64,000 nt of DNA from Gammaproteobacteria bacterium (GCA_022826245.1 JAJDVG010000010.1:70801-134800), one strand, 5' to 3'; positions 1 to 64,000 are shown, counted from the first letter of the stretch. Numbers and translations: made by a program. The notes: generated by a model from the sequence alone, not told the origin.

Positions 1-1201
1 TGACGGCGAGCTTCTGGCGCTCGCTGTCGACGAGCTGCTCGCTCGTCCGGGCTTCCTGACGTGCGGTTGCGAGCCGCCGCGTCATGTCGTTGAAGGAATT
101 GACCAGAAAGCCGATCTCGTCGTGCGGCGCCGCCGGCAGGCGCGTGTCGAGGTCGCCGCGAGCGACCGCCTGCGTGCCCTGCATGAGCTGCTGGATCGGA
201 CCGATCAGGCGGCGCGCGGAATAGAACGCACCGTAAACGGAAGCAAGCAGGGCGATGAGCAGCACGAGGCTCAGCGTCAGCGTGAAACCGTACTTGAGCG
301 CCGTGCGCTGGAAGTCGAGCCCCGTAATCTGGTTGAAGCTGCCTTCGACGGAATTCGCCAGTTCGCTGAAGCGCGGCGGCACGGGAAACACGGCGCGCAG
401 GATCTGCGTTTCGCCCGTACCGAGCTGCGGATCCAGCGTGACCGCCGTCGTGATCTGGAAACTGCCGTCGGCCGTGGGCTCGAGATTGACGTACGGTTCT
501 CCGGGCCGTCCCGCCAGAACGAGATCGTCGCTCCGTTGGGGCACTCCGGCTGCGGCGAGAGTCGAATCGACCGCCGGTTGCCTGAACCGCAGCAGCATCT
601 CCTCGCTCGGCGGCGGCGGCACGGCGGCTTCGGGATCCTCCGCGCTCGTCGCGACGATCTGGTTGTTCGGACCGAAGATCGTGAGCTCCCGGGCGCCGCG
701 CTCGCGCTGCAGCCGGCCGACCTCGGTCGCGAGATCGTTGCGTCCTTCGCCCGAGTTCAGTACGCGCGCCATCGCTTCGAGCGCGGCGACGCTGTCCCGG
801 GTCTGGAGATCGAGGGCGGTCTGGCTGAGTTCTATGGCGTTGCCGAGGCCCTGCTCGACATCCACGTTGAACCACTCGTCGATGCCGCGGTTGATGAACT
901 CGACGGAGAAACTGTAGACGACCACGAGCGGCGCGATCGCAAGCACGCTGAGCAGGGTCACCACACGGGTCTCGAGGCGCGAGCCCGGAACCTGGCGCCG
1001 GTGGTCCCGTATCAGGCGAAACAGGTTCCCGGCGATGAGCGATACGAGCACGATGATCCCGACCGCGTTGATCAGGAATATCCAGTTCGTCCAGCGGGCG
1101 AAGTCGTCGGAGTTCTCCGTAACCTGGCTGAACAGCAGCAGGCCGACGATCCACAGCGCGGCCGCCGCGACCAGGAGTGTGCCGTAAAATACGTTTTTCA
1201 C
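1..1201 (-). CDS. Sensor histidine kinase, N-terminal portion (2 TM + HAMP, NtrY-like); 3' end lies beyond window start
   Basis: Not in the ORF track because it runs off the window. My minus-strand translation from GTG 1201 gives VKNVFYGTLLVAAAALWIVGLLLF...INAVGIIVLVSLIAG..., then a HAMP-like RRLIGPIQQLMQGTQAVARGDLDTRLP..HDEIGFLVNSFNDMTRRL. It shares a GTGA start/stop overlap with the upstream DUF4390-like gene. The rsmB-DUF4390-kinase order is a known arrangement. Confidence 0.7.
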   Translation of the reverse strand, partial: MKNVFYGTLLVAAAALWIVGLLLFSQVTENSDDFARWTNWIFLINAVGIIVLVSLIAGNLFRLIRDHRRQVPGSRLETRVVTLLSVLAIAPLVVVYSFSVEFINRGIDEWFNVDVEQGLGNAIELSQTALDLQTRDSVAALEAMARVLNSGEGRNDLATEVGRLQRERGARELTIFGPNNQIVATSAEDPEAAVPPPPSEEMLLRFRQPAVDSTLAAAGVPQRSDDLVLAGRPGEPYVNLEPTADGSFQITTAVTLDPQLGTGETQILRAVFPVPPRFSELANSVEGSFNQITGLDFQRTALKYGFTLTLSLVLLIALLASVYGAFYSARRLIGPIQQLMQGTQAVARGDLDTRLPAAPHDEIGFLVNSFNDMTRRLATARQEARTSEQLVDSERQKLAV

Positions 1202-1869
1202 TCTTCTTCCAGGTTCCATCTGAACCACTCGCTGCCGAGCGACCAGTCGCGCCGCCAGAAGGCCAGCAGGCGCAACGGGCCCGGCAATTGCTCGGTGTCG
1301 AGCAGGACGCGCAAGCGCACGTCGTAGACGCGCTCGGGATCGAGCAGCGCGGTGTCGATCACGGGAAGCCGGTCGATCCGGCCAAGGGAATTGAGCGCGG
1401 CAAACAGCGTCGCGTAAGTATCGAGCGTACCGCTGTTGACGTTGCGTACGGTGTAGCGTTCGAGCAGCGGATGGTATTGGAGCTCGTAGAGCTGGGTCAG
1501 GGAGGCGTTCTCGCGGTCGAGCAGCCAGCGCCTCACATGGATGATCTCGACCTCCACGCGAACGCTGAGCGGCACACCCGACTCGAGCGCTTCGCGCGCT
1601 TCGGCGGAAAGCCGGAGTTCGAGCCGTGCATCGAGGAACCAGACGTTCATGCCGGGGTCGAGCCCGGCACTCGCCGAGCGCACCTCGAAGCGGCCCGGGT
1701 CGTCCTGAGCGTTGGCGGCGGAGCCTGCAACCAGGACGAGAGCGACACATACCGCGGCGAGCCGGCTCAATCGAGCGGGCGGTCCTCTGCCCTGATCACT
1801 GTTTCGGGGATGATGCACGCGAACCTTGCCGAGCTTCGTGCTTCTCAAGGCAAGCATAATAGAAGCCAT
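1198..1869 (-). CDS. Exported protein, DUF4390-like
   Basis: ORF track 1198..1869. It has a hydrophobic signal-like segment LAAVCVALVLVAGSAANA. It sits between rsmB and a HAMP kinase, where DUF4390 proteins usually occur. ATG 1869 has GGAGG about 9 nt upstream but overlaps the rsmB 3' end by 74 nt; TTG 1770 is an alternative start. Confidence 0.6.
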   Translation of the reverse strand: MASIMLALRSTKLGKVRVHHPRNSDQGRGPPARLSRLAAVCVALVLVAGSAANAQDDPGRFEVRSASAGLDPGMNVWFLDARLELRLSAEAREALESGVPLSVRVEVEIIHVRRWLLDRENASLTQLYELQYHPLLERYTVRNVNSGTLDTYATLFAALNSLGRIDRLPVIDTALLDPERVYDVRLRVLLDTEQLPGPLRLLAFWRRDWSLGSEWFRWNLEEE

Positions 1870-3130
1870 CCATGTTCGCCTCCCCGGGGAAGAGCTGGCG
1901 GTGTCCGCCGAGGAGCGAGGCGTCGGCCCTGTCGGTCAGGAACCGCTCGATCTGCCCGTGATTCTCCCGTTTGAGCACAGTGCAGGTCGCGTAGAGCAGA
2001 CGGCCGCCCGGCGCGAGCAATGGCCAGAGCCGCTCGAGCAGCCGCGTCTGCAAGGCCGCCACTGCATCGAGATCGCTCTCACGCCGCAATACCTTGATAT
2101 CGGGGTGGCGCCTGACGACGCCGATGGCGCTGCAGGGGGCGTCGACGAGAATTCGCTCGAACGGGCGGCCGTCCCACCAGGCTTCGGTGTCCGCCGCATC
2201 GCCGTCGATCAACGTCGCGGCGAGCCCGAGCCGCGCGAGATTGTCCGCGGCGAGCTTGAGTCTGTCCGGGTCGCGGTCGAGCGCCACCGCCTCGGCCAGG
2301 CGCGGACAGGCTTCGAGCACGTGCGCCGTCTTGCCGCCGGGCGCCGCGCAGGCGTCGAGGACGCGCTGTCCGGGTCGCGGGTCGAGGTAAGCGGCCGCAA
2401 GTTGCGCCGCGGCATCCTGCACGGAGACGAGCCCGTCGGCGTAACCCGGCAGGCTCGCCGCCGGCGCCGGTTCCTCGAGCAGCAGCGCTGACGGTACGTC
2501 GTCCCGGCGTTCCGCCGAGAGGCCCGCACGAGCCAGCGTCGCCGCGTAGTCGTCAATGTCGACACGGCGCGTATTGACGCGCAGCCACATCGGCGGTTGC
2601 CGGTTGTTGGCCTCGAGAATGCCCTCCCTGCGCGTCGTCCAGTCGGCCTCGATCGCGTCGATGAGCCAGCGTGGGTGGCTCCAGCGCGCCTCCGGTACTT
2701 CGGCCATTGCCGCATCGAGCCGCCCTTCCTCACGCCTGAAACGCCTGAGCACGGCGTTGACGAGGCCGCGGGCGCGGCCGGCGCCGATGAGCGCCGCCGC
2801 GTCCACCGTTGCGGAGACCGCCGCGTGGTCGGGAATCCTGAGCCACTGCAACTGAAAGAGTCCGAGCCGGATCAGCGCGGCGAGCTCGGCATCCTTGCGG
2901 CCACGGCCGAGCCGCCGGGTCACGAGCCGGTCGAGCTGCCACGCGAGACGGTGGTGCCAGCGGATCGAACCGTAGAGCAGCGCCCGGAGCAGCGGCAGGT
3001 CCCGATCGGCCACGCCGGCAGGCTCGGCCAGCACGGCGTCGAGCGTCTTTCCGTCGCGTACTATCGCGGCATTGAGCTTCGCCGCCACGCCCCGAACGCG
3101 GGCGCCGGCAGCGCCGCGCTCAGCAGACAA
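1796..3130 (-). CDS. rsmB: 16S rRNA (cytosine967-C5)-methyltransferase RsmB
   Basis: Track ORF 1796..3301 trimmed to TTG 3130 (GGAGG 8-9 nt upstream, overlaps the fmt stop). It aligns with E. coli RsmB: PPMWLRVN, VSVQDAAAQL, LDACAAPGGKT, DAPCSAIGVVRRHPDIK, GGRLLYATCT. Confidence 0.88.
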   Translation of the reverse strand: MSAERGAAGARVRGVAAKLNAAIVRDGKTLDAVLAEPAGVADRDLPLLRALLYGSIRWHHRLAWQLDRLVTRRLGRGRKDAELAALIRLGLFQLQWLRIPDHAAVSATVDAAALIGAGRARGLVNAVLRRFRREEGRLDAAMAEVPEARWSHPRWLIDAIEADWTTRREGILEANNRQPPMWLRVNTRRVDIDDYAATLARAGLSAERRDDVPSALLLEEPAPAASLPGYADGLVSVQDAAAQLAAAYLDPRPGQRVLDACAAPGGKTAHVLEACPRLAEAVALDRDPDRLKLAADNLARLGLAATLIDGDAADTEAWWDGRPFERILVDAPCSAIGVVRRHPDIKVLRRESDLDAVAALQTRLLERLWPLLAPGGRLLYATCTVLKRENHGQIERFLTDRADASLLGGHRQLFPGEANMDGFYYACLEKHEARQGSRASSPKQ

Positions 3131-4076
3131 ACGAGACCCCCTCCAGACGGTGAGCCGCAAGCCATGCGCCCGCGTCCATCGCGGCTGCCGACGGCGCCTG
3201 TACACGTTCGATTCGCAGCAGCCCGTCGCCGGTTGCGACGTCGATACCCTGCGCTCCTGCCGCAAGGATGGTGCCGGGCGGCGCGCCGGCCTCGGCGTCA
3301 ATTGCCGCGGCCTGCCAGATCCTGAGCCGCCGTCCGTCGGTCAAGCCCGCTTCGGCGACGGGCCAGGGATTGAACGCCCGCACGCGCCGTTCGAGCGCGG
3401 CCGCGTTCATGTTGAGATCGAGGCGGGCGTCGGCCTTGGCGATCCTGCCGGCCCAGGTCGCCGACGCGTCATCCTGAGGTCTTGGGGCAAGGCTGCCCGC
3501 GAGAATGCCGGGCAGCACTTCAACGAGGAGCTCCGCGCCGAGTTCCGCCAGGATGTCGTGCAGCCGGCCCGCCGTCATGCCGGGATCGATACCGACCGGG
3601 CGGGCAGCGTAGACCGGCCCCGTGTCGAGCCCCGCTTCCATCCGCATGATGCTCACCCCGGTCTCGGCCTCGCCGGCGAGGATCGCGTGCTGGATGGGCG
3701 CGGCGCCGCGCCAGCGCGGCAGCAGCGAGGCGTGCACGTTGACGCAAGCGCAGCGCGGCCAGTCGAGCAGCCACTGCGGCAGCAGCAAGCCGTAAGCGGC
3801 GACGACGAGCACGTCGGGGGCAGCGGGCCAGCTTGCGGCGAGTTCGGGAGTGCGGAGCGTGGCGGGCTGCGCGACGCTGAGCCCCAGCCGTTCGGCCGCG
3901 TGCTTGACCGGAGAAGCGGTGAGCTTGCGGCCGCGGCCGGAGCGCCGGTCCGGTTGCGTCAACACCAGCTCGATGCTCGCCCCCGATGCCGCGAGCCGCT
4001 CGAGCGCCGGCACGGCGAACTCGGGCGTGCCGGCGAATGCGATGCGCGCCGGGTCACTCAATGTGTGGGCCGGCAC
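3120..4076 (-). CDS. fmt: Methionyl-tRNA formyltransferase
   Basis: Track ORF of 318 aa with IAFAGTPEFAVP at the N-terminus and a HASLLPRWRGAAPIQ motif. The def-fmt-rsmB order is conserved. Confidence 0.95.
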   Translation of the reverse strand: MPAHTLSDPARIAFAGTPEFAVPALERLAASGASIELVLTQPDRRSGRGRKLTASPVKHAAERLGLSVAQPATLRTPELAASWPAAPDVLVVAAYGLLLPQWLLDWPRCACVNVHASLLPRWRGAAPIQHAILAGEAETGVSIMRMEAGLDTGPVYAARPVGIDPGMTAGRLHDILAELGAELLVEVLPGILAGSLAPRPQDDASATWAGRIAKADARLDLNMNAAALERRVRAFNPWPVAEAGLTDGRRLRIWQAAAIDAEAGAPPGTILAAGAQGIDVATGDGLLRIERVQAPSAAAMDAGAWLAAHRLEGVSFVC

Positions 4077-4082
4077 CGTCGT

Positions 4083-4631
4083 TCAGATCAACCGTGCGGA
4101 AATCGCCTGCCGCGGCCGGTCCGCCTCGCTCGTACTGCGCCGCGATTTCTTGAGCGCCTTCTTCTTCAGCCGTTGGCGCTTGAGTTCGGAGAGGTAGTCG
4201 ACGAAGAGCTTCCCGTCGAGATGATCGATCTCGTGCTGGACGCAGACCGCGAGCAGGTCCTCGGCCTCGAGCTCGGCGGGCTCACCGTCAAGGTCGAGAT
4301 ACGTGGCCCTGATCCGCTCGGCCCGCTCGACGTAGTCGAAGACGTCCGGAACGGACAGGCAGCCTTCTTCGGAACTCACCGTTCCCTCCGCGAAGACGAT
4401 TTCGGGGTTGATCAGGACGTGCGGCTCGTTGCGTGCCTCGGAGATGTCGATCACGAGAATGCGCTTGCGGACGTTGACCTGGGTCGCGGCCAGGCCGATC
4501 CCCGCGGCGGCGTACATGGTCTCGAGCATGTCGGCTGCCAGCGTGCGGACTTCCGAATCGACTTCCCCGACCGGCTCGGCCCTGAGGCGCAGCCGCTTGT
4601 CGGGATATTCGAGGATTGCGAGTCGTGCCAT
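4083..4631 (-). CDS. def: Peptide deformylase
   Basis: Last 182 codons of track ORF 4083..5999, starting at ATG 4631: [15 protein letters not shown]. The [16 protein letters not shown] and QHEIDHL metal-site motifs are present. Confidence 0.95.
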
Positions 4632-4889
4632 GGTCCTGAAAGCGGGTCGCGGTGCGGGCCGCGGCGGAGAATATCGGCGCAGTATAGCAGCAGGGCCAAG
4701 TGCCGGATTCGCTGGAAACTTCGCCATTTTGCGGCATTTCGCCAGGAAAGCGCGATTGCCGGACGTCCCCGTCGGCACGATGATCGGAATCCCCGATTTC
4801 CATGGGATGAGCCATGCACTCGTCACCGAGGCGACGCGCACGCCAGGCGTTTCGCCCCATGCCGCGCGACTGTCGCCACGGGCTGCTCG

Positions 4890-6002
4890 ATGGCGGCTGA
4901 GGCATGGCTGATCGTCCTGCAGACCCAGCCGTCGGCGCCGGCCGCGTGGCGCAAGGCGCTGCGCAAGGCGGGCTCCGCCGAAGCGCTGCTTGCAACGCCC
5001 GTCCGCGAACTCGTCGGCCGGGGCATACCGCCGGATGCGGCCGCCCGGCTGCGCTCCCCCGATCGGGACGCGCTCGCGCGCTGGCATCGCTGGCTCGACG
5101 AGCCCGGCCACGCTCTGATCACGCTCGACGATTCCGCTTATCCCGCGCAACTGCGCGAGATTCCCGACGCACCGCTCGCGCTGTGGGTCGCGGGCGCAAA
5201 CACGGCGCTGCTGGCCGGGCCGCAGCTTGCGATCGTCGGCAGCCGCAATCCGACATCGGGCGGGCGGGCCAATGCCGCGTACTTCGCCGAGTATCTCAGT
5301 GGCCGCGGCCTGACGATCACGAGCGGACTCGCGACGGGCATCGACAGCGCCGGCCACCGCGGCGCGATCGACGGCGCCGGCGGCACGATCGCGGTGCTCG
5401 GTTGCGGCATCGACAGCGTGTATCCGCGCCGCAACGGCAAACTCGCGGCGCAGATTACGGAGTCCGGGCTGATCGTCTCCGAGTACCCGCCCGGCACACC
5501 GGTGCGCGCTTTCCAGTTCCCGCAACGCAATCGAATCATCGCAGGCCTGTCGCTCGGCACGCTCGTCGTGGAGGCAACGCGGCGCAGCGGTTCGCTGATC
5601 ACCGCGCGCCTTGCCGCGGACTATGGCCGCGAGGTGTTCGCGATCCCGGGCTCCATACACAATCCGCTGGCGAAAGGCTGCCACAAGCTGATCCGCAACG
5701 GGGCCAGCATCGTCGAGGAAGGCGACGACGTACTCGCGGAACTCGCACCGCAGCTCGCTTCCGCCGACCCCGACCGACCGGTCAAATCGCCGGCCCGCGA
5801 GAACCCGCTGGTCGACGATCCGGCCTACGCGAAGCTGCTGGATCTGCTCGGTTTCGAACCCATGCGGGCCGCGGACCTGCTCGAGGCGGCCGGATTGACG
5901 GCAGCAGAGCTTTCCTCCATGCTCCTGCTGCTGGAAATGGGCGGGGTCGTCGAAGCGTTGCCTGGCGCCCGTTACTGCCGCCTGGTGAAAAAAAGCCAAT
6001 GA
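4890..6002 (+). CDS. dprA: DNA-processing protein DprA (Smf)
   Basis: Track ORF 3072..6002 trimmed to ATG 4890. Core motifs are [27 protein letters not shown] and [13 protein letters not shown]. It shares an ATGA overlap with smg and is divergent from def. Confidence 0.9.
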
Positions 6003-6472
6003 AGGAAACAGTACTCGACGTGCTCATGTACCTGTTCGAGACATTCGTCGACAGCGAACTTGAGCCCGAACCGGATCGCAATGAGCTCAGGGACGAACTC
6101 GAACACGCAGGCTTCGGCGCCCGCGAGATCGACCGGGCGCTCGACTGGCTCGACGAACTGAACTCGGTCGAAGTCGCCCCGAGCGATGCGCCGCAAACGG
6201 CAGCGGTCCGCGTCTACGACCGCTACGAGCAGTCCAGGCTCGACCCGCCGTCGCGCGGCTACCTGCTCCACCTGGAACAGATCGGGATTCTCGCGCCGCC
6301 GCACCGCGAACTTGCGATCGACCGGCTGCTTGCGCTCGACACCGTGGAAATCGATATCGAGCACATCAAGTGGGTCGTCATGATGGTCCTGTTCAGCCAA
6401 CCCGGCCACGAGCAGGCGTACGCCCGGATGGAGGATCTCGTGTTCGCCGACGATCCGGCCTGGGTGCACTAG
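5999..6472 (+). CDS. smg: Smg protein (DUF494)
   Basis: ATG 5999 inside track ORF 4904..6472 gives 157 aa: [16 protein letters not shown]...[10 protein letters not shown]. The dprA-smg-topA order is conserved. Confidence 0.85.
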
Positions 6473-6597
6473 GGCCTGCCGTTCCGAGATCATGCGGTCG
6501 GCGCGGATCGGTACTGCAGCGCCCGTCCGGGCACCGGCGTGATGCCGCTCAGGCACGGGACCTGCCGATCGATCCACACCGACTTTCGAATCCAGCC

Positions 6598-9015
6598 GTG
6601 AGCAAGAATCTGGTCATTGTCGAATCGCCCGCCAAGGCGCGGACGATCGAGAAGTATCTGGGCAGGGACTTCGAGGTCCTCGCATCCTACGGGCACGTCC
6701 GCGATCTCGTGCCGAAGGACGGCGCCGTCGACCCCGAACACGGCTTCGCCATGAAGTACCGGCTCATCGACAAGAACAAAAAGCACGTCGAGCGGATCGC
6801 GCGAGCCGTCAGGAAGGCCGACGCCGTCTACCTCGCGACCGACCCCGATCGTGAAGGCGAAGCGATTTCCTGGCACATCCACGAGGTTCTCAAGGAACGC
6901 AAGCTCCTCGATTCGAAGCCCGTCAACCGGGTCGTGTTCCACGAGGTCACGAAACGCGCGATCCAGGAGGCGATCGAGTCGCCGCGACAGCTTTCCGCAC
7001 AACTCGTCAACGCCCAGCAAGCCCGCCGGGCGCTCGACTATCTCGTCGGCTTCAATCTCTCGCCGCTGCTCTGGAAGAAGGTGCGCCGCGGGCTGTCGGC
7101 CGGCCGCGTACAGAGTCCGGCGCTCAGGCTCATCGTCGAGCGCGAGGACGAGATCAACGCCTTCGTGGCGCGGGAGTACTGGACGATCGAAGCCATCGTC
7201 GGGCACAGGGCGCAGGAATTCACCGCCCGCCTGTCCCTGTTCCAAGGCGACAAGGTCGAACAGTTCACGTTCACCGACGAAGACAGCGTCCGCGAGGCCG
7301 AACTGGTCATCGCCGAGACCGCGGCGCCGCCCGGCGAACGCCTCGCCGCCGATGCGCGCGGCGTCCTGACCTGCACGAAGGTCGACAAGAAGCAGCGGCG
7401 GCGGAATCCCCAGCCGCCCTTCATAACCTCGACGCTGCAGCAGGATGCTTCACGCAAGCTCGGCTTCAGCGCGCAAAAAACGATGTCGGTCGCACAACGC
7501 CTTTACGAAGGCGTCGACACCGGCGACGGCTCGATCGGCCTGATCACCTACATGCGAACGGACTCGGTCACGCTCGCCGCAGACGCCGTGAACGAGCTTC
7601 GCAGCGTCATCGCCGAGCGCTACGGCGCGGAGAGCGTCCCCGACCGGCCACGCCAGTACCGTACCCAGGCGCGCAATGCCCAGGAAGCGCACGAAGCCAT
7701 CCGGCCAACCTCGGCGGCCCGCACTCCGGATTCCGTCAGGCCGTATCTGGACAGGGACCAGTACAGGCTCTACGAGCTGATCTGGAAACGCACCATTGCC
7801 TGCCAGATGATCCCGGCGGTCTTCAACACCGTGGGCCTCGATCTCGCCGCGGGGCCGTCGCCGACGCGTACGGCCGTGTTTCGCGCGACCGGGTCGGTGC
7901 TCGTCAATCCGGGCTATCTCGCCGTCTATCGGGAGGGTTCCGACGACAAGGCGCAGGACGACCGGGACAGGATTCTGCCGCCTGTCGCAGAGGGCGAGAC
8001 GCTGCTCCTCAAGGACATCGCGAGCGAGCAGCACTTCACCGAACCGCCGCCGCGCTACTCCGAGGCGACGCTCGTCAAGGCGCTCGAAGAGTTCGGCATC
8101 GGGCGCCCGTCGACCTACGCGTCGATCATTTCAACGCTGCGCAACCGGGAATACGTGGAGATGGACCGCAAGCGATTCGTGCCGACCGATGTCGGCCGCC
8201 TCGTCAACCGTTTCCTCACCGAATTCTTCGCACAGTACGTCGACTACCAGTTCACCGCGAAGATGGAAGACTCGCTCGATGCGGTGTCGCGCGGCGAAAC
8301 CGACTGGGTCCCGTTACTCGACCGGTTCTGGCGGCCGTTCCACGAACTGGTCGAGAAGACGGAGAGTTCGGTGACGCGCGATCAGGTCTCGCCGGCCCGG
8401 GTTCTCGGCGAGGATCCGGGGACCGGCCGCGAAGTCAGCGTGCGCATGGGACGCTACGGCCCCTTCGTACAGCTCGGCACACGCGACGACCCCGAAAAAC
8501 CCCTGTTCGCGAGCCTCAGGCCCGACCAGAAGATGGACGGGATCACTTTCGAGACCGCGCTCGAGCTCATCAAACAGACGCAGTCCGGGCCGCTCGGCGT
8601 CGATCCGGCGAGCGGCCGCGAAGTCAGCGTTCGCGTGGGACGCTACGGCCCCTTCGTCCAGCTCGGCACCCGCGACGACCCCGAAAAACCCCTGTTCGCG
8701 AGCCTCAAGCCCGATCAGGAGATGAACGAGATCACGCTCGAGATTGCGCTCGAGCTGATCGAAGAGAAGCGTCGCGCCGACGCGAGCCGCGTCATACAGG
8801 ATTTCGGCGCAGCCGGCATCCAGGTACTCAAGGGCCGTTACGGCCCCTATGTCACGGACAAGACGAAAAACGCGCGCGTCCCGAAGGAAAGCGACCCGAG
8901 CGAGTTGTCGCTGGAGGAATGCCGGGCGTTGCTGGCGGCGGCCCCGGCGCGCGGCGCGCGCAGGAAGCCGGCGGCGCGCAAGAGAACGTCAAACAAGTCG
9001 CGGCGCGGCAAATGA
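6598..9015 (+). CDS. topA: DNA topoisomerase I
   Basis: Track ORF 6370..9015 trimmed to GTG 6598. The Toprim N-terminus reads VSKNLVIVESPAKARTIEKYLG. The active-site region is LITYMRTDS. The C-terminal domain is built of GRYGP(F/Y)V repeats with no zinc-finger cysteines. Confidence 0.95.
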   Translation: MSKNLVIVESPAKARTIEKYLGRDFEVLASYGHVRDLVPKDGAVDPEHGFAMKYRLIDKNKKHVERIARAVRKADAVYLATDPDREGEAISWHIHEVLKERKLLDSKPVNRVVFHEVTKRAIQEAIESPRQLSAQLVNAQQARRALDYLVGFNLSPLLWKKVRRGLSAGRVQSPALRLIVEREDEINAFVAREYWTIEAIVGHRAQEFTARLSLFQGDKVEQFTFTDEDSVREAELVIAETAAPPGERLAADARGVLTCTKVDKKQRRRNPQPPFITSTLQQDASRKLGFSAQKTMSVAQRLYEGVDTGDGSIGLITYMRTDSVTLAADAVNELRSVIAERYGAESVPDRPRQYRTQARNAQEAHEAIRPTSAARTPDSVRPYLDRDQYRLYELIWKRTIACQMIPAVFNTVGLDLAAGPSPTRTAVFRATGSVLVNPGYLAVYREGSDDKAQDDRDRILPPVAEGETLLLKDIASEQHFTEPPPRYSEATLVKALEEFGIGRPSTYASIISTLRNREYVEMDRKRFVPTDVGRLVNRFLTEFFAQYVDYQFTAKMEDSLDAVSRGETDWVPLLDRFWRPFHELVEKTESSVTRDQVSPARVLGEDPGTGREVSVRMGRYGPFVQLGTRDDPEKPLFASLRPDQKMDGITFETALELIKQTQSGPLGVDPASGREVSVRVGRYGPFVQLGTRDDPEKPLFASLKPDQEMNEITLEIALELIEEKRRADASRVIQDFGAAGIQVLKGRYGPYVTDKTKNARVPKESDPSELSLEECRALLAAAPARGARRKPAARKRTSNKSRRGK
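8425..8760 (+). repeat. Two near-identical 147-nt tandem repeat units inside topA (8425-8571, 8614-8760; period 189 nt)
   Basis: By direct comparison I counted about 10 mismatches in the first ~120 nt. Both units encode GREVSVR(M/V)GRYGPFVQLGTRDDPEKPLFASL(R/K)PDQ. Confidence 0.9.
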
Positions 9016-9045
9016 ACCGCAACATGCGACCAGCGCACTGAACCC

Positions 9046-9603
9046 GTGACGTCGAGATTCCACATCGACCGTGCCGCACGCGCGGCGCTGGCCGGCGGCA
9101 TCGTCGCCTACCCCACGGAAGCCGTATACGGGCTCGGCTGCCTGCCCTTCGACCACGACGCCGTCAGCCGCCTCATCGCGCTCAAGCGTCGCTCGGCACG
9201 CAAGGGCTTTCTGCTGATAGCGGCCGAGTTCGAGCAGCTCGAGTACATCGTCAGCCTGCCGCGCGGAGCGCTGCGCGAGGAAATCCTCGCGAGCTGGCCC
9301 GGCCCCGTCACCTGGGCGCTGCCGGCCCGCTCCCCCATGCCGGACTGGCTCACGGGCGGCAGGGACACGGTCGCCGTCCGCATCACGAGTCACCCTCTGG
9401 CAAGCGCGCTATGCCGACGCACGGGCCATGCGCTCGTCTCGACGAGCGCGAACCTGAGCGGGCGAGAACCGATCAGGAGCGCGCTGCGCCTGCGTCGCGA
9501 GCTCGGGGCGTTCGTCGACTGCATCCTCCCGGGCGCGCTCGGCGACCTGTCCAGACCGACCGCCATCCGCGACGGACGCACGGGCGCGAGCCTTAGGGCA
9601 TAG
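9046..9603 (+). CDS. tsaC: L-threonylcarbamoyladenylate synthase TsaC (YrdC family)
   Basis: Track ORF of 185 aa with AYPTEAVYGLGC and VSTSANLSG motifs. It follows topA as in other Gammaproteobacteria. Confidence 0.9.
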   Translation: MTSRFHIDRAARAALAGGIVAYPTEAVYGLGCLPFDHDAVSRLIALKRRSARKGFLLIAAEFEQLEYIVSLPRGALREEILASWPGPVTWALPARSPMPDWLTGGRDTVAVRITSHPLASALCRRTGHALVSTSANLSGREPIRSALRLRRELGAFVDCILPGALGDLSRPTAIRDGRTGASLRA

Positions 9604-9668
9604 AACGCGCGTTTTCGCTACATTCGATCGCTACCGCAGGACCGGAGACTGCCGCGCGGCGCAAGGCC

Positions 9669-9731
9669 GTGGACCGCGACATCAGCCTGCTGCTTTACCT
9701 CAACGACGAATACGAAGGCGGCGAGCTGCTT
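9669..9731 (+). pseudogene. Short relic of a 2OG-Fe(II) oxygenase (PiuC/YbiX- or P4H-like) gene
   Basis: Translation gives (R)KAVDRDISLLLYLNDEYEGGELL. This mirrors E. coli YbiX [22 protein letters not shown] and TFLIYLNDDYDLGETEF of the gene at 10545. High GC3 is kept only over these ~20 codons, and no start or remaining domain is present. Confidence 0.3.
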
Positions 9732-9755
9732 CGTGGTCGAAGCCGTGCGAGTCGT

Positions 9756-9761
9756 TATAAT
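9756..9761 (+). promoter_or_regulatory. Candidate -10 box (TATAAT) for the 9852 gene
   Basis: A perfect TATAAT lies in an otherwise GC-rich intergenic stretch, 91 nt upstream of ATG 9852. No convincing -35 element is present. Confidence 0.3.
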
Positions 9762-9851
9762 CGCCGGACGTCGGCACGCCCGTTCGACTGGCCGGGTTTC
9801 ACGGCGGCAGTTCGCGATCCGGCCGGACCGGCGCACGGTGTCCGGAGGCAG

Positions 9852-10529
9852 ATGTTGCGGAGCATAAGGTGCATTTTGGCCGTTACCGCGTCCCTCGCGC
9901 CGCTTCTGGCGGGCAAGGCGGCATTTGCCCAGACGGACGCCGAGCGCCTCGAAGCATTGCGCGGCTGCCTCGGCATCGAGTCCGATGCGGCGCGCCTGCT
10001 GTGCTTCGAGAGTATCGTCAGCGCGGAGCCTGACGCGGGGACGACCGCGAACGCACGCGTCGAACCCACGGCCGAAGCCGAGCGCCCCGGTTCGCCCGGC
10101 GCGTCCGAGACGGCTGACGGGACCAGTGAGCATCTCGCCGCTGATCGCGAGCAGCCCCCTCCGGCAACGGCGGAACCTGCCGGAATCGACGCGGTAGCGG
10201 CAGCCGATGTCTCCACAGCGGACGAATCCGCGGCGGCGACCATTCCGGTAGAGGACGATGCAAGTCAAAGCCGCCGGGACCTGGATGACGCATTCGCTGT
10301 CGACGAGACCGAGACCCTCGTCATCGTCGAAACGGGAGCGCTGCGCCGCGGCAACGCGACTTTCCTCACCGACGACGGCAGGTTGTTCGTGCAGACGAGC
10401 GGGCCAACCTCCAGGAACCTGCCGCCCGTCCCGTTCGAAGCGACGCTCGAAGACGGTGCGTTCGGCAGCGTGTTCCTGGTCGCCCCGTCCGCCAGACTGC
10501 GAATCCGCGTCGCAGAGCAAACGGACTAG
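9852..10529 (+). CDS. Hypothetical exported protein
   Basis: ATG 9852 inside track ORF 9669..10529. The signal peptide reads MLRSIRCILAVTASLAPLLAGKAAFA|Q. An Ala/Glu/Asp-rich linker is followed by a C-terminal globular part. I do not recognise the family. Confidence 0.6.
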   Translation: MLRSIRCILAVTASLAPLLAGKAAFAQTDAERLEALRGCLGIESDAARLLCFESIVSAEPDAGTTANARVEPTAEAERPGSPGASETADGTSEHLAADREQPPPATAEPAGIDAVAAADVSTADESAAATIPVEDDASQSRRDLDDAFAVDETETLVIVETGALRRGNATFLTDDGRLFVQTSGPTSRNLPPVPFEATLEDGAFGSVFLVAPSARLRIRVAEQTD

Positions 10530-10544
10530 CCGGAGCTGCCACGG

Positions 10545-11609
10545 ATGCGCAGCGCCGCCGAGGAACTCGCTCTTGCCGCGGTGTGCGACGCGAAGGGCGC
10601 GCATGACGACGCCGTCAACGCGCTCGCGCGCGCGGTCCGATTCGGCAGCGTCGAAGCCAAGACGCAGCTCGGCAAGCGCCTGGTCGCGGGCAACAACGCT
10701 CCGCTGCTGCCGACCGAGGGCGCCGGGCTGCTGATCGAAGCGGTTAACGACGGCAGCGCGGAGGCTGCCGCCAGGCTTGCTGTTCTCGCGGCGGCCGGGG
10801 TCTATGTGGAACCCGGTCTCGATCACGCGCTGAAGCTCCTGGCCCTGTCCGCGCAACGCGGCTGGCGCCCGGCGCAAACCCAACTGCTTGCGCTGACCGA
10901 TGATCGTGGTCTCGCAGCAGCAATCAACGACGGCGCCCCTCCCGCCAACCGCTGGCAACGCGTGGCCGACAGCATTGACGTCGACGGCTGGTCACGGGCG
11001 CCCGCGGGCAGAAACCTGCACGAGTCACCGCGCATCTGCCTGTTCGAGAAGCTGATCCCGATCGAAGTCTGCGGCTGGCTGATCGATGTTTCGGGGGAGC
11101 GTCTCAACCGCGCACTCGTCTACGACGCGGTCGCCCGCGAGGACTACGCGAGCAGTAACCGAACGAACAGTTGGGCGCAGTTCGACCTGATGAGCAGCGA
11201 GCTGATCCACCTGCTCGTGCAACACCGCATGGCAGCCGCGAGCGGCTTCCCGCTGCGCAACATGGAAGCGACAGCCGTCCTGCACTATGCCGTCGGCGAG
11301 GAAATAACGAACCACTACGATTTCGTCGATCCGGACATCCCGAACTACGAGCAGGAACTCGAAACGAACGGGCAGCGCGTCATGACGTTTCTGATCTACC
11401 TGAACGATGACTACGATCTCGGCGAGACCGAGTTTCCGGAACTCGGCGTTTCGCACAAGGGCCGCCGGGGCGAGGGCTTGTACTTCGTAAACGCCCTCGA
11501 CGACGGTTCGCCCGATCTTCGTACCGTTCACGCCGGACGTCCCACCGCCAACGGCGAGAAGTGGATCGTGTCGCAGTTCATCCGTAACCGTCGCGTGCTA
11601 GGCGTATAG
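10545..11609 (+). CDS. Sel1-repeat / prolyl 4-hydroxylase-type 2OG-Fe(II) oxygenase fusion protein
   Basis: Track ORF of 354 aa. The N-terminal half has Sel1-like repeats (AKTQLGKRLVAG; AAARLAVLAAAGVYVEPGLDHALKLLALSAQRG). The C-terminal half has H-x-D (NHYD), TFLIYLNDDYDLGETEF, a distal His (TVHAG) and GEKWIVSQF. Confidence 0.8.
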   Translation: MRSAAEELALAAVCDAKGAHDDAVNALARAVRFGSVEAKTQLGKRLVAGNNAPLLPTEGAGLLIEAVNDGSAEAAARLAVLAAAGVYVEPGLDHALKLLALSAQRGWRPAQTQLLALTDDRGLAAAINDGAPPANRWQRVADSIDVDGWSRAPAGRNLHESPRICLFEKLIPIEVCGWLIDVSGERLNRALVYDAVAREDYASSNRTNSWAQFDLMSSELIHLLVQHRMAAASGFPLRNMEATAVLHYAVGEEITNHYDFVDPDIPNYEQELETNGQRVMTFLIYLNDDYDLGETEFPELGVSHKGRRGEGLYFVNALDDGSPDLRTVHAGRPTANGEKWIVSQFIRNRRVLGV

Positions 11610-11832
11610 CGAGTGTCGTCGGAAACGCATCGCTGACGCACATTCATCGCAAAAACGCAACAACCGTTTCTGGTTAATTTGTGCAGTTTTTGTTAGGCTG
11701 CGGTGGCCGAACGGAGCCGGGATTCATAGCCATAACGAACGTGCGCCGCTAAAGACAACCCGGCCCGGATCCATCGGCTGCCGCGGCGCGGTTGTTCCCT
11801 TACCACGCACAGGATCGAAGGAGAGAATTCGC

Positions 11833-14800
11833 ATGGATTCCAGGAGACTGCTACGCAAGCGCCACCTCGCAGTGGCGATTTCGGCCATGGTTGGCGGGGG
11901 CGCGCTCGCCCAGGAACCCATCGAGGAAGTGACCGTGACCGGCTCGCGAATCGTGAGACGAGACCTGACCGCGCCGAGCCCGATCCTGACAGTCACGAGC
12001 GAGAACCTCGTGAACACGAGCAGCACCGGCGTGGAAGCCGTGCTCAATCAACTGCCGCAGTTCGTGCCGGCCGGCACCGAGTTCGGCGGCGGCATTCAGA
12101 ACGGCGCGACGAACTCGCCCGGCGCGGCGACGCTCAACATGCGCGGCATGGGCACCAACCGCAACCTCGTCCTGATCGACGGGCGGCGCGCCCAGCCGGT
12201 CAACGCCTCGCTGGTCGTTGACGTCAACACGATTCCGGCGTCGGCCATCGCGAATGTCGAGGTTATCACGGGCGGCGCGTCCGCGGTGTACGGGCCTGAC
12301 GCGCTCGCCGGCGTTACCAACTTCATCCTCAAGGACGATTTCGAAGGCATCGAGATCGGTATGCAGACGGGTCAGACCGGCGAAGGCGACGGCGCGGAGT
12401 CCAATTTCAACGTGCTGATCGGCATGAACGCCGACGACGGCCGCGGCAACGTCATGGTCGGCATCGACTGGACCAAACGCGACGAGATCTTCCAGCGCGA
12501 TCGCGACTTCTACATGAACGGCTGGATGGACACGGGCAACGCGGGCGGCCAGTTCATGCAACCGAGCACCTGGGGCGCCAACGAGGGCGGCATTCCGGGA
12601 GGCCGGAACCTGCCATCCCAGGAAGCCGTCGACGCGCTCTTCGCGCGCTACGGCGTGGCGCCCGGCACGGTCGGCAGGACTTCGGAGTTCCGTTTCAACC
12701 CGGACGGTTCGATATTCGTGACGCAGGGCGGGATCGGTTACAACGGGCCGCTCAACTGCATGAGCGGCTGCGGACCGTATACGGCGATCAAGCTGCTCGA
12801 CAACGGCAACCTCGACCAGGTCAACACGACCGGTTTCCTGTCCACGCCGCTCGAACGGCACTCGGCGTTCATGCGCGGCCGCTACCAGGTCGCGGACAAC
12901 CTGAGCGTCTTCGTGCAGGGCAACTTCAGCGACATCGAGGTCGGTCAGCGCGGCGGCATTCCTCCGGCAATCACCGTGTGGCAGGCGCCGATCCCGCGCG
13001 ACGGACGCGCGCTGCCGGATGACCTCAACACGCTGCTCGACTCAAGACCCAACCCCGACGGCCACTGGAGCCTCTATCGCGTGCTCGATTACAACGGCCC
13101 GATCCAGGCGACCAACAAGAACGAGGTCTGGCAACTGCAGGCGGGCGTCGAAGGCGAGGTCGGCGAGACCATCACCTGGGAAGCGTATATCTCGACCGGC
13201 GAGACCGACATCGAGGCCGTAAACGACCGCATGCCGTCGCTGCAACGCTACCAGTCGCTCGTGGCACAGCCCAATTTTGGCCAGGGCGGCTTTTTCCGCG
13301 GTCTCGGCCGCGGTTATTCGCAGTCCTGCCCGTCCGGGCTGCCGGTGTTCGAGCAGTTCACGCCGGACGAGAGCTGTCTTGAGAGCTTCGACTCGCGCAT
13401 GATCAACAAGAGCGTCCTGACCCAGGACATCATCGAGTTCAACATGCAGGGCGCAGGCTTCAACCTGCCCGGCGGCGAATCCGGCTGGGCGGTCGGCGCC
13501 TCGCGTCGCGACAATTCCTACGCGTTCCGCCCCGGTAATCCGGTCAATCACATTCTCGACAACCCGGTCGGCATCTTCGCCTCGAACGCGACGGGCGGCG
13601 AGACGGACGTCACCGAGATCTACGGCGAAATGCTGCTGCCGGTGCTCGATCAGTTCTCGGTCGAACTCGGCTACCGCTACTCGGACTTCAACACGGCCGG
13701 CGGTCACGACACGTACAAGACGCTGTTCACCTGGAACGCAACCGATACGGTCACGTTCCGCGGCGGTTACCAGTTCGCGACCCGCGCGCCGAACGTGGCG
13801 GAGCTCTTTACCGCCGCAACGCAGGTCGTCGTGTTCCATCCGGAACAGGACCCCTGTTCGGTCACGACACTGTCGCCCTGGGGCAACGTACCCGACAACC
13901 CGGACCGGGAACAGGTCATCGATCTCTGCCGCGCGATCATCGGCAACAACACCTCCGGTTTCGATACCCAGACCTACAGCATTACCGGCATCGCCGGTCC
14001 GAAGGGCTTCCACAGGCAGAACCCGCCGTTCTTCCCGCTCGAGATCGAGCTCCGGCAGGGCAACCCGAATGTCGGTCCGGAAACGGGCGATACCTATACC
14101 TTCGGCGCGGTCTGGACCGAAGCCTTCGGCGCCGACGGCCTGACGCTCACGGCCGACATCTACCGGATCGAACTGACGGATGCGATCTCGCCGATCGCGG
14201 CCTGGGTCGTCTACAACAACTGCTTCAACTACGACGGCCAGACGAACCCGAGCTACGACGTCAACAACCAGTTCTGTCAAATGATCCGCCGCAACCCGGT
14301 TTCGGGCGACCGCTCGGAAGTCGACGCGCCGTTCTTCAATCTCGGCCTCATCGAGACTCAGGGTATCGACGTCAACGTCAACTGGATCAAGGACATCGGT
14401 CCCGGCACCTTCAGCGTGAACTCGATCATCAACTTCCTGGACAACTACGAATACCAGGTGGTGCAGGGCCAGGACGCCGTGGTTGCCACTGGCACGCTCG
14501 ATGAAGGGGGCATGTACGAGATCCAGGCGCTGACCCGGTTCGGCTACACCTGGAACAATCTGAATCTGGGCGTGAGCTGGCGTCACCTCGATGCCATCAA
14601 GGCTGCCGCCGCGGCGTCAAGCCCCACCACGACGATTCAGGGCACCGGAGCGTACGATGTGTTCAACTTCTACGGGTCGTACAACTGGAACCGATACACG
14701 ATACGTTTCGGGATCGACAACTTGCTCGAAGAGGATCCCCGGGTGATCGGCGCCAACCCCGCCGGCGGGGATACGAACACCAACATCACGCTTCCCGCGC

Positions 14801-14853
14801 TCTACGACGTGATCGGCCGGCAGTACTACGTGGGCTTCACGGCGGACTTCTGA
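11833..14853 (+). CDS. TonB-dependent receptor (1006 aa)
   Basis: ATG 11833 with an AAGGAGAG SD. The signal peptide is AISAMVGGGALA|QE. The TonB box/plug region reads EEVTVTGSRI...NLVLIDGRR, followed by a long beta-barrel ending in a C-terminal aromatic (YYVGFTADF). Confidence 0.9.
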   Translation: MDSRRLLRKRHLAVAISAMVGGGALAQEPIEEVTVTGSRIVRRDLTAPSPILTVTSENLVNTSSTGVEAVLNQLPQFVPAGTEFGGGIQNGATNSPGAATLNMRGMGTNRNLVLIDGRRAQPVNASLVVDVNTIPASAIANVEVITGGASAVYGPDALAGVTNFILKDDFEGIEIGMQTGQTGEGDGAESNFNVLIGMNADDGRGNVMVGIDWTKRDEIFQRDRDFYMNGWMDTGNAGGQFMQPSTWGANEGGIPGGRNLPSQEAVDALFARYGVAPGTVGRTSEFRFNPDGSIFVTQGGIGYNGPLNCMSGCGPYTAIKLLDNGNLDQVNTTGFLSTPLERHSAFMRGRYQVADNLSVFVQGNFSDIEVGQRGGIPPAITVWQAPIPRDGRALPDDLNTLLDSRPNPDGHWSLYRVLDYNGPIQATNKNEVWQLQAGVEGEVGETITWEAYISTGETDIEAVNDRMPSLQRYQSLVAQPNFGQGGFFRGLGRGYSQSCPSGLPVFEQFTPDESCLESFDSRMINKSVLTQDIIEFNMQGAGFNLPGGESGWAVGASRRDNSYAFRPGNPVNHILDNPVGIFASNATGGETDVTEIYGEMLLPVLDQFSVELGYRYSDFNTAGGHDTYKTLFTWNATDTVTFRGGYQFATRAPNVAELFTAATQVVVFHPEQDPCSVTTLSPWGNVPDNPDREQVIDLCRAIIGNNTSGFDTQTYSITGIAGPKGFHRQNPPFFPLEIELRQGNPNVGPETGDTYTFGAVWTEAFGADGLTLTADIYRIELTDAISPIAAWVVYNNCFNYDGQTNPSYDVNNQFCQMIRRNPVSGDRSEVDAPFFNLGLIETQGIDVNVNWIKDIGPGTFSVNSIINFLDNYEYQVVQGQDAVVATGTLDEGGMYEIQALTRFGYTWNNLNLGVSWRHLDAIKAAAAASSPTTTIQGTGAYDVFNFYGSYNWNRYTIRFGIDNLLEEDPRVIGANPAGGDTNTNITLPALYDVIGRQYYVGFTADF

Positions 14854-14889
14854 TCTGCGAGGTCGCTGCGGCCCTGCCGTGGCAACTCC

Positions 14890-14938
14890 GGTCCGCGAGC
14901 CGCCGCGCAATGGGGCAGCGCTCGCGGACCGTTTTGTT
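14890..14938 (+). terminator. Rho-independent terminator after the TonB-dependent receptor gene
   Basis: An 11-bp perfect stem pairs GGTCCGCGAGC (14890-14900) with GCTCGCGGACC (14920-14930). It is followed by GTTTTGTT. Confidence 0.7.
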
Positions 14939-15085
14939 CGTGACGATGTACGACGACGATTCAAGTGTCTCGGTATCTCGTCGTGTCGATGTGCGTATCC
15001 TGTTCGGCACAGGTCCGGCGACGTCCCGGCCGATTCGGCGCTGGGCAGCGCAAGCTTGCGAAGAGACCTGTCGAAACGAATGTAG

Positions 15086-17335
<2,250 letters not shown>

Positions 17336-17396
17336 CGTCGAGGCTGCGATCCGCCCGGGCGCTCCGAAGCGTCCGATCCGGAAGACTGCTCGCAGG

Positions 17397-17431
17397 AAAC
17401 GGCGGTATTTCGGTACCGCCGTTTTCCTTTT
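17397..17431. terminator. Hairpin between convergent katG and CDF genes (probable bidirectional terminator)
   Basis: AAACGGCGGTA (17397-17407) pairs with TACCGCCGTTT (17414-17424) around a 6-nt loop. It is followed by TCCTTTT on the plus strand. Confidence 0.6.
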
Positions 17432-17448
17432 GGCTACGCAGCGGACGA

Positions 17449-18390
17449 TCAGAACGGATCGCGCGGTTCGTCGATGCCGTGCGGGTCGGCGTGGATGATG
17501 ACCTCGGCGGTCGGGAAGCGCTGACGGACGGACTGCTCGACCTCGTCGCAGATCCCGTGCGCGTCATTGAGCGTGAGCTCGCCGTCGAGTTCCAGGTGAA
17601 ACTGCATGAACTGCGCGGTCCCCGCCGAGCGGGTGCGGATGTCATGCACGCCGCGCACGGCCGGATGCCCCGCCGCGATGTCATGGACGGCGTCCCGCAC
17701 TTCGTCCGGCAGTTCCCGGTCGAGCAGGATGTCGATGGCCTTGAGCGCGATCGTGCGCACGCTCAGGAGAATCATGACGACGATGACGAGGCCGAGCAGC
17801 GGGTCGGCCGCGTGCCAGCCCAGACGCGTGTTGAGAAAGATCGCGGCAAGCACCGCGAGCGCCATGAGCACGTCGGCCCGGTAATGGACCGCATCGGCGC
17901 CGATGGCGATCGAGCCGGTTCGCTTGACGACGTAGTGCTGAAACGCGACCAGGCCGAGCGTCAGCACGAGCGATGCGGTCATGACTGCGACGCCCGTTTC
18001 CGGCGCGCCGATCTCCGCCGGCGACATCAACCGCACGAGCGCCGTGAACCCCACGTAGCCCGCCGAACCCGTGATGATCACGGCCTGGACGAGCCCCGCG
18101 ATCGCCTCCGACTTGCCGTGTCCGAAACGATGTTCGCGGTCCGCCGGCTCGTGCGCGACGCGGACCGCGAACCAGGTGATCGACGACGCGATCAGGTCGA
18201 GCAGGGAATCGGCCAGCGAACCGAGCAGCGACACCGAGTCCGTCTCGACCCATGCCCAGACCTTGAGCCCGACCAGCGTGAGCGCCACCGCGACCGACGC
18301 GACGCCCGCCGACCTGACCAGGCGAACGGTGCGCGGATCGGCCGCGGCTATCGGGCCCGCGCGCGGCGGTTCGCGCGCCGGCCCGTTCAC
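17449..18390 (-). CDS. Cation diffusion facilitator family transporter (FieF-like)
   Basis: Track ORF 17449..18960 trimmed to GTG 18390 (GTGA overlap with the upstream gene's stop), giving 313 aa. It has six TM segments, DSLLDL and HRFGHGKSEA motifs, and a C-terminal cytoplasmic domain ending IIHADPH. Confidence 0.85.
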   Translation of the reverse strand: MNGPAREPPRAGPIAAADPRTVRLVRSAGVASVAVALTLVGLKVWAWVETDSVSLLGSLADSLLDLIASSITWFAVRVAHEPADREHRFGHGKSEAIAGLVQAVIITGSAGYVGFTALVRLMSPAEIGAPETGVAVMTASLVLTLGLVAFQHYVVKRTGSIAIGADAVHYRADVLMALAVLAAIFLNTRLGWHAADPLLGLVIVVMILLSVRTIALKAIDILLDRELPDEVRDAVHDIAAGHPAVRGVHDIRTRSAGTAQFMQFHLELDGELTLNDAHGICDEVEQSVRQRFPTAEVIIHADPHGIDEPRDPF

Positions 18391-19535
18391 AGGCCGGCGA
18401 GCCGGGAGGCCGCCTGTTCGAGCGTAGCGGACCGCTTGGCGAAGCAGAACCGCACGAAGCGGTCCTCCGGCGCAGTCTCGTAGAAGACCGAAATCGGGAT
18501 GACCGCCACGCCGTGTTCGATCGTGAGCCAACGGGCGAATTCGACGTCGGGCAGATCGGAGATTTCGCTGTAATCGGCGAGCTGGAAGTACGTGCCGCGC
18601 GAGGGCGTGACCCGGAACCTGGAGTCCCCAAGCAGACGGGCGAAGTGATCCCGCTTGTCGGCGTAGAACGCGGCCAGGCCCAGATGATGTTCCGGATGCG
18701 CGGACAGGTAGTCGGCGAGCGCACATTGAATCGGCGCGACCGTCGCGAACGTCACGTATTGATGCACGCGCCGGAACTCTTGCGAAAGTACGCGCGGCGC
18801 CACGCAGTAACCGACCTTCCAGCCGGTCGCGTGATAGGTCTTGCCGAACGAGAAGACGGCGATGCTGCGTTCGGCGAGCTCCGGGTGGGCGAGCACGGTC
18901 GCGTGCGGTTCGCCGTCGAAAACGATGTGCTCGTAGACCTCGTCGCTGAGCACGAAGCACCCGAACGGCCGCAGCATTGCCGCGAGCCGGTCGAGATCCG
19001 CACGGTCGATGAGCGCGCCGGTCGGATTGTGCGGGGAGTTGACGATGATCAGCCGCGTTCGGTCGGACAGGCTTTCCTGCAGCCGTTCCCAGTCGATCGA
19101 GAATGCGGGCGCCCGCAGCGGCACGTGGACCGTCTTGCCGCCCGCGAGCGTCACGGCAGGCTCGTAGGAATCGTAGGCCGGATCGAGGACGATGACCTCG
19201 TCGCCGCCGCGCACGAGCGCCTGCACGGCGCAGAACAGCGCCGTAGTCGCGCCGCTGGTCACCGTGATTTCCGATTCGTGATCGACGTGCACGTCATAGA
19301 GCGCCCGCAACTTCTCCGCGATCGCCTGTCTGAGTTCGGCAACGCCCGGCATCGGCGGATACTGGTTGCGGCCCGTCCCGAGATGGTGGGCGACGCGCTC
19401 GATGAGCTCATCGGGCGGCTCGAAGTCGGGAAAGCCCTGCGACAGATTGATCGCCCCATGCTTCGCCGCGAGGGCCGACATCACGGTAAAAATCGTCGTC
19501 CCGGCATTCGAAAGCTTGCTTTCGACGGTACTCAC
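18387..19535 (-). CDS. PLP-dependent aminotransferase, YbdL (methionine aminotransferase)-like
   Basis: Last 382 codons of track ORF 18387..21365, starting at GTG 19535. It is colinear with E. coli YbdL: INLSQGFPDF, NQYPPMPG, SFGKTYHATGWKVGYCVAP (PLP lysine), RFCFAK. Confidence 0.9.
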   Translation of the reverse strand: MSTVESKLSNAGTTIFTVMSALAAKHGAINLSQGFPDFEPPDELIERVAHHLGTGRNQYPPMPGVAELRQAIAEKLRALYDVHVDHESEITVTSGATTALFCAVQALVRGGDEVIVLDPAYDSYEPAVTLAGGKTVHVPLRAPAFSIDWERLQESLSDRTRLIIVNSPHNPTGALIDRADLDRLAAMLRPFGCFVLSDEVYEHIVFDGEPHATVLAHPELAERSIAVFSFGKTYHATGWKVGYCVAPRVLSQEFRRVHQYVTFATVAPIQCALADYLSAHPEHHLGLAAFYADKRDHFARLLGDSRFRVTPSRGTYFQLADYSEISDLPDVEFARWLTIEHGVAVIPISVFYETAPEDRFVRFCFAKRSATLEQAASRLAGL

Positions 19536-19553
19536 TGGTCGAATTTCCGGATC

Positions 19554-19766
19554 ATGCTCGCAAAAGTCCTGATCGGCGCCGGTATCGCGCTCGTCGCGGC
19601 CGGCCTCGTCATGCAATATGCGCCGTGGCTCCTGTCCTGGTTCGGCCGCCTTCCGGGTGACATCAATATCACCCGCGGCAACTCGAGGGTGTTCATCCCG
19701 TTGACCTCGATGATCATCGTCAGCATCGTGCTCACGCTGATCGTGAACCTGTTCTTCCGCCGTTAG
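19554..19766 (+). CDS. Small membrane protein, DUF2905-like
   Basis: ATG 19554 inside track ORF 18513..19766 gives 70 aa: MLAKVLIGAGIALVAAGLVM...FGRLPGDINITRGNSRVFIPLTSMIIVSIVL. Confidence 0.7.
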   Translation: MLAKVLIGAGIALVAAGLVMQYAPWLLSWFGRLPGDINITRGNSRVFIPLTSMIIVSIVLTLIVNLFFRR

Positions 19767-21679
19767 TCGGAACCTTGCGTCGCCGTGCGGTAAAGCGCAA
19801 GCGCGACTGCCGCGACCACGAGCAGGCCGACGATGGAAGGCATCGTCACCGGCACCGCGATCACGTCGGGGTTGCCCGTCACGACGATCGGTATCGCCAT
19901 GAGGATGCCGATGAGCGCCTCGCCGGTGATGAGCCCCGCGGCGAACAACAGCCCGTTGCGCGCGCTCCAGTCGCCGCTGTCGCGCGAGCGCCGTGCGCTC
20001 GCGAAGTGAGCGATCAGGCCGCCGGCGAGGATCGGCACGGAGAGTTCCAGCGGCAGATAGATGCCGACGGCGACCGCGAGCACCGGGGCGCGCCAGGCGC
20101 CCTGCGTCGCCCGCACGAGGTAGCGGTCGAGCGCGATGATCGCGACGCCGATCAGCGCGCCGAGCCCGACCATGCCCCACGGCAGCCCGGCGCCGAACAC
20201 GCCTTCGGCGACGGAGGCCATGAGCGTCGCCTGGGGTGCGAGCAGCGAGTTGGGCTGCTCGTCCGTCGGCGGGCCTATGCCGTAGGCCACGAGCATCAGG
20301 TTCAGTATCGGCGCCATGACGAGCACGGCCGAGAGCACGCCGACCGCCTGCATGAACTGTTGCCGCCACGGCGTCGCACCAACGATGTAACCGGCCTTGA
20401 GATCCTGGAGATTGTCGCCCCCGATCGCCGCCGCGCAGCACACGACCGCGCCGACCATGATCGCCGCGGCCGCGCCGACGGCCGCAGTGTCGCCCATGAG
20501 GAACACCAGCATCAGCGAGGTCAGGAGAATCGTCGCGATCGTGATTCCGGAGACCGGATTGTTGGACGATCCGACGAGCCCCGCCATGTACGCGGCGACC
20601 GACGAGAACAGGAAGCCCGCGACGACCATGACCGCCGTCATCGCGAGCGCGATGCCGAGCGCGCCGACGATGGTGTAGTAGAGCGCGAGTATCGGCAGCA
20701 CGAGCACGGCCACGCCGATCAGCACCCAGCGCATGGGCGTGTCCTGCTCGGTATGCGCGGCGCCGGCCGTGCGCCGCGCGAGCCCGTCGCGAATCCCCGA
20801 AAGCAGCGAGCCCTGCATCGAGATCAGGGCCCAGACCCCGCCGACGAGCATCGCGCCGACGCCGAGGTAGCGAATCTTCGATGTCCAGATCGCGAACGCG
20901 AGATCGGCGGCGGGCATGCCGGAGGCACGCGCGGCGGCAAGCGCGGGATCGCTGTCCAGAAACAGCGTCGAATAGATCGGAATGGCGACATACCAGGAAA
21001 TCGCGCCGCCGAGGAATACGAGCACGGCGATGTTGAGGCCGACGATATAGCCCACGCTGATCAGTGCGGGCGACGAGTTCGCGCCGACGTAGGCAATCGT
21101 GTTCTGGCCGACGTAGGCGGCCGCCTGGGCTGTCGAGGACCACAGGCGCAGCCCCGTTTCGGCGAGCTTGACGAGCGCGCCGGTGACGGCCGCGATCGCG
21201 AGCAGCTTCGCTCTCTGAGCCGGAGATTCCCCGACCTTGAGTACCTCGGCGGTTGCCGTGCCCTCGGGATAGGCGAGCTTGAGATCGACGATGAGCGAGC
21301 GCCTGAGCGGTACCGTGAAGAGCACGCCGAGCAAGCCGCCGAGTCCCGCGATGGACGCGACCCACAGATAATCGAACGCGTTCCAGTAGTTCAGGATGAT
21401 CAGCGCGGGCAAGGTGAAGATCACGCCCGCCGCCAGGGACTCGCCGGCCGAGGCCGCCGTCTGCACGATATTGTTCTCGAGGATGTTCGATTCCCTGAAG
21501 AGCCTGAGCACGGCCATCGAGATCACGGCCGCCGGGATCGATGCCGAGACCGTAAGGCCCGCGAAGAGGCCGAGATAGGCGTTCGCCCCGGCGAGCACGG
21601 CCGACAGGATGACGCCGAGCGCGATGGCCTTGACGGTAAGCTGCGGCAGCAGCGGTCGCGTTTCAGGTTCGTCGTTCAT
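19763..21679 (-). CDS. OPT-family oligopeptide transporter
   Basis: Track ORF of 638 aa with many TM segments. The N-terminus QLTVKAIALGVILSAVLAGANAYLGLFAGLTVSASIPAAV is typical of the OPT family. Confidence 0.9.
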   Translation of the reverse strand: MNDEPETRPLLPQLTVKAIALGVILSAVLAGANAYLGLFAGLTVSASIPAAVISMAVLRLFRESNILENNIVQTAASAGESLAAGVIFTLPALIILNYWNAFDYLWVASIAGLGGLLGVLFTVPLRRSLIVDLKLAYPEGTATAEVLKVGESPAQRAKLLAIAAVTGALVKLAETGLRLWSSTAQAAAYVGQNTIAYVGANSSPALISVGYIVGLNIAVLVFLGGAISWYVAIPIYSTLFLDSDPALAAARASGMPAADLAFAIWTSKIRYLGVGAMLVGGVWALISMQGSLLSGIRDGLARRTAGAAHTEQDTPMRWVLIGVAVLVLPILALYYTIVGALGIALAMTAVMVVAGFLFSSVAAYMAGLVGSSNNPVSGITIATILLTSLMLVFLMGDTAAVGAAAAIMVGAVVCCAAAIGGDNLQDLKAGYIVGATPWRQQFMQAVGVLSAVLVMAPILNLMLVAYGIGPPTDEQPNSLLAPQATLMASVAEGVFGAGLPWGMVGLGALIGVAIIALDRYLVRATQGAWRAPVLAVAVGIYLPLELSVPILAGGLIAHFASARRSRDSGDWSARNGLLFAAGLITGEALIGILMAIPIVVTGNPDVIAVPVTMPSIVGLLVVAAVALALYRTATQGSD

Positions 21680-23173
<1,494 letters not shown>

Positions 23174-23219
23174 CGGGGCGCGCTCGGCGTGAAGTGACGG
23201 TACGGGTGTCGGGCAGGCG

Positions 23220-24023
23220 TCAGGCCTGCTCGTCGGCTTCCTTGCTCTCCCGAACCACCTCCGGCAGAAGCACTCGACATAGAATCAACCCGCTCTCGTA
23301 GAGCAGATAGATCGGCACGGCCAGCAGCGTTTGGGAAATGATGTCGGGCGGCGTCAGAAACATGCCGATCACGAACGCGCCGAGAAAGACGTAGGCGCGC
23401 GCGCGGGCCAGGGACTTGATCGACACGAGCCGGCTCCACACGAGCATGAACGTCGCGATGGGCACTTCGAACGCCACTCCGAACGCGAAGAAGATCGTGA
23501 GGATGAAGCTCAGATACGCATTGATCTCGGGCATGTTGGCGACGCTGTCGGGCGTCACCGAGACGAAGAACGCGAACGCCAGCCGAAACACGACAAAATA
23601 GGCAAACGCGACGCCGCAATAGAACAGCACGATGCTCGATATGAGCAGGGGCACCGCGAAGCGCTGCTCGCGCCGGTACAGCCCCGGCGCAACGAACCTC
23701 CAGATCTGGTAGAGGACGATTGGCATGGCGACGAACAAGGCCACGAAGAGCGTCGTCTTGAACGGCGTCAGGAACGGCGACGCGATCCCCGTGACGATCA
23801 TCGTCGAGCCCTCGGGCAGCACGTCGGTCAACGGCGTCGAGACCCAGGTAAAGATCTGCTGGGCGAACGGTACGAGACAGATGAAGACCGCGAGCACGGC
23901 GAGCACGGCCCGGACCATGCGCTGGCGCAGTTCCACGAGGTGCGACAGCAGCGTGCCCTCGGCGAGCTGTTCTTCCTCGGTCTCGGTGGAAGCCGTTGCG
24001 TGTTTGTCGGCCGGTGTGCTCAT
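23220..24023 (-). CDS. tatC: Sec-independent protein translocase TatC
   Basis: Track ORF of 267 aa. It has LSHLVELRQR near the N-terminus and six TM segments, and it completes the tatA-tatB-tatC order. Confidence 0.95.
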   Translation of the reverse strand: MSTPADKHATASTETEEEQLAEGTLLSHLVELRQRMVRAVLAVLAVFICLVPFAQQIFTWVSTPLTDVLPEGSTMIVTGIASPFLTPFKTTLFVALFVAMPIVLYQIWRFVAPGLYRREQRFAVPLLISSIVLFYCGVAFAYFVVFRLAFAFFVSVTPDSVANMPEINAYLSFILTIFFAFGVAFEVPIATFMLVWSRLVSIKSLARARAYVFLGAFVIGMFLTPPDIISQTLLAVPIYLLYESGLILCRVLLPEVVRESKEADEQA

Positions 24024-24502
24024 GTATCGGCAGCAGGCTGGCGCGGATTTTCGCCCGATCCTGACGCCTCGGCTTCCGCGGCGGCAGTCGGTCCAGACTC
24101 GGCGGCGGCGGCTGCGTCGCCCGGCGCAGCCCGATTCGCAGCCGAACCGTTCGCGGTACTGTCGTCCCCGGCGCTGTGCTTGCCGATCGCGGCGCCGTCA
24201 GCCGAAGTGCTGTCGCCGGCGCGCGCCTCGGCTGCCGCGGCATCCGGTGCCGCCGCCTCGCCGTCGGCGGCGCCCGATCGGGCTGAAGGTGGTGGTTTCG
24301 GCGGTTGCCGTTTTGTCTGTTCGCGGATCTCGTTGAGCGCCATCTCGCGCTCGAGCTGGCGGCGAAGCTGGCTCGCCGTGCGGCGCGCCTTGCTGACCCA
24401 GCGGCCGATCTGGCTCGCTACGCGCGGCAGCCTCTCGGGGCCGAGGATGAGCAGCCCGATCGCAAACAGCAGTACCAGTTCGCTGAAACCGGCGTCGAAC
24501 AT
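24020..24502 (-). CDS. tatB: Sec-independent protein translocase TatB
   Basis: Track ORF 24020..24670 trimmed to ATG 24502. MFDAGFSELVLLFAIGLLILGPERLP is followed by an amphipathic helix and an Ala-rich tail. Confidence 0.85.
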   Translation of the reverse strand: MFDAGFSELVLLFAIGLLILGPERLPRVASQIGRWVSKARRTASQLRRQLEREMALNEIREQTKRQPPKPPPSARSGAADGEAAAPDAAAAEARAGDSTSADGAAIGKHSAGDDSTANGSAANRAAPGDAAAAAESGPTAAAEAEASGSGENPRQPAADT

Positions 24503-24518
24503 CGCCTGTGACCGCTCC

Positions 24519-24776
24519 TCATCCTTGCCGCTGCTTTTCCTTCTGTTCGGCGAACTGCGCGTCGGGCTCGCCGTCCGTTTCAATCTGCTTCTGTTCCTCC
24601 GGCTCAGTGCCGCCGCCGGTGTCCTTGGCGTTCTCCGTGTCCATGGACTGCCTGAAGCTCTTGATCGCACCGCCGAGATCCCCGCCCAGCGATTTCAGCC
24701 GCTTGGTGCCGAAGATCATCATGACGATGACCAATATGATCAGGAGCTGCCAGATGCTGATTCCGCCGAGGCCCAT
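24519..24776 (-). CDS. tatA: Sec-independent protein translocase TatA
   Basis: Track ORF of 85 aa: [35 protein letters not shown]. Confidence 0.9.
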
Positions 24777-24904
24777 TTCATCCCTCCGAGACTGTTCAGG
24801 CGTTCAATCATACGCTAAAGCGCGCCGCCAGATTCCCCGCGGGGCAGTGACGACCCCCGCGTACGTCCTGCCCGTCTACCGCCGGGCGCACCGTAATGGA
24901 CCGC

Positions 24905-25354
24905 CTATCGTGGCGGCTCGACCTGCAGCCGGATCGTGACGGGACCGTCGTTGACGAGACCGACCTGCATGTTTGCGCCGAACCGGCCGCACTGCGGCCG
25001 TGTGCCGAGCCGCTCGAATTCGGCGGCGAGCGTGCCGAACAACGCTTCGCCGCGTTCGGGGTCGGCCGCCCGCGAGAAACCGGGCCGGTTGCCCTTGCGC
25101 GTATCGGCCGCGAGCGTGAACTGCGGCACGAGCAGCACCTCGCCGCCGATGTCGCGCACGTTGAGGTTCATGCGGCCGTCGCTGTCGGGAAACACGCGGT
25201 AGGCGAGCAGGCGCTCGGCCAGGCGGCGGGCCTCACGCTCGCCGTCGCCCCGCTCGACGCCGACGAGCACGAGCAGACCGCGCCCGATCGCGGCGACGGT
25301 CGCGCCGTCGATCGCAACCGAAGCCTCGCTCACTCGTTGCAGCAAACCGATCAT
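24905..25354 (-). CDS. dtd: D-aminoacyl-tRNA deacylase
   Basis: Track ORF 24905..25429 trimmed to ATG 25354, giving 149 aa: MIGLLQRV..., [22 protein letters not shown]. Confidence 0.9.
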
Positions 25355-25587
25355 CGTCCCGACTCCGTGTCCGGCGCATTTTGCCACGTGCCGCCCGGCC
25401 CGGCGCGACGGGAAACCGCGAGCAAGCAACGCTTACCGGGGCCGCCATGATATGATCGCCGCCGCACCGGTCCCGGCAGCCACGTGGCGCGTCGAGGTCG
25501 GAGCCACTCGCGGCAGCAGACAGGTCCTGGAGACGCGCCATCGCACGGCAGATTCCGGCTTCCGAGCGCCTCATCGTCGCGCTCGAC

Positions 25588-26274
25588 GTGGACACCCCGG
25601 CCGAAGCCCGTAGTCTGGTCGAATCGATCGGCGACGCCGTTTCCTTCTACAAGGTCGGGCTCCAGTTGTTTGTCGGCCCGGGCATGCGGTTCGTCGAGGA
25701 ACTGATCGACGCCGGGAAGAAGGTGTTCCTCGATCTCAAGATCGACGACACGCCGCGGACGGTCAGCGCAGCCGTTCGACGCGCCGCGATCGACGGCGTC
25801 GAATTCTTCACCCTGCAGGGCAACCGCGATACCGCCATCGCCGCCATCGACGGCCGCGGCAGCCGCACGACGCCGAGGTTCCTGCAGATCACGTTCCTGT
25901 CGAGCTGGGACACGGCCGACCTCAAGGCGCACGTCGGCCTCCCCGAGTCCGCCGACATCACGATAGACCAGGCCGTGCTGAACCGTACCCGCATGACTCT
26001 CGGCGCCGGCTGCGACGGCGTTATCGCTTCGGGACAGTCCGTGGGCGAGATCAGGCAACGCTTCGGCAAGGATGTTCTGATCGTGACACCGGGCATCCGG
26101 CCGGGCGGTGCGTCGACCGACGATCACAAGAGAAGCCTGACGCCGCGCGAGGCGATACTTGCTGGCTCCGACTACCTCGTCGTGGGCCGGCCGGTACGCA
26201 ACGCCGCCGCTCCCGGGAAGACCGCCCGGTCGATCGTCGCCGAGATCGAAGCTGCGCTGCGCGACTACTCGTAA
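25588..26274 (+). CDS. pyrF: Orotidine 5'-phosphate decarboxylase (5' end uncertain; homology extends upstream to ~25561)
   Basis: Track ORF of 228 aa from GTG 25588. It has KVGLQLF, FLDLKIDDTPRTV (the DxKxxD catalytic motif), and IVTPGIRP...DDHKR...VVGRP. The in-frame upstream codons read SERLIVALD, but no canonical start precedes them (see finding). Confidence 0.85.
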   Translation: MDTPAEARSLVESIGDAVSFYKVGLQLFVGPGMRFVEELIDAGKKVFLDLKIDDTPRTVSAAVRRAAIDGVEFFTLQGNRDTAIAAIDGRGSRTTPRFLQITFLSSWDTADLKAHVGLPESADITIDQAVLNRTRMTLGAGCDGVIASGQSVGEIRQRFGKDVLIVTPGIRPGGASTDDHKRSLTPREAILAGSDYLVVGRPVRNAAAPGKTARSIVAEIEAALRDYS

Positions 26275-26285
26275 AAGAGAGTCGG

Positions 26286-26318
26286 TCCCACTTCTGCAAT
26301 AATTTTGATCAAGTGGGA
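26286..26318. repeat. 8-bp stem hairpin in an AT-rich intergenic region downstream of pyrF
   Basis: TCCCACTT (26286-26293) pairs with AAGTGGGA (26311-26318) around a 17-nt AT-rich loop. It is followed by an A-run and the palindrome AAACATGTTT. Confidence 0.5.
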
Positions 26319-26546
26319 AAAAAACATGTTTATTTTGTGCTCGTTTAAGATACAGGTGGGAAATATTTGCGGATAACCGCAAGGATTCCCGACCTCGCCA
26401 GGCCGCGACCTCCCTCGCCGGTCACCCACACCGCCCCGCACCCGGCTCACGCCATGCACGCGACCGCGCCGTGGCATTAGAATGAGGCTGCACGCCCGAA
26501 AATAACAGGCCGGCCCCGCGAGCCGGTCGCGAACAGGAGCTGCCCG

Positions 26547-26924
26547 ATGCGCATCAAGGTACCCGCCGCCCTGGTCATGCTGGTCGGTCTGCAGGCCTGG
26601 ACCGCGCCGCTGTCCGCCCACCACTCCCATGGCAACTATTCCCTGCTCGAGTTCACGCATCTGCAGGGCGCGGTGAAGGAAGTCCTGTGGCTCAATCCCC
26701 ACGTGTGGGTGTTCCTCGAGGTCACCGATGAAAACGGCGAAGTTGCCGACTGGGCGCTCGAGGGCGGCAGCATCAGCGCCCTGACGCGCCGCGGCTGGTC
26801 TCGGGATGACCTCCAGCCGGGGGACGAGATTTCCGTCAGGTGCCATCAGCTCAGGGACGGGTCGAACGGCTGCCTGCTCGGCTACGTCACCGTGCCGGGC
26901 GCCGAGGAAAGGGAATTCGACTAG
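26547..26924 (+). CDS. Exported small protein, DUF6152-like
   Basis: Track ORF of 125 aa. A signal peptide is followed by the AHHS motif, then LQGAVKEVLWLNPHVW...LTRRGWSRDDLQPGD. This pattern matches the DUF6152 family as I recall it. Confidence 0.7.
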   Translation: MRIKVPAALVMLVGLQAWTAPLSAHHSHGNYSLLEFTHLQGAVKEVLWLNPHVWVFLEVTDENGEVADWALEGGSISALTRRGWSRDDLQPGDEISVRCHQLRDGSNGCLLGYVTVPGAEEREFD

Positions 26925-26993
26925 GACGGCACGTTGGCGCTACCCGACCGGTCACGGCAAGACCCGAAACGATTCATCCAACGAGGACCCGGC

Positions 26994-27611
26994 ATGCGAA
27001 CCTGCCTGCTTCTGCTGATCCCGATCATCGCGGTTCCACAGACCGCCTCGGCGCAATGGCGGGAGTTTTTCGACCGCGAGGAGTTCTTCAGCATCAATTT
27101 TCCGGCGGAACCGGAAGTCCGCGAGATCGAGTTCGAGTCGGAGTACGGCGCCCTCCTGCCCGCCAAGGTCTATACGGTCGTGGACGACGGTCAGCTCTAC
27201 TCGCTCACGGTGGTCAATTACGACGACGCCGTGGACGCGTACACCGACCTGCCCGACCGCAGTGACGAGGCCGCGCCCGCGGATACCTGGATCTACGATC
27301 AGCGCGCATCGGTGACCTTCGCGGCGCGGACGTTCCGTCTGCGCGGCGGCGATGTGACCTACGATGCCTGGCACCACATCGACCGGGTCGAGGGCCTTCA
27401 GCTTCACATGAACAACCCCGACGGCTCCCGAACATATGCCGCGATGTACTACCACAACGCGCGGCTCTACATGGTCGAAGCGACCTCGCCGGAAGAGTCC
27501 CTGACCCAGGGGCTGTTTCAGCAGTCGCTGTACTTCCTCGACGACGAGGGCATCCGGGTTCGATACAGCCTGAATCCCGATGGCTCCAGGGAACGCACCG
27601 AATTGCCTTAG
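26994..27611 (+). CDS. Hypothetical exported protein
   Basis: ATG 26994 inside track ORF 26934..27611. The signal peptide reads MRTCLLLLIPIIAVPQTASA|Q. GC3 is high. I do not recognise the family. Confidence 0.6.
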   Translation: MRTCLLLLIPIIAVPQTASAQWREFFDREEFFSINFPAEPEVREIEFESEYGALLPAKVYTVVDDGQLYSLTVVNYDDAVDAYTDLPDRSDEAAPADTWIYDQRASVTFAARTFRLRGGDVTYDAWHHIDRVEGLQLHMNNPDGSRTYAAMYYHNARLYMVEATSPEESLTQGLFQQSLYFLDDEGIRVRYSLNPDGSRERTELP

Positions 27612-27776
27612 GACCGCTCGGTTTGCAGCCGCCGGACACTCTGGTGCCCTGTCACGCATGAAATGCCGGTTCGGCAGTGTCGGTCGAGGAGCGAGCAGAA
27701 CGTGACGGGACACTAGGCTCGCGCGCACCGATCTGGTATTTGTAGTCGCCCATTTTCCTCGGAGGCCAGCGCCGCC

Positions 27777-28865
27777 ATGAAACGACGAGACTTCGTCACC
27801 GGAATCGGGGGCGTCGCCGCGCTCGCCGGTTGTGCCGGCGAGACCGAGCAGGCCGGCACGCGGGCCGAGTCCCAACAGCGCTTCCGATGGAACCTCGTCA
27901 CGACCTGGCCGCCGAACTTTCCGGGGCTCGGAACGGGCGTCAACACGCTTGCCCGCTACATCGACGAACTCAGCAACGGCCGCCTGCAGATCACCGTCTA
28001 CGGCGCCGGCGAGCTCGTCCCGGCGTTCGAGGTCTTCGACGCCGTATCGCAGGGCTCCGCCGAGATGGGCCACGGCGCAGCGTATTACTGGCGCGGCAAG
28101 ACCGAAGCCGCCCAGTTCTTCTGCACGATCCCGTTCGGCATGAATGCGCATGAAGTGAACGGATGGCTCTACCACGGCGGGGGCCTCGAGCTCTGGCGCG
28201 AAGTCTACGAGCCGTTCGGTCTCGTCCCAATTCCCGCGGGCAATACCGGCGTGCAGACCGGCGGCTGGTTCAACAAGCGAATCGACAGCATGGAAGACCT
28301 GCGCGGTTTGCGGATAAGAATCCCCGGCCTCGGCGGCGAGGTGCTCAGCCGGGTGGGCGCCACGCCGATCACCATACCGGGATCGGAGGTCTTCACGTCG
28401 CTGCAGACCGGCGCCATCGACGCGGCCGAGTGGGTGGGGCCCTACAACGATGTCGCGATGGGGCTGCACCAGGCCGCGCGCTACTACTACTACCCGGGCT
28501 GGCACGAGCCGGGTCCCGCGCTCGAATGCATCGTCAACCGCGAGGCCTGGGAGCAACTGCCGGACGACCTCAAGGCCATCGTCCGCGTCGCCTGCCAGGC
28601 GGCCGGTCTCGACATGGTTTCGGAGTTCATGGCCCGCAACGCCAGTGCGCTCAGTCAGCTCGAGGCGGACCCGTCCGTCGAAGTGCTGAGCTTTCCGCGC
28701 GATGTGCTCGCCGGCCTCAAGGCGGCAACGCTCGAAGTCGTCGGGGAGCTTGCCGCCGCCGACCCTGTCGTCGCGCGCGTCTGGGACTCCTACAGGACCT
28801 TTCTCGAGGAGTCGGAGGCCTGGCAGCGGGTCTCCGAACAGGCGTATCTGGAGACGCGTAGCTGA
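27777..28865 (+). CDS. dctP: TRAP transporter solute receptor (DctP family) with Tat/lipobox-like leader
   Basis: Track ORF of 362 aa. The leader reads MKRRDFVTGIGGVAALAGC. The body matches DctP-type SBPs (GAAYYWRGK, NTGVQTGGWF, EWVGPYND). Confidence 0.9.
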   Translation: MKRRDFVTGIGGVAALAGCAGETEQAGTRAESQQRFRWNLVTTWPPNFPGLGTGVNTLARYIDELSNGRLQITVYGAGELVPAFEVFDAVSQGSAEMGHGAAYYWRGKTEAAQFFCTIPFGMNAHEVNGWLYHGGGLELWREVYEPFGLVPIPAGNTGVQTGGWFNKRIDSMEDLRGLRIRIPGLGGEVLSRVGATPITIPGSEVFTSLQTGAIDAAEWVGPYNDVAMGLHQAARYYYYPGWHEPGPALECIVNREAWEQLPDDLKAIVRVACQAAGLDMVSEFMARNASALSQLEADPSVEVLSFPRDVLAGLKAATLEVVGELAAADPVVARVWDSYRTFLEESEAWQRVSEQAYLETRS

Positions 28866-29004
28866 ACGCTCCGCCGCGCGTGCATCGTACGGCGCAAAGC
28901 CGCTCGCCGACTGCCTTCGGCGGCATTACCGCTTGCGCGCTCTTTTGGTAGAATCCCGCCGCGGTCTCACTCGGGCAATCGCGCCGATCATCGAGAGAGG
29001 ATTC

Positions 29005-29451
29005 ATGAGAAGGAACTTGACGCTCATCGCGCTCGCCGGGCTCGCTGTCTGCGGGTCGGCGCTGGGACAGGAATGCGACCTCACGATCGAGGGCAACGAC
29101 CAGATCCAGTTCGTGCAGAGCGAACTCACGGTCAGCTCGAGCTGCACGGAAGTCACGCTGACGCTCGTGCACGTCGGGCAATTGGCGGCTAACATCATGG
29201 GTCACAACTGGGTCCTGACCACGACCGCCGACTGGCAGGCCGTCGCCCAGGCCGGTCAGGCTTCGGGGCCGCCGGACTACGTTCCGGAAGGCGACGAGCG
29301 CGTAATCGCGGCGACGGGCATGATCGGCGGAGGAGAAGAGATCTCCATCACGTTCGACATTTCAGGCCTTGAACCCGGCGGAAACTACACGTACTTCTGC
29401 TCGTTTCCGGGCCACTTCGTATTGATGAACGGCACGTTCATCATCGAATAA
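29005..29451 (+). CDS. azu: Azurin
   Basis: ATG 29005 inside track ORF 28702..29451 gives a signal peptide then ECDLTIEGNDQIQF. The copper ligands are GHNWV (His) and FCSFPGHFVLM (Cys/His/Met). It is colinear with Pseudomonas azurin. Confidence 0.9.
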   Translation: MRRNLTLIALAGLAVCGSALGQECDLTIEGNDQIQFVQSELTVSSSCTEVTLTLVHVGQLAANIMGHNWVLTTTADWQAVAQAGQASGPPDYVPEGDERVIAATGMIGGGEEISITFDISGLEPGGNYTYFCSFPGHFVLMNGTFIIE

Positions 29452-29538
29452 CAGCAAAGACAGCAAGATCGCTCTTACCATACCTGCAGCGAGCCGCCCA
29501 CGGCGGGTCGCCGCGGGCACGAACAAGGTGCACGACGT

Positions 29539-30891
29539 ATGGCTCTAGCCGTTGCAATTGTCCTGTTGGTCATCGGATCGCTGGTCTTCCACTTTCTGAG
29601 CCCCTGGTACTTCACCCCGATCGCGTCGAACTGGAGCACGATCGATTTCACCGTCGACGTCACGTTCTGGGTGACCGGCATCGTTTTCGTCGGCATCAAC
29701 CTGTTCTCCGCCTGGGCGATCGTCAAGTACCGCCATCGCAAGGGACACAAGGCGCACTACGAACCCGAGAACAAGAAGCTTGAAATCTGGCTGACGGTCG
29801 TCACATCGGTCGGCGTCGCGGCGATGCTCGCGCCGGGTCTGGTCGTCTGGGGCGACTTCATCAACGTGCCCGAAAACGCGCTGCGCTTCGAAGCGCTCGG
29901 CAAGCAGTGGCACTGGAGCTACCGCCTGCCCGGCGATGACGGCGAGTTCGGCGCCACCGAAGTCAGGCACATGAGCGTCGACAATCCCTTCGGCATGGAT
30001 CCGGAGGACCCCGCCGGGCAGGACGACATCCTCATAGCCGACCCCGTGATGCACCTGCCGCTCGGCCAGCCCGTGCACGCGCTATTGCGCTCCACGGACG
30101 TGCTGCACAACTTCACCGTACCGCAGTTCCGCGTCAAGATGGACCTCGTGCCCGGCATGGTGACCTACCAGTGGTTCACGCCGGAGCGAACGGGCACCTA
30201 CGAGATTCTCTGCGAGGAACTGTGCGGCATCGGCCATTTCGCGATGCGCGGCAAGGTCATCGTCGACGAGGTCGGCGACTGGGAAGAGTGGCTCGCGCAG
30301 CAACCGACGTTCGCCGAAACGCAGGCGCGGCCGGTCGGCGATGCCGCCGCCGGCGCCGCCAACTATGCCGTGTGCACGGCATGCCACGGCGCTCAGGGCG
30401 AAGGGCTGCTGGCGCTCAACGCACCGAAGATCGCGGGCCAGGAAGACTGGTACATGCGCCGGCAGATCGCCAATTACCTCAACGGCGTGCGCGGCAGCGA
30501 TCCGCGCGACATCTTCGCCCTGCAGATGGCGCCGATGGCGATCGTGCTGACCAACCCGACAGTACGCGAAAACGTCATCGCCTACATCCAGACGCTGCCC
30601 GACGAGCCCCCCGAGCAGACGATCTTCGGCGATGTCGAACGCGGCGCCGAACTCTACACGACGTGCGCGTTCTGTCACGGCGCCGAGGCCGAGGGCATCT
30701 GGAGCACCAACGCACCGCGCCTGGCCGGCATGAGCGACTGGTATCTCGCAAGACAGCTCGAGAATTTCCAGCAGGGCATACGCGGCGGCCACGAGGCCGA
30801 CGTCTACGGCGATCAGATGTACATGATGGCGAACATCCTCAAGGACGAGGACGCGATCAACGACATCATCGCCTACATAAACACGCTATAG
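29539..30891 (+). CDS. Cytochrome c oxidase subunit II fused to two c-type cytochrome domains
   Basis: Track ORF of 450 aa with two N-terminal TM segments. The CuA site is HNFTVPQF...CEELCGIGHFAM. Two CxxCH motifs follow (CTACH, CAFCH). Confidence 0.9.
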   Translation: MALAVAIVLLVIGSLVFHFLSPWYFTPIASNWSTIDFTVDVTFWVTGIVFVGINLFSAWAIVKYRHRKGHKAHYEPENKKLEIWLTVVTSVGVAAMLAPGLVVWGDFINVPENALRFEALGKQWHWSYRLPGDDGEFGATEVRHMSVDNPFGMDPEDPAGQDDILIADPVMHLPLGQPVHALLRSTDVLHNFTVPQFRVKMDLVPGMVTYQWFTPERTGTYEILCEELCGIGHFAMRGKVIVDEVGDWEEWLAQQPTFAETQARPVGDAAAGAANYAVCTACHGAQGEGLLALNAPKIAGQEDWYMRRQIANYLNGVRGSDPRDIFALQMAPMAIVLTNPTVRENVIAYIQTLPDEPPEQTIFGDVERGAELYTTCAFCHGAEAEGIWSTNAPRLAGMSDWYLARQLENFQQGIRGGHEADVYGDQMYMMANILKDEDAINDIIAYINTL

Positions 30892-30940
30892 GCCGCCCGG
30901 CGACAGCCGACGCGAACCTGTACGGGAGGACTTCGGAAAG

Positions 30941-32704
30941 ATGGCTTATGTAGCAATCGCCGACCGGGATCATCATCTGCACGATCCGGACACGTTCATC
31001 ACGAAGTACATCTGGAGCCAAGACCACAAGGTCATCGCGATCCAGTACGGCGTGGTCGCGATCGGCGTGGGTCTCGTCGCGCTCGCGCTGTCGCTGCTCA
31101 TGCGCCTGCAGATCGGCTTCCCCGATGTCTTCCCGTTCATGACGCCGTACAACTACTACCAGTTCGTGACGACCCACGGGATGATCATGGTGATCTACCT
31201 GTTGACGGCGCTGTTCCTCGGCGGTTTCGGCAACTACCTGATCCCCCTCATGTGCGGCGCGCGCGACATGGTGTTCCCGTACATGAACATGCTGAGTTTC
31301 TGGGTCTACCTGCTGTCCGTCATCGTCCTGATCGCAAGCTTCTTCGTTCCGGGCGGCGCGACCGGCGCGGGCTGGACGCTGTATCCGCCGCAGGCCGTCC
31401 TCGAGGGCACGCCGGGTTCGGACTGGGGCATCGTGCTCATGCTCGTGTCGCTCGCGATCTTCATCGTGGCGTTCACGATGGGCGGGCTCAACTACGTGAC
31501 CACCGTGCTGCAGGCCCGCTGCCGCGGCATGACGCTCATGCGCATGCCGCTGTCGGTATGGGGAATCTTCGTGGCGACCATTCTCGGCCTGCTCGCCTTC
31601 CCGGCGCTGTTCGTCGCCGCGATCATGATGGTGCTCGACCGCCTGATCGGCACGAGCTTCTTCATGCCGGCGCTGCTGTCGCTCGGCGAGACGACCGCCA
31701 CGACGGGCGGCAGCCCCATCCTGTTCCAGCACCTGTTCTGGTTCTTCGGCCACCCGGAGGTCTATATCGTGGCGCTGCCGGCCTTCGGCATCGTTTCGGA
31801 CCTCCTGAGCACACACGCACGCAAGAACATTTTCGGCTACCGGATGATGATCTGGGCCATCGTCGCCATCGGCGCGCTGAGCTTCGTGGTCTGGGCGCAC
31901 CACATGTACGTGTCGGGCATGAACCCCTACTTCGGGTTCTTCTTCGCGACGACGACGCTGATCATCGCGGTGCCGACCGCCATCAAGGTCTACAACTGGG
32001 TGCTGACGCTGTGGCGCGGCGACATCCACTTCACCCTGCCGATGCTGTGGGCGACCGGGTTCATTTTCACGTTCATCCACGGCGGGCTGACGGGACTGTT
32101 CCTCGGCAACGTGACGGTCGACCTGCCGCTGTCGGACACCTATTTCGTCATCGGCCACTTCCACATGGTCATGGGCGTGTCGCCCGTCATGGTGCTGTTC
32201 GGGGCGATCTACCACTGGTTCCCGAAGATCACCGGCAGGATGGCCAATGACGTGCTCGGCAAGATCCACTTCTGGATGACGTTCCTCGGCACGTACGCGA
32301 TCTATCTGCCAATGCACTACCTCGGCATCCTGGGCATGCCGCGACGCTATTACGACTACGGCCAGACCGACTTCATCCCCGAGTCCGCGCTCGGCGTGAA
32401 CCAGGGCATCACGATCGCCGCGATCGTCGTCGCGACCGCGCAACTGATATTCCTGGTCAACGTCGCTTACAGCCTGTGGAAAGGCAAGCGCGCCGACCCG
32501 AACCCGTGGCGGGCGACCACGCTCGAATGGCAGACGCCCGATACGCCGCCGAAGCACGGCAACTGGGGGCCGAAGCTTCCCGAGGTCCATCGCTGGGCCT
32601 ATGACTACAGCGTCCCGGGCGACGAAGAGGACTTCATTCCCCAGAACCACCCGATCAAACCCGGCGAAGAAAGCCTCAGGAACGCAGGAGTAAGCCGCGA
32701 ATGA
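30941..32704 (+). CDS. ctaD: Cytochrome c oxidase subunit I
   Basis: Track ORF of 587 aa with THGMIMVIYLL, GAGWTLYPP, WFFGHPEVY and HHMY haem-copper signatures. Confidence 0.95.
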   Translation: MAYVAIADRDHHLHDPDTFITKYIWSQDHKVIAIQYGVVAIGVGLVALALSLLMRLQIGFPDVFPFMTPYNYYQFVTTHGMIMVIYLLTALFLGGFGNYLIPLMCGARDMVFPYMNMLSFWVYLLSVIVLIASFFVPGGATGAGWTLYPPQAVLEGTPGSDWGIVLMLVSLAIFIVAFTMGGLNYVTTVLQARCRGMTLMRMPLSVWGIFVATILGLLAFPALFVAAIMMVLDRLIGTSFFMPALLSLGETTATTGGSPILFQHLFWFFGHPEVYIVALPAFGIVSDLLSTHARKNIFGYRMMIWAIVAIGALSFVVWAHHMYVSGMNPYFGFFFATTTLIIAVPTAIKVYNWVLTLWRGDIHFTLPMLWATGFIFTFIHGGLTGLFLGNVTVDLPLSDTYFVIGHFHMVMGVSPVMVLFGAIYHWFPKITGRMANDVLGKIHFWMTFLGTYAIYLPMHYLGILGMPRRYYDYGQTDFIPESALGVNQGITIAAIVVATAQLIFLVNVAYSLWKGKRADPNPWRATTLEWQTPDTPPKHGNWGPKLPEVHRWAYDYSVPGDEEDFIPQNHPIKPGEESLRNAGVSRE

Positions 32705-33390
32705 TGACCGGACTCGCCATCGGCCTCGTGCTCGGCGTCACGGTCTGGTGGATCCTGATCCAGCGCCTGAAGGACAAGCCGTGGGAGCGGCAGGGCCTGA
32801 TCGAAGGGAGCCAGGACGGGCTGACATCGTCGGCGCCCAAGGTGGGCCTCTGGGTGTTCATGGCCATGGTCACGAGCCTGTTCCTGATCTTCAACGGCGC
32901 GTACCTCATGCGCATGGGCTTCGGCCACGGCGAACTGCTCGGCTGGGCGCCGGTCGACGAGCCCGGAATCCTCTGGCTCAACACCTTCGTGCTCGTCGGG
33001 GCGAGCGGTACCATGCAGGCGGCGGCCGGCGCCGCGCGCAAGGGCGATCTCGGCGCGCTCAGAACCTGGTTCACGGCCGGCGGTGCGCTTTCGGTCGTGT
33101 TCCTGGCCGGCCAGTTGCTCGCGTGGCAGCAACTGGCGGCGACCGGTCAGTACGGCGTGGGCGATCCCGCCTTCAGCTTCTTCATCCTGTTGACGGCCGT
33201 TCACGGCCTGCACCTGCTCGGCGGCCTCGTCGTTCTCGGCAGGACCGCCGCGCGAGTCTGGCGGGGCCTCGACACCGAGAACATCGCGGCCGTGGGCAAG
33301 GTCCGGCAGACCGTGCGCCTGTGCACGACCTACTGGCACTTCCTGCTGCTGGTCTGGCTCGGGCTCTTCACGCAACTGTCGATTACCTGA
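32701..33390 (+). CDS. Haem-copper oxidase subunit III family protein (CoxO-like paralogue)
   Basis: Track ORF of 229 aa. It shares an ATGA overlap with subunit I, is polytopic, and has C-terminal TAVHGLHLLGG...YWHFLLLVW motifs of the subunit III family. Confidence 0.7.
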   Translation: MMTGLAIGLVLGVTVWWILIQRLKDKPWERQGLIEGSQDGLTSSAPKVGLWVFMAMVTSLFLIFNGAYLMRMGFGHGELLGWAPVDEPGILWLNTFVLVGASGTMQAAAGAARKGDLGALRTWFTAGGALSVVFLAGQLLAWQQLAATGQYGVGDPAFSFFILLTAVHGLHLLGGLVVLGRTAARVWRGLDTENIAAVGKVRQTVRLCTTYWHFLLLVWLGLFTQLSIT

Positions 33391-33409
33391 TACGAGGACC
33401 GAAACCGTA

Positions 33410-34099
33410 ATGGCGCAAGAAGGCTTGAACCCGACCGCGGACGAACTGACTGCCGACGGCTGGCAGGGCATCGTCGCGGACTGGTCGACGGACAAGCAGG
33501 CCTTTTATGTCCCCTGGGGCAAGGCCATGATGTGGATCTTCCTGCTCAGCGACACGTTCATCTTCACGTCGTTCCTGACCGGTTACATGAACGTGCGGAT
33601 GTCCACGGCCGTCGAGTGGCCGAATCCGAGCGAAGTCTTTGCCCTCAGTTTCTTCGGTCAGCCCATTCCGCTGATCCTGATCGCGATCATGACCTTCGTG
33701 CTGATCACGTCGAGCGGCACTATGGCGCTGGCCGTCAACTACGGCTACCGCCGCGACCGCTACCGGGCGGCGGCGCTCATGTTCGTCACGGCGGCCTTCG
33801 GCGCGATATTCGTCGGCATGCAGGCGTTCGAATGGACGAAGCTCATCGAGGAAGGCGTGCGGCCCTGGGCGAACCCGATGGGCGCGTCGCAGTTCGGCGC
33901 AACATTCTTCATGATCACGGGCTTCCACGGCCTGCACGTCTCGGCGGGCGTCGTGTATCTCGCCGTGGTCGCGCTCAAGGTGCTGCGCGGCGACTACGAA
34001 CGCAGCGGGAATTACGAGATCGTCGAGATCACCGGTCTCTACTGGCACTTCGTCGATCTCGTCTGGGTCTTCATCTTCGCGTTTTTCTACCTCTGGTAG
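33410..34099 (+). CDS. Cytochrome c oxidase subunit III
   Basis: Track ORF of 229 aa with FMITGFHGLHVSAGV and LYWHFVDLVWVFIF signatures. Confidence 0.85.
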   Translation: MAQEGLNPTADELTADGWQGIVADWSTDKQAFYVPWGKAMMWIFLLSDTFIFTSFLTGYMNVRMSTAVEWPNPSEVFALSFFGQPIPLILIAIMTFVLITSSGTMALAVNYGYRRDRYRAAALMFVTAAFGAIFVGMQAFEWTKLIEEGVRPWANPMGASQFGATFFMITGFHGLHVSAGVVYLAVVALKVLRGDYERSGNYEIVEITGLYWHFVDLVWVFIFAFFYLW

Positions 34100-34108
34100 G
34101 GGGTCCCG

Positions 34109-34450
34109 ATGGCAACCGCGGAAGGGCAACAACACCCTCTGAGCATTTACTTCTGGATCTGGGGCCTGCTGTTCCTGTTCAGCGCGTTCTCCTACGCGAC
34201 GGATTTCCTGCCGGACGGCTTCGTCCGGACGGGGCTGATCCTGCTGTTCATGGTCCTCAAGGCAGGCTTCATCATCGCGATCTTCATGCACATGGCCTGG
34301 GAACGTCATGCATTGATCTGGGCGATCCTCGGCCCGCCGGCCCTGTTGCTGTTCCTGATCGCGATCCTCGCCTGGGAAGGCGACTACACCGTGCTCACGC
34401 GCCTGGATTTCTTCTCCGAGCCGTTGGCCCCGGCCGGGCTCGAACATTAG
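34109..34450 (+). CDS. Cytochrome c oxidase subunit IV-like small membrane protein (prokaryotic COX4 family)
   Basis: Track ORF of 113 aa with three TM segments and LKAGFIIAIFMHM. It lies immediately after subunit III. Confidence 0.65.
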   Translation: MATAEGQQHPLSIYFWIWGLLFLFSAFSYATDFLPDGFVRTGLILLFMVLKAGFIIAIFMHMAWERHALIWAILGPPALLLFLIAILAWEGDYTVLTRLDFFSEPLAPAGLEH

Positions 34451-34534
34451 AAAGCCCGCATGTCCGGCCTGGCTACAGAGGTATTGAGACGAATGTTTAA
34501 TTTCTGCCCCGCGGCGCGACATGCGAGCTGAAGG

Positions 34535-34825
34535 ATGTTGGGCTCGATCGTCATCGTTGCGATTCTCGCGCTGCTCTGGGCGGGGCTGTGGAGAATCCAC
34601 ACGCTGCTCGCGTTCGGGGTCCTGCTCGGCCTGCCCGTCGCCTGGATACTTTCGCGCCCTCTGGCGCCGTACCTGACTGGAATGGAACACGTACCCATCT
34701 GGCTTCCGCCGCTGCCGTTCGCGATCGTCGCGCTGGCGCTGCTCGTGCTCGGGGCCCTGAGCTGGTTTCGCGCCTCATCGGCGCCCGCGCCTGCTGAACG
34801 GCCCGAAGATACCGACCGGCACTAG
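34535..34825 (+). CDS. Hypothetical membrane protein
   Basis: Track ORF of 96 aa with three hydrophobic segments and high GC3. A GAAGG sequence lies just upstream of the ATG. I do not recognise the family. Confidence 0.5.
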   Translation: MLGSIVIVAILALLWAGLWRIHTLLAFGVLLGLPVAWILSRPLAPYLTGMEHVPIWLPPLPFAIVALALLVLGALSWFRASSAPAPAERPEDTDRH

Positions 34826-34850
34826 CCTGCAAATCTCACCGCAAGCATGC

Positions 34851-34960
34851 GGGGAGTCGCACTACCGGTCGCTTGAGACACGCGGTGAATACATCCCTGT
34901 ACGCTCCGCGCGCGCATCCCTGCGCGCGAGGGTCTCAAGCGACCGGTAGTGCGACTCCCC
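34851..34960. repeat. 110-nt palindromic element: perfect 29-bp inverted repeats separated by 52 nt
   Basis: GGGGAGTCGCACTACCGGTCGCTTGAGAC (34851-34879) is the exact reverse complement of 34932-34960. The spacer holds a second hairpin, CGCGCGCA-TCCC-TGCGCGCG. The element lies between convergent genes. Confidence 0.9.
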
Positions 34961-35064
34961 TTGACGTCTGCGCCTGCAGGAATCGGATAAGGCCACGGCA
35001 ACCCGGTGTGATATGCAAACCAACGGCCGACTGCCGTATTGCGCGTCGCGCTTCTGGAGCAGGA

Positions 35065-36435
35065 CTACCGCCCGTAGACGATCTCCGGCAGCCGCGTCGC
35101 AAGCTCCGGAAACACGGCCAGCAGGCCGAGCGCGAGCAACTGGATCGCGACGAACGGTATGACCCCGCGATAGATGTCGCCCGTGCGCACGCTGTCCGGA
35201 GCGACGCCGCGCAGGTAGAACAGCGCGAAACCGAACGGCGGCGTCAGGAACGAGGTCTGCAGATTGATCGCGATCATCACTCCGAGCCAGACCGGATCGA
35301 GCCCCATCGCCAGCAGGATCGGGCCGACGATGGGCACGACCACGAATGTGATCTCGATGAAGTCGAGCACGAATCCGAGCAGGAACATGAGCAGCATGAC
35401 GATGACCACGGCGCCGAAAGCGCCGCCGGGCAGGCTCGTCAGGAATTCCTGAACGAGCGCATCGCCGCCGTAGCCCCGGAACACGAGCGAGAACACCGAC
35501 GCGCCGACCAGGATCAGGAACACCATGCTGCTGATGCGTATCGTGCTCTGCATGACCTCGCGAAGCTTGGACCACGACAGTTCCCGCTTGATCAACGCAA
35601 GCGCCACGGCGCCGACCGCGCCAACGCCGGCGGCTTCGGTCGGAGTCGCGAAACCCGCCATGATGGAGCCGAGAACGGCCAGGATCAGCAGCAGGGGCGG
35701 CAGGAGCGCGCCGAGCAGATCGAGGAACTTCGTCGTCCGCGACCCCGAGTCGGCGGCCGGCATCGCGGCGGGATTGAAGATCGCAACGCCCGCGATATAG
35801 ATCACGTAGAGCAGAACCAGGACCAGCCCCGGCACGGCGGCGCCGACGAAGAGGTCGCCAACCGAAACGGTATCGGGCGAGAAGATCCCCTGGCTGAGCT
35901 GGGCCTGGCTGTAGGCCGAAGACAGCACATCGCCGAGCAGCACGAGCACGATCGACGGCGGAATGATCTGCCCGAGCGTGCCGGCGGCGCAGATCGTGCC
36001 GGTGGCGATCCGCGTACTGTAGCCGTGGCGCAGCATCGTCGGCAGCGACAGCAGCCCCATCGTCACGACCGTGGCGCCGACGATCCCGGTGCTCGCCGCA
36101 AGCAGCATGCCGACTACGGTGACCGATATGCCGAGCCCGCCGCGCAGGCCGCGGAAGAGCCCGCTCAGGCTGTCGAGCAGACTTTCAGCGATCTTCGCGC
36201 GCTCGAGCGTCACGCCCATGAAGACGAAGAGCGGCACCGCGAGCAGCGTCTCGTTGCTCATGATGCCGAACAGGCGGTTCGGCATCGTGCCGAGGAAGGC
36301 CGCATCGAATCCGCCGAGCGCGACGCCGCCGAGCGCGAAAGCGAGCGCGGTGCCGGCGAGCGAGAACGCCACGGGGTAACCCGCGAGCAGCACGACGATC
36401 ACCGTCGCGAACATGACGACGGCGATCCACTCCAT
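35065..36435 (-). CDS. dctM: TRAP transporter large permease DctM
   Basis: Track ORF of 456 aa. It is polytopic, with LAVPLFVFMG and PPFGFALFYL motifs. Confidence 0.95.
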   Translation of the reverse strand: MEWIAVVMFATVIVVLLAGYPVAFSLAGTALAFALGGVALGGFDAAFLGTMPNRLFGIMSNETLLAVPLFVFMGVTLERAKIAESLLDSLSGLFRGLRGGLGISVTVVGMLLAASTGIVGATVVTMGLLSLPTMLRHGYSTRIATGTICAAGTLGQIIPPSIVLVLLGDVLSSAYSQAQLSQGIFSPDTVSVGDLFVGAAVPGLVLVLLYVIYIAGVAIFNPAAMPAADSGSRTTKFLDLLGALLPPLLLILAVLGSIMAGFATPTEAAGVGAVGAVALALIKRELSWSKLREVMQSTIRISSMVFLILVGASVFSLVFRGYGGDALVQEFLTSLPGGAFGAVVIVMLLMFLLGFVLDFIEITFVVVPIVGPILLAMGLDPVWLGVMIAINLQTSFLTPPFGFALFYLRGVAPDSVRTGDIYRGVIPFVAIQLLALGLLAVFPELATRLPEIVYGR

Positions 36436-36437
36436 GC

Positions 36438-36986
36438 TCAGACGCCTTCCCCGTCAGGCGGGGGCGCCGCCTCGCGCGGCGGTCCGAGACCCAGGACCAC
36501 GAGCGCGTCGTCGATGGCGTCCGCCACGCCCTGTGCGATCAGCATGATGGCCGTGGCGGGTATCACGGTCTTGAGCAACGGCACGAAGGGATACGGCAAG
36601 CCGCCGGCCTCGCGCGAGGATTCGCCGATCTGCCACGACACGACGACGTAGTCGAAGCTCGTCACCACGAGAAACACGGCCATCGGCAGCAGGAACAACA
36701 CGGTACCGGCGAGGTTGACGAGCGCCTTGCGTTCCGGCCGCATGCCCCGGTAGAGGACGTCGACGCGGACGTGTTCGTCCCGGTTGAGCGTGTACGCGGC
36801 AGCGAGCATGAACACGGCCGCATGCACCCAGATGACGCTCTCCTGCATCCAGATCCAGCCGAGATCGAACACGTAACGGAGCACCACGACGACGAAGGTC
36901 CCCAAGACCATCGGCAACGTCAGCCAGGCAATGACCCTGCCGCTGAGCTCGCTGAAGCGCCTGAGTTTCTCGCTGACGGAATTCAT
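36438..36986 (-). CDS. dctQ: TRAP transporter small permease DctQ
   Basis: Track ORF of 182 aa with four TM segments. It lies directly upstream of dctM. Confidence 0.9.
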   Translation of the reverse strand: MNSVSEKLRRFSELSGRVIAWLTLPMVLGTFVVVVLRYVFDLGWIWMQESVIWVHAAVFMLAAAYTLNRDEHVRVDVLYRGMRPERKALVNLAGTVLFLLPMAVFLVVTSFDYVVVSWQIGESSREAGGLPYPFVPLLKTVIPATAIMLIAQGVADAIDDALVVLGLGPPREAAPPPDGEGV

Positions 36987-37033
36987 GGCGTGGCGCCGGT
37001 TCCCCCCGCTACCGCGTGGGGAGAATAAAGCCC

Positions 37034-37354
37034 TCAGCCGCGGGGCGCCAATCGCCTGAGGAATACGCGCATTTCCTTCGCCGCCTGCTCGTCGCCGCGC
37101 CGATCGGCGACCTCGATGCCCCGCTCATAGGCGCTCCGGGCTTCGTCATCGTCCCCGGCAGCCGCCAGCGCCTTGCCGAGCACGCGCCACGCCGCGGAGT
37201 AATCGGCGTCGCGCTCGACGGCCGCCCGCGCATGTTCGACGGCGCGTTCGGCCGTGCCGGCCGCGAGGTAGCGCGTCGCGAGCGCAACACGCAACGCCGC
37301 GTTGTCGGTGCCGCCGGCGAGCAGCGCCTCCAGATTGTCGGTCAGGTCCGCCAT
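37034..37354 (-). CDS. Small TPR-repeat protein
   Basis: Track ORF 37034..37549 trimmed to ATG 37354, giving 106 aa. TPR-like helices include ALATRYLAAGTAERAVEHARAAVERDADYSAAWRVLGKAL. Confidence 0.55.
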   Translation of the reverse strand: MADLTDNLEALLAGGTDNAALRVALATRYLAAGTAERAVEHARAAVERDADYSAAWRVLGKALAAAGDDDEARSAYERGIEVADRRGDEQAAKEMRVFLRRLAPRG

Positions 37355-37382
37355 GCTGCCGCTCCTGGTCCCGGCGCCCGCC

Positions 37383-38834
37383 TCAGCCGCGCCAGAAGGC
37401 GGGCGTGATGAGCACGAGCAGGGCGAAGATCTCGAGCCGGCCGAGCAGCATCGCAGCGACCCCGCACCACTTGGCAACGACATTGACTTCGCCGAAACCC
37501 GATGCGACGTCGCCGAGTCCCGGGCCGAGATTGTTGATCGTCGCGGCAACGGCGGCGAACGCGGAGGCCTGGTCCATGCCCGTCATGAGCAGCACGAGCA
37601 TGATCGTAATGAATACGAAGATATAGGCGGCGAAGAAGCCCCAGACCGAGTCGACGATCCTGGGATTCACGGCCCGCGTGCCGAGTTTCACCGGAATTTC
37701 GGCGGTCGGATGCACGAGCCGCTGGAACTCGCGCACACTCTGCTTGTAGATCAGCGACCAGCGCATGACTTTCATGCCCCCGGCCGTCGACCCGACGCAG
37801 CCGCCGACGAAGCTCGCGAACAGCAGCACCACGGGCAGCGCGCCGGGCCAGGCCGCGAAGCTGTCGGTCGTATAGCCCGTCGTCGTCGCGATCGAGACGG
37901 CCTGAAACAGGCCCTTGGTAACGGTTTCGAAGACGCTGTCGTATTGCCTTTCCCATAACAGGTAGCCGAGAACGACCGTCGACAGGGTCGCGAGGATCCA
38001 CACGTAGGAACGAAGCTCGGGGTCCGTGAAGTAGCTCTTCAGCCGCTTGTCGCGCCAGGCCAGGAAATGCAGGGCGAAATTGATGCCCGCGATGAACATG
38101 AACACGACCGCGATCATCTCGATCAGCGGACTGTCGAAATACGCGATGCTCGCATCGTGCGTCGAGAAGCCGCCGATCGCCACCGTGCTGAAGCTGTGGC
38201 AGATGGCGTCGAAGATGCTCATGCCGGCGAGCCAGTAGGCTGTAGCACAAACGAAGGTAATGCCGACGTAAACGCTGAGCAGCGCCTTCGCTGTCTGCGT
38301 GATCCGCGGCGTCAGCCTCGATTCCCTGGCCGGGCCCGGCATCTCGGCTCGGTAGAGCTGCATGCCGCCGATGCCGAGCAGCGGCATGATGGCCACGGCG
38401 AAAACGATGATTCCGAGACCGCCCACCCACTGCAGCAATTGCCGGTAGAACAGAATGCCCGGCGGCAGCGAGTCGAGCCCGACGAGCACGGTGGCGCCCG
38501 TGGTCGTAAGCCCGGACACGGCCTCGAACACGGCGTCGGTGAAGCTCATCTGCGGCGTCCCGGCAAGCAGCAGCGGCGTCGCGCTGAGCGAGCCGAGCAC
38601 GATCCATGAGAGCGCAACGACGAGGAACCCGCCCCGCAGCCGCAGTTCCTGCCGGACCCTGCGAACGGGCCACCACAGCAGGAGGCCGATGCCGGCGACG
38701 ATCAGGAACGATGCGGCGAAGACGCTCCACGTGCCGTCGTCGAAGTAGAGCCCCCAGGCAATCGGCGGCAACATGATCGAGCTGAACAGGACGATCAGCA
38801 CACCCAGCACACGTTGAACGGTAAATGCCGTCAC
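37383..38834 (-). CDS. trkH: Trk potassium uptake protein TrkH
   Basis: Track ORF of 483 aa. It is polytopic, with TTTGA/GGF-type selectivity repeats (SGLTTTGATV, VAIGGFSTHD, IATTTGYTT, VGSTAGGMK). Confidence 0.95.
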   Translation of the reverse strand: MTAFTVQRVLGVLIVLFSSIMLPPIAWGLYFDDGTWSVFAASFLIVAGIGLLLWWPVRRVRQELRLRGGFLVVALSWIVLGSLSATPLLLAGTPQMSFTDAVFEAVSGLTTTGATVLVGLDSLPPGILFYRQLLQWVGGLGIIVFAVAIMPLLGIGGMQLYRAEMPGPARESRLTPRITQTAKALLSVYVGITFVCATAYWLAGMSIFDAICHSFSTVAIGGFSTHDASIAYFDSPLIEMIAVVFMFIAGINFALHFLAWRDKRLKSYFTDPELRSYVWILATLSTVVLGYLLWERQYDSVFETVTKGLFQAVSIATTTGYTTDSFAAWPGALPVVLLFASFVGGCVGSTAGGMKVMRWSLIYKQSVREFQRLVHPTAEIPVKLGTRAVNPRIVDSVWGFFAAYIFVFITIMLVLLMTGMDQASAFAAVAATINNLGPGLGDVASGFGEVNVVAKWCGVAAMLLGRLEIFALLVLITPAFWRG

Positions 38835-38849
38835 CGCTCGCTCCGCTGC

Positions 38850-40226
38850 TCAGTCGGAGTTTTCACTTTCCTCGAACAGCCGCTCGACTTCGTCGATCTG
38901 GCGCCGGTCCGTGACGAAGAGAATCACGTGGTCGTCAGCCTCGATCACGGTGTCGTGGTGGGCCATGAGCACCTCGTCGCCGCGCACGACGGCGTTGATT
39001 GCGGCGCCACGCGGCAGCCTGATGTCCTCCACCGCGCGGCCGACGACGCGCGACCCCTTTTCCTTGCCGTGCGCGACGGCCTCGATCGCCTCGGCGGCGC
39101 CGCGGCGCAATGAATGGACCTTGACCACGTCGCCGCGCCTGACATGCGCGAGCAGCGCGCCGAGCGTGATCTCCTGCGGCGAGACGGCGATGTCGATCTG
39201 ACCCGCTTCGATGAATTCGGCGTAGGCCGGCTTGTTGATCAGCACCATGACCCGGTGCGCGCCGAGCCGCTTGGCCAGCATCCCCGACAGGATGTTCGCT
39301 TCCTCCGCGTTGGTGACGGCCGCGAAAATGTCGGCGCTGTCGATGTTCTCCTCGAGCAGCAGCTCTTCATCCGCCGCGTCGCCGAGCAGGACCAGCGCGC
39401 TGTCGAGGCGCTTGGAAATCTCCTCCGAACGCACCCGGTTGCGCTCGATCAGCTTGACGTGGGTCGAGCTTTCGATCGCGCTCGCGAGCCGGACACCGAT
39501 GTTGCCGCCGCCGCCGATGACGACGTTGCGGACCGGATCGTCGAGTTTGCGCATCTCGCTCAGCACCGTGCGCACGTCCTTGCGCGCCGCGATGAAGAAC
39601 ACTTCGTCGCCCTCCTCCACGACCGTGCTGCCGTCGGGGATGATCCCGCGTCCCTCGCGGTAGATCGCGACCACGCGACACTCGACGTTCGGGATGTGAT
39701 GCGGCAGCTCGCTGAGTGGGTGACCGATGAGCGCTCCGCCGTCTTCCGCTCGCGAAGCGATCAGCCAGACGCGCCCGTCGGCGAACTCGAGCACCTGCAG
39801 CGCGCCCGGAAACTCGATGAGCTGCGCCATGTGCTCGGTCACGAGCTGCTCGGGACTGATGATGACGTCGACCGGGATCATGTCCGGCGCGAAGAGCTTC
39901 TCGTGGTTGGCGAACTCGCGCGCGCGGACGCGCGCGATCTTGGTCTTGACGTCGAAAAGCGTGTGCGCGATCTGGCAGGCGATCATGTTGGTCTCATCGC
40001 TGTCCATCAGCGCGATCAGCATGTCGCATTCCCTGGCGCCGGCCCGTTCCATGACCTCCGGATAGGCCGCGTTGCCGACCACGGTGCGAACGTCGAGCCG
40101 GTTCTGTACATCGCGCAGAACCGCGGGGTTCCGGTCCACGATCGTGACGTCGTTGGCTTCTTCCCGGGCGAGGCTATAGGCGGCCGTGGCCCCGACCTGC
40201 CCTGCGCCCAAGATCAGTATGTTCAT
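38850..40226 (-). CDS. trkA: Trk system NAD-binding protein TrkA
   Basis: Track ORF of 458 aa with two Rossmann GxGxxG sites (ILGAGQVG, IGGGGNIG). Confidence 0.95.
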   Translation of the reverse strand: MNILILGAGQVGATAAYSLAREEANDVTIVDRNPAVLRDVQNRLDVRTVVGNAAYPEVMERAGARECDMLIALMDSDETNMIACQIAHTLFDVKTKIARVRAREFANHEKLFAPDMIPVDVIISPEQLVTEHMAQLIEFPGALQVLEFADGRVWLIASRAEDGGALIGHPLSELPHHIPNVECRVVAIYREGRGIIPDGSTVVEEGDEVFFIAARKDVRTVLSEMRKLDDPVRNVVIGGGGNIGVRLASAIESSTHVKLIERNRVRSEEISKRLDSALVLLGDAADEELLLEENIDSADIFAAVTNAEEANILSGMLAKRLGAHRVMVLINKPAYAEFIEAGQIDIAVSPQEITLGALLAHVRRGDVVKVHSLRRGAAEAIEAVAHGKEKGSRVVGRAVEDIRLPRGAAINAVVRGDEVLMAHHDTVIEADDHVILFVTDRRQIDEVERLFEESENSD

Positions 40227-40359
40227 CGCCGAGCAACCGTCCCGTCACACCAGGGCCTGTCCCGTAAAAAACATCTCATCGAGAGTTCGCGGATCGTGTC
40301 AGGACAAGGCACGCTCCGCAGGCGCAATGGGGAATACTGGCAAGGTGTGCGGGGCAAGT

Positions 40360-42525
40360 TTACATCAGTTCCAGGTTCGCATAGGCGAGCACGAGCCACT
40401 TGGTGCCCGCGCGTTCGAAGTTCACCTGCACGCGGGCGTGCGCGCCGCTGCCTTCGCTGTTGAGGACGATCCCGTCGCCGAACTTGCGGTGACGCACACG
40501 CTGACCGAGCTTGACGCCGCTTGACTCGGGCTCGAGTTCGGCGGCGCCCCGGCGATACGACTGCCGACCGGTCGAGAAGCTCGGGCGGACTTCTTCCACG
40601 AGATCGGGCGGTATCTCGCGGATGAAGCGTGACGGCGTCGTGTAGTTGTCCGTACCGTGGATGCGCCGCTGCTCGGCGTAGCTCAGGTAGAGCTCCTCGC
40701 GCGCCCGCGTGAGCCCGACGTAACAGAGCCTGCGCTCCTCCTCGAGACCGTCGGCGTCGTTGAGCGAGCGCTGGTGCGGAAACAGACCGTCCTCCATGCC
40801 GCACAGAAATAGCAGCGGAAACTCGAGCCCCTTGGCCGAGTGAAGCGTCATGAGCTGGACGCTGTCCTCCGTCGCGCCGGCCTGGGCTTCGCCCGACTCG
40901 AGCACCGCGTAGGACAGGAACGCGATGAGCGGCGACAGTTCCGATTCCTCGTCGTCGATGGGATCGCGCGCCGCGTTGACGAGCTCCTCGAGGTTCTCGA
41001 GCCTCGCCTCGGCATTGCCGGTCCGGTCGCTCGCGTAGTGTTTGGCGAGGCCGCTGGCTTCGATGACCTGTTCCACCTGCTCGTGCAAGGCGCAGCCGGA
41101 AGTGTCGCGATCGAGATCGTCGACGAGCTTGAGGAACTTCCACAGCGCGCCGGCCAATCGCGGCGGGAGCGCCTTCTCGGCGACAAGCGCCGCCGCGGCG
41201 CGCCACAGGCTCGTGCCCGATCCGCGCGCCTGCGAGCGCACGGCATCCACGGTGCGTGCGCCGATGCCGCGCCTCGGCGTATTGACGACGCGCTCGAACG
41301 ACGGGTCGTCGTCGCGGTTCGCGATCAGGCGCAGATAGGCCAGCGCGTCCTTGATCTCCGCGCGCTCGAAGAACCGCAACCCGCCGTAGACGCGATAGGG
41401 AATGCCCGCCGCGAGAAACGCTTCCTCGAACACACGCGACTGCGCATTGGAACGGTAGAGCACGGCCGCATCGCTGACTCGCTGGCCGCGATCGAGGTAA
41501 TCGCGGATTCGATTGACGACGAACTCCGCCTCGTCGCGCTCGTTGAAGGCGACGAACAGCTTGATGCGCTCGCCGTCCTCACCGCTGGTCCACAGATTCT
41601 TGCCGAGCCGCGTGCCGTTGTTCGCGATGACCGCGTTCGCGGCGTTCAGGATCGTTGCCGTGGAACGGTAGTTCTGCTCGAGACGAATGAGCCGCGTGCC
41701 GGCGAAATCCTTCTCGAAACGGAACAGGTTCTCCACCCTGGCGCCGCGCCAGCGATAGATCGACTGGTCGTCGTCGCCGACGACGAACGGGATGCCGTCG
41801 TTGCCGGCGAGCAGCCTGAGCCAGCGGTACTGGATCGCGTTGGTGTCCTGGAATTCGTCGACGAGCAGATGCCTGAACCTGCGGCGGTAGCGATCGAGCA
41901 ACTCGTCGTGGCGCTCGAGCGTCTCGAGCGTCCTGAGCAGGAGCTCGCCGAAGTCCACCACAGAGGCGTTTTCCGCGAACTGCTCGTAGCGCGCGTAGAG
42001 TTCGATGAACTGCCGCCGCGCGACGTTGCCGTCGTCGCCGCAGTCCTTCGCCCGGAGCCCTTCTTCCTTCTGCGCGTTGATGAACCACTGCAGGTCGCGG
42101 ATGTCCCGCGGGGTCCATTCGTCCGGATTCGCGCCCATGTCCCTGAGCATCCGCCTGAGCAGCTTGAACTGATCGTCCGCATCGACGATCTGAAAGCCCT
42201 CGGCAAGCCCCGCCTCGCGCCAGTGCATGCGCAACATGCGGTGGGCAATGCCGTGAAACGTGCCGATCCACAAGTGCGCGGTCGGGAAGCCGAGCAACGC
42301 CTCGATGCGGTCGCGCATCTCCCGTGCGGCCTTGTTCGTGAACGTGACCGCGAGGATCTGCTGGGGGGAGAGATTCTCGACCCGGACCAGCCAGGCGACG
42401 CGGTGCACGAGAACCCGCGTCTTGCCGCTGCCGGCGCCCGCGAGAACGAGCGTGGGCGCGCCGCCCGCAGTCACCGCCTCGCGCTGGGCGTCGTTCAGCG
42501 GATCGATGATGTCGGTGACGTCCAT
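40360..42525 (-). CDS. uvrD: DNA helicase II UvrD
   Basis: Track ORF of 721 aa with AGAGSGKT, VDEFQDTN, YRSNAQSR, and a C-terminus GQRVRHRKFGDGIVLN...KWLVLAYANLE like E. coli UvrD. Confidence 0.95.
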   Translation of the reverse strand: MDVTDIIDPLNDAQREAVTAGGAPTLVLAGAGSGKTRVLVHRVAWLVRVENLSPQQILAVTFTNKAAREMRDRIEALLGFPTAHLWIGTFHGIAHRMLRMHWREAGLAEGFQIVDADDQFKLLRRMLRDMGANPDEWTPRDIRDLQWFINAQKEEGLRAKDCGDDGNVARRQFIELYARYEQFAENASVVDFGELLLRTLETLERHDELLDRYRRRFRHLLVDEFQDTNAIQYRWLRLLAGNDGIPFVVGDDDQSIYRWRGARVENLFRFEKDFAGTRLIRLEQNYRSTATILNAANAVIANNGTRLGKNLWTSGEDGERIKLFVAFNERDEAEFVVNRIRDYLDRGQRVSDAAVLYRSNAQSRVFEEAFLAAGIPYRVYGGLRFFERAEIKDALAYLRLIANRDDDPSFERVVNTPRRGIGARTVDAVRSQARGSGTSLWRAAAALVAEKALPPRLAGALWKFLKLVDDLDRDTSGCALHEQVEQVIEASGLAKHYASDRTGNAEARLENLEELVNAARDPIDDEESELSPLIAFLSYAVLESGEAQAGATEDSVQLMTLHSAKGLEFPLLFLCGMEDGLFPHQRSLNDADGLEEERRLCYVGLTRAREELYLSYAEQRRIHGTDNYTTPSRFIREIPPDLVEEVRPSFSTGRQSYRRGAAELEPESSGVKLGQRVRHRKFGDGIVLNSEGSGAHARVQVNFERAGTKWLVLAYANLELM

Positions 42526-42692
42526 CGTCGCCTTCCGGAAGACCGGGCCACGGGAATTGGTCGCAACGGCAACTCGATATCGCCGCCCATTCGGAGCCGC
42601 CGGTACAAGCGTCCGGCGAGGGATGTTCCGCTCACCCTGAATGCGCTGTCAGTCACGGGGCAGGCCGCCCGCTCACGGCTCGCAGGCACTGC

Positions 42693-43607
42693 TCACGACG
42701 GCCAGATCAGCGGCAGGTAATGGTCGAGCAGCAGAAAGGCGAACAGCGCCGCGAGATAGCTGATCGAGTAGGTGAACGTGTTCATGGCCGTGTCGCCGCG
42801 CGGCGCCAGCTTGAGCAGGAACGCGTAGTACAGGAATCCGCCGCCGAGCAATACCGCGCCCGCCAGGTACAGGCCGCCGCTCATTCCCGTCAGGTATGGC
42901 AGCAGGGTCACGACGAACAGCAGGATCGTGTAGTAGACGATGAACGACTTCGTCACGTCGTCGCCGTGCGTGACGGGCAGCATCGGGATTTCGGCCTTCT
43001 CGTATTCGCTCTTCCGCGCGATCGCGAGCGCCCAGAAGTGCGGCGGCGTCCACGTAAAGACGATGAGGAACAGGAGCAGGGCATAGCCGCTGACCTCGTT
43101 CTGCACGGCCGCCCAGCCGAGCACGGGCGGGGCCGCGCCGGCCGCGCCGCCGATCACGATGTTCTGCGATGTCGCCCGCTTCAGGTACACGGTATAGATC
43201 ACCGCGTAGCCGATCAGCGACGCGAACGTGAGCGCCGCGGTCAGCACGTTGACGAGCAGCGCCAGGATGCCGAGCCCGGCGATGCCGAGGGCGAAGGCGA
43301 AGGTCAGCGCGTCGCGTTCGCTGACCCGTCCGGTCGGCAGCGGGCGGTCGCGCGTGCGCGCCATGGCGGCATCGACGCGCCGGTCGAGCACATGGTTGAC
43401 CGCCGCGCCCGAAGCCGAGGCGAGCGCGATGCCGAGGCTGCCGAAGATCAGCACGTCCCAGGGCACCATGCCGGGGGTGGCGAGGAACATGCCGACGACC
43501 GCCGTGAACACGAGCAGGCGCACGACGCCGGGCTTCGTGAGCACGTAGTAGTCCCGCCAGCTCCCGGCCGCCGGGGTGTCAGTTTCGCCAAATTCTCTGG
43601 TGAGCAT
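42693..43607 (-). CDS. ctaB: Protohaem IX farnesyltransferase (haem O synthase)
   Basis: Track ORF of 304 aa from the UbiA superfamily, with NHVLDRRVDAAMARTRDRPL and WTPPHFWALA motifs. Confidence 0.9.
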   Translation of the reverse strand: MLTREFGETDTPAAGSWRDYYVLTKPGVVRLLVFTAVVGMFLATPGMVPWDVLIFGSLGIALASASGAAVNHVLDRRVDAAMARTRDRPLPTGRVSERDALTFAFALGIAGLGILALLVNVLTAALTFASLIGYAVIYTVYLKRATSQNIVIGGAAGAAPPVLGWAAVQNEVSGYALLLFLIVFTWTPPHFWALAIARKSEYEKAEIPMLPVTHGDDVTKSFIVYYTILLFVVTLLPYLTGMSGGLYLAGAVLLGGGFLYYAFLLKLAPRGDTAMNTFTYSISYLAALFAFLLLDHYLPLIWPS

Positions 43608-44553
43608 TGATGATCGTCAGCAGCAGCAGGGCCGCCACGCCATTGTGGGCGACCGCGAGGCTCAGCGGAACACCGAAGAGCACCACGGCGGCGCCGATCG
43701 CAAGTTGCAATGCCAGCGCGGCCAGCATGACCGCGCCCGCGCGCCTGGCTTCCTGGCGGCGCAACAGCAGCCAGCCGAGCGCGCCGACCAACAAGGCGGC
43801 GGCAATCGCGCCGAGTCGGTGCGTAAAGTGTATGGCGACGCGCGCCGGATGGTCGAGCACGCCGCCTTCGTAGTCGATCCCGATACCGCGCCACAGCACG
43901 AAAGCCTCGTCGAAGTCGGCGACTTCGGGCCACCACTGCGTCTGGCAGGTCGGGAAGTCCGGACAGGCGAGGGCCGCGTAGTTGGCGCTCGTCCAGCCGC
44001 CGAGCGCGATCTGCAGCAACACCGCTGCCGCGGCCGCCACGGCCAGCGCGCGCAAACGGCGTCCCGCCGCGAGGGGCCAGGGGTTGGGCCGTGCAAGCCA
44101 GAACAGCAGGCCGAACGTGGCGAAGCCGCCGAGCAGGTGCGCAACCACGACGATCGGCTTCAACAGCAGCGTGACCGTCCACATGCCGAGCAGGCCCTGG
44201 AAGATCACAAGCGCCAGCAAGGCGAGCGGAACGCGCCACGGCTGTCCGGGCCTGTCGCGATTCAGCCAGCCGATCGCGGCAAGCGCGATGCAGATGAGGC
44301 CGAGCGCGCTCGCGAGATAGCGGTGGATCATCTCGCGCCAGGCGGCGCCGGTGTCTACGGGGCGGTCGCCGAACTCAGCCTGGACCGCGGGGTCCGTAGC
44401 GGCATCGGCCGCGACGATGAGCTGTCCATAACAGCCCGGCCAGTCCGGGCAGCCGAGCCCGGCATCCGTCAGTCGCACCCAGGCCCCGACGGTGACGACG
44501 ATGAAGGCGAGCACGGTCGCGGCGCGCGCAAGGCGCAGAAACATCTTTTCCAT
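43579..44553 (-). CDS. ctaA: Haem A synthase (COX15/CtaA)
   Basis: Track ORF 43579..44613 trimmed to ATG 44553 (start uncertain). It has GLGCPDWPGCYG, IHRYLA and FTHRLGA His motifs, and overlaps the ctaB start by 29 nt. Confidence 0.85.
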   Translation of the reverse strand: MEKMFLRLARAATVLAFIVVTVGAWVRLTDAGLGCPDWPGCYGQLIVAADAATDPAVQAEFGDRPVDTGAAWREMIHRYLASALGLICIALAAIGWLNRDRPGQPWRVPLALLALVIFQGLLGMWTVTLLLKPIVVVAHLLGGFATFGLLFWLARPNPWPLAAGRRLRALAVAAAAAVLLQIALGGWTSANYAALACPDFPTCQTQWWPEVADFDEAFVLWRGIGIDYEGGVLDHPARVAIHFTHRLGAIAAALLVGALGWLLLRRQEARRAGAVMLAALALQLAIGAAVVLFGVPLSLAVAHNGVAALLLLTIINAHQRIWRN

Positions 44554-44865
44554 ATTTCTGGAGACGGGCGGCTGCGGCATGCCCGAATCGAACGAGTTGC
44601 GGCCGGAGCCCACGATTCGTGGGGGCTACGGCGCGGTGAAACGCAATTGTCGCACAGTTCCGCAGCGCGCGGCAGGCTCGAAAACAGCCCGTGGCGGGTG
44701 CGCGGAGTACGTGGAAAATCGCCTGTGACAACCATTGACAGGCTTCGAAGTGATTCAGTTGCAACTGTCCCCCAAGCTCGCTCCGGCGCGATGCTCGTGT
44801 ACGATTACGCGTTCCGCCGCCGCCCGCGGCCTCGAGTCGGACGATTCTTCCTGGACATGCTGACG

Positions 44866-45771
44866 ATGCGCCGGAGCCTTCCCTTGTGCAGAGCCCCCGT
44901 ACCGCAGTCGGATGTGGCTGTGCCGCAGGATAGCGCCGCGAGATTTCGACCGGCGGCTCTGGCGTTCCTCATGGTCGCGTGCAGTCCGGTCGTCCATGGT
45001 CAGCCCACTTCGGCCGCAGCGAATCCCGCCGGAATCGTTCCCTACGTGAGCGCGGGTATGGCCGTGATCCGTTCGAAGGGCGCCCGGTTTGCCGACGGTG
45101 CGGATGGCGGTCATGCAGCGCTGTACGGCAGCATGGATTCGTTCGATGCCGGCGTGGTAGACGACGGCCCGCAGTTGGGATTGGCGGTGGGTGGCCGGTG
45201 GCCGTCGGGGCTGCGCGCCCAGTTGGAGCTCGGCGTCGCCCGTTCGCTCGATTACCGGGGCGACACGAACTATGCGAACACGGGAGCGCGTCAGCCGTCC
45301 GAGGCAAAGCTGGACACCCGGCAGCTCCTTCTGACCGGATTCTTTGACTTTCCGGGACGGAGGATCGGCTCCGATCGTTCGCTACGGCCCTTCGTCGGCG
45401 TCGGTGTGGGTTTCACCAGGTACCGTTTGAGCGACTACGTGCAACGGTTTCCCGAACCGGACAATCCGGACGGATATCTCCGCCGGGGTCCGGGCGGGGA
45501 GGTCCCCTTCACGGGCATCCCCGGCGGAAGCGGACGGAATCGCGCCTGGATGCTGGCGGCGGGCGTTGGGGTGCAGCTTCGCGAGAACATCCATCTCGAC
45601 CTGAGCTATCGATACACCGATGCGGGCGAAATACGGACCGATGTCGGCGACATCGCCATCGTGCGGTACAGGGAGGATGGAACGCGGAGGGAGATTCGGG
45701 TCCGTATCAACGAAACCGTCGCCGACTTCCGGACCCACACACTGCTCGTGACGCTCCGGTTCGATCTGTAG
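44866..45771 (+). CDS. Outer-membrane beta-barrel protein (OmpA-like barrel family), start uncertain
   Basis: C-terminal part of track ORF 43576..45771. The signal-like segment is RPAALAFLMVACSPVVHG. Alternating beta-strand patterns are visible (LELGVARSL, RPFVGVGVGFTRY, MLAAGVGVQL, HLDLSYRY, LLVTLRFDL). Confidence 0.5.
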   Translation: MRRSLPLCRAPVPQSDVAVPQDSAARFRPAALAFLMVACSPVVHGQPTSAAANPAGIVPYVSAGMAVIRSKGARFADGADGGHAALYGSMDSFDAGVVDDGPQLGLAVGGRWPSGLRAQLELGVARSLDYRGDTNYANTGARQPSEAKLDTRQLLLTGFFDFPGRRIGSDRSLRPFVGVGVGFTRYRLSDYVQRFPEPDNPDGYLRRGPGGEVPFTGIPGGSGRNRAWMLAAGVGVQLRENIHLDLSYRYTDAGEIRTDVGDIAIVRYREDGTRREIRVRINETVADFRTHTLLVTLRFDL

Positions 45772-46696
45772 CTGCGGAAGCCTCCCGAAGCTCGCTAGGC
45801 GTCCCGACGAACGAGCGACGCACCCGGCCGATACCGGCGGCCGGCACCGCGATCTCGCCGGGCGGTTCGGCCGACTGCCGTGGCGCGCCGGCACCCCAGG
45901 CCTGTCCCAGGATGAGCTCGATCGTGACAGTGAACCGGCCGTCACGCCTGTTTGCGAGCAAACCGCGCTCGAAACCCTGCCAGCGCCCCGGTCCCGTCAG
46001 CGTCTTGCGGCGACCGGCGGCGACATTGACAGCCCCGCAGGCCCTGAGATCGCTCACGAGCGAGCCGACATCGCGGTAACTCAGCTCGAGGCGATCCACA
46101 TCGAGCACCGGCTCATCGAGGCCGGCCGCAAGCGCGAGATCGCCGAGATCGTGCATGTCGAAGAATCCATGCACGTGGATCTGGTCGTCCACGGCCGACC
46201 AGGCGCGGCGGACCTGCTCGAGCGAGTCGGGTCCGAGCGTCGCGAACAGGAACAGGCCGCCTTCACCGAGCACCCGTGCCGCTTCGGCGAACGCCGCTTC
46301 GGGCCGGCACCAGGGCAGCACGAGGTTCGCAAGCAGCAACTGTGCGGCGTTTTCGGCGACAGGCAGTTGCTCGGCGTCGCCGCCAAGGACGGCGGCGTTG
46401 GTTTGCCCGGCCAGTGTCTGCGCCGCCGACTCGCACATCGCCTGGCTTGAGTCGACCGCGAGTACGCGCGCATCGGGATAGCGCGTGGCAAGCGCCAGCG
46501 CGCCCCGGCCATCCGCGCAACCCAGATCGACGATTGTCTGCGGCGCAAGCCGCACCAACTCGAGCCTGCCGAGCAGGCGGTCGCGCGCCTCGTCGTGGAC
46601 GACGCTCGCCGCGCGGAAGTTCGCGCTCGCCCGGTCGAAAGCCTTTATTGCGGCGCGCCGTGCCGGCAGCGCATCGTGAGCCGCCAGATTCGCCAT
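45707..46696 (-). CDS. bioC: Malonyl-ACP O-methyltransferase BioC-like
   Basis: Track ORF of 329 aa with AFDRASANF...VVHDEA, SAM motif I IVDLGCADG, and LLANLVLPWC...VLGEGGLFLFATLGPDSL. It lies directly downstream of bioB and has a long C-terminal tail. Confidence 0.75.
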   Translation of the reverse strand: MANLAAHDALPARRAAIKAFDRASANFRAASVVHDEARDRLLGRLELVRLAPQTIVDLGCADGRGALALATRYPDARVLAVDSSQAMCESAAQTLAGQTNAAVLGGDAEQLPVAENAAQLLLANLVLPWCRPEAAFAEAARVLGEGGLFLFATLGPDSLEQVRRAWSAVDDQIHVHGFFDMHDLGDLALAAGLDEPVLDVDRLELSYRDVGSLVSDLRACGAVNVAAGRRKTLTGPGRWQGFERGLLANRRDGRFTVTIELILGQAWGAGAPRQSAEPPGEIAVPAAGIGRVRRSFVGTPSELREASAATDRTGASRAVCGSGSRRRFR

Positions 46697-46709
46697 CGCC
46701 GCGCGTCGG

Positions 46710-47723
46710 TCAACCCGGCGTGTGCGTGAAGCCGGGTTCCGCCTCGATGCCGAGTTTCGCGAACAACGCCTCGTCGTCGTTCGGCACGGGGTTGTCGGTC
46801 GTCAGCAGCTTGTCGCCGTAGAAGATCGAATTGGCGCCGGCGAAGAAGCACATTGCCTGAAGCTCATCGCTGAAGTCGCTGCGCCCGGCCGATAGCCTGA
46901 CGTGCGAGCGCGGCATGAGGATCCGGGCCACGGCGATCGTTCGGACGAACTCGAAGTTGTCGAACGGTTCGGCGTCGGCGAGCGGCGTGCCCGGAACGGT
47001 CACGAGGCGGTTGATCGGCACGCTCTCCGGCTGCGGGTCCATCGAGGCGAGCGTGCGCAACAGCTCGATCCGGTCGCGGCGACTCTCCCCCATGCCGAGG
47101 ATGCCGCCGCAGCACACTTTCAGTCCCGCGTCCCGGACATGCCCGAGCGTCTCAAGGCGGTCCGCGTAGGTTCGCGTGCCGATGATCTCCGGGTAGAACG
47201 CCTCGGAGGTATCGAGGTTGTGGTTGTAGTAGTCGAGACCGGCGTCGGCGAGCCGCCTGGCCTGGTGCGGCTTGAGCAGCCCGAGCGTCACGCAGCTCTC
47301 CATGCCGAGACGTCCGACCTCGCCGATCATCTCGATGATCGGCTCGAGATCCTTGTCCTTCGGCCCCCGGTACGCGGCGCCCATGCAGAAGCGCGTCGCG
47401 CCCGCGGCCTTCGCGCGCCGCGCCGCGGCTTTCACCTCTTCGACCGGCATGAGATCGTGAACCTCGAGTTCGGTATCGAAGCGGATGCTCTGCGGACAAT
47501 ACGCGCAATCTTCCGGACAGCGGCCGGTCTTGATCGACAGCAGGGTCGAGACCTGTACGCTGTTCGGATCGAAGTGCCGCCGATGCACCGACTGCGCCTC
47601 GAACAGCAGATCGATCAGCGGCTTCTCGAACAAGGCCTCGACGGCGCCGACGCCCGCATCCGGTGGCAGCGGTACGGCCGAGCCTGGCGTCGCGCTAGCC
47701 AATTCTCCCTCAACAACCGACAT
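46710..47723 (-). CDS. bioB: Biotin synthase
   Basis: Track ORF 46710..48488 trimmed to ATG 47723, giving 337 aa. The radical-SAM cluster motif is [10 protein letters not shown], with YNHNLDTS and GGILGMGE also present. Confidence 0.95.
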
Positions 47724-47975
47724 ATGCGTCTTGCTCCCCTGGATGCTCTCGCGCAAATTGCATCCCGTTCGGACTTGACCGTCCCGGCACGATTCCGGTG
47801 ACGTTGCGCGCGGCGGCAGATCCGCTTGGCCGGATCGCTTCCGGCTGCGAAGCGCCCCCGGCAGCCGTCCCACCATTTCCCGTGCGCCGCGCCGGACCCG
47901 AGACGCTGCCGCAGCCCCGGTTTCGACGATGGGAGTATCTGGACGCGGTTCGAGGCTGTCAACCTGGAACGCGAT

Positions 47976-48665
47976 TTGAAGTTTACAGGCATCGCCAAGC
48001 TTTTCCCGGAAGTGTGCCCGCGCTGCCGCGGCGCCACGGAGCGGGGCTTCTGCGCCGGCTGCCGCGGCGACTTCGCCGTCGTCGCGAACGCCTGCATGCG
48101 GTGCGGCCTGCCCCGGCCGGTCATGCGTTGCCCGCAGCGCGACGAACCCTGGCAGGTCGACTCGATCGTTGCGCCGTACAGCTACTGCATGCCGTTGCAC
48201 CATCACGTGCAGGCGCTCAAGTTCAATCGCGCGCGCAAGCTGGGCCGGGCGCTCGGACTGCTGCTGGCCGAGCACCTCAAACCGCATCGCGGCAGCATCG
48301 ACGCGCTGGCGCCCGTGCCCATGCACCCCGAGCGCGTGCGGCTGCGCGGCTATAACCAGGCCGTGGAGATTGCACGCAGCGTCGCCGCGGAACTCGCCAT
48401 TCCGCTCCTGATCTGCGGTATCCGGCGCCGCAGCGCCGCTCCGCCGCAGACCGCGCTCGACGCCAGGCAGCGTCTGAAGAACCTCCACGGCGCCTTCAGC
48501 ATCGAGCGGCGGCTCGAAGGACTCAGGGTCGCCATCGTCGACGACGTCATTACCACGGGCGCGACGATCAACGCGCTCGCCCGTTCGCTGCGGGCCGCGG
48601 GCGCCGAGACGCCGGGCGCCTGGGCGGTCGCGCGAACGCTCAGCGAAAGAGATCGTGAAGCCTGA
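47976..48665 (+). CDS. comF: ComF-family phosphoribosyltransferase-domain protein (start uncertain; ORF opens at 47826)
   Basis: The track ORF is 47826..48665. It has N-terminal Cys pairs (CPRC...CAGC, CMRC) and the PRT motif [17 protein letters not shown] 47976 gives a typical ~229 aa. Confidence 0.7.
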
Positions 48666-48704
48666 CGGGCCGAGCGCAGCGAGCGCAGTCCGCGTCCGGC
48701 TCTT

Positions 48705-49778
48705 TCAGCGAAAGAGATAGTCGAGCATGATGCCCGCAAACACCCAGCCGCCGAGCCAGGCGTTGCTCATGAAGGCGCGCAGGCAATGCTCGGCCTGGCG
48801 CTCCCCGATCAGGTATTGCTGATAGAGCGCGAGCGCGGCCGCGAGCCCGATTCCGCCGTAGTACCAGATGCCGAGGTCGGCGCCGACGCCGGCGAAGAGC
48901 AGCGCGAGGAAAAACAGCACCTGCAGGCCGCCGACCAGAGCCCGATCGAGTTCGCCGAACAGTATCGCGGTCGAGCGCACGCCGGCCTTGAGATCGTCCT
49001 CGCGGTCCGCCATCGCGTATTGCGTGTCGTAGACGATGCCCCAAATGACGGCGGCCAGAAACAGCAGCCAGCCCAGCCGCGGGACCGTCCCGAGCTGGGC
49101 GGCGAACGCCATGGGCACGCCCCAGGCGAAAGCGATCCCGAGCACGAACTGAGGCGTTGCGATGAACCGCTTGGTGAACGGATAGACGACGGCGATCACC
49201 GCGCCGATGACGGCAAGTTGCAGGGTCAGGGCATTCAGGGTCAGGACGAGCCCGAGACCGATCAGCATCAACGCGCCGAACAGCGTCAGCGCGGCGCCGG
49301 CCGTCACCTCGCCCGTCGCGAGCGGCCGGTCGGCGGTCCGCCCGACGAGCGGGTCGATCTTGCGGTCGGCGAAATCATTGATGATGCAGCCGGCCGAACG
49401 CAGCATGATCGTACCGAGCACGAACACGAACAGCACCCACTCGTCGGGCTGGCCCTCCGACGCGATCCATAGTCCCCAGAGCGTCGGCCACAGCAGCAGC
49501 CAGATACCGATCGGCTGGTGCCAGCGCATCAGCCGTACATAGGGAGACAGGCGGCCGGCGTATACGGGCAGCTCGCTCGCAAGCCGGTTCAACGATTCGC
49601 GCATTGCTGCCCACGGCAGTCCGCGCAGCCAGGCGTCGAGCCGCGACCAGATCCGGGCGATCCCGGCGCGAGTCTGCGCCCAGGGGAGCCGGTCCAGCCT
49701 GTCGCGGATCGCAGTCCAGCGCAGCCGCTCCGCCAGCCATGTCCACCAGCTACTCAGCAGCGCATCAAACCTTGGCAT
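48705..49778 (-). CDS. ubiA: 4-hydroxybenzoate polyprenyltransferase UbiA, with possible 58-aa N-terminal extension
   Basis: Track ORF of 357 aa with RWHQPIGIWLLLWPTLW, NDFADRKID and YDTQYAMADREDD motifs. ATG 49604 would give a canonical 299 aa. However, codons 49605-49778 keep about 83% GC3 by my count, so the long form is plausible. Confidence 0.85.
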   Translation of the reverse strand: MPRFDALLSSWWTWLAERLRWTAIRDRLDRLPWAQTRAGIARIWSRLDAWLRGLPWAAMRESLNRLASELPVYAGRLSPYVRLMRWHQPIGIWLLLWPTLWGLWIASEGQPDEWVLFVFVLGTIMLRSAGCIINDFADRKIDPLVGRTADRPLATGEVTAGAALTLFGALMLIGLGLVLTLNALTLQLAVIGAVIAVVYPFTKRFIATPQFVLGIAFAWGVPMAFAAQLGTVPRLGWLLFLAAVIWGIVYDTQYAMADREDDLKAGVRSTAILFGELDRALVGGLQVLFFLALLFAGVGADLGIWYYGGIGLAAALALYQQYLIGERQAEHCLRAFMSNAWLGGWVFAGIMLDYLFR

Positions 49779-51828
49779 ATTCCGCCCCCGCCCTGATCCA
49801 CCGGCGCGTCAACGGCTCGACGCTACCGGGGCTGTCCGTCATCAACTCATCGCACAAGCGAATCACCCTCGGCAGCAAGTCCGCGTCGCGGCCGAGATCC
49901 GCGACGCGAAGCTCGAGCACTCCGGTCTGCCGCGTCCCGAGCATCTCGCCCGGCCCCCGGAGCTGCATGTCCTTCTCGGCCACGACGAAACCGTCGTTGG
50001 TCTCGCGCAGCACCGTGAGCCGCTCCCGCGCCATGTCCGACAGCGGCGCCTTGTAGAGCAGCACGCAGTCCGATGCCTCGCTGCCGCGGCCGACGCGGCC
50101 GCGAAGCTGGTGCAACTGCGCAAGGCCGAGACGCTCGGAGTTCTCCACGACCATCAGCGTTGCGTTCGGCACGTCGACGCCGACCTCGATCACGGTCGTC
50201 GCAACCAGGACATGCACCTGCCCCCGCTTGAACTCCCGCATCATGCGTTCCTTGTCGGCGGAATTCAGTCGACCATGAATCAGCCCAACGGACAAGCCCG
50301 GCAGCGCCGCGGTCAGTTCCCTTTCCAGTTCGAGCGCGGCGCTCGAGTCGACGCGATCCGATTCCTCGATCAACGGACACACCCAGTAGGCCTGCCGGCC
50401 CGCGCGGCAGTGCGCCGCGATGCGTTCGACGAGGCGGCCGCGGCGGTGCTCCTGCACGACTGTCGTTCTGACGGGCTTGCGGCCGGGCGGCAATCCGGCG
50501 ATGACTGAGCAGTCGAGATCGGCATAGGCCGTCATCGCGAGCGTGCGCGGGATCGGCGTTGCCGTCATGACGAGCTGATGGGGCGCGACTTCGCCGTGCT
50601 CGCCCTTGCGCTTGAGACTCAGGCGCTGATGGACGCCGAACCTGTGCTGCTCGTCGACGACCGTGAGCGCGAGCCGCCGGAAGCGAACGGCTTCCTGGAA
50701 CAGCGCATGCGTGCCCACGGCGACGGCGGCGTCGCCGCTCGCAATTGCTTCCCGGGCGGCGCCTCGCGCAGCGGCCGGCATCGATCCCGTGAGCAGGACG
50801 ACCTCGATGCCGAGCGGCTCGAGCCATGCTCTGAAGCTCGCGTGGTGCTGTTCGGCGAGCAGTTCCGTCGGCGCCATGACCGCCGCCTGGCAGCCAGAAA
50901 AGGCCGCACGCAACACGGCGAGCGCGGCGACGACGGTCTTGCCCGAGCCGACATCGCCCTGCAGCAGGCGGTACATCGGCGCCGGCCTGTCGAGATCCTT
51001 GCCGATCTCCCGCCAGGCGCTGTTCTGGCCGGCCGTCAGCTTGAACGGCAGGCGCTCCAGAAAGCAGGTGACGGGCTCGACCGCACGATCGAGCGCCACG
51101 GCGCGCTCAAGCCGCCGGTCGGCCGCGGTGCTGCGCAGACTCAGGCGATGCGCGAGTAGCTCCTCGAGCGCGATGCGTCGCTGGCAGGGATGCCGCCCCG
51201 CGAGCAGCATCGCCGTGTCGGCGCCGGCGGGCGGCCGATGCAGGAACTCGATCGCTTCGTTGATCGACGGCCACTCCTCGGGAAGCCGGCCGGTCAGGTA
51301 ATCCACGAGCGGCTCGTCGGCGAGTATCGCCAGCGCCTGCCCGGCGAACGTGCGCAGCCGCTGCTGGTGCAGCCCCTCGGTCGTCGGATACACGGGGGTC
51401 AGCGTTGGCTCGGGCGGCGGCGTGTCGGCATTCAAAGTGCGGTACTCGGGATGGATCATCTCGAGCCCCGTCCGGCCGGCGCGCACTTCGCCGAAGCATC
51501 GGAGCCGCACTCCCCGGCTCAGCGTTTGCTGCTGGCCGCGCGAGAAGTGGAAGAAGCGCAGCGTGATCGCGCCGGTGCCGTCGGTCACGCGGCACAGCAG
51601 CGAGCGGCGCCCGCGGAACACGACTTCGGCCAGTTCGACGTTCGCTTCGATAAGGACCTTTTCTCCCGGACGAAGCCCGCCGAGCGGACGGACTTCGGTG
51701 CGGTCCTCGTAGCGTTGCGGCAGCAGGCAGAGCAGGTCGGCGATGGAATCGACCCCGAGCCGCGCGAGGCATTCGCCGAGCTTCGGGCCAACGCCCTGGA
51801 GGTTGGCGACTGGCCCTCCCAGATTCAC
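49765..51828 (-). CDS. recG: ATP-dependent DNA helicase RecG
   Basis: Track ORF 49765..52656 trimmed to GTG 51828 (GTGA overlap with the ridA stop), giving 687 aa. It has an N-terminal wedge domain, then [15 protein letters not shown] and TATPIPRT. Confidence 0.95.
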
Positions 51829-52208
51829 CCGAGTACGAGTATCGCGTCGACCTCGACCGCCGCGTTTCTCGGCAGCGCGGCGACACCGATGGCCGCCCTT
51901 GCGGGGTACGGCTCGCTGAAGTACTCGGCCATGACCTCGTTGACGAGCGGGAAATTCGCCAGATCCGTGAGGTAGACCGTGAGCCTGACGGCGTCGGCCA
52001 GGGCGCCGCCGGCCGCCTCCGCGACCGCGGCGAGGTTGTCGAACACCTGCTTGATCTGCGACTCGACATCGTCGCCCACAAGTTCCATGCTCGCAGGATC
52101 CAGTGGAATCTGGCCCGACAGATATACGACATCGCCGACGCGCACGGCCTGGCTGTAGGTACCGATCGCGGCGGGCGCCTTGTCGGTGTGTATGATTCGC
52201 CTCGTCAC
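51825..52208 (-). CDS. ridA: RidA/YjgF-family reactive intermediate deaminase
   Basis: Track ORF of 127 aa with [19 protein letters not shown] and [12 protein letters not shown]. Confidence 0.9.
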
Positions 52209-52265
52209 GGATCGCCTCGTCGCTCGACCTTGTGTCCGTCCCGCGGATAACGTCGGATTCGGCGC

Positions 52266-54425
52266 TCAACCGGCCTGGCGCGTCACCCGCACGACGCCCG
52301 GGACATCGCGAAGATTGCGCATGACCTGGTCGAGATGCTTGCGGTCGCGCACCCTGAGCCGGAACACCTGCACGGCGCCGTCGGCCTCCGTATCGACCCT
52401 GACCGCGTCGATGTTGCAGTCCGTTGCGGAGATTTTCGCCGCGATCTCGGCCAGCAGACCCACCCGGTCCATCGTGCGCACGTGGATCTCGCTCAGGAAT
52501 TCGCGCTTGGGGCGCCTCGTCCAGCTTACCGGTATCCACTTCGACGGCTGCTTGCGGTACTCGGCCAGGTTGCGGCAGGACTCGCTGTGGATGACGATGC
52601 CGCGGCCGCTCGACATGAACCCGATGATGTCGTCTCCGGGAACCGGGTAGCAACAACGCCCGTAGTCGACGACGAGTCCTTCGGTGCCCGCCACGCTGAG
52701 CGGCTGGCGGCGCTCCGCCGCGTCCTCGTCGTCGCGCCCGGCTTCCTGGGCGAACATGCCGGCGACGATGGGCGCGATCCGCCGGCCGAGCCCCACTTCC
52801 TCATAGAGCGTATCGAGGTCGCCGACCCCGAGTTCCTCGAGCACGGCGTTGACTCTCTTCTTCCTGAGTCTGCGCAGATTCAGCGACCAGGGCCGCAAGG
52901 CCTGACTCAACAGCAGCTTGCCGAGGTGCCGCGCTTCGTCCTTTTCGAGATTCTTGAGATAGGCCCGGATCGCGTTTCGCGCCTTCGCCGTCACGACGTG
53001 GTTGACCCAGCTCGGCTGGGGACGCGCCGATCTGGAGGTGACGATCTCCACGGTCTCGCCGTTGTTGAGCGTGGTCTTGAGCGGCACGGGCCGGAGGTCG
53101 ATCTTCGCCGCCACGCAACGGTTGCCCACGTCCGTATGCACGGCATAGGCGAAGTCGACGGCCGTCGCGCCGCGCGGCAGCCTGAGAATCTCCCCTTTCG
53201 GCGTGAACACGTAGACCTTGTCGGGGAAGAGATCCACGCGCACCGTCTCGAGAAACTCCTCCGAGTTTGCCGCCTGCTGCAGTTCCATGAGCCCCGACAG
53301 CCATGCGCGAGCGCGCTCCTCGGTGCTGTAGGTCCGCTTGTCGACCGCCTTGTACTGCCAGTTCGCGGCGATGCCGCGTTCGGCGACCTCGTCCATCTCG
53401 TCGGTCCGGATCTGGACCTCGAGCGGGATTCCGGTCGTACCGAACACCGTCGTGTGCAGCGACTGGTAGCCGTTGACGCGCGGAATCGCGATGTAGTCGC
53501 GGAAACGGCCGGGCATGGGCTTGTAGAGCTGGTGGACGACCCCGAGCACGCGGTAGCACAGGTCGATGTCTTCGACGATGACGCGGATGCCGAAGACGTC
53601 GGCGATCTCCGACAGGTGCATGTGCTTGCGCTGCATCTTCTGGTAGATGCTGTAGATATGCTTCTCGCGGGTCGTCACCCGGGCCGCGATGCCCTGATTG
53701 GCGAGCAGCTTCGTCAGGCGCGTCTGCAGTTTGGCGAGGATCTTGCGCTGCTTGCCGCCTGTCTTGTCGAGCGCTCTCCTGAGCACGCGGTAGCGGAACG
53801 GCTGGTAGGTGCTGAAGCCGAGATTCTCGAGCTCCACCTTGAGACTGTAGATGCCGAGCCGATTGGCGATCGGCGCATAGATCTCGAGCGTCTCCTTGGC
53901 GATCCGCCGCTGCTTGTCCTGCGGCAGCGCGTTGATCGTACGCATGTTGTGGGTCCGGTCGGCGAGCTTGACCAGGATCACGCGCAGGTCCTGCACCATC
54001 GCGAGCAGCATCTTGCGGAAGCTCTCCGCCTGCGCTTCCCTGGCGCTGTCGAAGCGCAGCCGATCGAGCTTGCTGACGCCGTCGACGAGCAGGGCGACAT
54101 CCTCGCCGAAGCGCGCCCTGATCTCGTGGACCGTGCCTTCGGTGTCCTCGACGACATCGTGCAGCAACGCGGCCTTGATCGTGCCCGCGTCGAGGTGAAG
54201 TTCCGCAAGGATCTGCGCGACGGCGACCGGATGCGAGATATAGGGATCGCCGCTGCGGCGCCGCTGCCCGTCGTGTACGCCGGAACTGTACTCGTAGGCG
54301 TCTACGACCCCGGGCAGTTCTTCCTCGGGCAGATAGGGTTCAAGCGTTTCGAGCAGCGTCCCGAAGCCGTCACCGCGCCGGACGGCAGGCAGGCGCCGTT
54401 CGCGTATCGCCGTAGCATAGTTCAT
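52266..54425 (-). CDS. spoT: Bifunctional (p)ppGpp synthetase/hydrolase SpoT
   Basis: Track ORF of 719 aa. It has an HD domain (HPVAVAQIL...HDVVEDT), a synthetase domain (YIAIPRVNGYQSLHT), and TGS and ACT regions. It follows rpoZ. Confidence 0.95.
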   Translation of the reverse strand: MNYATAIRERRLPAVRRGDGFGTLLETLEPYLPEEELPGVVDAYEYSSGVHDGQRRRSGDPYISHPVAVAQILAELHLDAGTIKAALLHDVVEDTEGTVHEIRARFGEDVALLVDGVSKLDRLRFDSAREAQAESFRKMLLAMVQDLRVILVKLADRTHNMRTINALPQDKQRRIAKETLEIYAPIANRLGIYSLKVELENLGFSTYQPFRYRVLRRALDKTGGKQRKILAKLQTRLTKLLANQGIAARVTTREKHIYSIYQKMQRKHMHLSEIADVFGIRVIVEDIDLCYRVLGVVHQLYKPMPGRFRDYIAIPRVNGYQSLHTTVFGTTGIPLEVQIRTDEMDEVAERGIAANWQYKAVDKRTYSTEERARAWLSGLMELQQAANSEEFLETVRVDLFPDKVYVFTPKGEILRLPRGATAVDFAYAVHTDVGNRCVAAKIDLRPVPLKTTLNNGETVEIVTSRSARPQPSWVNHVVTAKARNAIRAYLKNLEKDEARHLGKLLLSQALRPWSLNLRRLRKKRVNAVLEELGVGDLDTLYEEVGLGRRIAPIVAGMFAQEAGRDDEDAAERRQPLSVAGTEGLVVDYGRCCYPVPGDDIIGFMSSGRGIVIHSESCRNLAEYRKQPSKWIPVSWTRRPKREFLSEIHVRTMDRVGLLAEIAAKISATDCNIDAVRVDTEADGAVQVFRLRVRDRKHLDQVMRNLRDVPGVVRVTRQAG

Positions 54426-54471
54426 CGAAACGTCTCACCGGACCGCGGGCCCCGTACCGCCCGCACCGCGC

Positions 54472-54765
54472 TCAATCCATGAACGATACCGGCCTCGCGC
54501 CGAGCGGATTGTCCTGCAACGCCCCCGCGGACGCTTCCAGGTCGAGAAGATCGTCGACGGGCTGATCGCGTTCCTCGAGTATGCTCTCGGAAACGTGGCC
54601 TTCGGCGACCTCGCGCAACGCGACGACCGTGGGCTTGTCGTTTTCCCACTCGACCCCGGGCTCGGCGCCGTTGGCAAGCTGGCGGGCACGCTTCGCGGCG
54701 ACGAGCACGAGCTGGAACATGTTCGAGATGTTGTCGGTGCAGTCTTCTACGGTAATCCTGGCCAT
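54472..54765 (-). CDS. rpoZ: DNA-directed RNA polymerase subunit omega
   Basis: Track ORF of 97 aa: [30 protein letters not shown]. Confidence 0.95.
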
Positions 54766-54832
54766 CGCGGTCCCTCACAGGGCTTGGCTCCCCAGTTTAC
54801 TGCAAAGTCCGTCCCAAGTCGCCGGTTAGCCT

Positions 54833-54846
54833 TGTCTAATTAGACA
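54833..54846. repeat. Perfect 14-bp palindrome TGTCTAATTAGACA
   Basis: Read directly from the sequence. It sits about 70 nt upstream of the rpoZ start (minus strand) and about 40 nt upstream of the transposase-like remnant (plus strand). Confidence 0.9.
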
Positions 54847-54887
54847 TGAGCCTGTAGTTGGGCGTCTGGGATCATCGGAGGATGATC

Positions 54888-55100
54888 GTGACGTTACAGA
54901 CGCGACGGGTGCGGATCCTGGAACAGGTCCGGGCCTTTGTCGAGGACACAGTTGACGCGCCCGTTCGCCCGCCATCGGAAAACCGGATGCTACGAAAACG
55001 CGAGCGAGCGCGCGGTGAAACTCATCTCGTGTCAACTTCGGCAAACTTTGCCGACAGCGCGACGACAATATCCTTGAATTCCCTTTCCATGAATTTCTGA
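54888..55100 (+). pseudogene. Possible N-terminal remnant of a DDE transposase/integrase-core gene (similarity limited to ~54888-54990)
   Basis: GGAGG lies 6 nt upstream of GTG 54888. The translation (V)TLQTRRVRILEQVRAFVEDTVDAPVRPP recalls the '..T.EQVRAFL.G...V.F..P' N-termini of some IS transposases as I remember them. The rest of the 80-aa track ORF merely overlaps the opposite-strand nuclease gene. Confidence 0.25.
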
Positions 55101-56230
55101 AACCAAGACTCCAAGTCCTCCTTGATTTTTTCTGCCGGCTGTCGATCAAGAGTAGCCGGCTCAACCATGTTCCTGCTGTAAATCGTGGTGTATTTATCGT
55201 AGAGCTTCTTGCCGCAACCCGGAAACAACTTCGGATTGCTTTGAGCAAACTCCCAAATTTCCTTTCGCAAAGTTACATTCTCAGACGGGCCGATAACGAG
55301 GCACATCTTGATACTCGTCCGAACGTTCTTGATCTCAAACAGCAAGCTATGTCCGCTCTTCGTCCATTGATCCGCAGACGTAGCGTTGCAGGCTGGGATT
55401 TCCTTCCATTCAATGGGAAAGAAGTTAACGGCCGACTTCGTTCCACGCACAAGTTCGATCCGCTCGCCCTCTTTCGATACCATCGCCTTGGCAAATTCCG
55501 ATCTTTCCAGCTGATCATCCGGTGTTTGTTCGAATATGAAATCGAGTGCAGTCTTGTGCTTTCGATACACCGCCTTCGCAAGTTCTACAAGATCGTCGTC
55601 CATCACAATGTTTCTCCGTAGCATTCGGGCGTAATGATGCAGAGTCATGGCGACCGCTTCGCCAAGGCTTTCTTCATACTTAGCAACGAGAGATTCGACA
55701 CTCGACAAGATATCCTGGTATCCGACCGGCAGCCAATTTTCGTCAGATGGATCTTCATTTTCCGGAGTCAAGTAGACGAGCACATGGCGAAAGTCGCCAT
55801 AGCGTTTCTCCAGTGTCTCCCGGTAACGCACCAACTGACCCGAGTGCTCACCGGAGTCGACCTTGTTCTCGATCGCCAACAGGAACCGTCGTGTTTCGTC
55901 AATACACAGAACGTCTATATTGTGACGCTCTCGAAGCACGAGGCAATCACTAAAATCCTTCAGCACGATTTCGCCGAGGGACAGTGGTCGAGACTCGGAT
56001 GAAATTGCCTTGACCGCAGTTAGCAGAAACTGAACGAGGAATTCGGCTCCCAGTCCATGTGTTTCCGTAGGGTCAAGCAGAAACGCCAGAAAATCCGAAT
56101 GGCGCTCCTCGGAGCGGGTGTGCCGAATAGCCTCGAAAATGTTGAAGCCGCCAAGGCGCGTTTCGATTTGTCCGATCCCATCCTCATCGAGCAATAAAGA
56201 TTCGATAGCCGATCGAATTTGCTTCGTCAT
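55022..56230 (-). CDS. PD-(D/E)XK nuclease family protein (PDDEXK_4-like)
   Basis: Track ORF 55022..56263 (GTG), with ATG 56230 preferred (GAGAAG 6 nt upstream). The N-terminus reads GGFNIFEAIRHTRSEERHSDFLAFLLDPTETHGLGAEFL. The catalytic pattern is IDVLCID...LAIENKVD (D106, E121, K123; nt 55862-55915). Local G+C is low (sampled lines 45-50%). Confidence 0.75.
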   Translation of the reverse strand: MTKQIRSAIESLLLDEDGIGQIETRLGGFNIFEAIRHTRSEERHSDFLAFLLDPTETHGLGAEFLVQFLLTAVKAISSESRPLSLGEIVLKDFSDCLVLRERHNIDVLCIDETRRFLLAIENKVDSGEHSGQLVRYRETLEKRYGDFRHVLVYLTPENEDPSDENWLPVGYQDILSSVESLVAKYEESLGEAVAMTLHHYARMLRRNIVMDDDLVELAKAVYRKHKTALDFIFEQTPDDQLERSEFAKAMVSKEGERIELVRGTKSAVNFFPIEWKEIPACNATSADQWTKSGHSLLFEIKNVRTSIKMCLVIGPSENVTLRKEIWEFAQSNPKLFPGCGKKLYDKYTTIYSRNMVEPATLDRQPAEKIKEDLESWFQKFMEREFKDIVVALSAKFAEVDTR

Positions 56231-56370
56231 GATTCGCTTCTCGATCAGCCTGTCGGATTGCACGCACTTGGGGACCGGGGCGCATTGGTCAGAGCAATGC
56301 AGTTTCTCGCGTCAAACAACCAGTTCGCCTTGTCGGGACGTTCCTGCGCCAGTAATTTGCCAGCTTCGCG

Positions 56371-56399
56371 ATTATATGGCGTTGACATGAGCACGCCAA
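56371..56399 (-). promoter_or_regulatory. Near-consensus sigma70-type promoter upstream of the nuclease gene
   Basis: The minus strand reads TTGGCG (56399-56394), a 17-nt spacer, then TATAAT (56376-56371). It lies about 140 nt upstream of ATG 56230, just after the stop of the preceding gene. Confidence 0.5.
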
Positions 56400-56408
56400 T
56401 AAGCAAAG

Positions 56409-57212
56409 TCACGCGGCCAGTCGCTTGATTTTTCTCTGCAAGTCCCTGGTTGCTTCCAGCGACGAAACAGCCGTGCCAGCAACATTTGTCAGCCGGGCCA
56501 GATCGAGCCGAGGAATAGCCTGTTGGTCCGCATAAACAATAACCGACTCGAACGCAAGTTCGTGAAGCAGAAAGTGGGACAACATGATGGTTGTCAGACG
56601 GGCCTTGTCACGGCCTGGAACGCCATAAAGAAATACAGGTATGCCGTCACGGCCTTCCAGCCGATAATCAACAGGATAGTTGGTTCCATCAGGAATTTCG
56701 ATTGGTATGTAATCTGCGTCGATATTGTCTTCATCTACCATCGTGAACAGCATGTCTTTCAAATCGTCGTAGAACGTTGAAACCACGCGATCACGACTGA
56801 GAAAAGTCAGGTCGTAGATCTTCGTCAGTGCTTGACCGAGCGCAAAAAGGGCATCGGCAACCTGATGAGGTGATGCGGTGATCGCAAATGCACCATCGCG
56901 TTCTTCGATACCGGTCTCGCGGACGATCTGTTCCCGCAGAGAAGCACGCGGCCCGTCGAAGAACGCGTCAACGTCGTGCTCGTAACTGATGTGCATTAGC
57001 GTATGGCCCCGATCGCTTAGCGTGACACCACCTGATCGGGACTCGGAAAGATAAATAGGATAACGGTCTCCATCCGGAAAGGTAAACGGAGAGTCCAGCA
57101 TGTGCACACCGTCGTCCCGCCTATGAATGCTGACACTTGCACACAGTCGTTCACAAAGCTGCTTTTCCAGCCGCGAATAGTCAATTGCCATCGAAGATAT
57201 CCCTCTGATCAT
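56409..57212 (-). CDS. Hypothetical protein with DUF1828-like N-terminal and DUF1829-like C-terminal halves
   Basis: Track ORF of 267 aa. An alternative ATG 57191 has AGAGGGA 8 nt upstream. The N-terminal half (LDSPFTFPDGDRYPIYLSESRSGGVTLSDRGHTL...) fits my recollection of DUF1828. The C-terminal half (YPVDYRLEGRDGIPVFLYGVPGRDKARL...) fits DUF1829. G+C is low. Confidence 0.55.
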   Translation of the reverse strand: MIRGISSMAIDYSRLEKQLCERLCASVSIHRRDDGVHMLDSPFTFPDGDRYPIYLSESRSGGVTLSDRGHTLMHISYEHDVDAFFDGPRASLREQIVRETGIEERDGAFAITASPHQVADALFALGQALTKIYDLTFLSRDRVVSTFYDDLKDMLFTMVDEDNIDADYIPIEIPDGTNYPVDYRLEGRDGIPVFLYGVPGRDKARLTTIMLSHFLLHELAFESVIVYADQQAIPRLDLARLTNVAGTAVSSLEATRDLQRKIKRLAA

Positions 57213-57648
57213 GCTGGGCGCTTAAGCCCTGCACACCGCAATCATCGACTAAGCACGCCAGCGCGCCTTCCAAAGTCCTGTATCGGTTCGTCTCTTCGGC
57301 ATTGCTGTCAATTCTCCTGCCGGCAGAGATCGCCTGCACCGAAGCTTGATGAATGTGGCAGCGGTAACGAATCTCTCCATGAGCGTGACTGGCGCCATTG
57401 TAACGAACGAGGCTGAGGGGTCTCGAACCGCGTCTTACCAATTGCAGTCCACAGGAAAAATCTGTGTCATCGTTGAGGTTCTGACGAAGGTAGATAAGGT
57501 AGGAAGTACCGTCCGAGGATTCTGCTCTGTAGTTTCGCTGCTTGTGTCGGCCAGGTTTTTCCTTCTACCGAGCGCCGGGATTCCTCACAGTCTTTTCAAC
57601 CGATCGATGATGATCCAGCTCGTCATGCGACAGCAGCAACTCAGTCAT
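57181..57648 (-). pseudogene. Small ORF (~155 codons) interrupted by an in-frame TAG at 57565-57567; family not recognised
   Basis: Track ORFs 57565..57774 and 57181..57441 are in the same frame. My translation reads MTELLLSHDELDHHRSVEKTVRNPGAR*KEKPGRHKQRNYRAESSDGTSYLIYLRQNLNDDTDFSCGLQLVRRGSRPLSLVRYNGASHAHGEIRYRCHIHQAS...AEETNRYRTLEGALACLVDDCGV. Its stop overlaps the next gene's start. Confidence 0.4.
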
Positions 57649-57864
57649 CGTACTTGGGCTTCCTTGTGCACCGTGCTCGCTATACGCACTCGGGGACGAT
57701 GGTCGCCGAGTATACTCACCGCCGACAGTGGTCGCCACGTGATTCAAGCGGCCCCTTTCCGGGCATCGCTGCAACGCTCCGCACGGCTATCCAGGTGCCG
57801 GTCGAACGGCTGCATGTGCCCCTGCGAACGTCCGCCAACCGCAGCCTGCCTTGTTTTGCGGGCG

Positions 57865-57887
57865 TTATCCACAGAATCTGTGTATAA
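57865..57887. promoter_or_regulatory. Inverted pair of DnaA-box-like 9-mers (23-bp near-palindrome)
   Basis: TTATCCACA (57865-57873) is a perfect DnaA-box consensus. TGTGTATAA (57879-57887) is the reverse complement of TTATACACA, which fits TTATNCACA. The arms pair at 10 of 11 positions. A third TCCACAGA copy (as TCTGTGGA) lies at 57889-57896. Confidence 0.4.
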
Positions 57888-58108
57888 GTCTGTGGAAGCG
57901 GCTTTGATCGGGACTCCGAAATCCAGCCGCTACAATCATTTCCGCCAATTCGGCCCAGAAACGCAAAACCGGGCCTTCTATTAACAATCAATAACTTATA
58001 AGCACATCGCCGGTTCAGCCGCAAGAAAGTGCCGCAATAGGCTTGTTTCTCGCGCAAAACGTGGCCGGATGTGCATAAATCGTGGCCGGCGGTCGCCCGC
58101 ACGGGCGG

Positions 58109-58732
58109 TCAGGGGTGGGCAAGCAGGCCTTTGGAGAGCAGCAATTCCTTGAGCCGGCGCGCGGCCCGGTAGCGGTGGCTGACGGCGTTCTTGACGTGTG
58201 GATCGAGCTCGGCGGCCGTCGTGCCGAATGCCGGATCGTGGAAGACCGGGTCGTAGCCGAATCCGCCGCTCCCGGCGGGTTCGAGCGCGATGCGGCCGCG
58301 CCACTCGCCGTGCGCGACGAGCGGCGCGGGCTCGTCGGCGCGGATCAGCGCGACGATAACGCAATGAAAGCACGCGGCGCGCTGTTCCTCGGCCGTGCCT
58401 TCGAGGGCTTCGAGCAGACGGGCGACATTGGCGGCGGCATCGGCATTTGCCCCAGCGAACCGCGCCGAGCGGACCCCGGGCGCGCCGTCGAGCGCGTCGA
58501 CCGTCAGTCCGGAGTCGTCGGCGATCGCGGGCAAGCCGGTCAGGGCCGCGGCATGGCGTGCCTTGATCAGCGCGTTCTCGACGAAGCTTGCGCCCGTTTC
58601 GGCTGCACTATCGACGCCGAATTCGGACTGCGGAACGATATCGAGCCCGGTATCCGCGAGCAGCGAGCGAAACTCCCTGAGCTTGCCCGCGTTGCCGCTC
58701 GCCAGAACCCAGCGGGTTCCAGCGCCGGTCAT
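58109..58732 (-). CDS. rdgB: Non-canonical purine NTP pyrophosphatase RdgB
   Basis: Track ORF 58109..59332 trimmed to ATG 58732 (ATGA overlap with the rph stop), giving 207 aa. Motifs are [12 protein letters not shown] and GGFGYDPVF. Confidence 0.9.
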
Positions 58733-59445
58733 TTCCCGAGCGCCGCGGCTTGCGCCGCGATCAGCGTCTCGATGCCCTTGCCCGCCAGGTCGAGCAACGC
58801 ATCGAGTTCGTTGCGCAGGAATGCGTGTCCCTCGGCCGTGCCCTGGACTTCCACGAAGCCCCCGGCCTCGTTCATGACCACGTTCATGTCGGTCTCGGCA
58901 TCGGAATCCTCGACATAATCGAGGTCGAGCACGGGGACGCCATCCACGATCCCGACCGACACGGCAGCGACCTGACCGTGGATGGGATCGCCGTCGATGC
59001 TTCGGCTCGCAAGCAGGTGGCGCGCCGCGAGCGCGAGCGCCACGTAGCCGCCGGAGATGGCGGCGGTGCGCGTGCCGCCGTCCGCCTGCAGCACGTCGCA
59101 ATCGATCGTGACCGTGCGCTCGCCGAGCGCCGCAAGGTCGACGACCGAGCGCAGGCTGCGGCCGATGAGGCGCTGGATCTCGAGCGTGCGCCCGCCCTGC
59201 CGGCCGCGCGCGGCTTCGCGCGGTGCTCGCGTGTGCGTGGCGCGCGGCAGCATGCCGTATTCGGCCGTCACCCAGCCCTGTCCGCGGCCCTTCAGGAACT
59301 GCGGGATCCGGTCCTCGATCGAGGCCGTGCACAGCACGTGCGTCGACCCGAACTCGGCGAGCACCGAACCCTCCGCATGTTTAGTGAAGCCCGGAACGAA
59401 ACGCACCGGGCGCATTTGATCGTCGCGGCGTCCGCTCGCGCGCAT
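58729..59445 (-). CDS. rph: Ribonuclease PH
   Basis: Track ORF 58729..60351 trimmed to ATG 59445, giving 238 aa. Motifs are [28 protein letters not shown] and [11 protein letters not shown]. Confidence 0.95.
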
Positions 59446-59664
59446 GATGTGCTCTCCGTAGGTTGGGGGGTGCCGCAAGCGGCAAAGGCAAATTTTAGCG
59501 CACTTCCCCGTGTTGCCGACGCGGCCGCTCGCTTGCGCGCGCGTACGGCGTCTCCCCGCAACGCCGCGGCGGGACCGGGATCGACCGGCAGCGGAATCGC
59601 CGACCGATGCGCGATAGACTTGTCGCCCGGAATACCTCTCGATTTCATTCGTGGACAAGGCACG

Positions 59665-60525
59665 ATGCCTCACAGCATGACGGGATTCGCGGCGGCGGCC
59701 ATCGTCGTCAAGCCGGTTGAACTCAACTGGGAACTGCGCAGCGTCAATCACCGCTTTCTCGACGTGCGCCTTCGCCTGCCCGACGAATTGCGCCACGCCG
59801 AAGCCGAATACCGCGACGTCATCGCCGCAGGCGTCAGGCGCGGGAGGGTCGAGTGCTCGCTCAAGGTGACGCCGTTGACTGCCGACTCCTCGACGGCGGA
59901 CGTTGACACCGGCGTGCTCGCGGGACTCGCGCGCCTGCAGGACGCCGTGCGCCGCGAAGTTCCCGACGCGAGCCCGTTCGCAGTCGCCGAATTGCTGCGC
60001 TGGTCGGGCGTGCTCAAGGCGCCCGAAGCCGCCGCCCTGCTCGAACCGGCCCGGCGCTGCCTGACGGAGGCGCTCGAGAGTCTCGGACGCGCGCGCCGCC
60101 GGGAGGGGGAGCGCATCGCCGAACTGCTCGTCGAACGCTGCGACGCGATCGCCTCGCTCGTGTCGGCAGTGCGTCCGCTGCTCGCGGAGGCCGAACAGGG
60201 CTACCGCGACAAGCTCACGGAGCGCTTCGAGCGGCTCGACATCAAGGCGCATCCGGAGCGCCTCGAACAGGAGCTCGTGCTCGTCGCCCAGCGCCTCGAC
60301 GTGAGCGAGGAAGTCGACCGCCTCGACGCGCACATCGCCGAGATTCGTCACGTGCTGGGCCGCGACGAGCCCGTGGGACGGCGGCTCGACTTTCTGATCC
60401 AGGAGCTCAACCGGGAAGCCAACACGCTTGCCTCGAAGGTAAACGATGCCGAGCTCACACGCTCGGCCGTGGACATCAAGGTACTCATCGAACAGATGCG
60501 CGAGCAGGTGCAGAACCTGGAGTGA
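59665..60525 (+). CDS. yicC: YicC-family stress-induced protein
   Basis: ATG 59665 inside track ORF 58750..60525. [11 protein letters not shown]...[12 protein letters not shown] parallels E. coli YicC MIRSMTAYARR...WEMRSVNQRYLE. The C-terminus reads [13 protein letters not shown]. Confidence 0.9.
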
Positions 60526-60527
60526 GG

Positions 60528-61172
60528 ATGTCCGCAGCAGTTCCAGGGCGAGGCCGGTTCATCGTGCTCGCCGCGCCGTCCGGCGCGGGCAAGACCTCGC
60601 TGGTGCGCGAGCTTTTGCGGCGAAATCCGGATCTCAGGTTCTCCGTGTCTTATACGACACGCCCCCGTCGTCGCGAGGAAGTCGACGGCGAGGACTACCT
60701 TTTCGTGAGCCGGGAGGAGTTCGGGCAGATGGTCGAAGCGGGCGCGTTCCTCGAGCACGCGGAGGTCTTTGGCCACTGCTACGGCACCAGCCACGACCAT
60801 GTCGAATCGCTGCGCGCCGGCGGTCATACGGTCATGCTCGAGATCGACTGGCAGGGCGCGCGCCAGATTCGCGAAGCGGTCCCCGAAGCGACGAGCGTCT
60901 TCATACTGCCGCCGAGCATGGACGATCTCGAAAACCGTCTGCGCGGGCGCGGTACTGATTCCGACGAGACGATCGAGCGCCGGCTCAGCGACGCGGTCGG
61001 CGACATGACGCACTGGGACGAATTCGACTACGCGCTGATCAACGACGACCTCGAACGCGCGGCCGACGAACTCGCCGCTATCGTGAGCGGGCGCGACGGA
61101 GCGCACAGGACGGGCTCGGAAGCGCTGCGCGCGCGGATCGAGGCCATCCTCGACGATGCGGCGACCCGTTAG
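60528..61172 (+). CDS. gmk: Guanylate kinase
   Basis: Track ORF 60522..61172 (GTG), with ATG 60528 preferred (GGAG 5 nt upstream). It has the P-loop [10 protein letters not shown], plus [20 protein letters not shown] and EIDWQGA. Confidence 0.95.
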
Positions 61173-61348
61173 CTTCCGGCGCCCCTCGGACGCGGGAAAG
61201 CTGCGGCAACCGGGTCCGATCCGATACTTGGACAAGCCTGATCGAATTGCTCGACAGAGCTGTGGGCAGAGTCGGGATCGGTACCGGAACCAAGCTTGTG
61301 TTTGGCGTGTTCGGGCAGTATCCTCTGCCGCCCGCCGGGGTACGACTC

Positions 61349-61570
61349 ATGAAGCCGGACATTCACCCACAATACGACGAGATCAGGGTCACGTGTAGCT
61401 GCGGCAACACGTTTGCAACCCGATCCACGCTCACGGGCGAACTGAGCGTCGAGGTTTGCTCTGCCTGCCACCCGTTTTATACCGGCAAGCAGAAGATCGT
61501 CGACACCGGCGGGCGCGTCGACAAGTTCCGGCGCCGTTACGGCCTCAGAGGCGGAGCAAAGACGAACTGA
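61349..61570 (+). CDS. rpmE: 50S ribosomal protein L31 (Zn-ribbon type)
   Basis: ATG 61349 inside track ORF 61247..61570 gives 73 aa: [20 protein letters not shown]...[13 protein letters not shown]. Confidence 0.95.
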
Positions 61571-61621
61571 TTTCCCGCTCGCGCGGGTTCCCGTCTTTGG
61601 AGCCGAAGGCCGCTCTACTGC

Positions 61622-61627
61622 TATAAT
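61622..61627 (+). promoter_or_regulatory. Candidate -10 box (TATAAT) upstream of gltA
   Basis: A perfect TATAAT lies 114 nt upstream of ATG 61741. A possible -35 (TTGGAG, 61597-61602) has a long 19-nt spacer. Confidence 0.3.
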
Positions 61628-61740
61628 TGCGCGGTTTCGCGCGGCGTCCACGCAACGCGCCGTCGGCATGCCACACCGGAACCGACCCGCCCGAGCCACG
61701 GGACGGGCAAAAAATTGTTTGCGTTACGCAGGTGCGACAC

Positions 61741-63048
61741 ATGAGCGATGAGCACTACAGCCTTATCGAACCCAAGAACGGGCGTCAGCTAGACCTTCCA
61801 GTCCTCGAGCCGACGCTCGGTCCGAATGTGCTCAATCTGGCGGGGCTTTATTCGCAGTCTGGCGTCTTCACTTACGATCCCGGCTTCGGCGCGACCGCAA
61901 GCTGCACGAGCAATATCACCTACGTCGACGGGGAAGAGGGCGTGCTGCTGTACCGCGGCTACCCGATCGAGCAACTCGCCGAGCATTCCACTTTCATAGA
62001 GGTTGCCTACCTGCTGCTCCACGGTGAGCTGCCCACGGCCGAGCAGTTGCAGGTGTTCGAACATTCGATCCGCACGCACACGATGCTCAACGAATCGCTG
62101 CTGCGGTTCTTCAACGGCTTTCACCACAACGCCCACCCGATGGCGATGGTAACGGGCGTCGTCGCGTCAATGTCGGCTTTCTATCACGACACGACCGACA
62201 TCAACATGGAGCGCGACCGCAATGTCTTCGCGCACCGCATCATCGCGAAAATCCCGACCATTGCGGCGGCGGCCTACAAGCATTCCAAGGGGCAGCCGTT
62301 CGTCTATCCGCTCAACCACCTCGACTATTGCAGCAACATGCTGCACATGTTCTTCTCCGTGCCGTCGGCCATTTACGACGTCGATCCCGTCGCCGCCCAG
62401 GCGCTGGATCTGCTGTTCATCCTGCATGCCGACCACGAGCAGAACTGCAGCACGTCGACGGTCCGGCTCGCCGGCAGCTCGGGCACGAACCCCTACTCGG
62501 CGATCGCCGCGGGCATATCCGCGCTTTGGGGCCCCGCGCACGGCGGCGCCAACGAAGCGGTCATCAACATGCTCGAGGAGATCGGCTCGGCGAAGAACAT
62601 CGGCAAGTACATCGACCGCGCCAAGGACCGCAACGATCCGTTTCGGCTCATGGGCTTCGGTCATCGCGTCTACAAGAACTACGACCCGCGAGCCGCGATT
62701 ATCAGGAAGATGTGTCACCGGCTGCTCGAGCAGCTCAAGGCCAGCGACGCACCGCTGTTCGAACTGGCTCTCAGGCTCGAGGAGGTCGCGCTGCGGGACG
62801 AGTACTTCGTCGAGAAGAACCTCTACCCGAACGTCGACTTCTATTCCGGCATCATCTACCGCGCGCTCGGCATCCCGAAGTCGATGTTCACCGTCATGTT
62901 CGCGATCGCGCGATGCGTCGGCTGGGTCACGCACTGGCGCGAGATGGTCGCCGATCCCGGCACGCGGATCGGCCGGCCAAGGCAACTCTACCTCGGCCCG
63001 CCCCGGCGCGAATACCGCGCGATCGGCGAGCGCGAAGCCGCCGCCTAG
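61741..63048 (+). CDS. gltA: Citrate synthase (type II)
   Basis: Track ORF 61627..63048 trimmed to ATG 61741, giving 435 aa. Motifs are [29 protein letters not shown] and NVDFYSG. Confidence 0.95.
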
Positions 63049-63659
63049 CGATCCGGGAGAAGCTCACGCACGCGGGCTTGTCCCGCGCGTTCCATGGGGC
63101 GCTGGTCGACCGGGCTCAGGGGCGCTTCACGCAGTCCCTTCTCGGCGAAGACGATCACCAGGATCCGTTCGCCGGCCCTGACGAAGCCGAAGCCGGGCAC
63201 GAGTTCGATCCTGCCGCCGCCGAAGCGGTAGCGGCGCTGACTTTCCTCGTATTCGATCCCGGCTCGAGCGAGAAACCCGGCAACGCTCTCCGGTGCGTCC
63301 ACGAACAGATGCAGCTCAATGGGGCTCGTGATCGTCGCCGTCCCCGAGAGCACGGGGCCGACGAGCCTGGGTTCGAACAAGGCCAGCATCTCCATCGCTT
63401 CCACGGCAACGCGGCGCAACCGGTCGACGCGATCGGACTGCGCCGCCGGGGCGAATATTCGCTGCCGCTCGGCCATGCAGGCCTCGATCTGCGCGTTGCT
63501 CGGCAGCATGCGGGTGCCGTTCACGGCGAGCCGCTCGGCCGCCTTGCGTTTGGCCAGGCGATAGTCGACGATGCCGTGTTCGATCATGAAGCGCGCGGCC
63601 TCCTGAGCCAGGCGCTCGCGAACGCCTGCCGCTGCGGCACGCGAATTGCCCTTCGGCAC
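63045..63659 (-). CDS. Conserved hypothetical protein
   Basis: Track ORF 63045..63908 trimmed to GTG 63659, which abuts the PBP stop. GC3 is high. I do not recognise the family, and the start is uncertain. Confidence 0.5.
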
Positions 63660-64000
63660 TAGAAAATACGCTCGGGAGCCGGCGTCGGACGGCCGCGCGA
63701 CTCTTCCGCCGGCGCAATGGCCAGGATCGGATCGGGTTCGCGCTCGGGGATGTTGTCGATCCTGAACTTCTCGAACACCGCGTTCAGGGTCTTGTCGCTC
63801 GCGACCAGGCCGTTCGCCGGATTGATGCGCACGTCGACGATGCCGATCGGCCGCTCGAGCGCGTGCGGCGGCTGACCCTCGAGCGCTTCGCCCATGAAAT
63901 CGATCCACGCCGGGATCGCCGTGAAGCCGCCCTGCTCGTTGCCCCCGAGCGGCCGGTCCTCGTCGAAACCGACCCAGGCCACGGCGGCGACATCGGCGTT
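63659..64000 (-). CDS. mrcA: Penicillin-binding protein 1A, C-terminal end (5' part outside window)
   Basis: The minus-strand translation to the window edge reads NADVAAVAWVGFDEDRPLGGNEQGGFTAIPAWIDFMGEAL. This is typical of the end of a class A PBP transpeptidase domain. The stop is TAG at 63659-63661. Confidence 0.8.
   Translation of the reverse strand, partial: NADVAAVAWVGFDEDRPLGGNEQGGFTAIPAWIDFMGEALEGQPPHALERPIGIVDVRINPANGLVASDKTLNAVFEKFRIDNIPEREPDPILAIAPAEESRGRPTPAPERIF

Follow-up and report, generated by a model that had tools for sequence, protein, structure and literature searches.

The window, as we call the whole 64,000-nt stretch of gammaproteobacterial DNA that was analyzed, carries an insert with a gene content of three minus-strand genes, the same three proposed in an earlier, sequence-only reading of the locus. 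In the direction of transcription these are gene A and gene B, referred to together as the pair (module 2), and a nuclease gene (module 1). The features of the region, with positions counted from the first letter of the window, are as follows:

54825–57742, no strand: island-specific insert of 2,918 bp, missing in near-identical strains.
54825–55021, no strand: tail of 197 bp, 3′ of the nuclease stop codon.
55022–56230, minus strand: stand-alone PD-(D/E)XK nuclease (PDDEXK_4, PDC-S26) of 402 aa, with predicted catalytic residues D106/E121/K123.
56231–56408, minus strand: 178-nt spacer separating the modules, with a sigma-70-like TTGGCG-17-TATAAT at 56399–56371.
56409–57191, minus strand: B gene, intact, 260 aa, with an N-terminal DUF1828 and an unassigned C-terminal domain, related to PDC-M24B.
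57181–57648, minus strand: A gene of 155 codons, divergent DUF6978/PDC-M24A-like, broken by TGG>TAG at codon 28.
57743–61286, no strand: native rdgB-rph-yicC-gmk segment with intergenic DNA, inverted relative to island-free strains (context, outside the island).

When the island-free contigs L174, L176, L177, and L181 were compared with the window by blastn, homology ended at 54824 and restarted at 57743, which sets the limits of the island, and the junction sequences were read as well; the breakpoints are exact. Strains with an identical RpoZ and flanks 98–99.9% identical to those of the window lack 54825–57742, and in them gmk abuts rpoZ in the canonical junction. The G+C content is 0.524 in the island vs 0.663 in the remainder of the window, and GC3 is 0.54–0.58 vs 0.82–0.88. 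By 300-nt windows, G+C is 0.49–0.55 at ∼54.95–57.65 kb vs 0.61–0.75 in the flanks, so the drop reported earlier is real, although milder than the 45%–50% claimed. Because near-identical strains lack the insert, its breakpoints are exact, and its composition is foreign, a recent horizontal acquisition is supported, as had been supposed in the first reading, which had proposed a comparison with close relatives as a check. Also in agreement with the first description, no methyltransferase, ATPase, or helicase was found in the island, a cognate DNA methyltransferase domain being absent from all three genes of the 2,918-bp insert. No mobility genes were found on the island, and an Rfam search (E ≤ 0.1) detected no structured RNA in it. 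Taxon names suggest a sponge origin.

The presence of the island is accompanied by a 3.5-kb inversion of rdgB-rph-yicC-gmk: the island-free contigs L176 and L181 align to 57743–61286 in the orientation opposite to that of their own flanks, and the junction sequences have ∼5 nt of filler at 61287–61291. A transposase remnant had been suspected beside the nuclease, and the idea was rejected, since the ORFs of this flank (54.83–55.10 kb) had no match in Pfam and none by tblastn in 72,556 plasmids, and neither terminal inverted repeats nor a target-site duplication was present at 54825/57742; thus, none of the attributes of an insertion sequence or transposon (transposase gene, terminal inverted repeats, target-site duplication) was observed at the island. 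The ORFs of the 197-bp tail, which has no match in L086–L092, gave no Pfam or plasmid match. The window contains three DnaA boxes vs 0.16 expected: TTATCCACA at 57865–57873, TTATACACA at 57879–57887, and a third at 58070–58078. The DnaA-box palindrome said to flank the cassette does exist, but it belongs to native intergenic DNA, found in island-free strains too, and is not a feature of the island. The sequence REINTERPRETED is given between the entries for the transposase remnant and the DnaA boxes. Within the island, the promoter-like motif previously noted in the spacer was found again, but it is weak evidence of a promoter, as a promoter scan returned four such sites in the region vs 2.1 ± 1.5 expected. 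Most of the spacer (∼56389–56262) falls in neither of the conserved DNA blocks, and in locus L089 this part is replaced.

The identity of the nuclease could be established by profile searches. Its length of 402 aa was confirmed from the ATG at 56230, and its recognition as a member of PDDEXK_4 proved correct, with a match to PF14281 of 98 bits (cut-off 22.3; E = 8.6e-28; residues 40–212). In an alignment of 25 homologues, with identity down to 35%, the residues F29, N30, F32, E41, S45, H58, D106, E121, N122, and K123 are invariant. The protein also matches the PADLOC PDC-S26 profile PDLC04977 over its full length (E = 1.1e-115; residues 12–405 against positions 1–394 of 400), so the claim that the locus resembles no named system fails for this gene. 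Like PDC-S26, it has ∼400 aa, an N-terminal PD-(D/E)XK domain, and invariant D/E-x-K residues, and it is a stand-alone gene within variable islands; structurally, nothing in it differs from PDC-S26. A profile search of the family against PDB sequences was empty. Codon comparisons (dN/dS 0.19–0.20) showed the nuclease to be under purifying selection.

The nuclease block (56261–55017, 1.25 kb) recurs alone in L087, L088, L090, and L092, four settings unrelated to that of the window, with 84%–86% nucleotide identity and with HigB/HTH, GmrSD, and a DDE transposase among its neighbors. Among 37 informative nuclease loci, for which 1.4 kb or more of sequence upstream of the gene was available, the pair is missing from 35 and present in two, both close relatives. 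Only in the window lineage and in L086/L089 does the nuclease adjoin a PDC-M24-like pair; otherwise it is found as PDC-S26 is. The distribution of the gene thus shows a single-gene candidate module with stand-alone mobility. Most likely, the protein would be a DNA endonuclease that, given the lack of a cognate methyltransferase, is either infection-triggered or dependent on DNA modification, and whose N-terminal catalytic domain would be gated by the C-terminal ∼200 residues.

The product of gene B matches DUF1828 (PF08861) at 66.4 bits (cut-off 22; E = 2.9e-18; residues 41–132) and phrog_5059 over its full length (E = 8.7e-36), while its match to PDC-M24B (E = 4.7e-14) covers only ∼116 of the 256 profile positions. 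The middle protein had been read as DUF1828 plus DUF1829. The first domain was confirmed, but DUF1829 (PF08862) was rejected, as no match was obtained with the whole protein at E ≤ 0.1, nor with residues 131–260 at E ≤ 10; therefore, of the Pfam families predicted for the island, PF14281 and PF08861 were recovered, and PF08862 was not. Two start codons had been considered for this gene. As its homologues (1,002 sequences) are typically of 260 aa, the true start is the ATG at 57191, which has AGAGGGA 8 nt upstream, and not that at 57212. The dN/dS of B is 0.07–0.14. Its structure model is poor in the C-terminal half (pLDDT below 50); the model had no match among PDB folds, and the family profile had none among PDB sequences.

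The interrupted small ORF upstream of B, whose TGA was described as overlapping the next start, was verified in both respects. Gene A, which matches phrog_27326 (E = 6e-30) and has homologues of 155 aa, contains an in-frame TAG at 57567–57565 (G>A at 57566) that replaces W28, a residue invariant among homologues, and its TGA (57183–57181) overlaps the ATG of B (57191–57189) in an 11-nt arrangement shared by L004 and L005 (A, 7544–8011; B, 8001–8783). Codon 28 is TGG in L001, L002, L003, L173, and L175 and TAG in the window and in L172, and A is intact in five of the seven island-carrying assemblies. W28* is a genuine polymorphic nonsense allele, owing to which module 2 is probably inactive in the window strain, with B as an orphan. 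Among 80 loci with an intact B, A is intact in 55 and degraded or absent in 25 by an HSP-anchored classification, a statistic biased by the selection of the loci through B.

Neither the A protein of the window nor its closer homologues P0121 and P0128 matched DUF6978 (PF22398; gathering threshold 29.6 bits), and P0223 and P0228 (∼52%–53% identical to it) stayed under the cut-off, at 24.9–29.1 bits, whereas the homologue from a Pseudomonas phage, 36% identical, passed it at 46.2 bits. These scores place the A protein of the window in a divergent branch. The same phage protein matched PDC-M24A (E = 1.2e-8), and the window protein and its close homologues did not. The structure model of A is confident (pLDDT 91.5) and beta-rich, with no match in the PDB (best E = 0.35; the profile search of PDB sequences was empty) and a single weak one to an uncharacterized viral protein (E = 4e-3, TM 0.56). 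The family has an invariant His/Asp/Lys/Cys cluster, and in a search for gene fusions its 1,119 representative clusters proved to consist almost entirely of proteins that stand alone; a single AAA_14/PDC-S01-like fusion (P0471) offers too little from which to deduce a function.

In the survey of the pair, which comprised the 80 genome loci chosen through B, A lies directly upstream of B in ∼70. The module is exchanged among uncultured bacteria of ten or more phyla or classes. Type III or type IIG restriction-modification (RM) enzymes, identified by Pfam and PADLOC, were recurrent partners within 4 kb in 27 of these loci, with none in the other 53. The arrangement is often a tight res-A-B-mod operon, as in L061, where stops and starts overlap (Res, 4097–7531; A, 7528–8001; B, 8001–8783; Mod, 8810–12028), and elsewhere the pair is downstream of a type IIG enzyme. 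The identity of B covaries with that of Res (r = 0.96), Mod (r = 0.93), and the type IIG enzyme (r = 0.75), these being non-independent pairwise comparisons. Other immediate neighbors include Hma, DISARM, BREX helicases, AbiEi, IetAS, and type I/II methyltransferases. In the Pseudomonas temperate phages 5399, 5371, and phita81A, the pair comes directly after cI on the same strand, with no RM gene; the phage homologues match PDC-M24B as well (E = 1.3e-13). The pair was also found in the IMG/VR contig L182; a scan of viral contigs yielded one locus with the A profile and none with the B profile. Taken over many phyla, these gene orders show that A and B are tightly linked and frequently part of RM operons.

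By sequence comparison, the pair is a distant relative of the PADLOC two-gene candidate PDC-M24, with the same gene order and sizes (in PDC-M24, A has about 146–166 aa and B about 255 aa) and a B that shares the DUF1828 domain. It differs in that the A of the window does not match PDC-M24A and is a pseudogene here, and in that the branch to which it belongs shows a strong association with RM operons of types III and IIG. PADLOC would probably miss this branch. Both modules are, then, candidate kinds already catalogued and not a new three-gene system, contrary to the initial impression of a gene combination without a named counterpart.

The central proposal of the sequence-only reading was that the three genes form one defense or addiction system. 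Such a system would have the nuclease as its effector and the pair as its sensor or regulator. The three genes do recur in L086 and L089 in the same order and orientation, in other chromosomal settings with different flanks; in L086 the 2,725-bp block is found in full, spacer included, and elsewhere the pair adjoins enzymes that themselves bear PD-(D/E)XK domains (type IIG, type III Res). Nonetheless, we consider a three-component system very unlikely. Linkage of the three families in other taxa, on which the sequence-only reading had itself made its idea depend, was looked for and not found: the nuclease is within 8 kb in 0 of the 80 pair loci, 35 of the 37 informative nuclease loci are without the pair, and PADLOC models the nuclease, matched here over its full length, as a single-gene candidate. 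The pair and the nuclease occupy separate DNA homology blocks with sharp boundaries, the spacer between them being replaced in L089, and their dS values are discordant (pair, 0.27–0.35 vs L086 and 0.69–0.88 vs L089; nuclease, 0.66 and 0.46, respectively), which points to separate histories. In addition, A is knocked out in the window strain and L172, with the nuclease under purifying selection. On these comparisons the nuclease is not a subunit of the pair, although the trio may co-function in the L086/L089 sub-lineage. The low-GC cassette at a broken core-gene junction hence survives as a real island at a gmk-rpoZ junction that is intact elsewhere, but not as one three-gene cassette. Our preferred reading, which we hold to be probable, is that 54825–57742 is a defense islet with two independent candidate anti-phage modules that co-travel in this lineage.

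A defense role is plausible for both modules, judging from where they lie and from their listing as candidates in PADLOC, and that part of the original proposal stands, unlike the single system of three genes. "Defense" is here guilt by association, as the searchable literature contained no functional paper on PDC-S26, PDC-M24, DUF1828, or DUF6978 and no experimental report of an anti-phage phenotype for either of the two PADLOC candidates. The pair would act as a second-line abortive-infection module of toxin/antitoxin-like type, expressed by the lysogen or host, in which A, with its invariant cluster, would be the costly effector and B its sensor or neutralizer.

Other roles for the pair have to be weighed against this one. 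An accessory of RM enzymes, either a guard on RM inhibition or a regulator of restriction, would explain the tight res-A-B-mod operons, the type III or type IIG partners in 27 of the 80 loci, the strong co-divergence of the pair with its Res, Mod, and type IIG partners, the methylation-based character of further neighbors (Hma, DISARM, BREX helicases, type I/II methyltransferases), and the decay of A in the window, where the RM partner is absent and the copy would be vestigial. But the 53 loci lacking recurrent RM partners and the phage pairs that follow cI without one argue otherwise, and the co-divergence, drawn from non-independent comparisons, could reflect co-transfer; we regard this role as possible, if rather unlikely. 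Less likely still is a plain addiction module that stabilizes mobile islands, with no anti-phage role, beside a nuclease acting on its own as an orphan or type IV-like restriction enzyme. As in type II toxin-antitoxin loci, A and B are two small, translationally coupled genes with an 11-nt stop/start overlap; they have spread horizontally across phyla, sit in variable islands and prophages, and recurrently lose one partner while the other is kept. However, neither has a match to any established toxin or antitoxin family in Pfam, NCBIfam, or PDB (NCBIfam had no match for A, B, or the nuclease), and a fixed place in RM operons together with the post-cI position fits exclusion or defense better. 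That the island is decaying junk, serving no function at present in this genome, would agree with the nonsense allele of A, the lack of mobility genes, and the dispensability of the island, seen in the existence of island-free strains, but it is highly improbable given that B and the nuclease have kept their full length and have dN/dS values of 0.07–0.20, that the catalytic residues of the nuclease are intact, and that most island-carrying assemblies retain A. It is quite unlikely, too, that the pair is a guard module wired into RM enzymes, triggering abortive infection when restriction fails, and was re-partnered here with a methylase-less PDDEXK_4 nuclease as a three-component variant.

Returning to the reading of two independent modules, known systems offer partial parallels for the pair. 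The rexA/rexB genes of lambda are a two-gene exclusion system expressed by the lysogen and located downstream of cI; the two-gene module after cI, on the same strand, of phages 5399, 5371, and phita81A resembles them in position only, as A and B have no sequence or fold similarity to RexA/RexB, and RexB is a membrane protein, whereas A and B are without noted membrane features. PrrC is a guard embedded in an RM locus (EcoprrI), to which the accessory genes inside res-A-B-mod operons, co-diverging with the operon, may be compared. In contrast, PrrC is a single anticodon nuclease in a type Ic locus, whereas A and B, two proteins unrelated to each other, are encoded inside type III loci or beside type IIG ones; Pfam and NCBIfam searches of the three island proteins detected no ABC-ATPase or anticodon-nuclease domains. 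Finally, DUF1829, the usual Pfam companion of DUF1828, has been newly implicated in defense through DS-6/HipAD, a DefensePredictor system in which the B subunit carries DUF3037 and DUF1829 (PMC13092281). The B protein of the window differs in having no DUF1829 and no HipA-like kinase partner.

As regards the window, the outcome is above all a correction, as a seemingly new trio turns out to be two catalogued candidates side by side, one of them broken. The more useful by-product is the compact A+B module, with an A fold without a match in the PDB, its linkage to type III and type IIG enzymes, and its rexAB-like position in phages, and the pair provides a concrete system in which to ask how restriction enzymes and accessory genes work together.

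A search for exact copies of the RpoZ protein from the flank yielded contigs with and without the island. The island-free strains (L176, L177, L180, and L181, 98–99.9% identical, and L174, 94–96%) carry the gene order rpmE(-), rdgB(-), rph(-), yicC(+), gmk(+), rpoZ(+), spoT, with the canonical gmk-rpoZ-spoT junction. Between island-bearing and island-free contigs, homology ends at 54824 and restarts at 57743. The region contains the following features:

54825–57742: insert of 2,918 bp, missing from the island-free contigs
55022–56230, minus strand: nuclease, 402 aa from ATG 56230
56409–57191, minus strand: gene B, 260-aa DUF1828 protein
57181–57648, minus strand: gene A, 155 codons, TAG at codon 28
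57743–61286: inverted native rdgB-rph-yicC-gmk segment of 3,544 bp, opposite in orientation to the copy in island-free members of the population

The horizontal acquisition proposed in the sequence-only reading was borne out by the near-identical strains lacking the island and by its foreign composition. The three minus-strand genes sit inside a trough with a GC of 0.49–0.55 at ~54.95–57.65 kb, as compared with 0.61–0.75 in the flanks (300-nt windows). The GC of the exact insert is 0.524, against 0.663 in the remaining window, and GC3 is 0.54–0.58 in the three island genes versus 0.82–0.88 in spoT, rph, and gmk. The presence of the island coincides with the inversion of the neighboring 3,544-bp segment, which explains the broken core-gene junction noted earlier; the island occupies one breakpoint, and the other holds only ~5 nt of filler (61287–61291). 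Neither terminal inverted repeats nor a target duplication were found at the island junctions, no repeats able to explain the inversion of 57743–61286 were detected, and no support was found for a transposase-like remnant by the island. The DnaA-box palindrome said to flank the cassette is real; because the surrounding DNA is native, however, it lies outside the island. Three perfect TTATNCACA DnaA-box matches, two of them an inverted pair 5 nt apart, are found at 57865–57887 and 58070–58078, within 215 bp of intergenic DNA (3 observed versus 0.16 expected in the whole 64-kb window). Ancestrally, and in island-free strains, this DNA is located between rpmE and rdgB, and 57865–58078 is a possible DnaA-titrating or regulatory site.

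The assignment of the 402-aa protein to PDDEXK_4 was confirmed by Pfam (98 bits, cut-off 22.3). In an alignment of 25 members with identities down to 35%, the predicted catalytic residues D106, E121, and K123 do not vary, and neither does the N-terminal signature F-N-x-F...E...S...H. The protein also matches, over its full length, the PADLOC single-gene phage-defence candidate PDC-S26 (E = 1.1e-115), and it is a member of PDC-S26/PDDEXK_4, with which every property that could be tested agreed. Because it has no methyltransferase partner, the nuclease is probably an infection-triggered or modification-dependent DNase, which its C-terminal half would gate.

The small interrupted ORF, gene A, belongs to a genuine gene family and is not noise; the portion downstream of the TAG matches phrog_27326 (E = 6e-30), and the homologs are 155-aa proteins. 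The TAG stands at the position of an invariant tryptophan, W28. Within the same population, five further assemblies (L001, L002, L003, L173, and L175, ~98.6–99.4% identical to the window) have TGG at codon 28, and their 468-nt ORF is otherwise identical to that of the window. The TAG is also present in the seventh assembly, L172, which has 65 differences from the window in 14.3 kb. Sequencing error is therefore rejected, and the TAG is a nonsense mutation (G>A at 57566) that segregates in the population. A 211-aa antisense ORF (57346–57984, plus strand) is publicly annotated instead of gene A, even where A is intact, in several assemblies (L001, 9208–9843; L172, L173, and L175, 3782–4417), so that the A family is probably under-annotated in databases.

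The AlphaFold model of A is confident (pLDDT 91.5, pTM 0.86) and is composed mainly of beta-strands plus three helices. It matched no PDB fold (best E = 0.35, TM ~0.27), and its sole weak match was an uncharacterised viral protein. The residues K19, W28, K31, D60, D63, S65, C66, R82, N84, H88, H90, H98, H100, and K112 are invariant and form a polar cluster that may mark an active site or a binding site. In a rare fusion protein of 342 aa (P0471), an N-terminal AAA_14/PDC-S01-like ATPase is joined to a C-terminal DUF6978-like (A-type) domain, which hints that the A fold may serve as an effector or sensor domain linked to an NTPase.

The middle protein, B, had been taken for DUF1828 plus DUF1829. 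The first domain was recovered by Pfam (66 bits), but DUF1829 had no match in either the whole protein or the isolated C-terminal half. A DefensePredictor study implicated DUF1829, not DUF1828, in an unrelated HipAD system (PMC13092281). Because its homologs are nearly all of 260 aa, the start of B was fixed at ATG 57191, which has AGAGGGA 8 nt upstream. In the B model, the N-terminal DUF1828 domain was moderately good and the C-terminal half was poorly modelled, and no match to the PDB was obtained; sequence searches found no solved relatives for the families of A, B, or the nuclease. B proteins with 57–77% identity occur in metagenome-assembled genomes (MAGs) of many groups (L006–L085), including Alpha- and Gammaproteobacteria, Binatia, Bryobacterales, Vicinamibacterales, Acidimicrobiia, Chloroflexota, Latescibacterota, Entotheonellaceae, Nitrospirales, Spirochaetia, and Spongiisociaceae. 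This mix of taxa suggests that the hosts may be marine-sponge symbionts, among which the gene would have been exchanged extensively across phyla in a shared habitat.

The three genes had been read as one cassette matching none of the named systems. PADLOC HMMs, however, cover both the nuclease (PDC-S26) and, partially, B (PDC-M24B, 4.7e-14). Neither the A protein of the window nor its close homologs had a PADLOC match. An A homolog in Pseudomonas phages, 36% identical, matches DUF6978 (46.2 bits, Pfam threshold 29.6) and PDC-M24A (1.2e-8), and its partner B matches PDC-M24B (1.3e-13), so the A-B pair would be a divergent branch, or distant relative, of the two-gene candidate PDC-M24.

The single-cassette reading also failed in the linkage surveys. 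A B-profile scan with one genome per species returned 291 relatives, and among the best 80 loci A was directly upstream of B in ~70, while a nuclease homolog was within 8 kb of none. Conversely, 80 nuclease loci from a metagenome profile scan and five from exact lookups included 37 whose upstream sequence extended for 1.4 kb or more, and of these only L086 and L089, whose nucleases are close to that of the window (80–83% amino-acid identity), carried the pair. The nuclease block (56261–55017) recurs alone, with 84–86% nucleotide identity, next to a HigB-like toxin and an HTH gene (L087/L088), next to GmrSD and a DDE transposase (L090), and in L092; the pair block (~57751–56390) is a separate unit of DNA homology. 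L086 has the entire 2,725 bp in common with the window, and L089 has both blocks with a different spacer. Synonymous divergence is discordant, since the pair of the window is nearer to L086 (dS 0.27–0.35, versus 0.69–0.88 for L089) and its nuclease nearer to L089 (0.46, versus 0.66 for L086). Purifying selection acts on each of the three genes (dN/dS 0.07–0.20). From the linkage tests, the separate blocks, and the discordant dS, we conclude that the trio is two juxtaposed modules and not an obligate three-gene system; within a single narrow lineage, the two modules have moved together as a mini-island.

At 27 of the 80 best B loci, the pair has a recurrent restriction-modification (RM) partner no more than 4 kb away: type IIG at 12 loci, Res plus Mod at 11, Mod alone at three, and Res alone at one. 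The type IIG enzyme (~1,360 aa; Eco57I/PF07669 and PADLOC REase_MTase_IIG) is directly upstream of the pair. In the type III-like loci, the pair is placed between Res (~1,040 aa, ResIII plus an endonuclease domain) and Mod (~950–1,090 aa, N6_N4_Mtase; PADLOC MTase_III, E = 0), as in the operon of contig L061, with its overlapping stops and starts:

4097–7531: Res
7528–8001: A
8001–8783: B
8810–12028: Mod

In pairwise comparisons, B identity rises and falls with that of Res (r = 0.96), Mod (r = 0.93), and type IIG (r = 0.75), the partners spanning identities of 29% to 98%. This covariation argues, in comparisons that are not phylogenetically independent, for a long-standing linkage of the pair with its RM partners. 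Some type III operons are followed by IetA/IetS (L061, 12059–15622, directly after res-A-B-mod, PADLOC E = 9e-73 and 2e-32; also L071 and L081) or by UvrD-like helicases (L068 and L074), these loci being multi-system defence islands. The nearest neighbors at the other 53 loci include HmaA/HmaB, DrmA/DrmD, BrxH helicases, AbiEi, reverse transcriptases, and type I and type II methyltransferases. In L022, where A is degraded, a 1,271-aa protein with an RVT_1 reverse-transcriptase domain (2294–6109) is upstream of the pair. The pair is also present on an IMG/VR viral contig and, in the Pseudomonas temperate phages 5399, 5371, and phita81A, immediately after cI and codirectional with it. Its position resembles that of lambda rexAB after cI, and that of RM-embedded guards such as PrrC, but it is homologous to neither. 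These contexts point to a putative role in defence or exclusion.

Of the 80 loci with full-length B, 55 retain an intact A, 18 have a degraded one, and seven lack it, and the W28* allele of the window fits this recurrent loss of A with retention of B, in a sample selected through B. Such a pattern would be expected if A were an effector that is costly or toxic and B served to neutralise or sense it, the asymmetry not being established by loci chosen in this way. A further example of module decay is Pseudomonas phage PACT201 (L183), which has only an A fragment (3455–3869, annotated as a 78-aa CDS) and in which no B homolog was detected at E ≤ 1e-5.

The original observation was mostly right, and the island is a new instance of already catalogued candidate kinds; no functional studies of PDC-S26, PDC-M24, DUF1828, or DUF6978 were found in the literature. 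The locus of the window itself is of moderate-to-low interest, and the lead to follow is the RM-embedded A-B pair, better studied at loci where the pair is intact.
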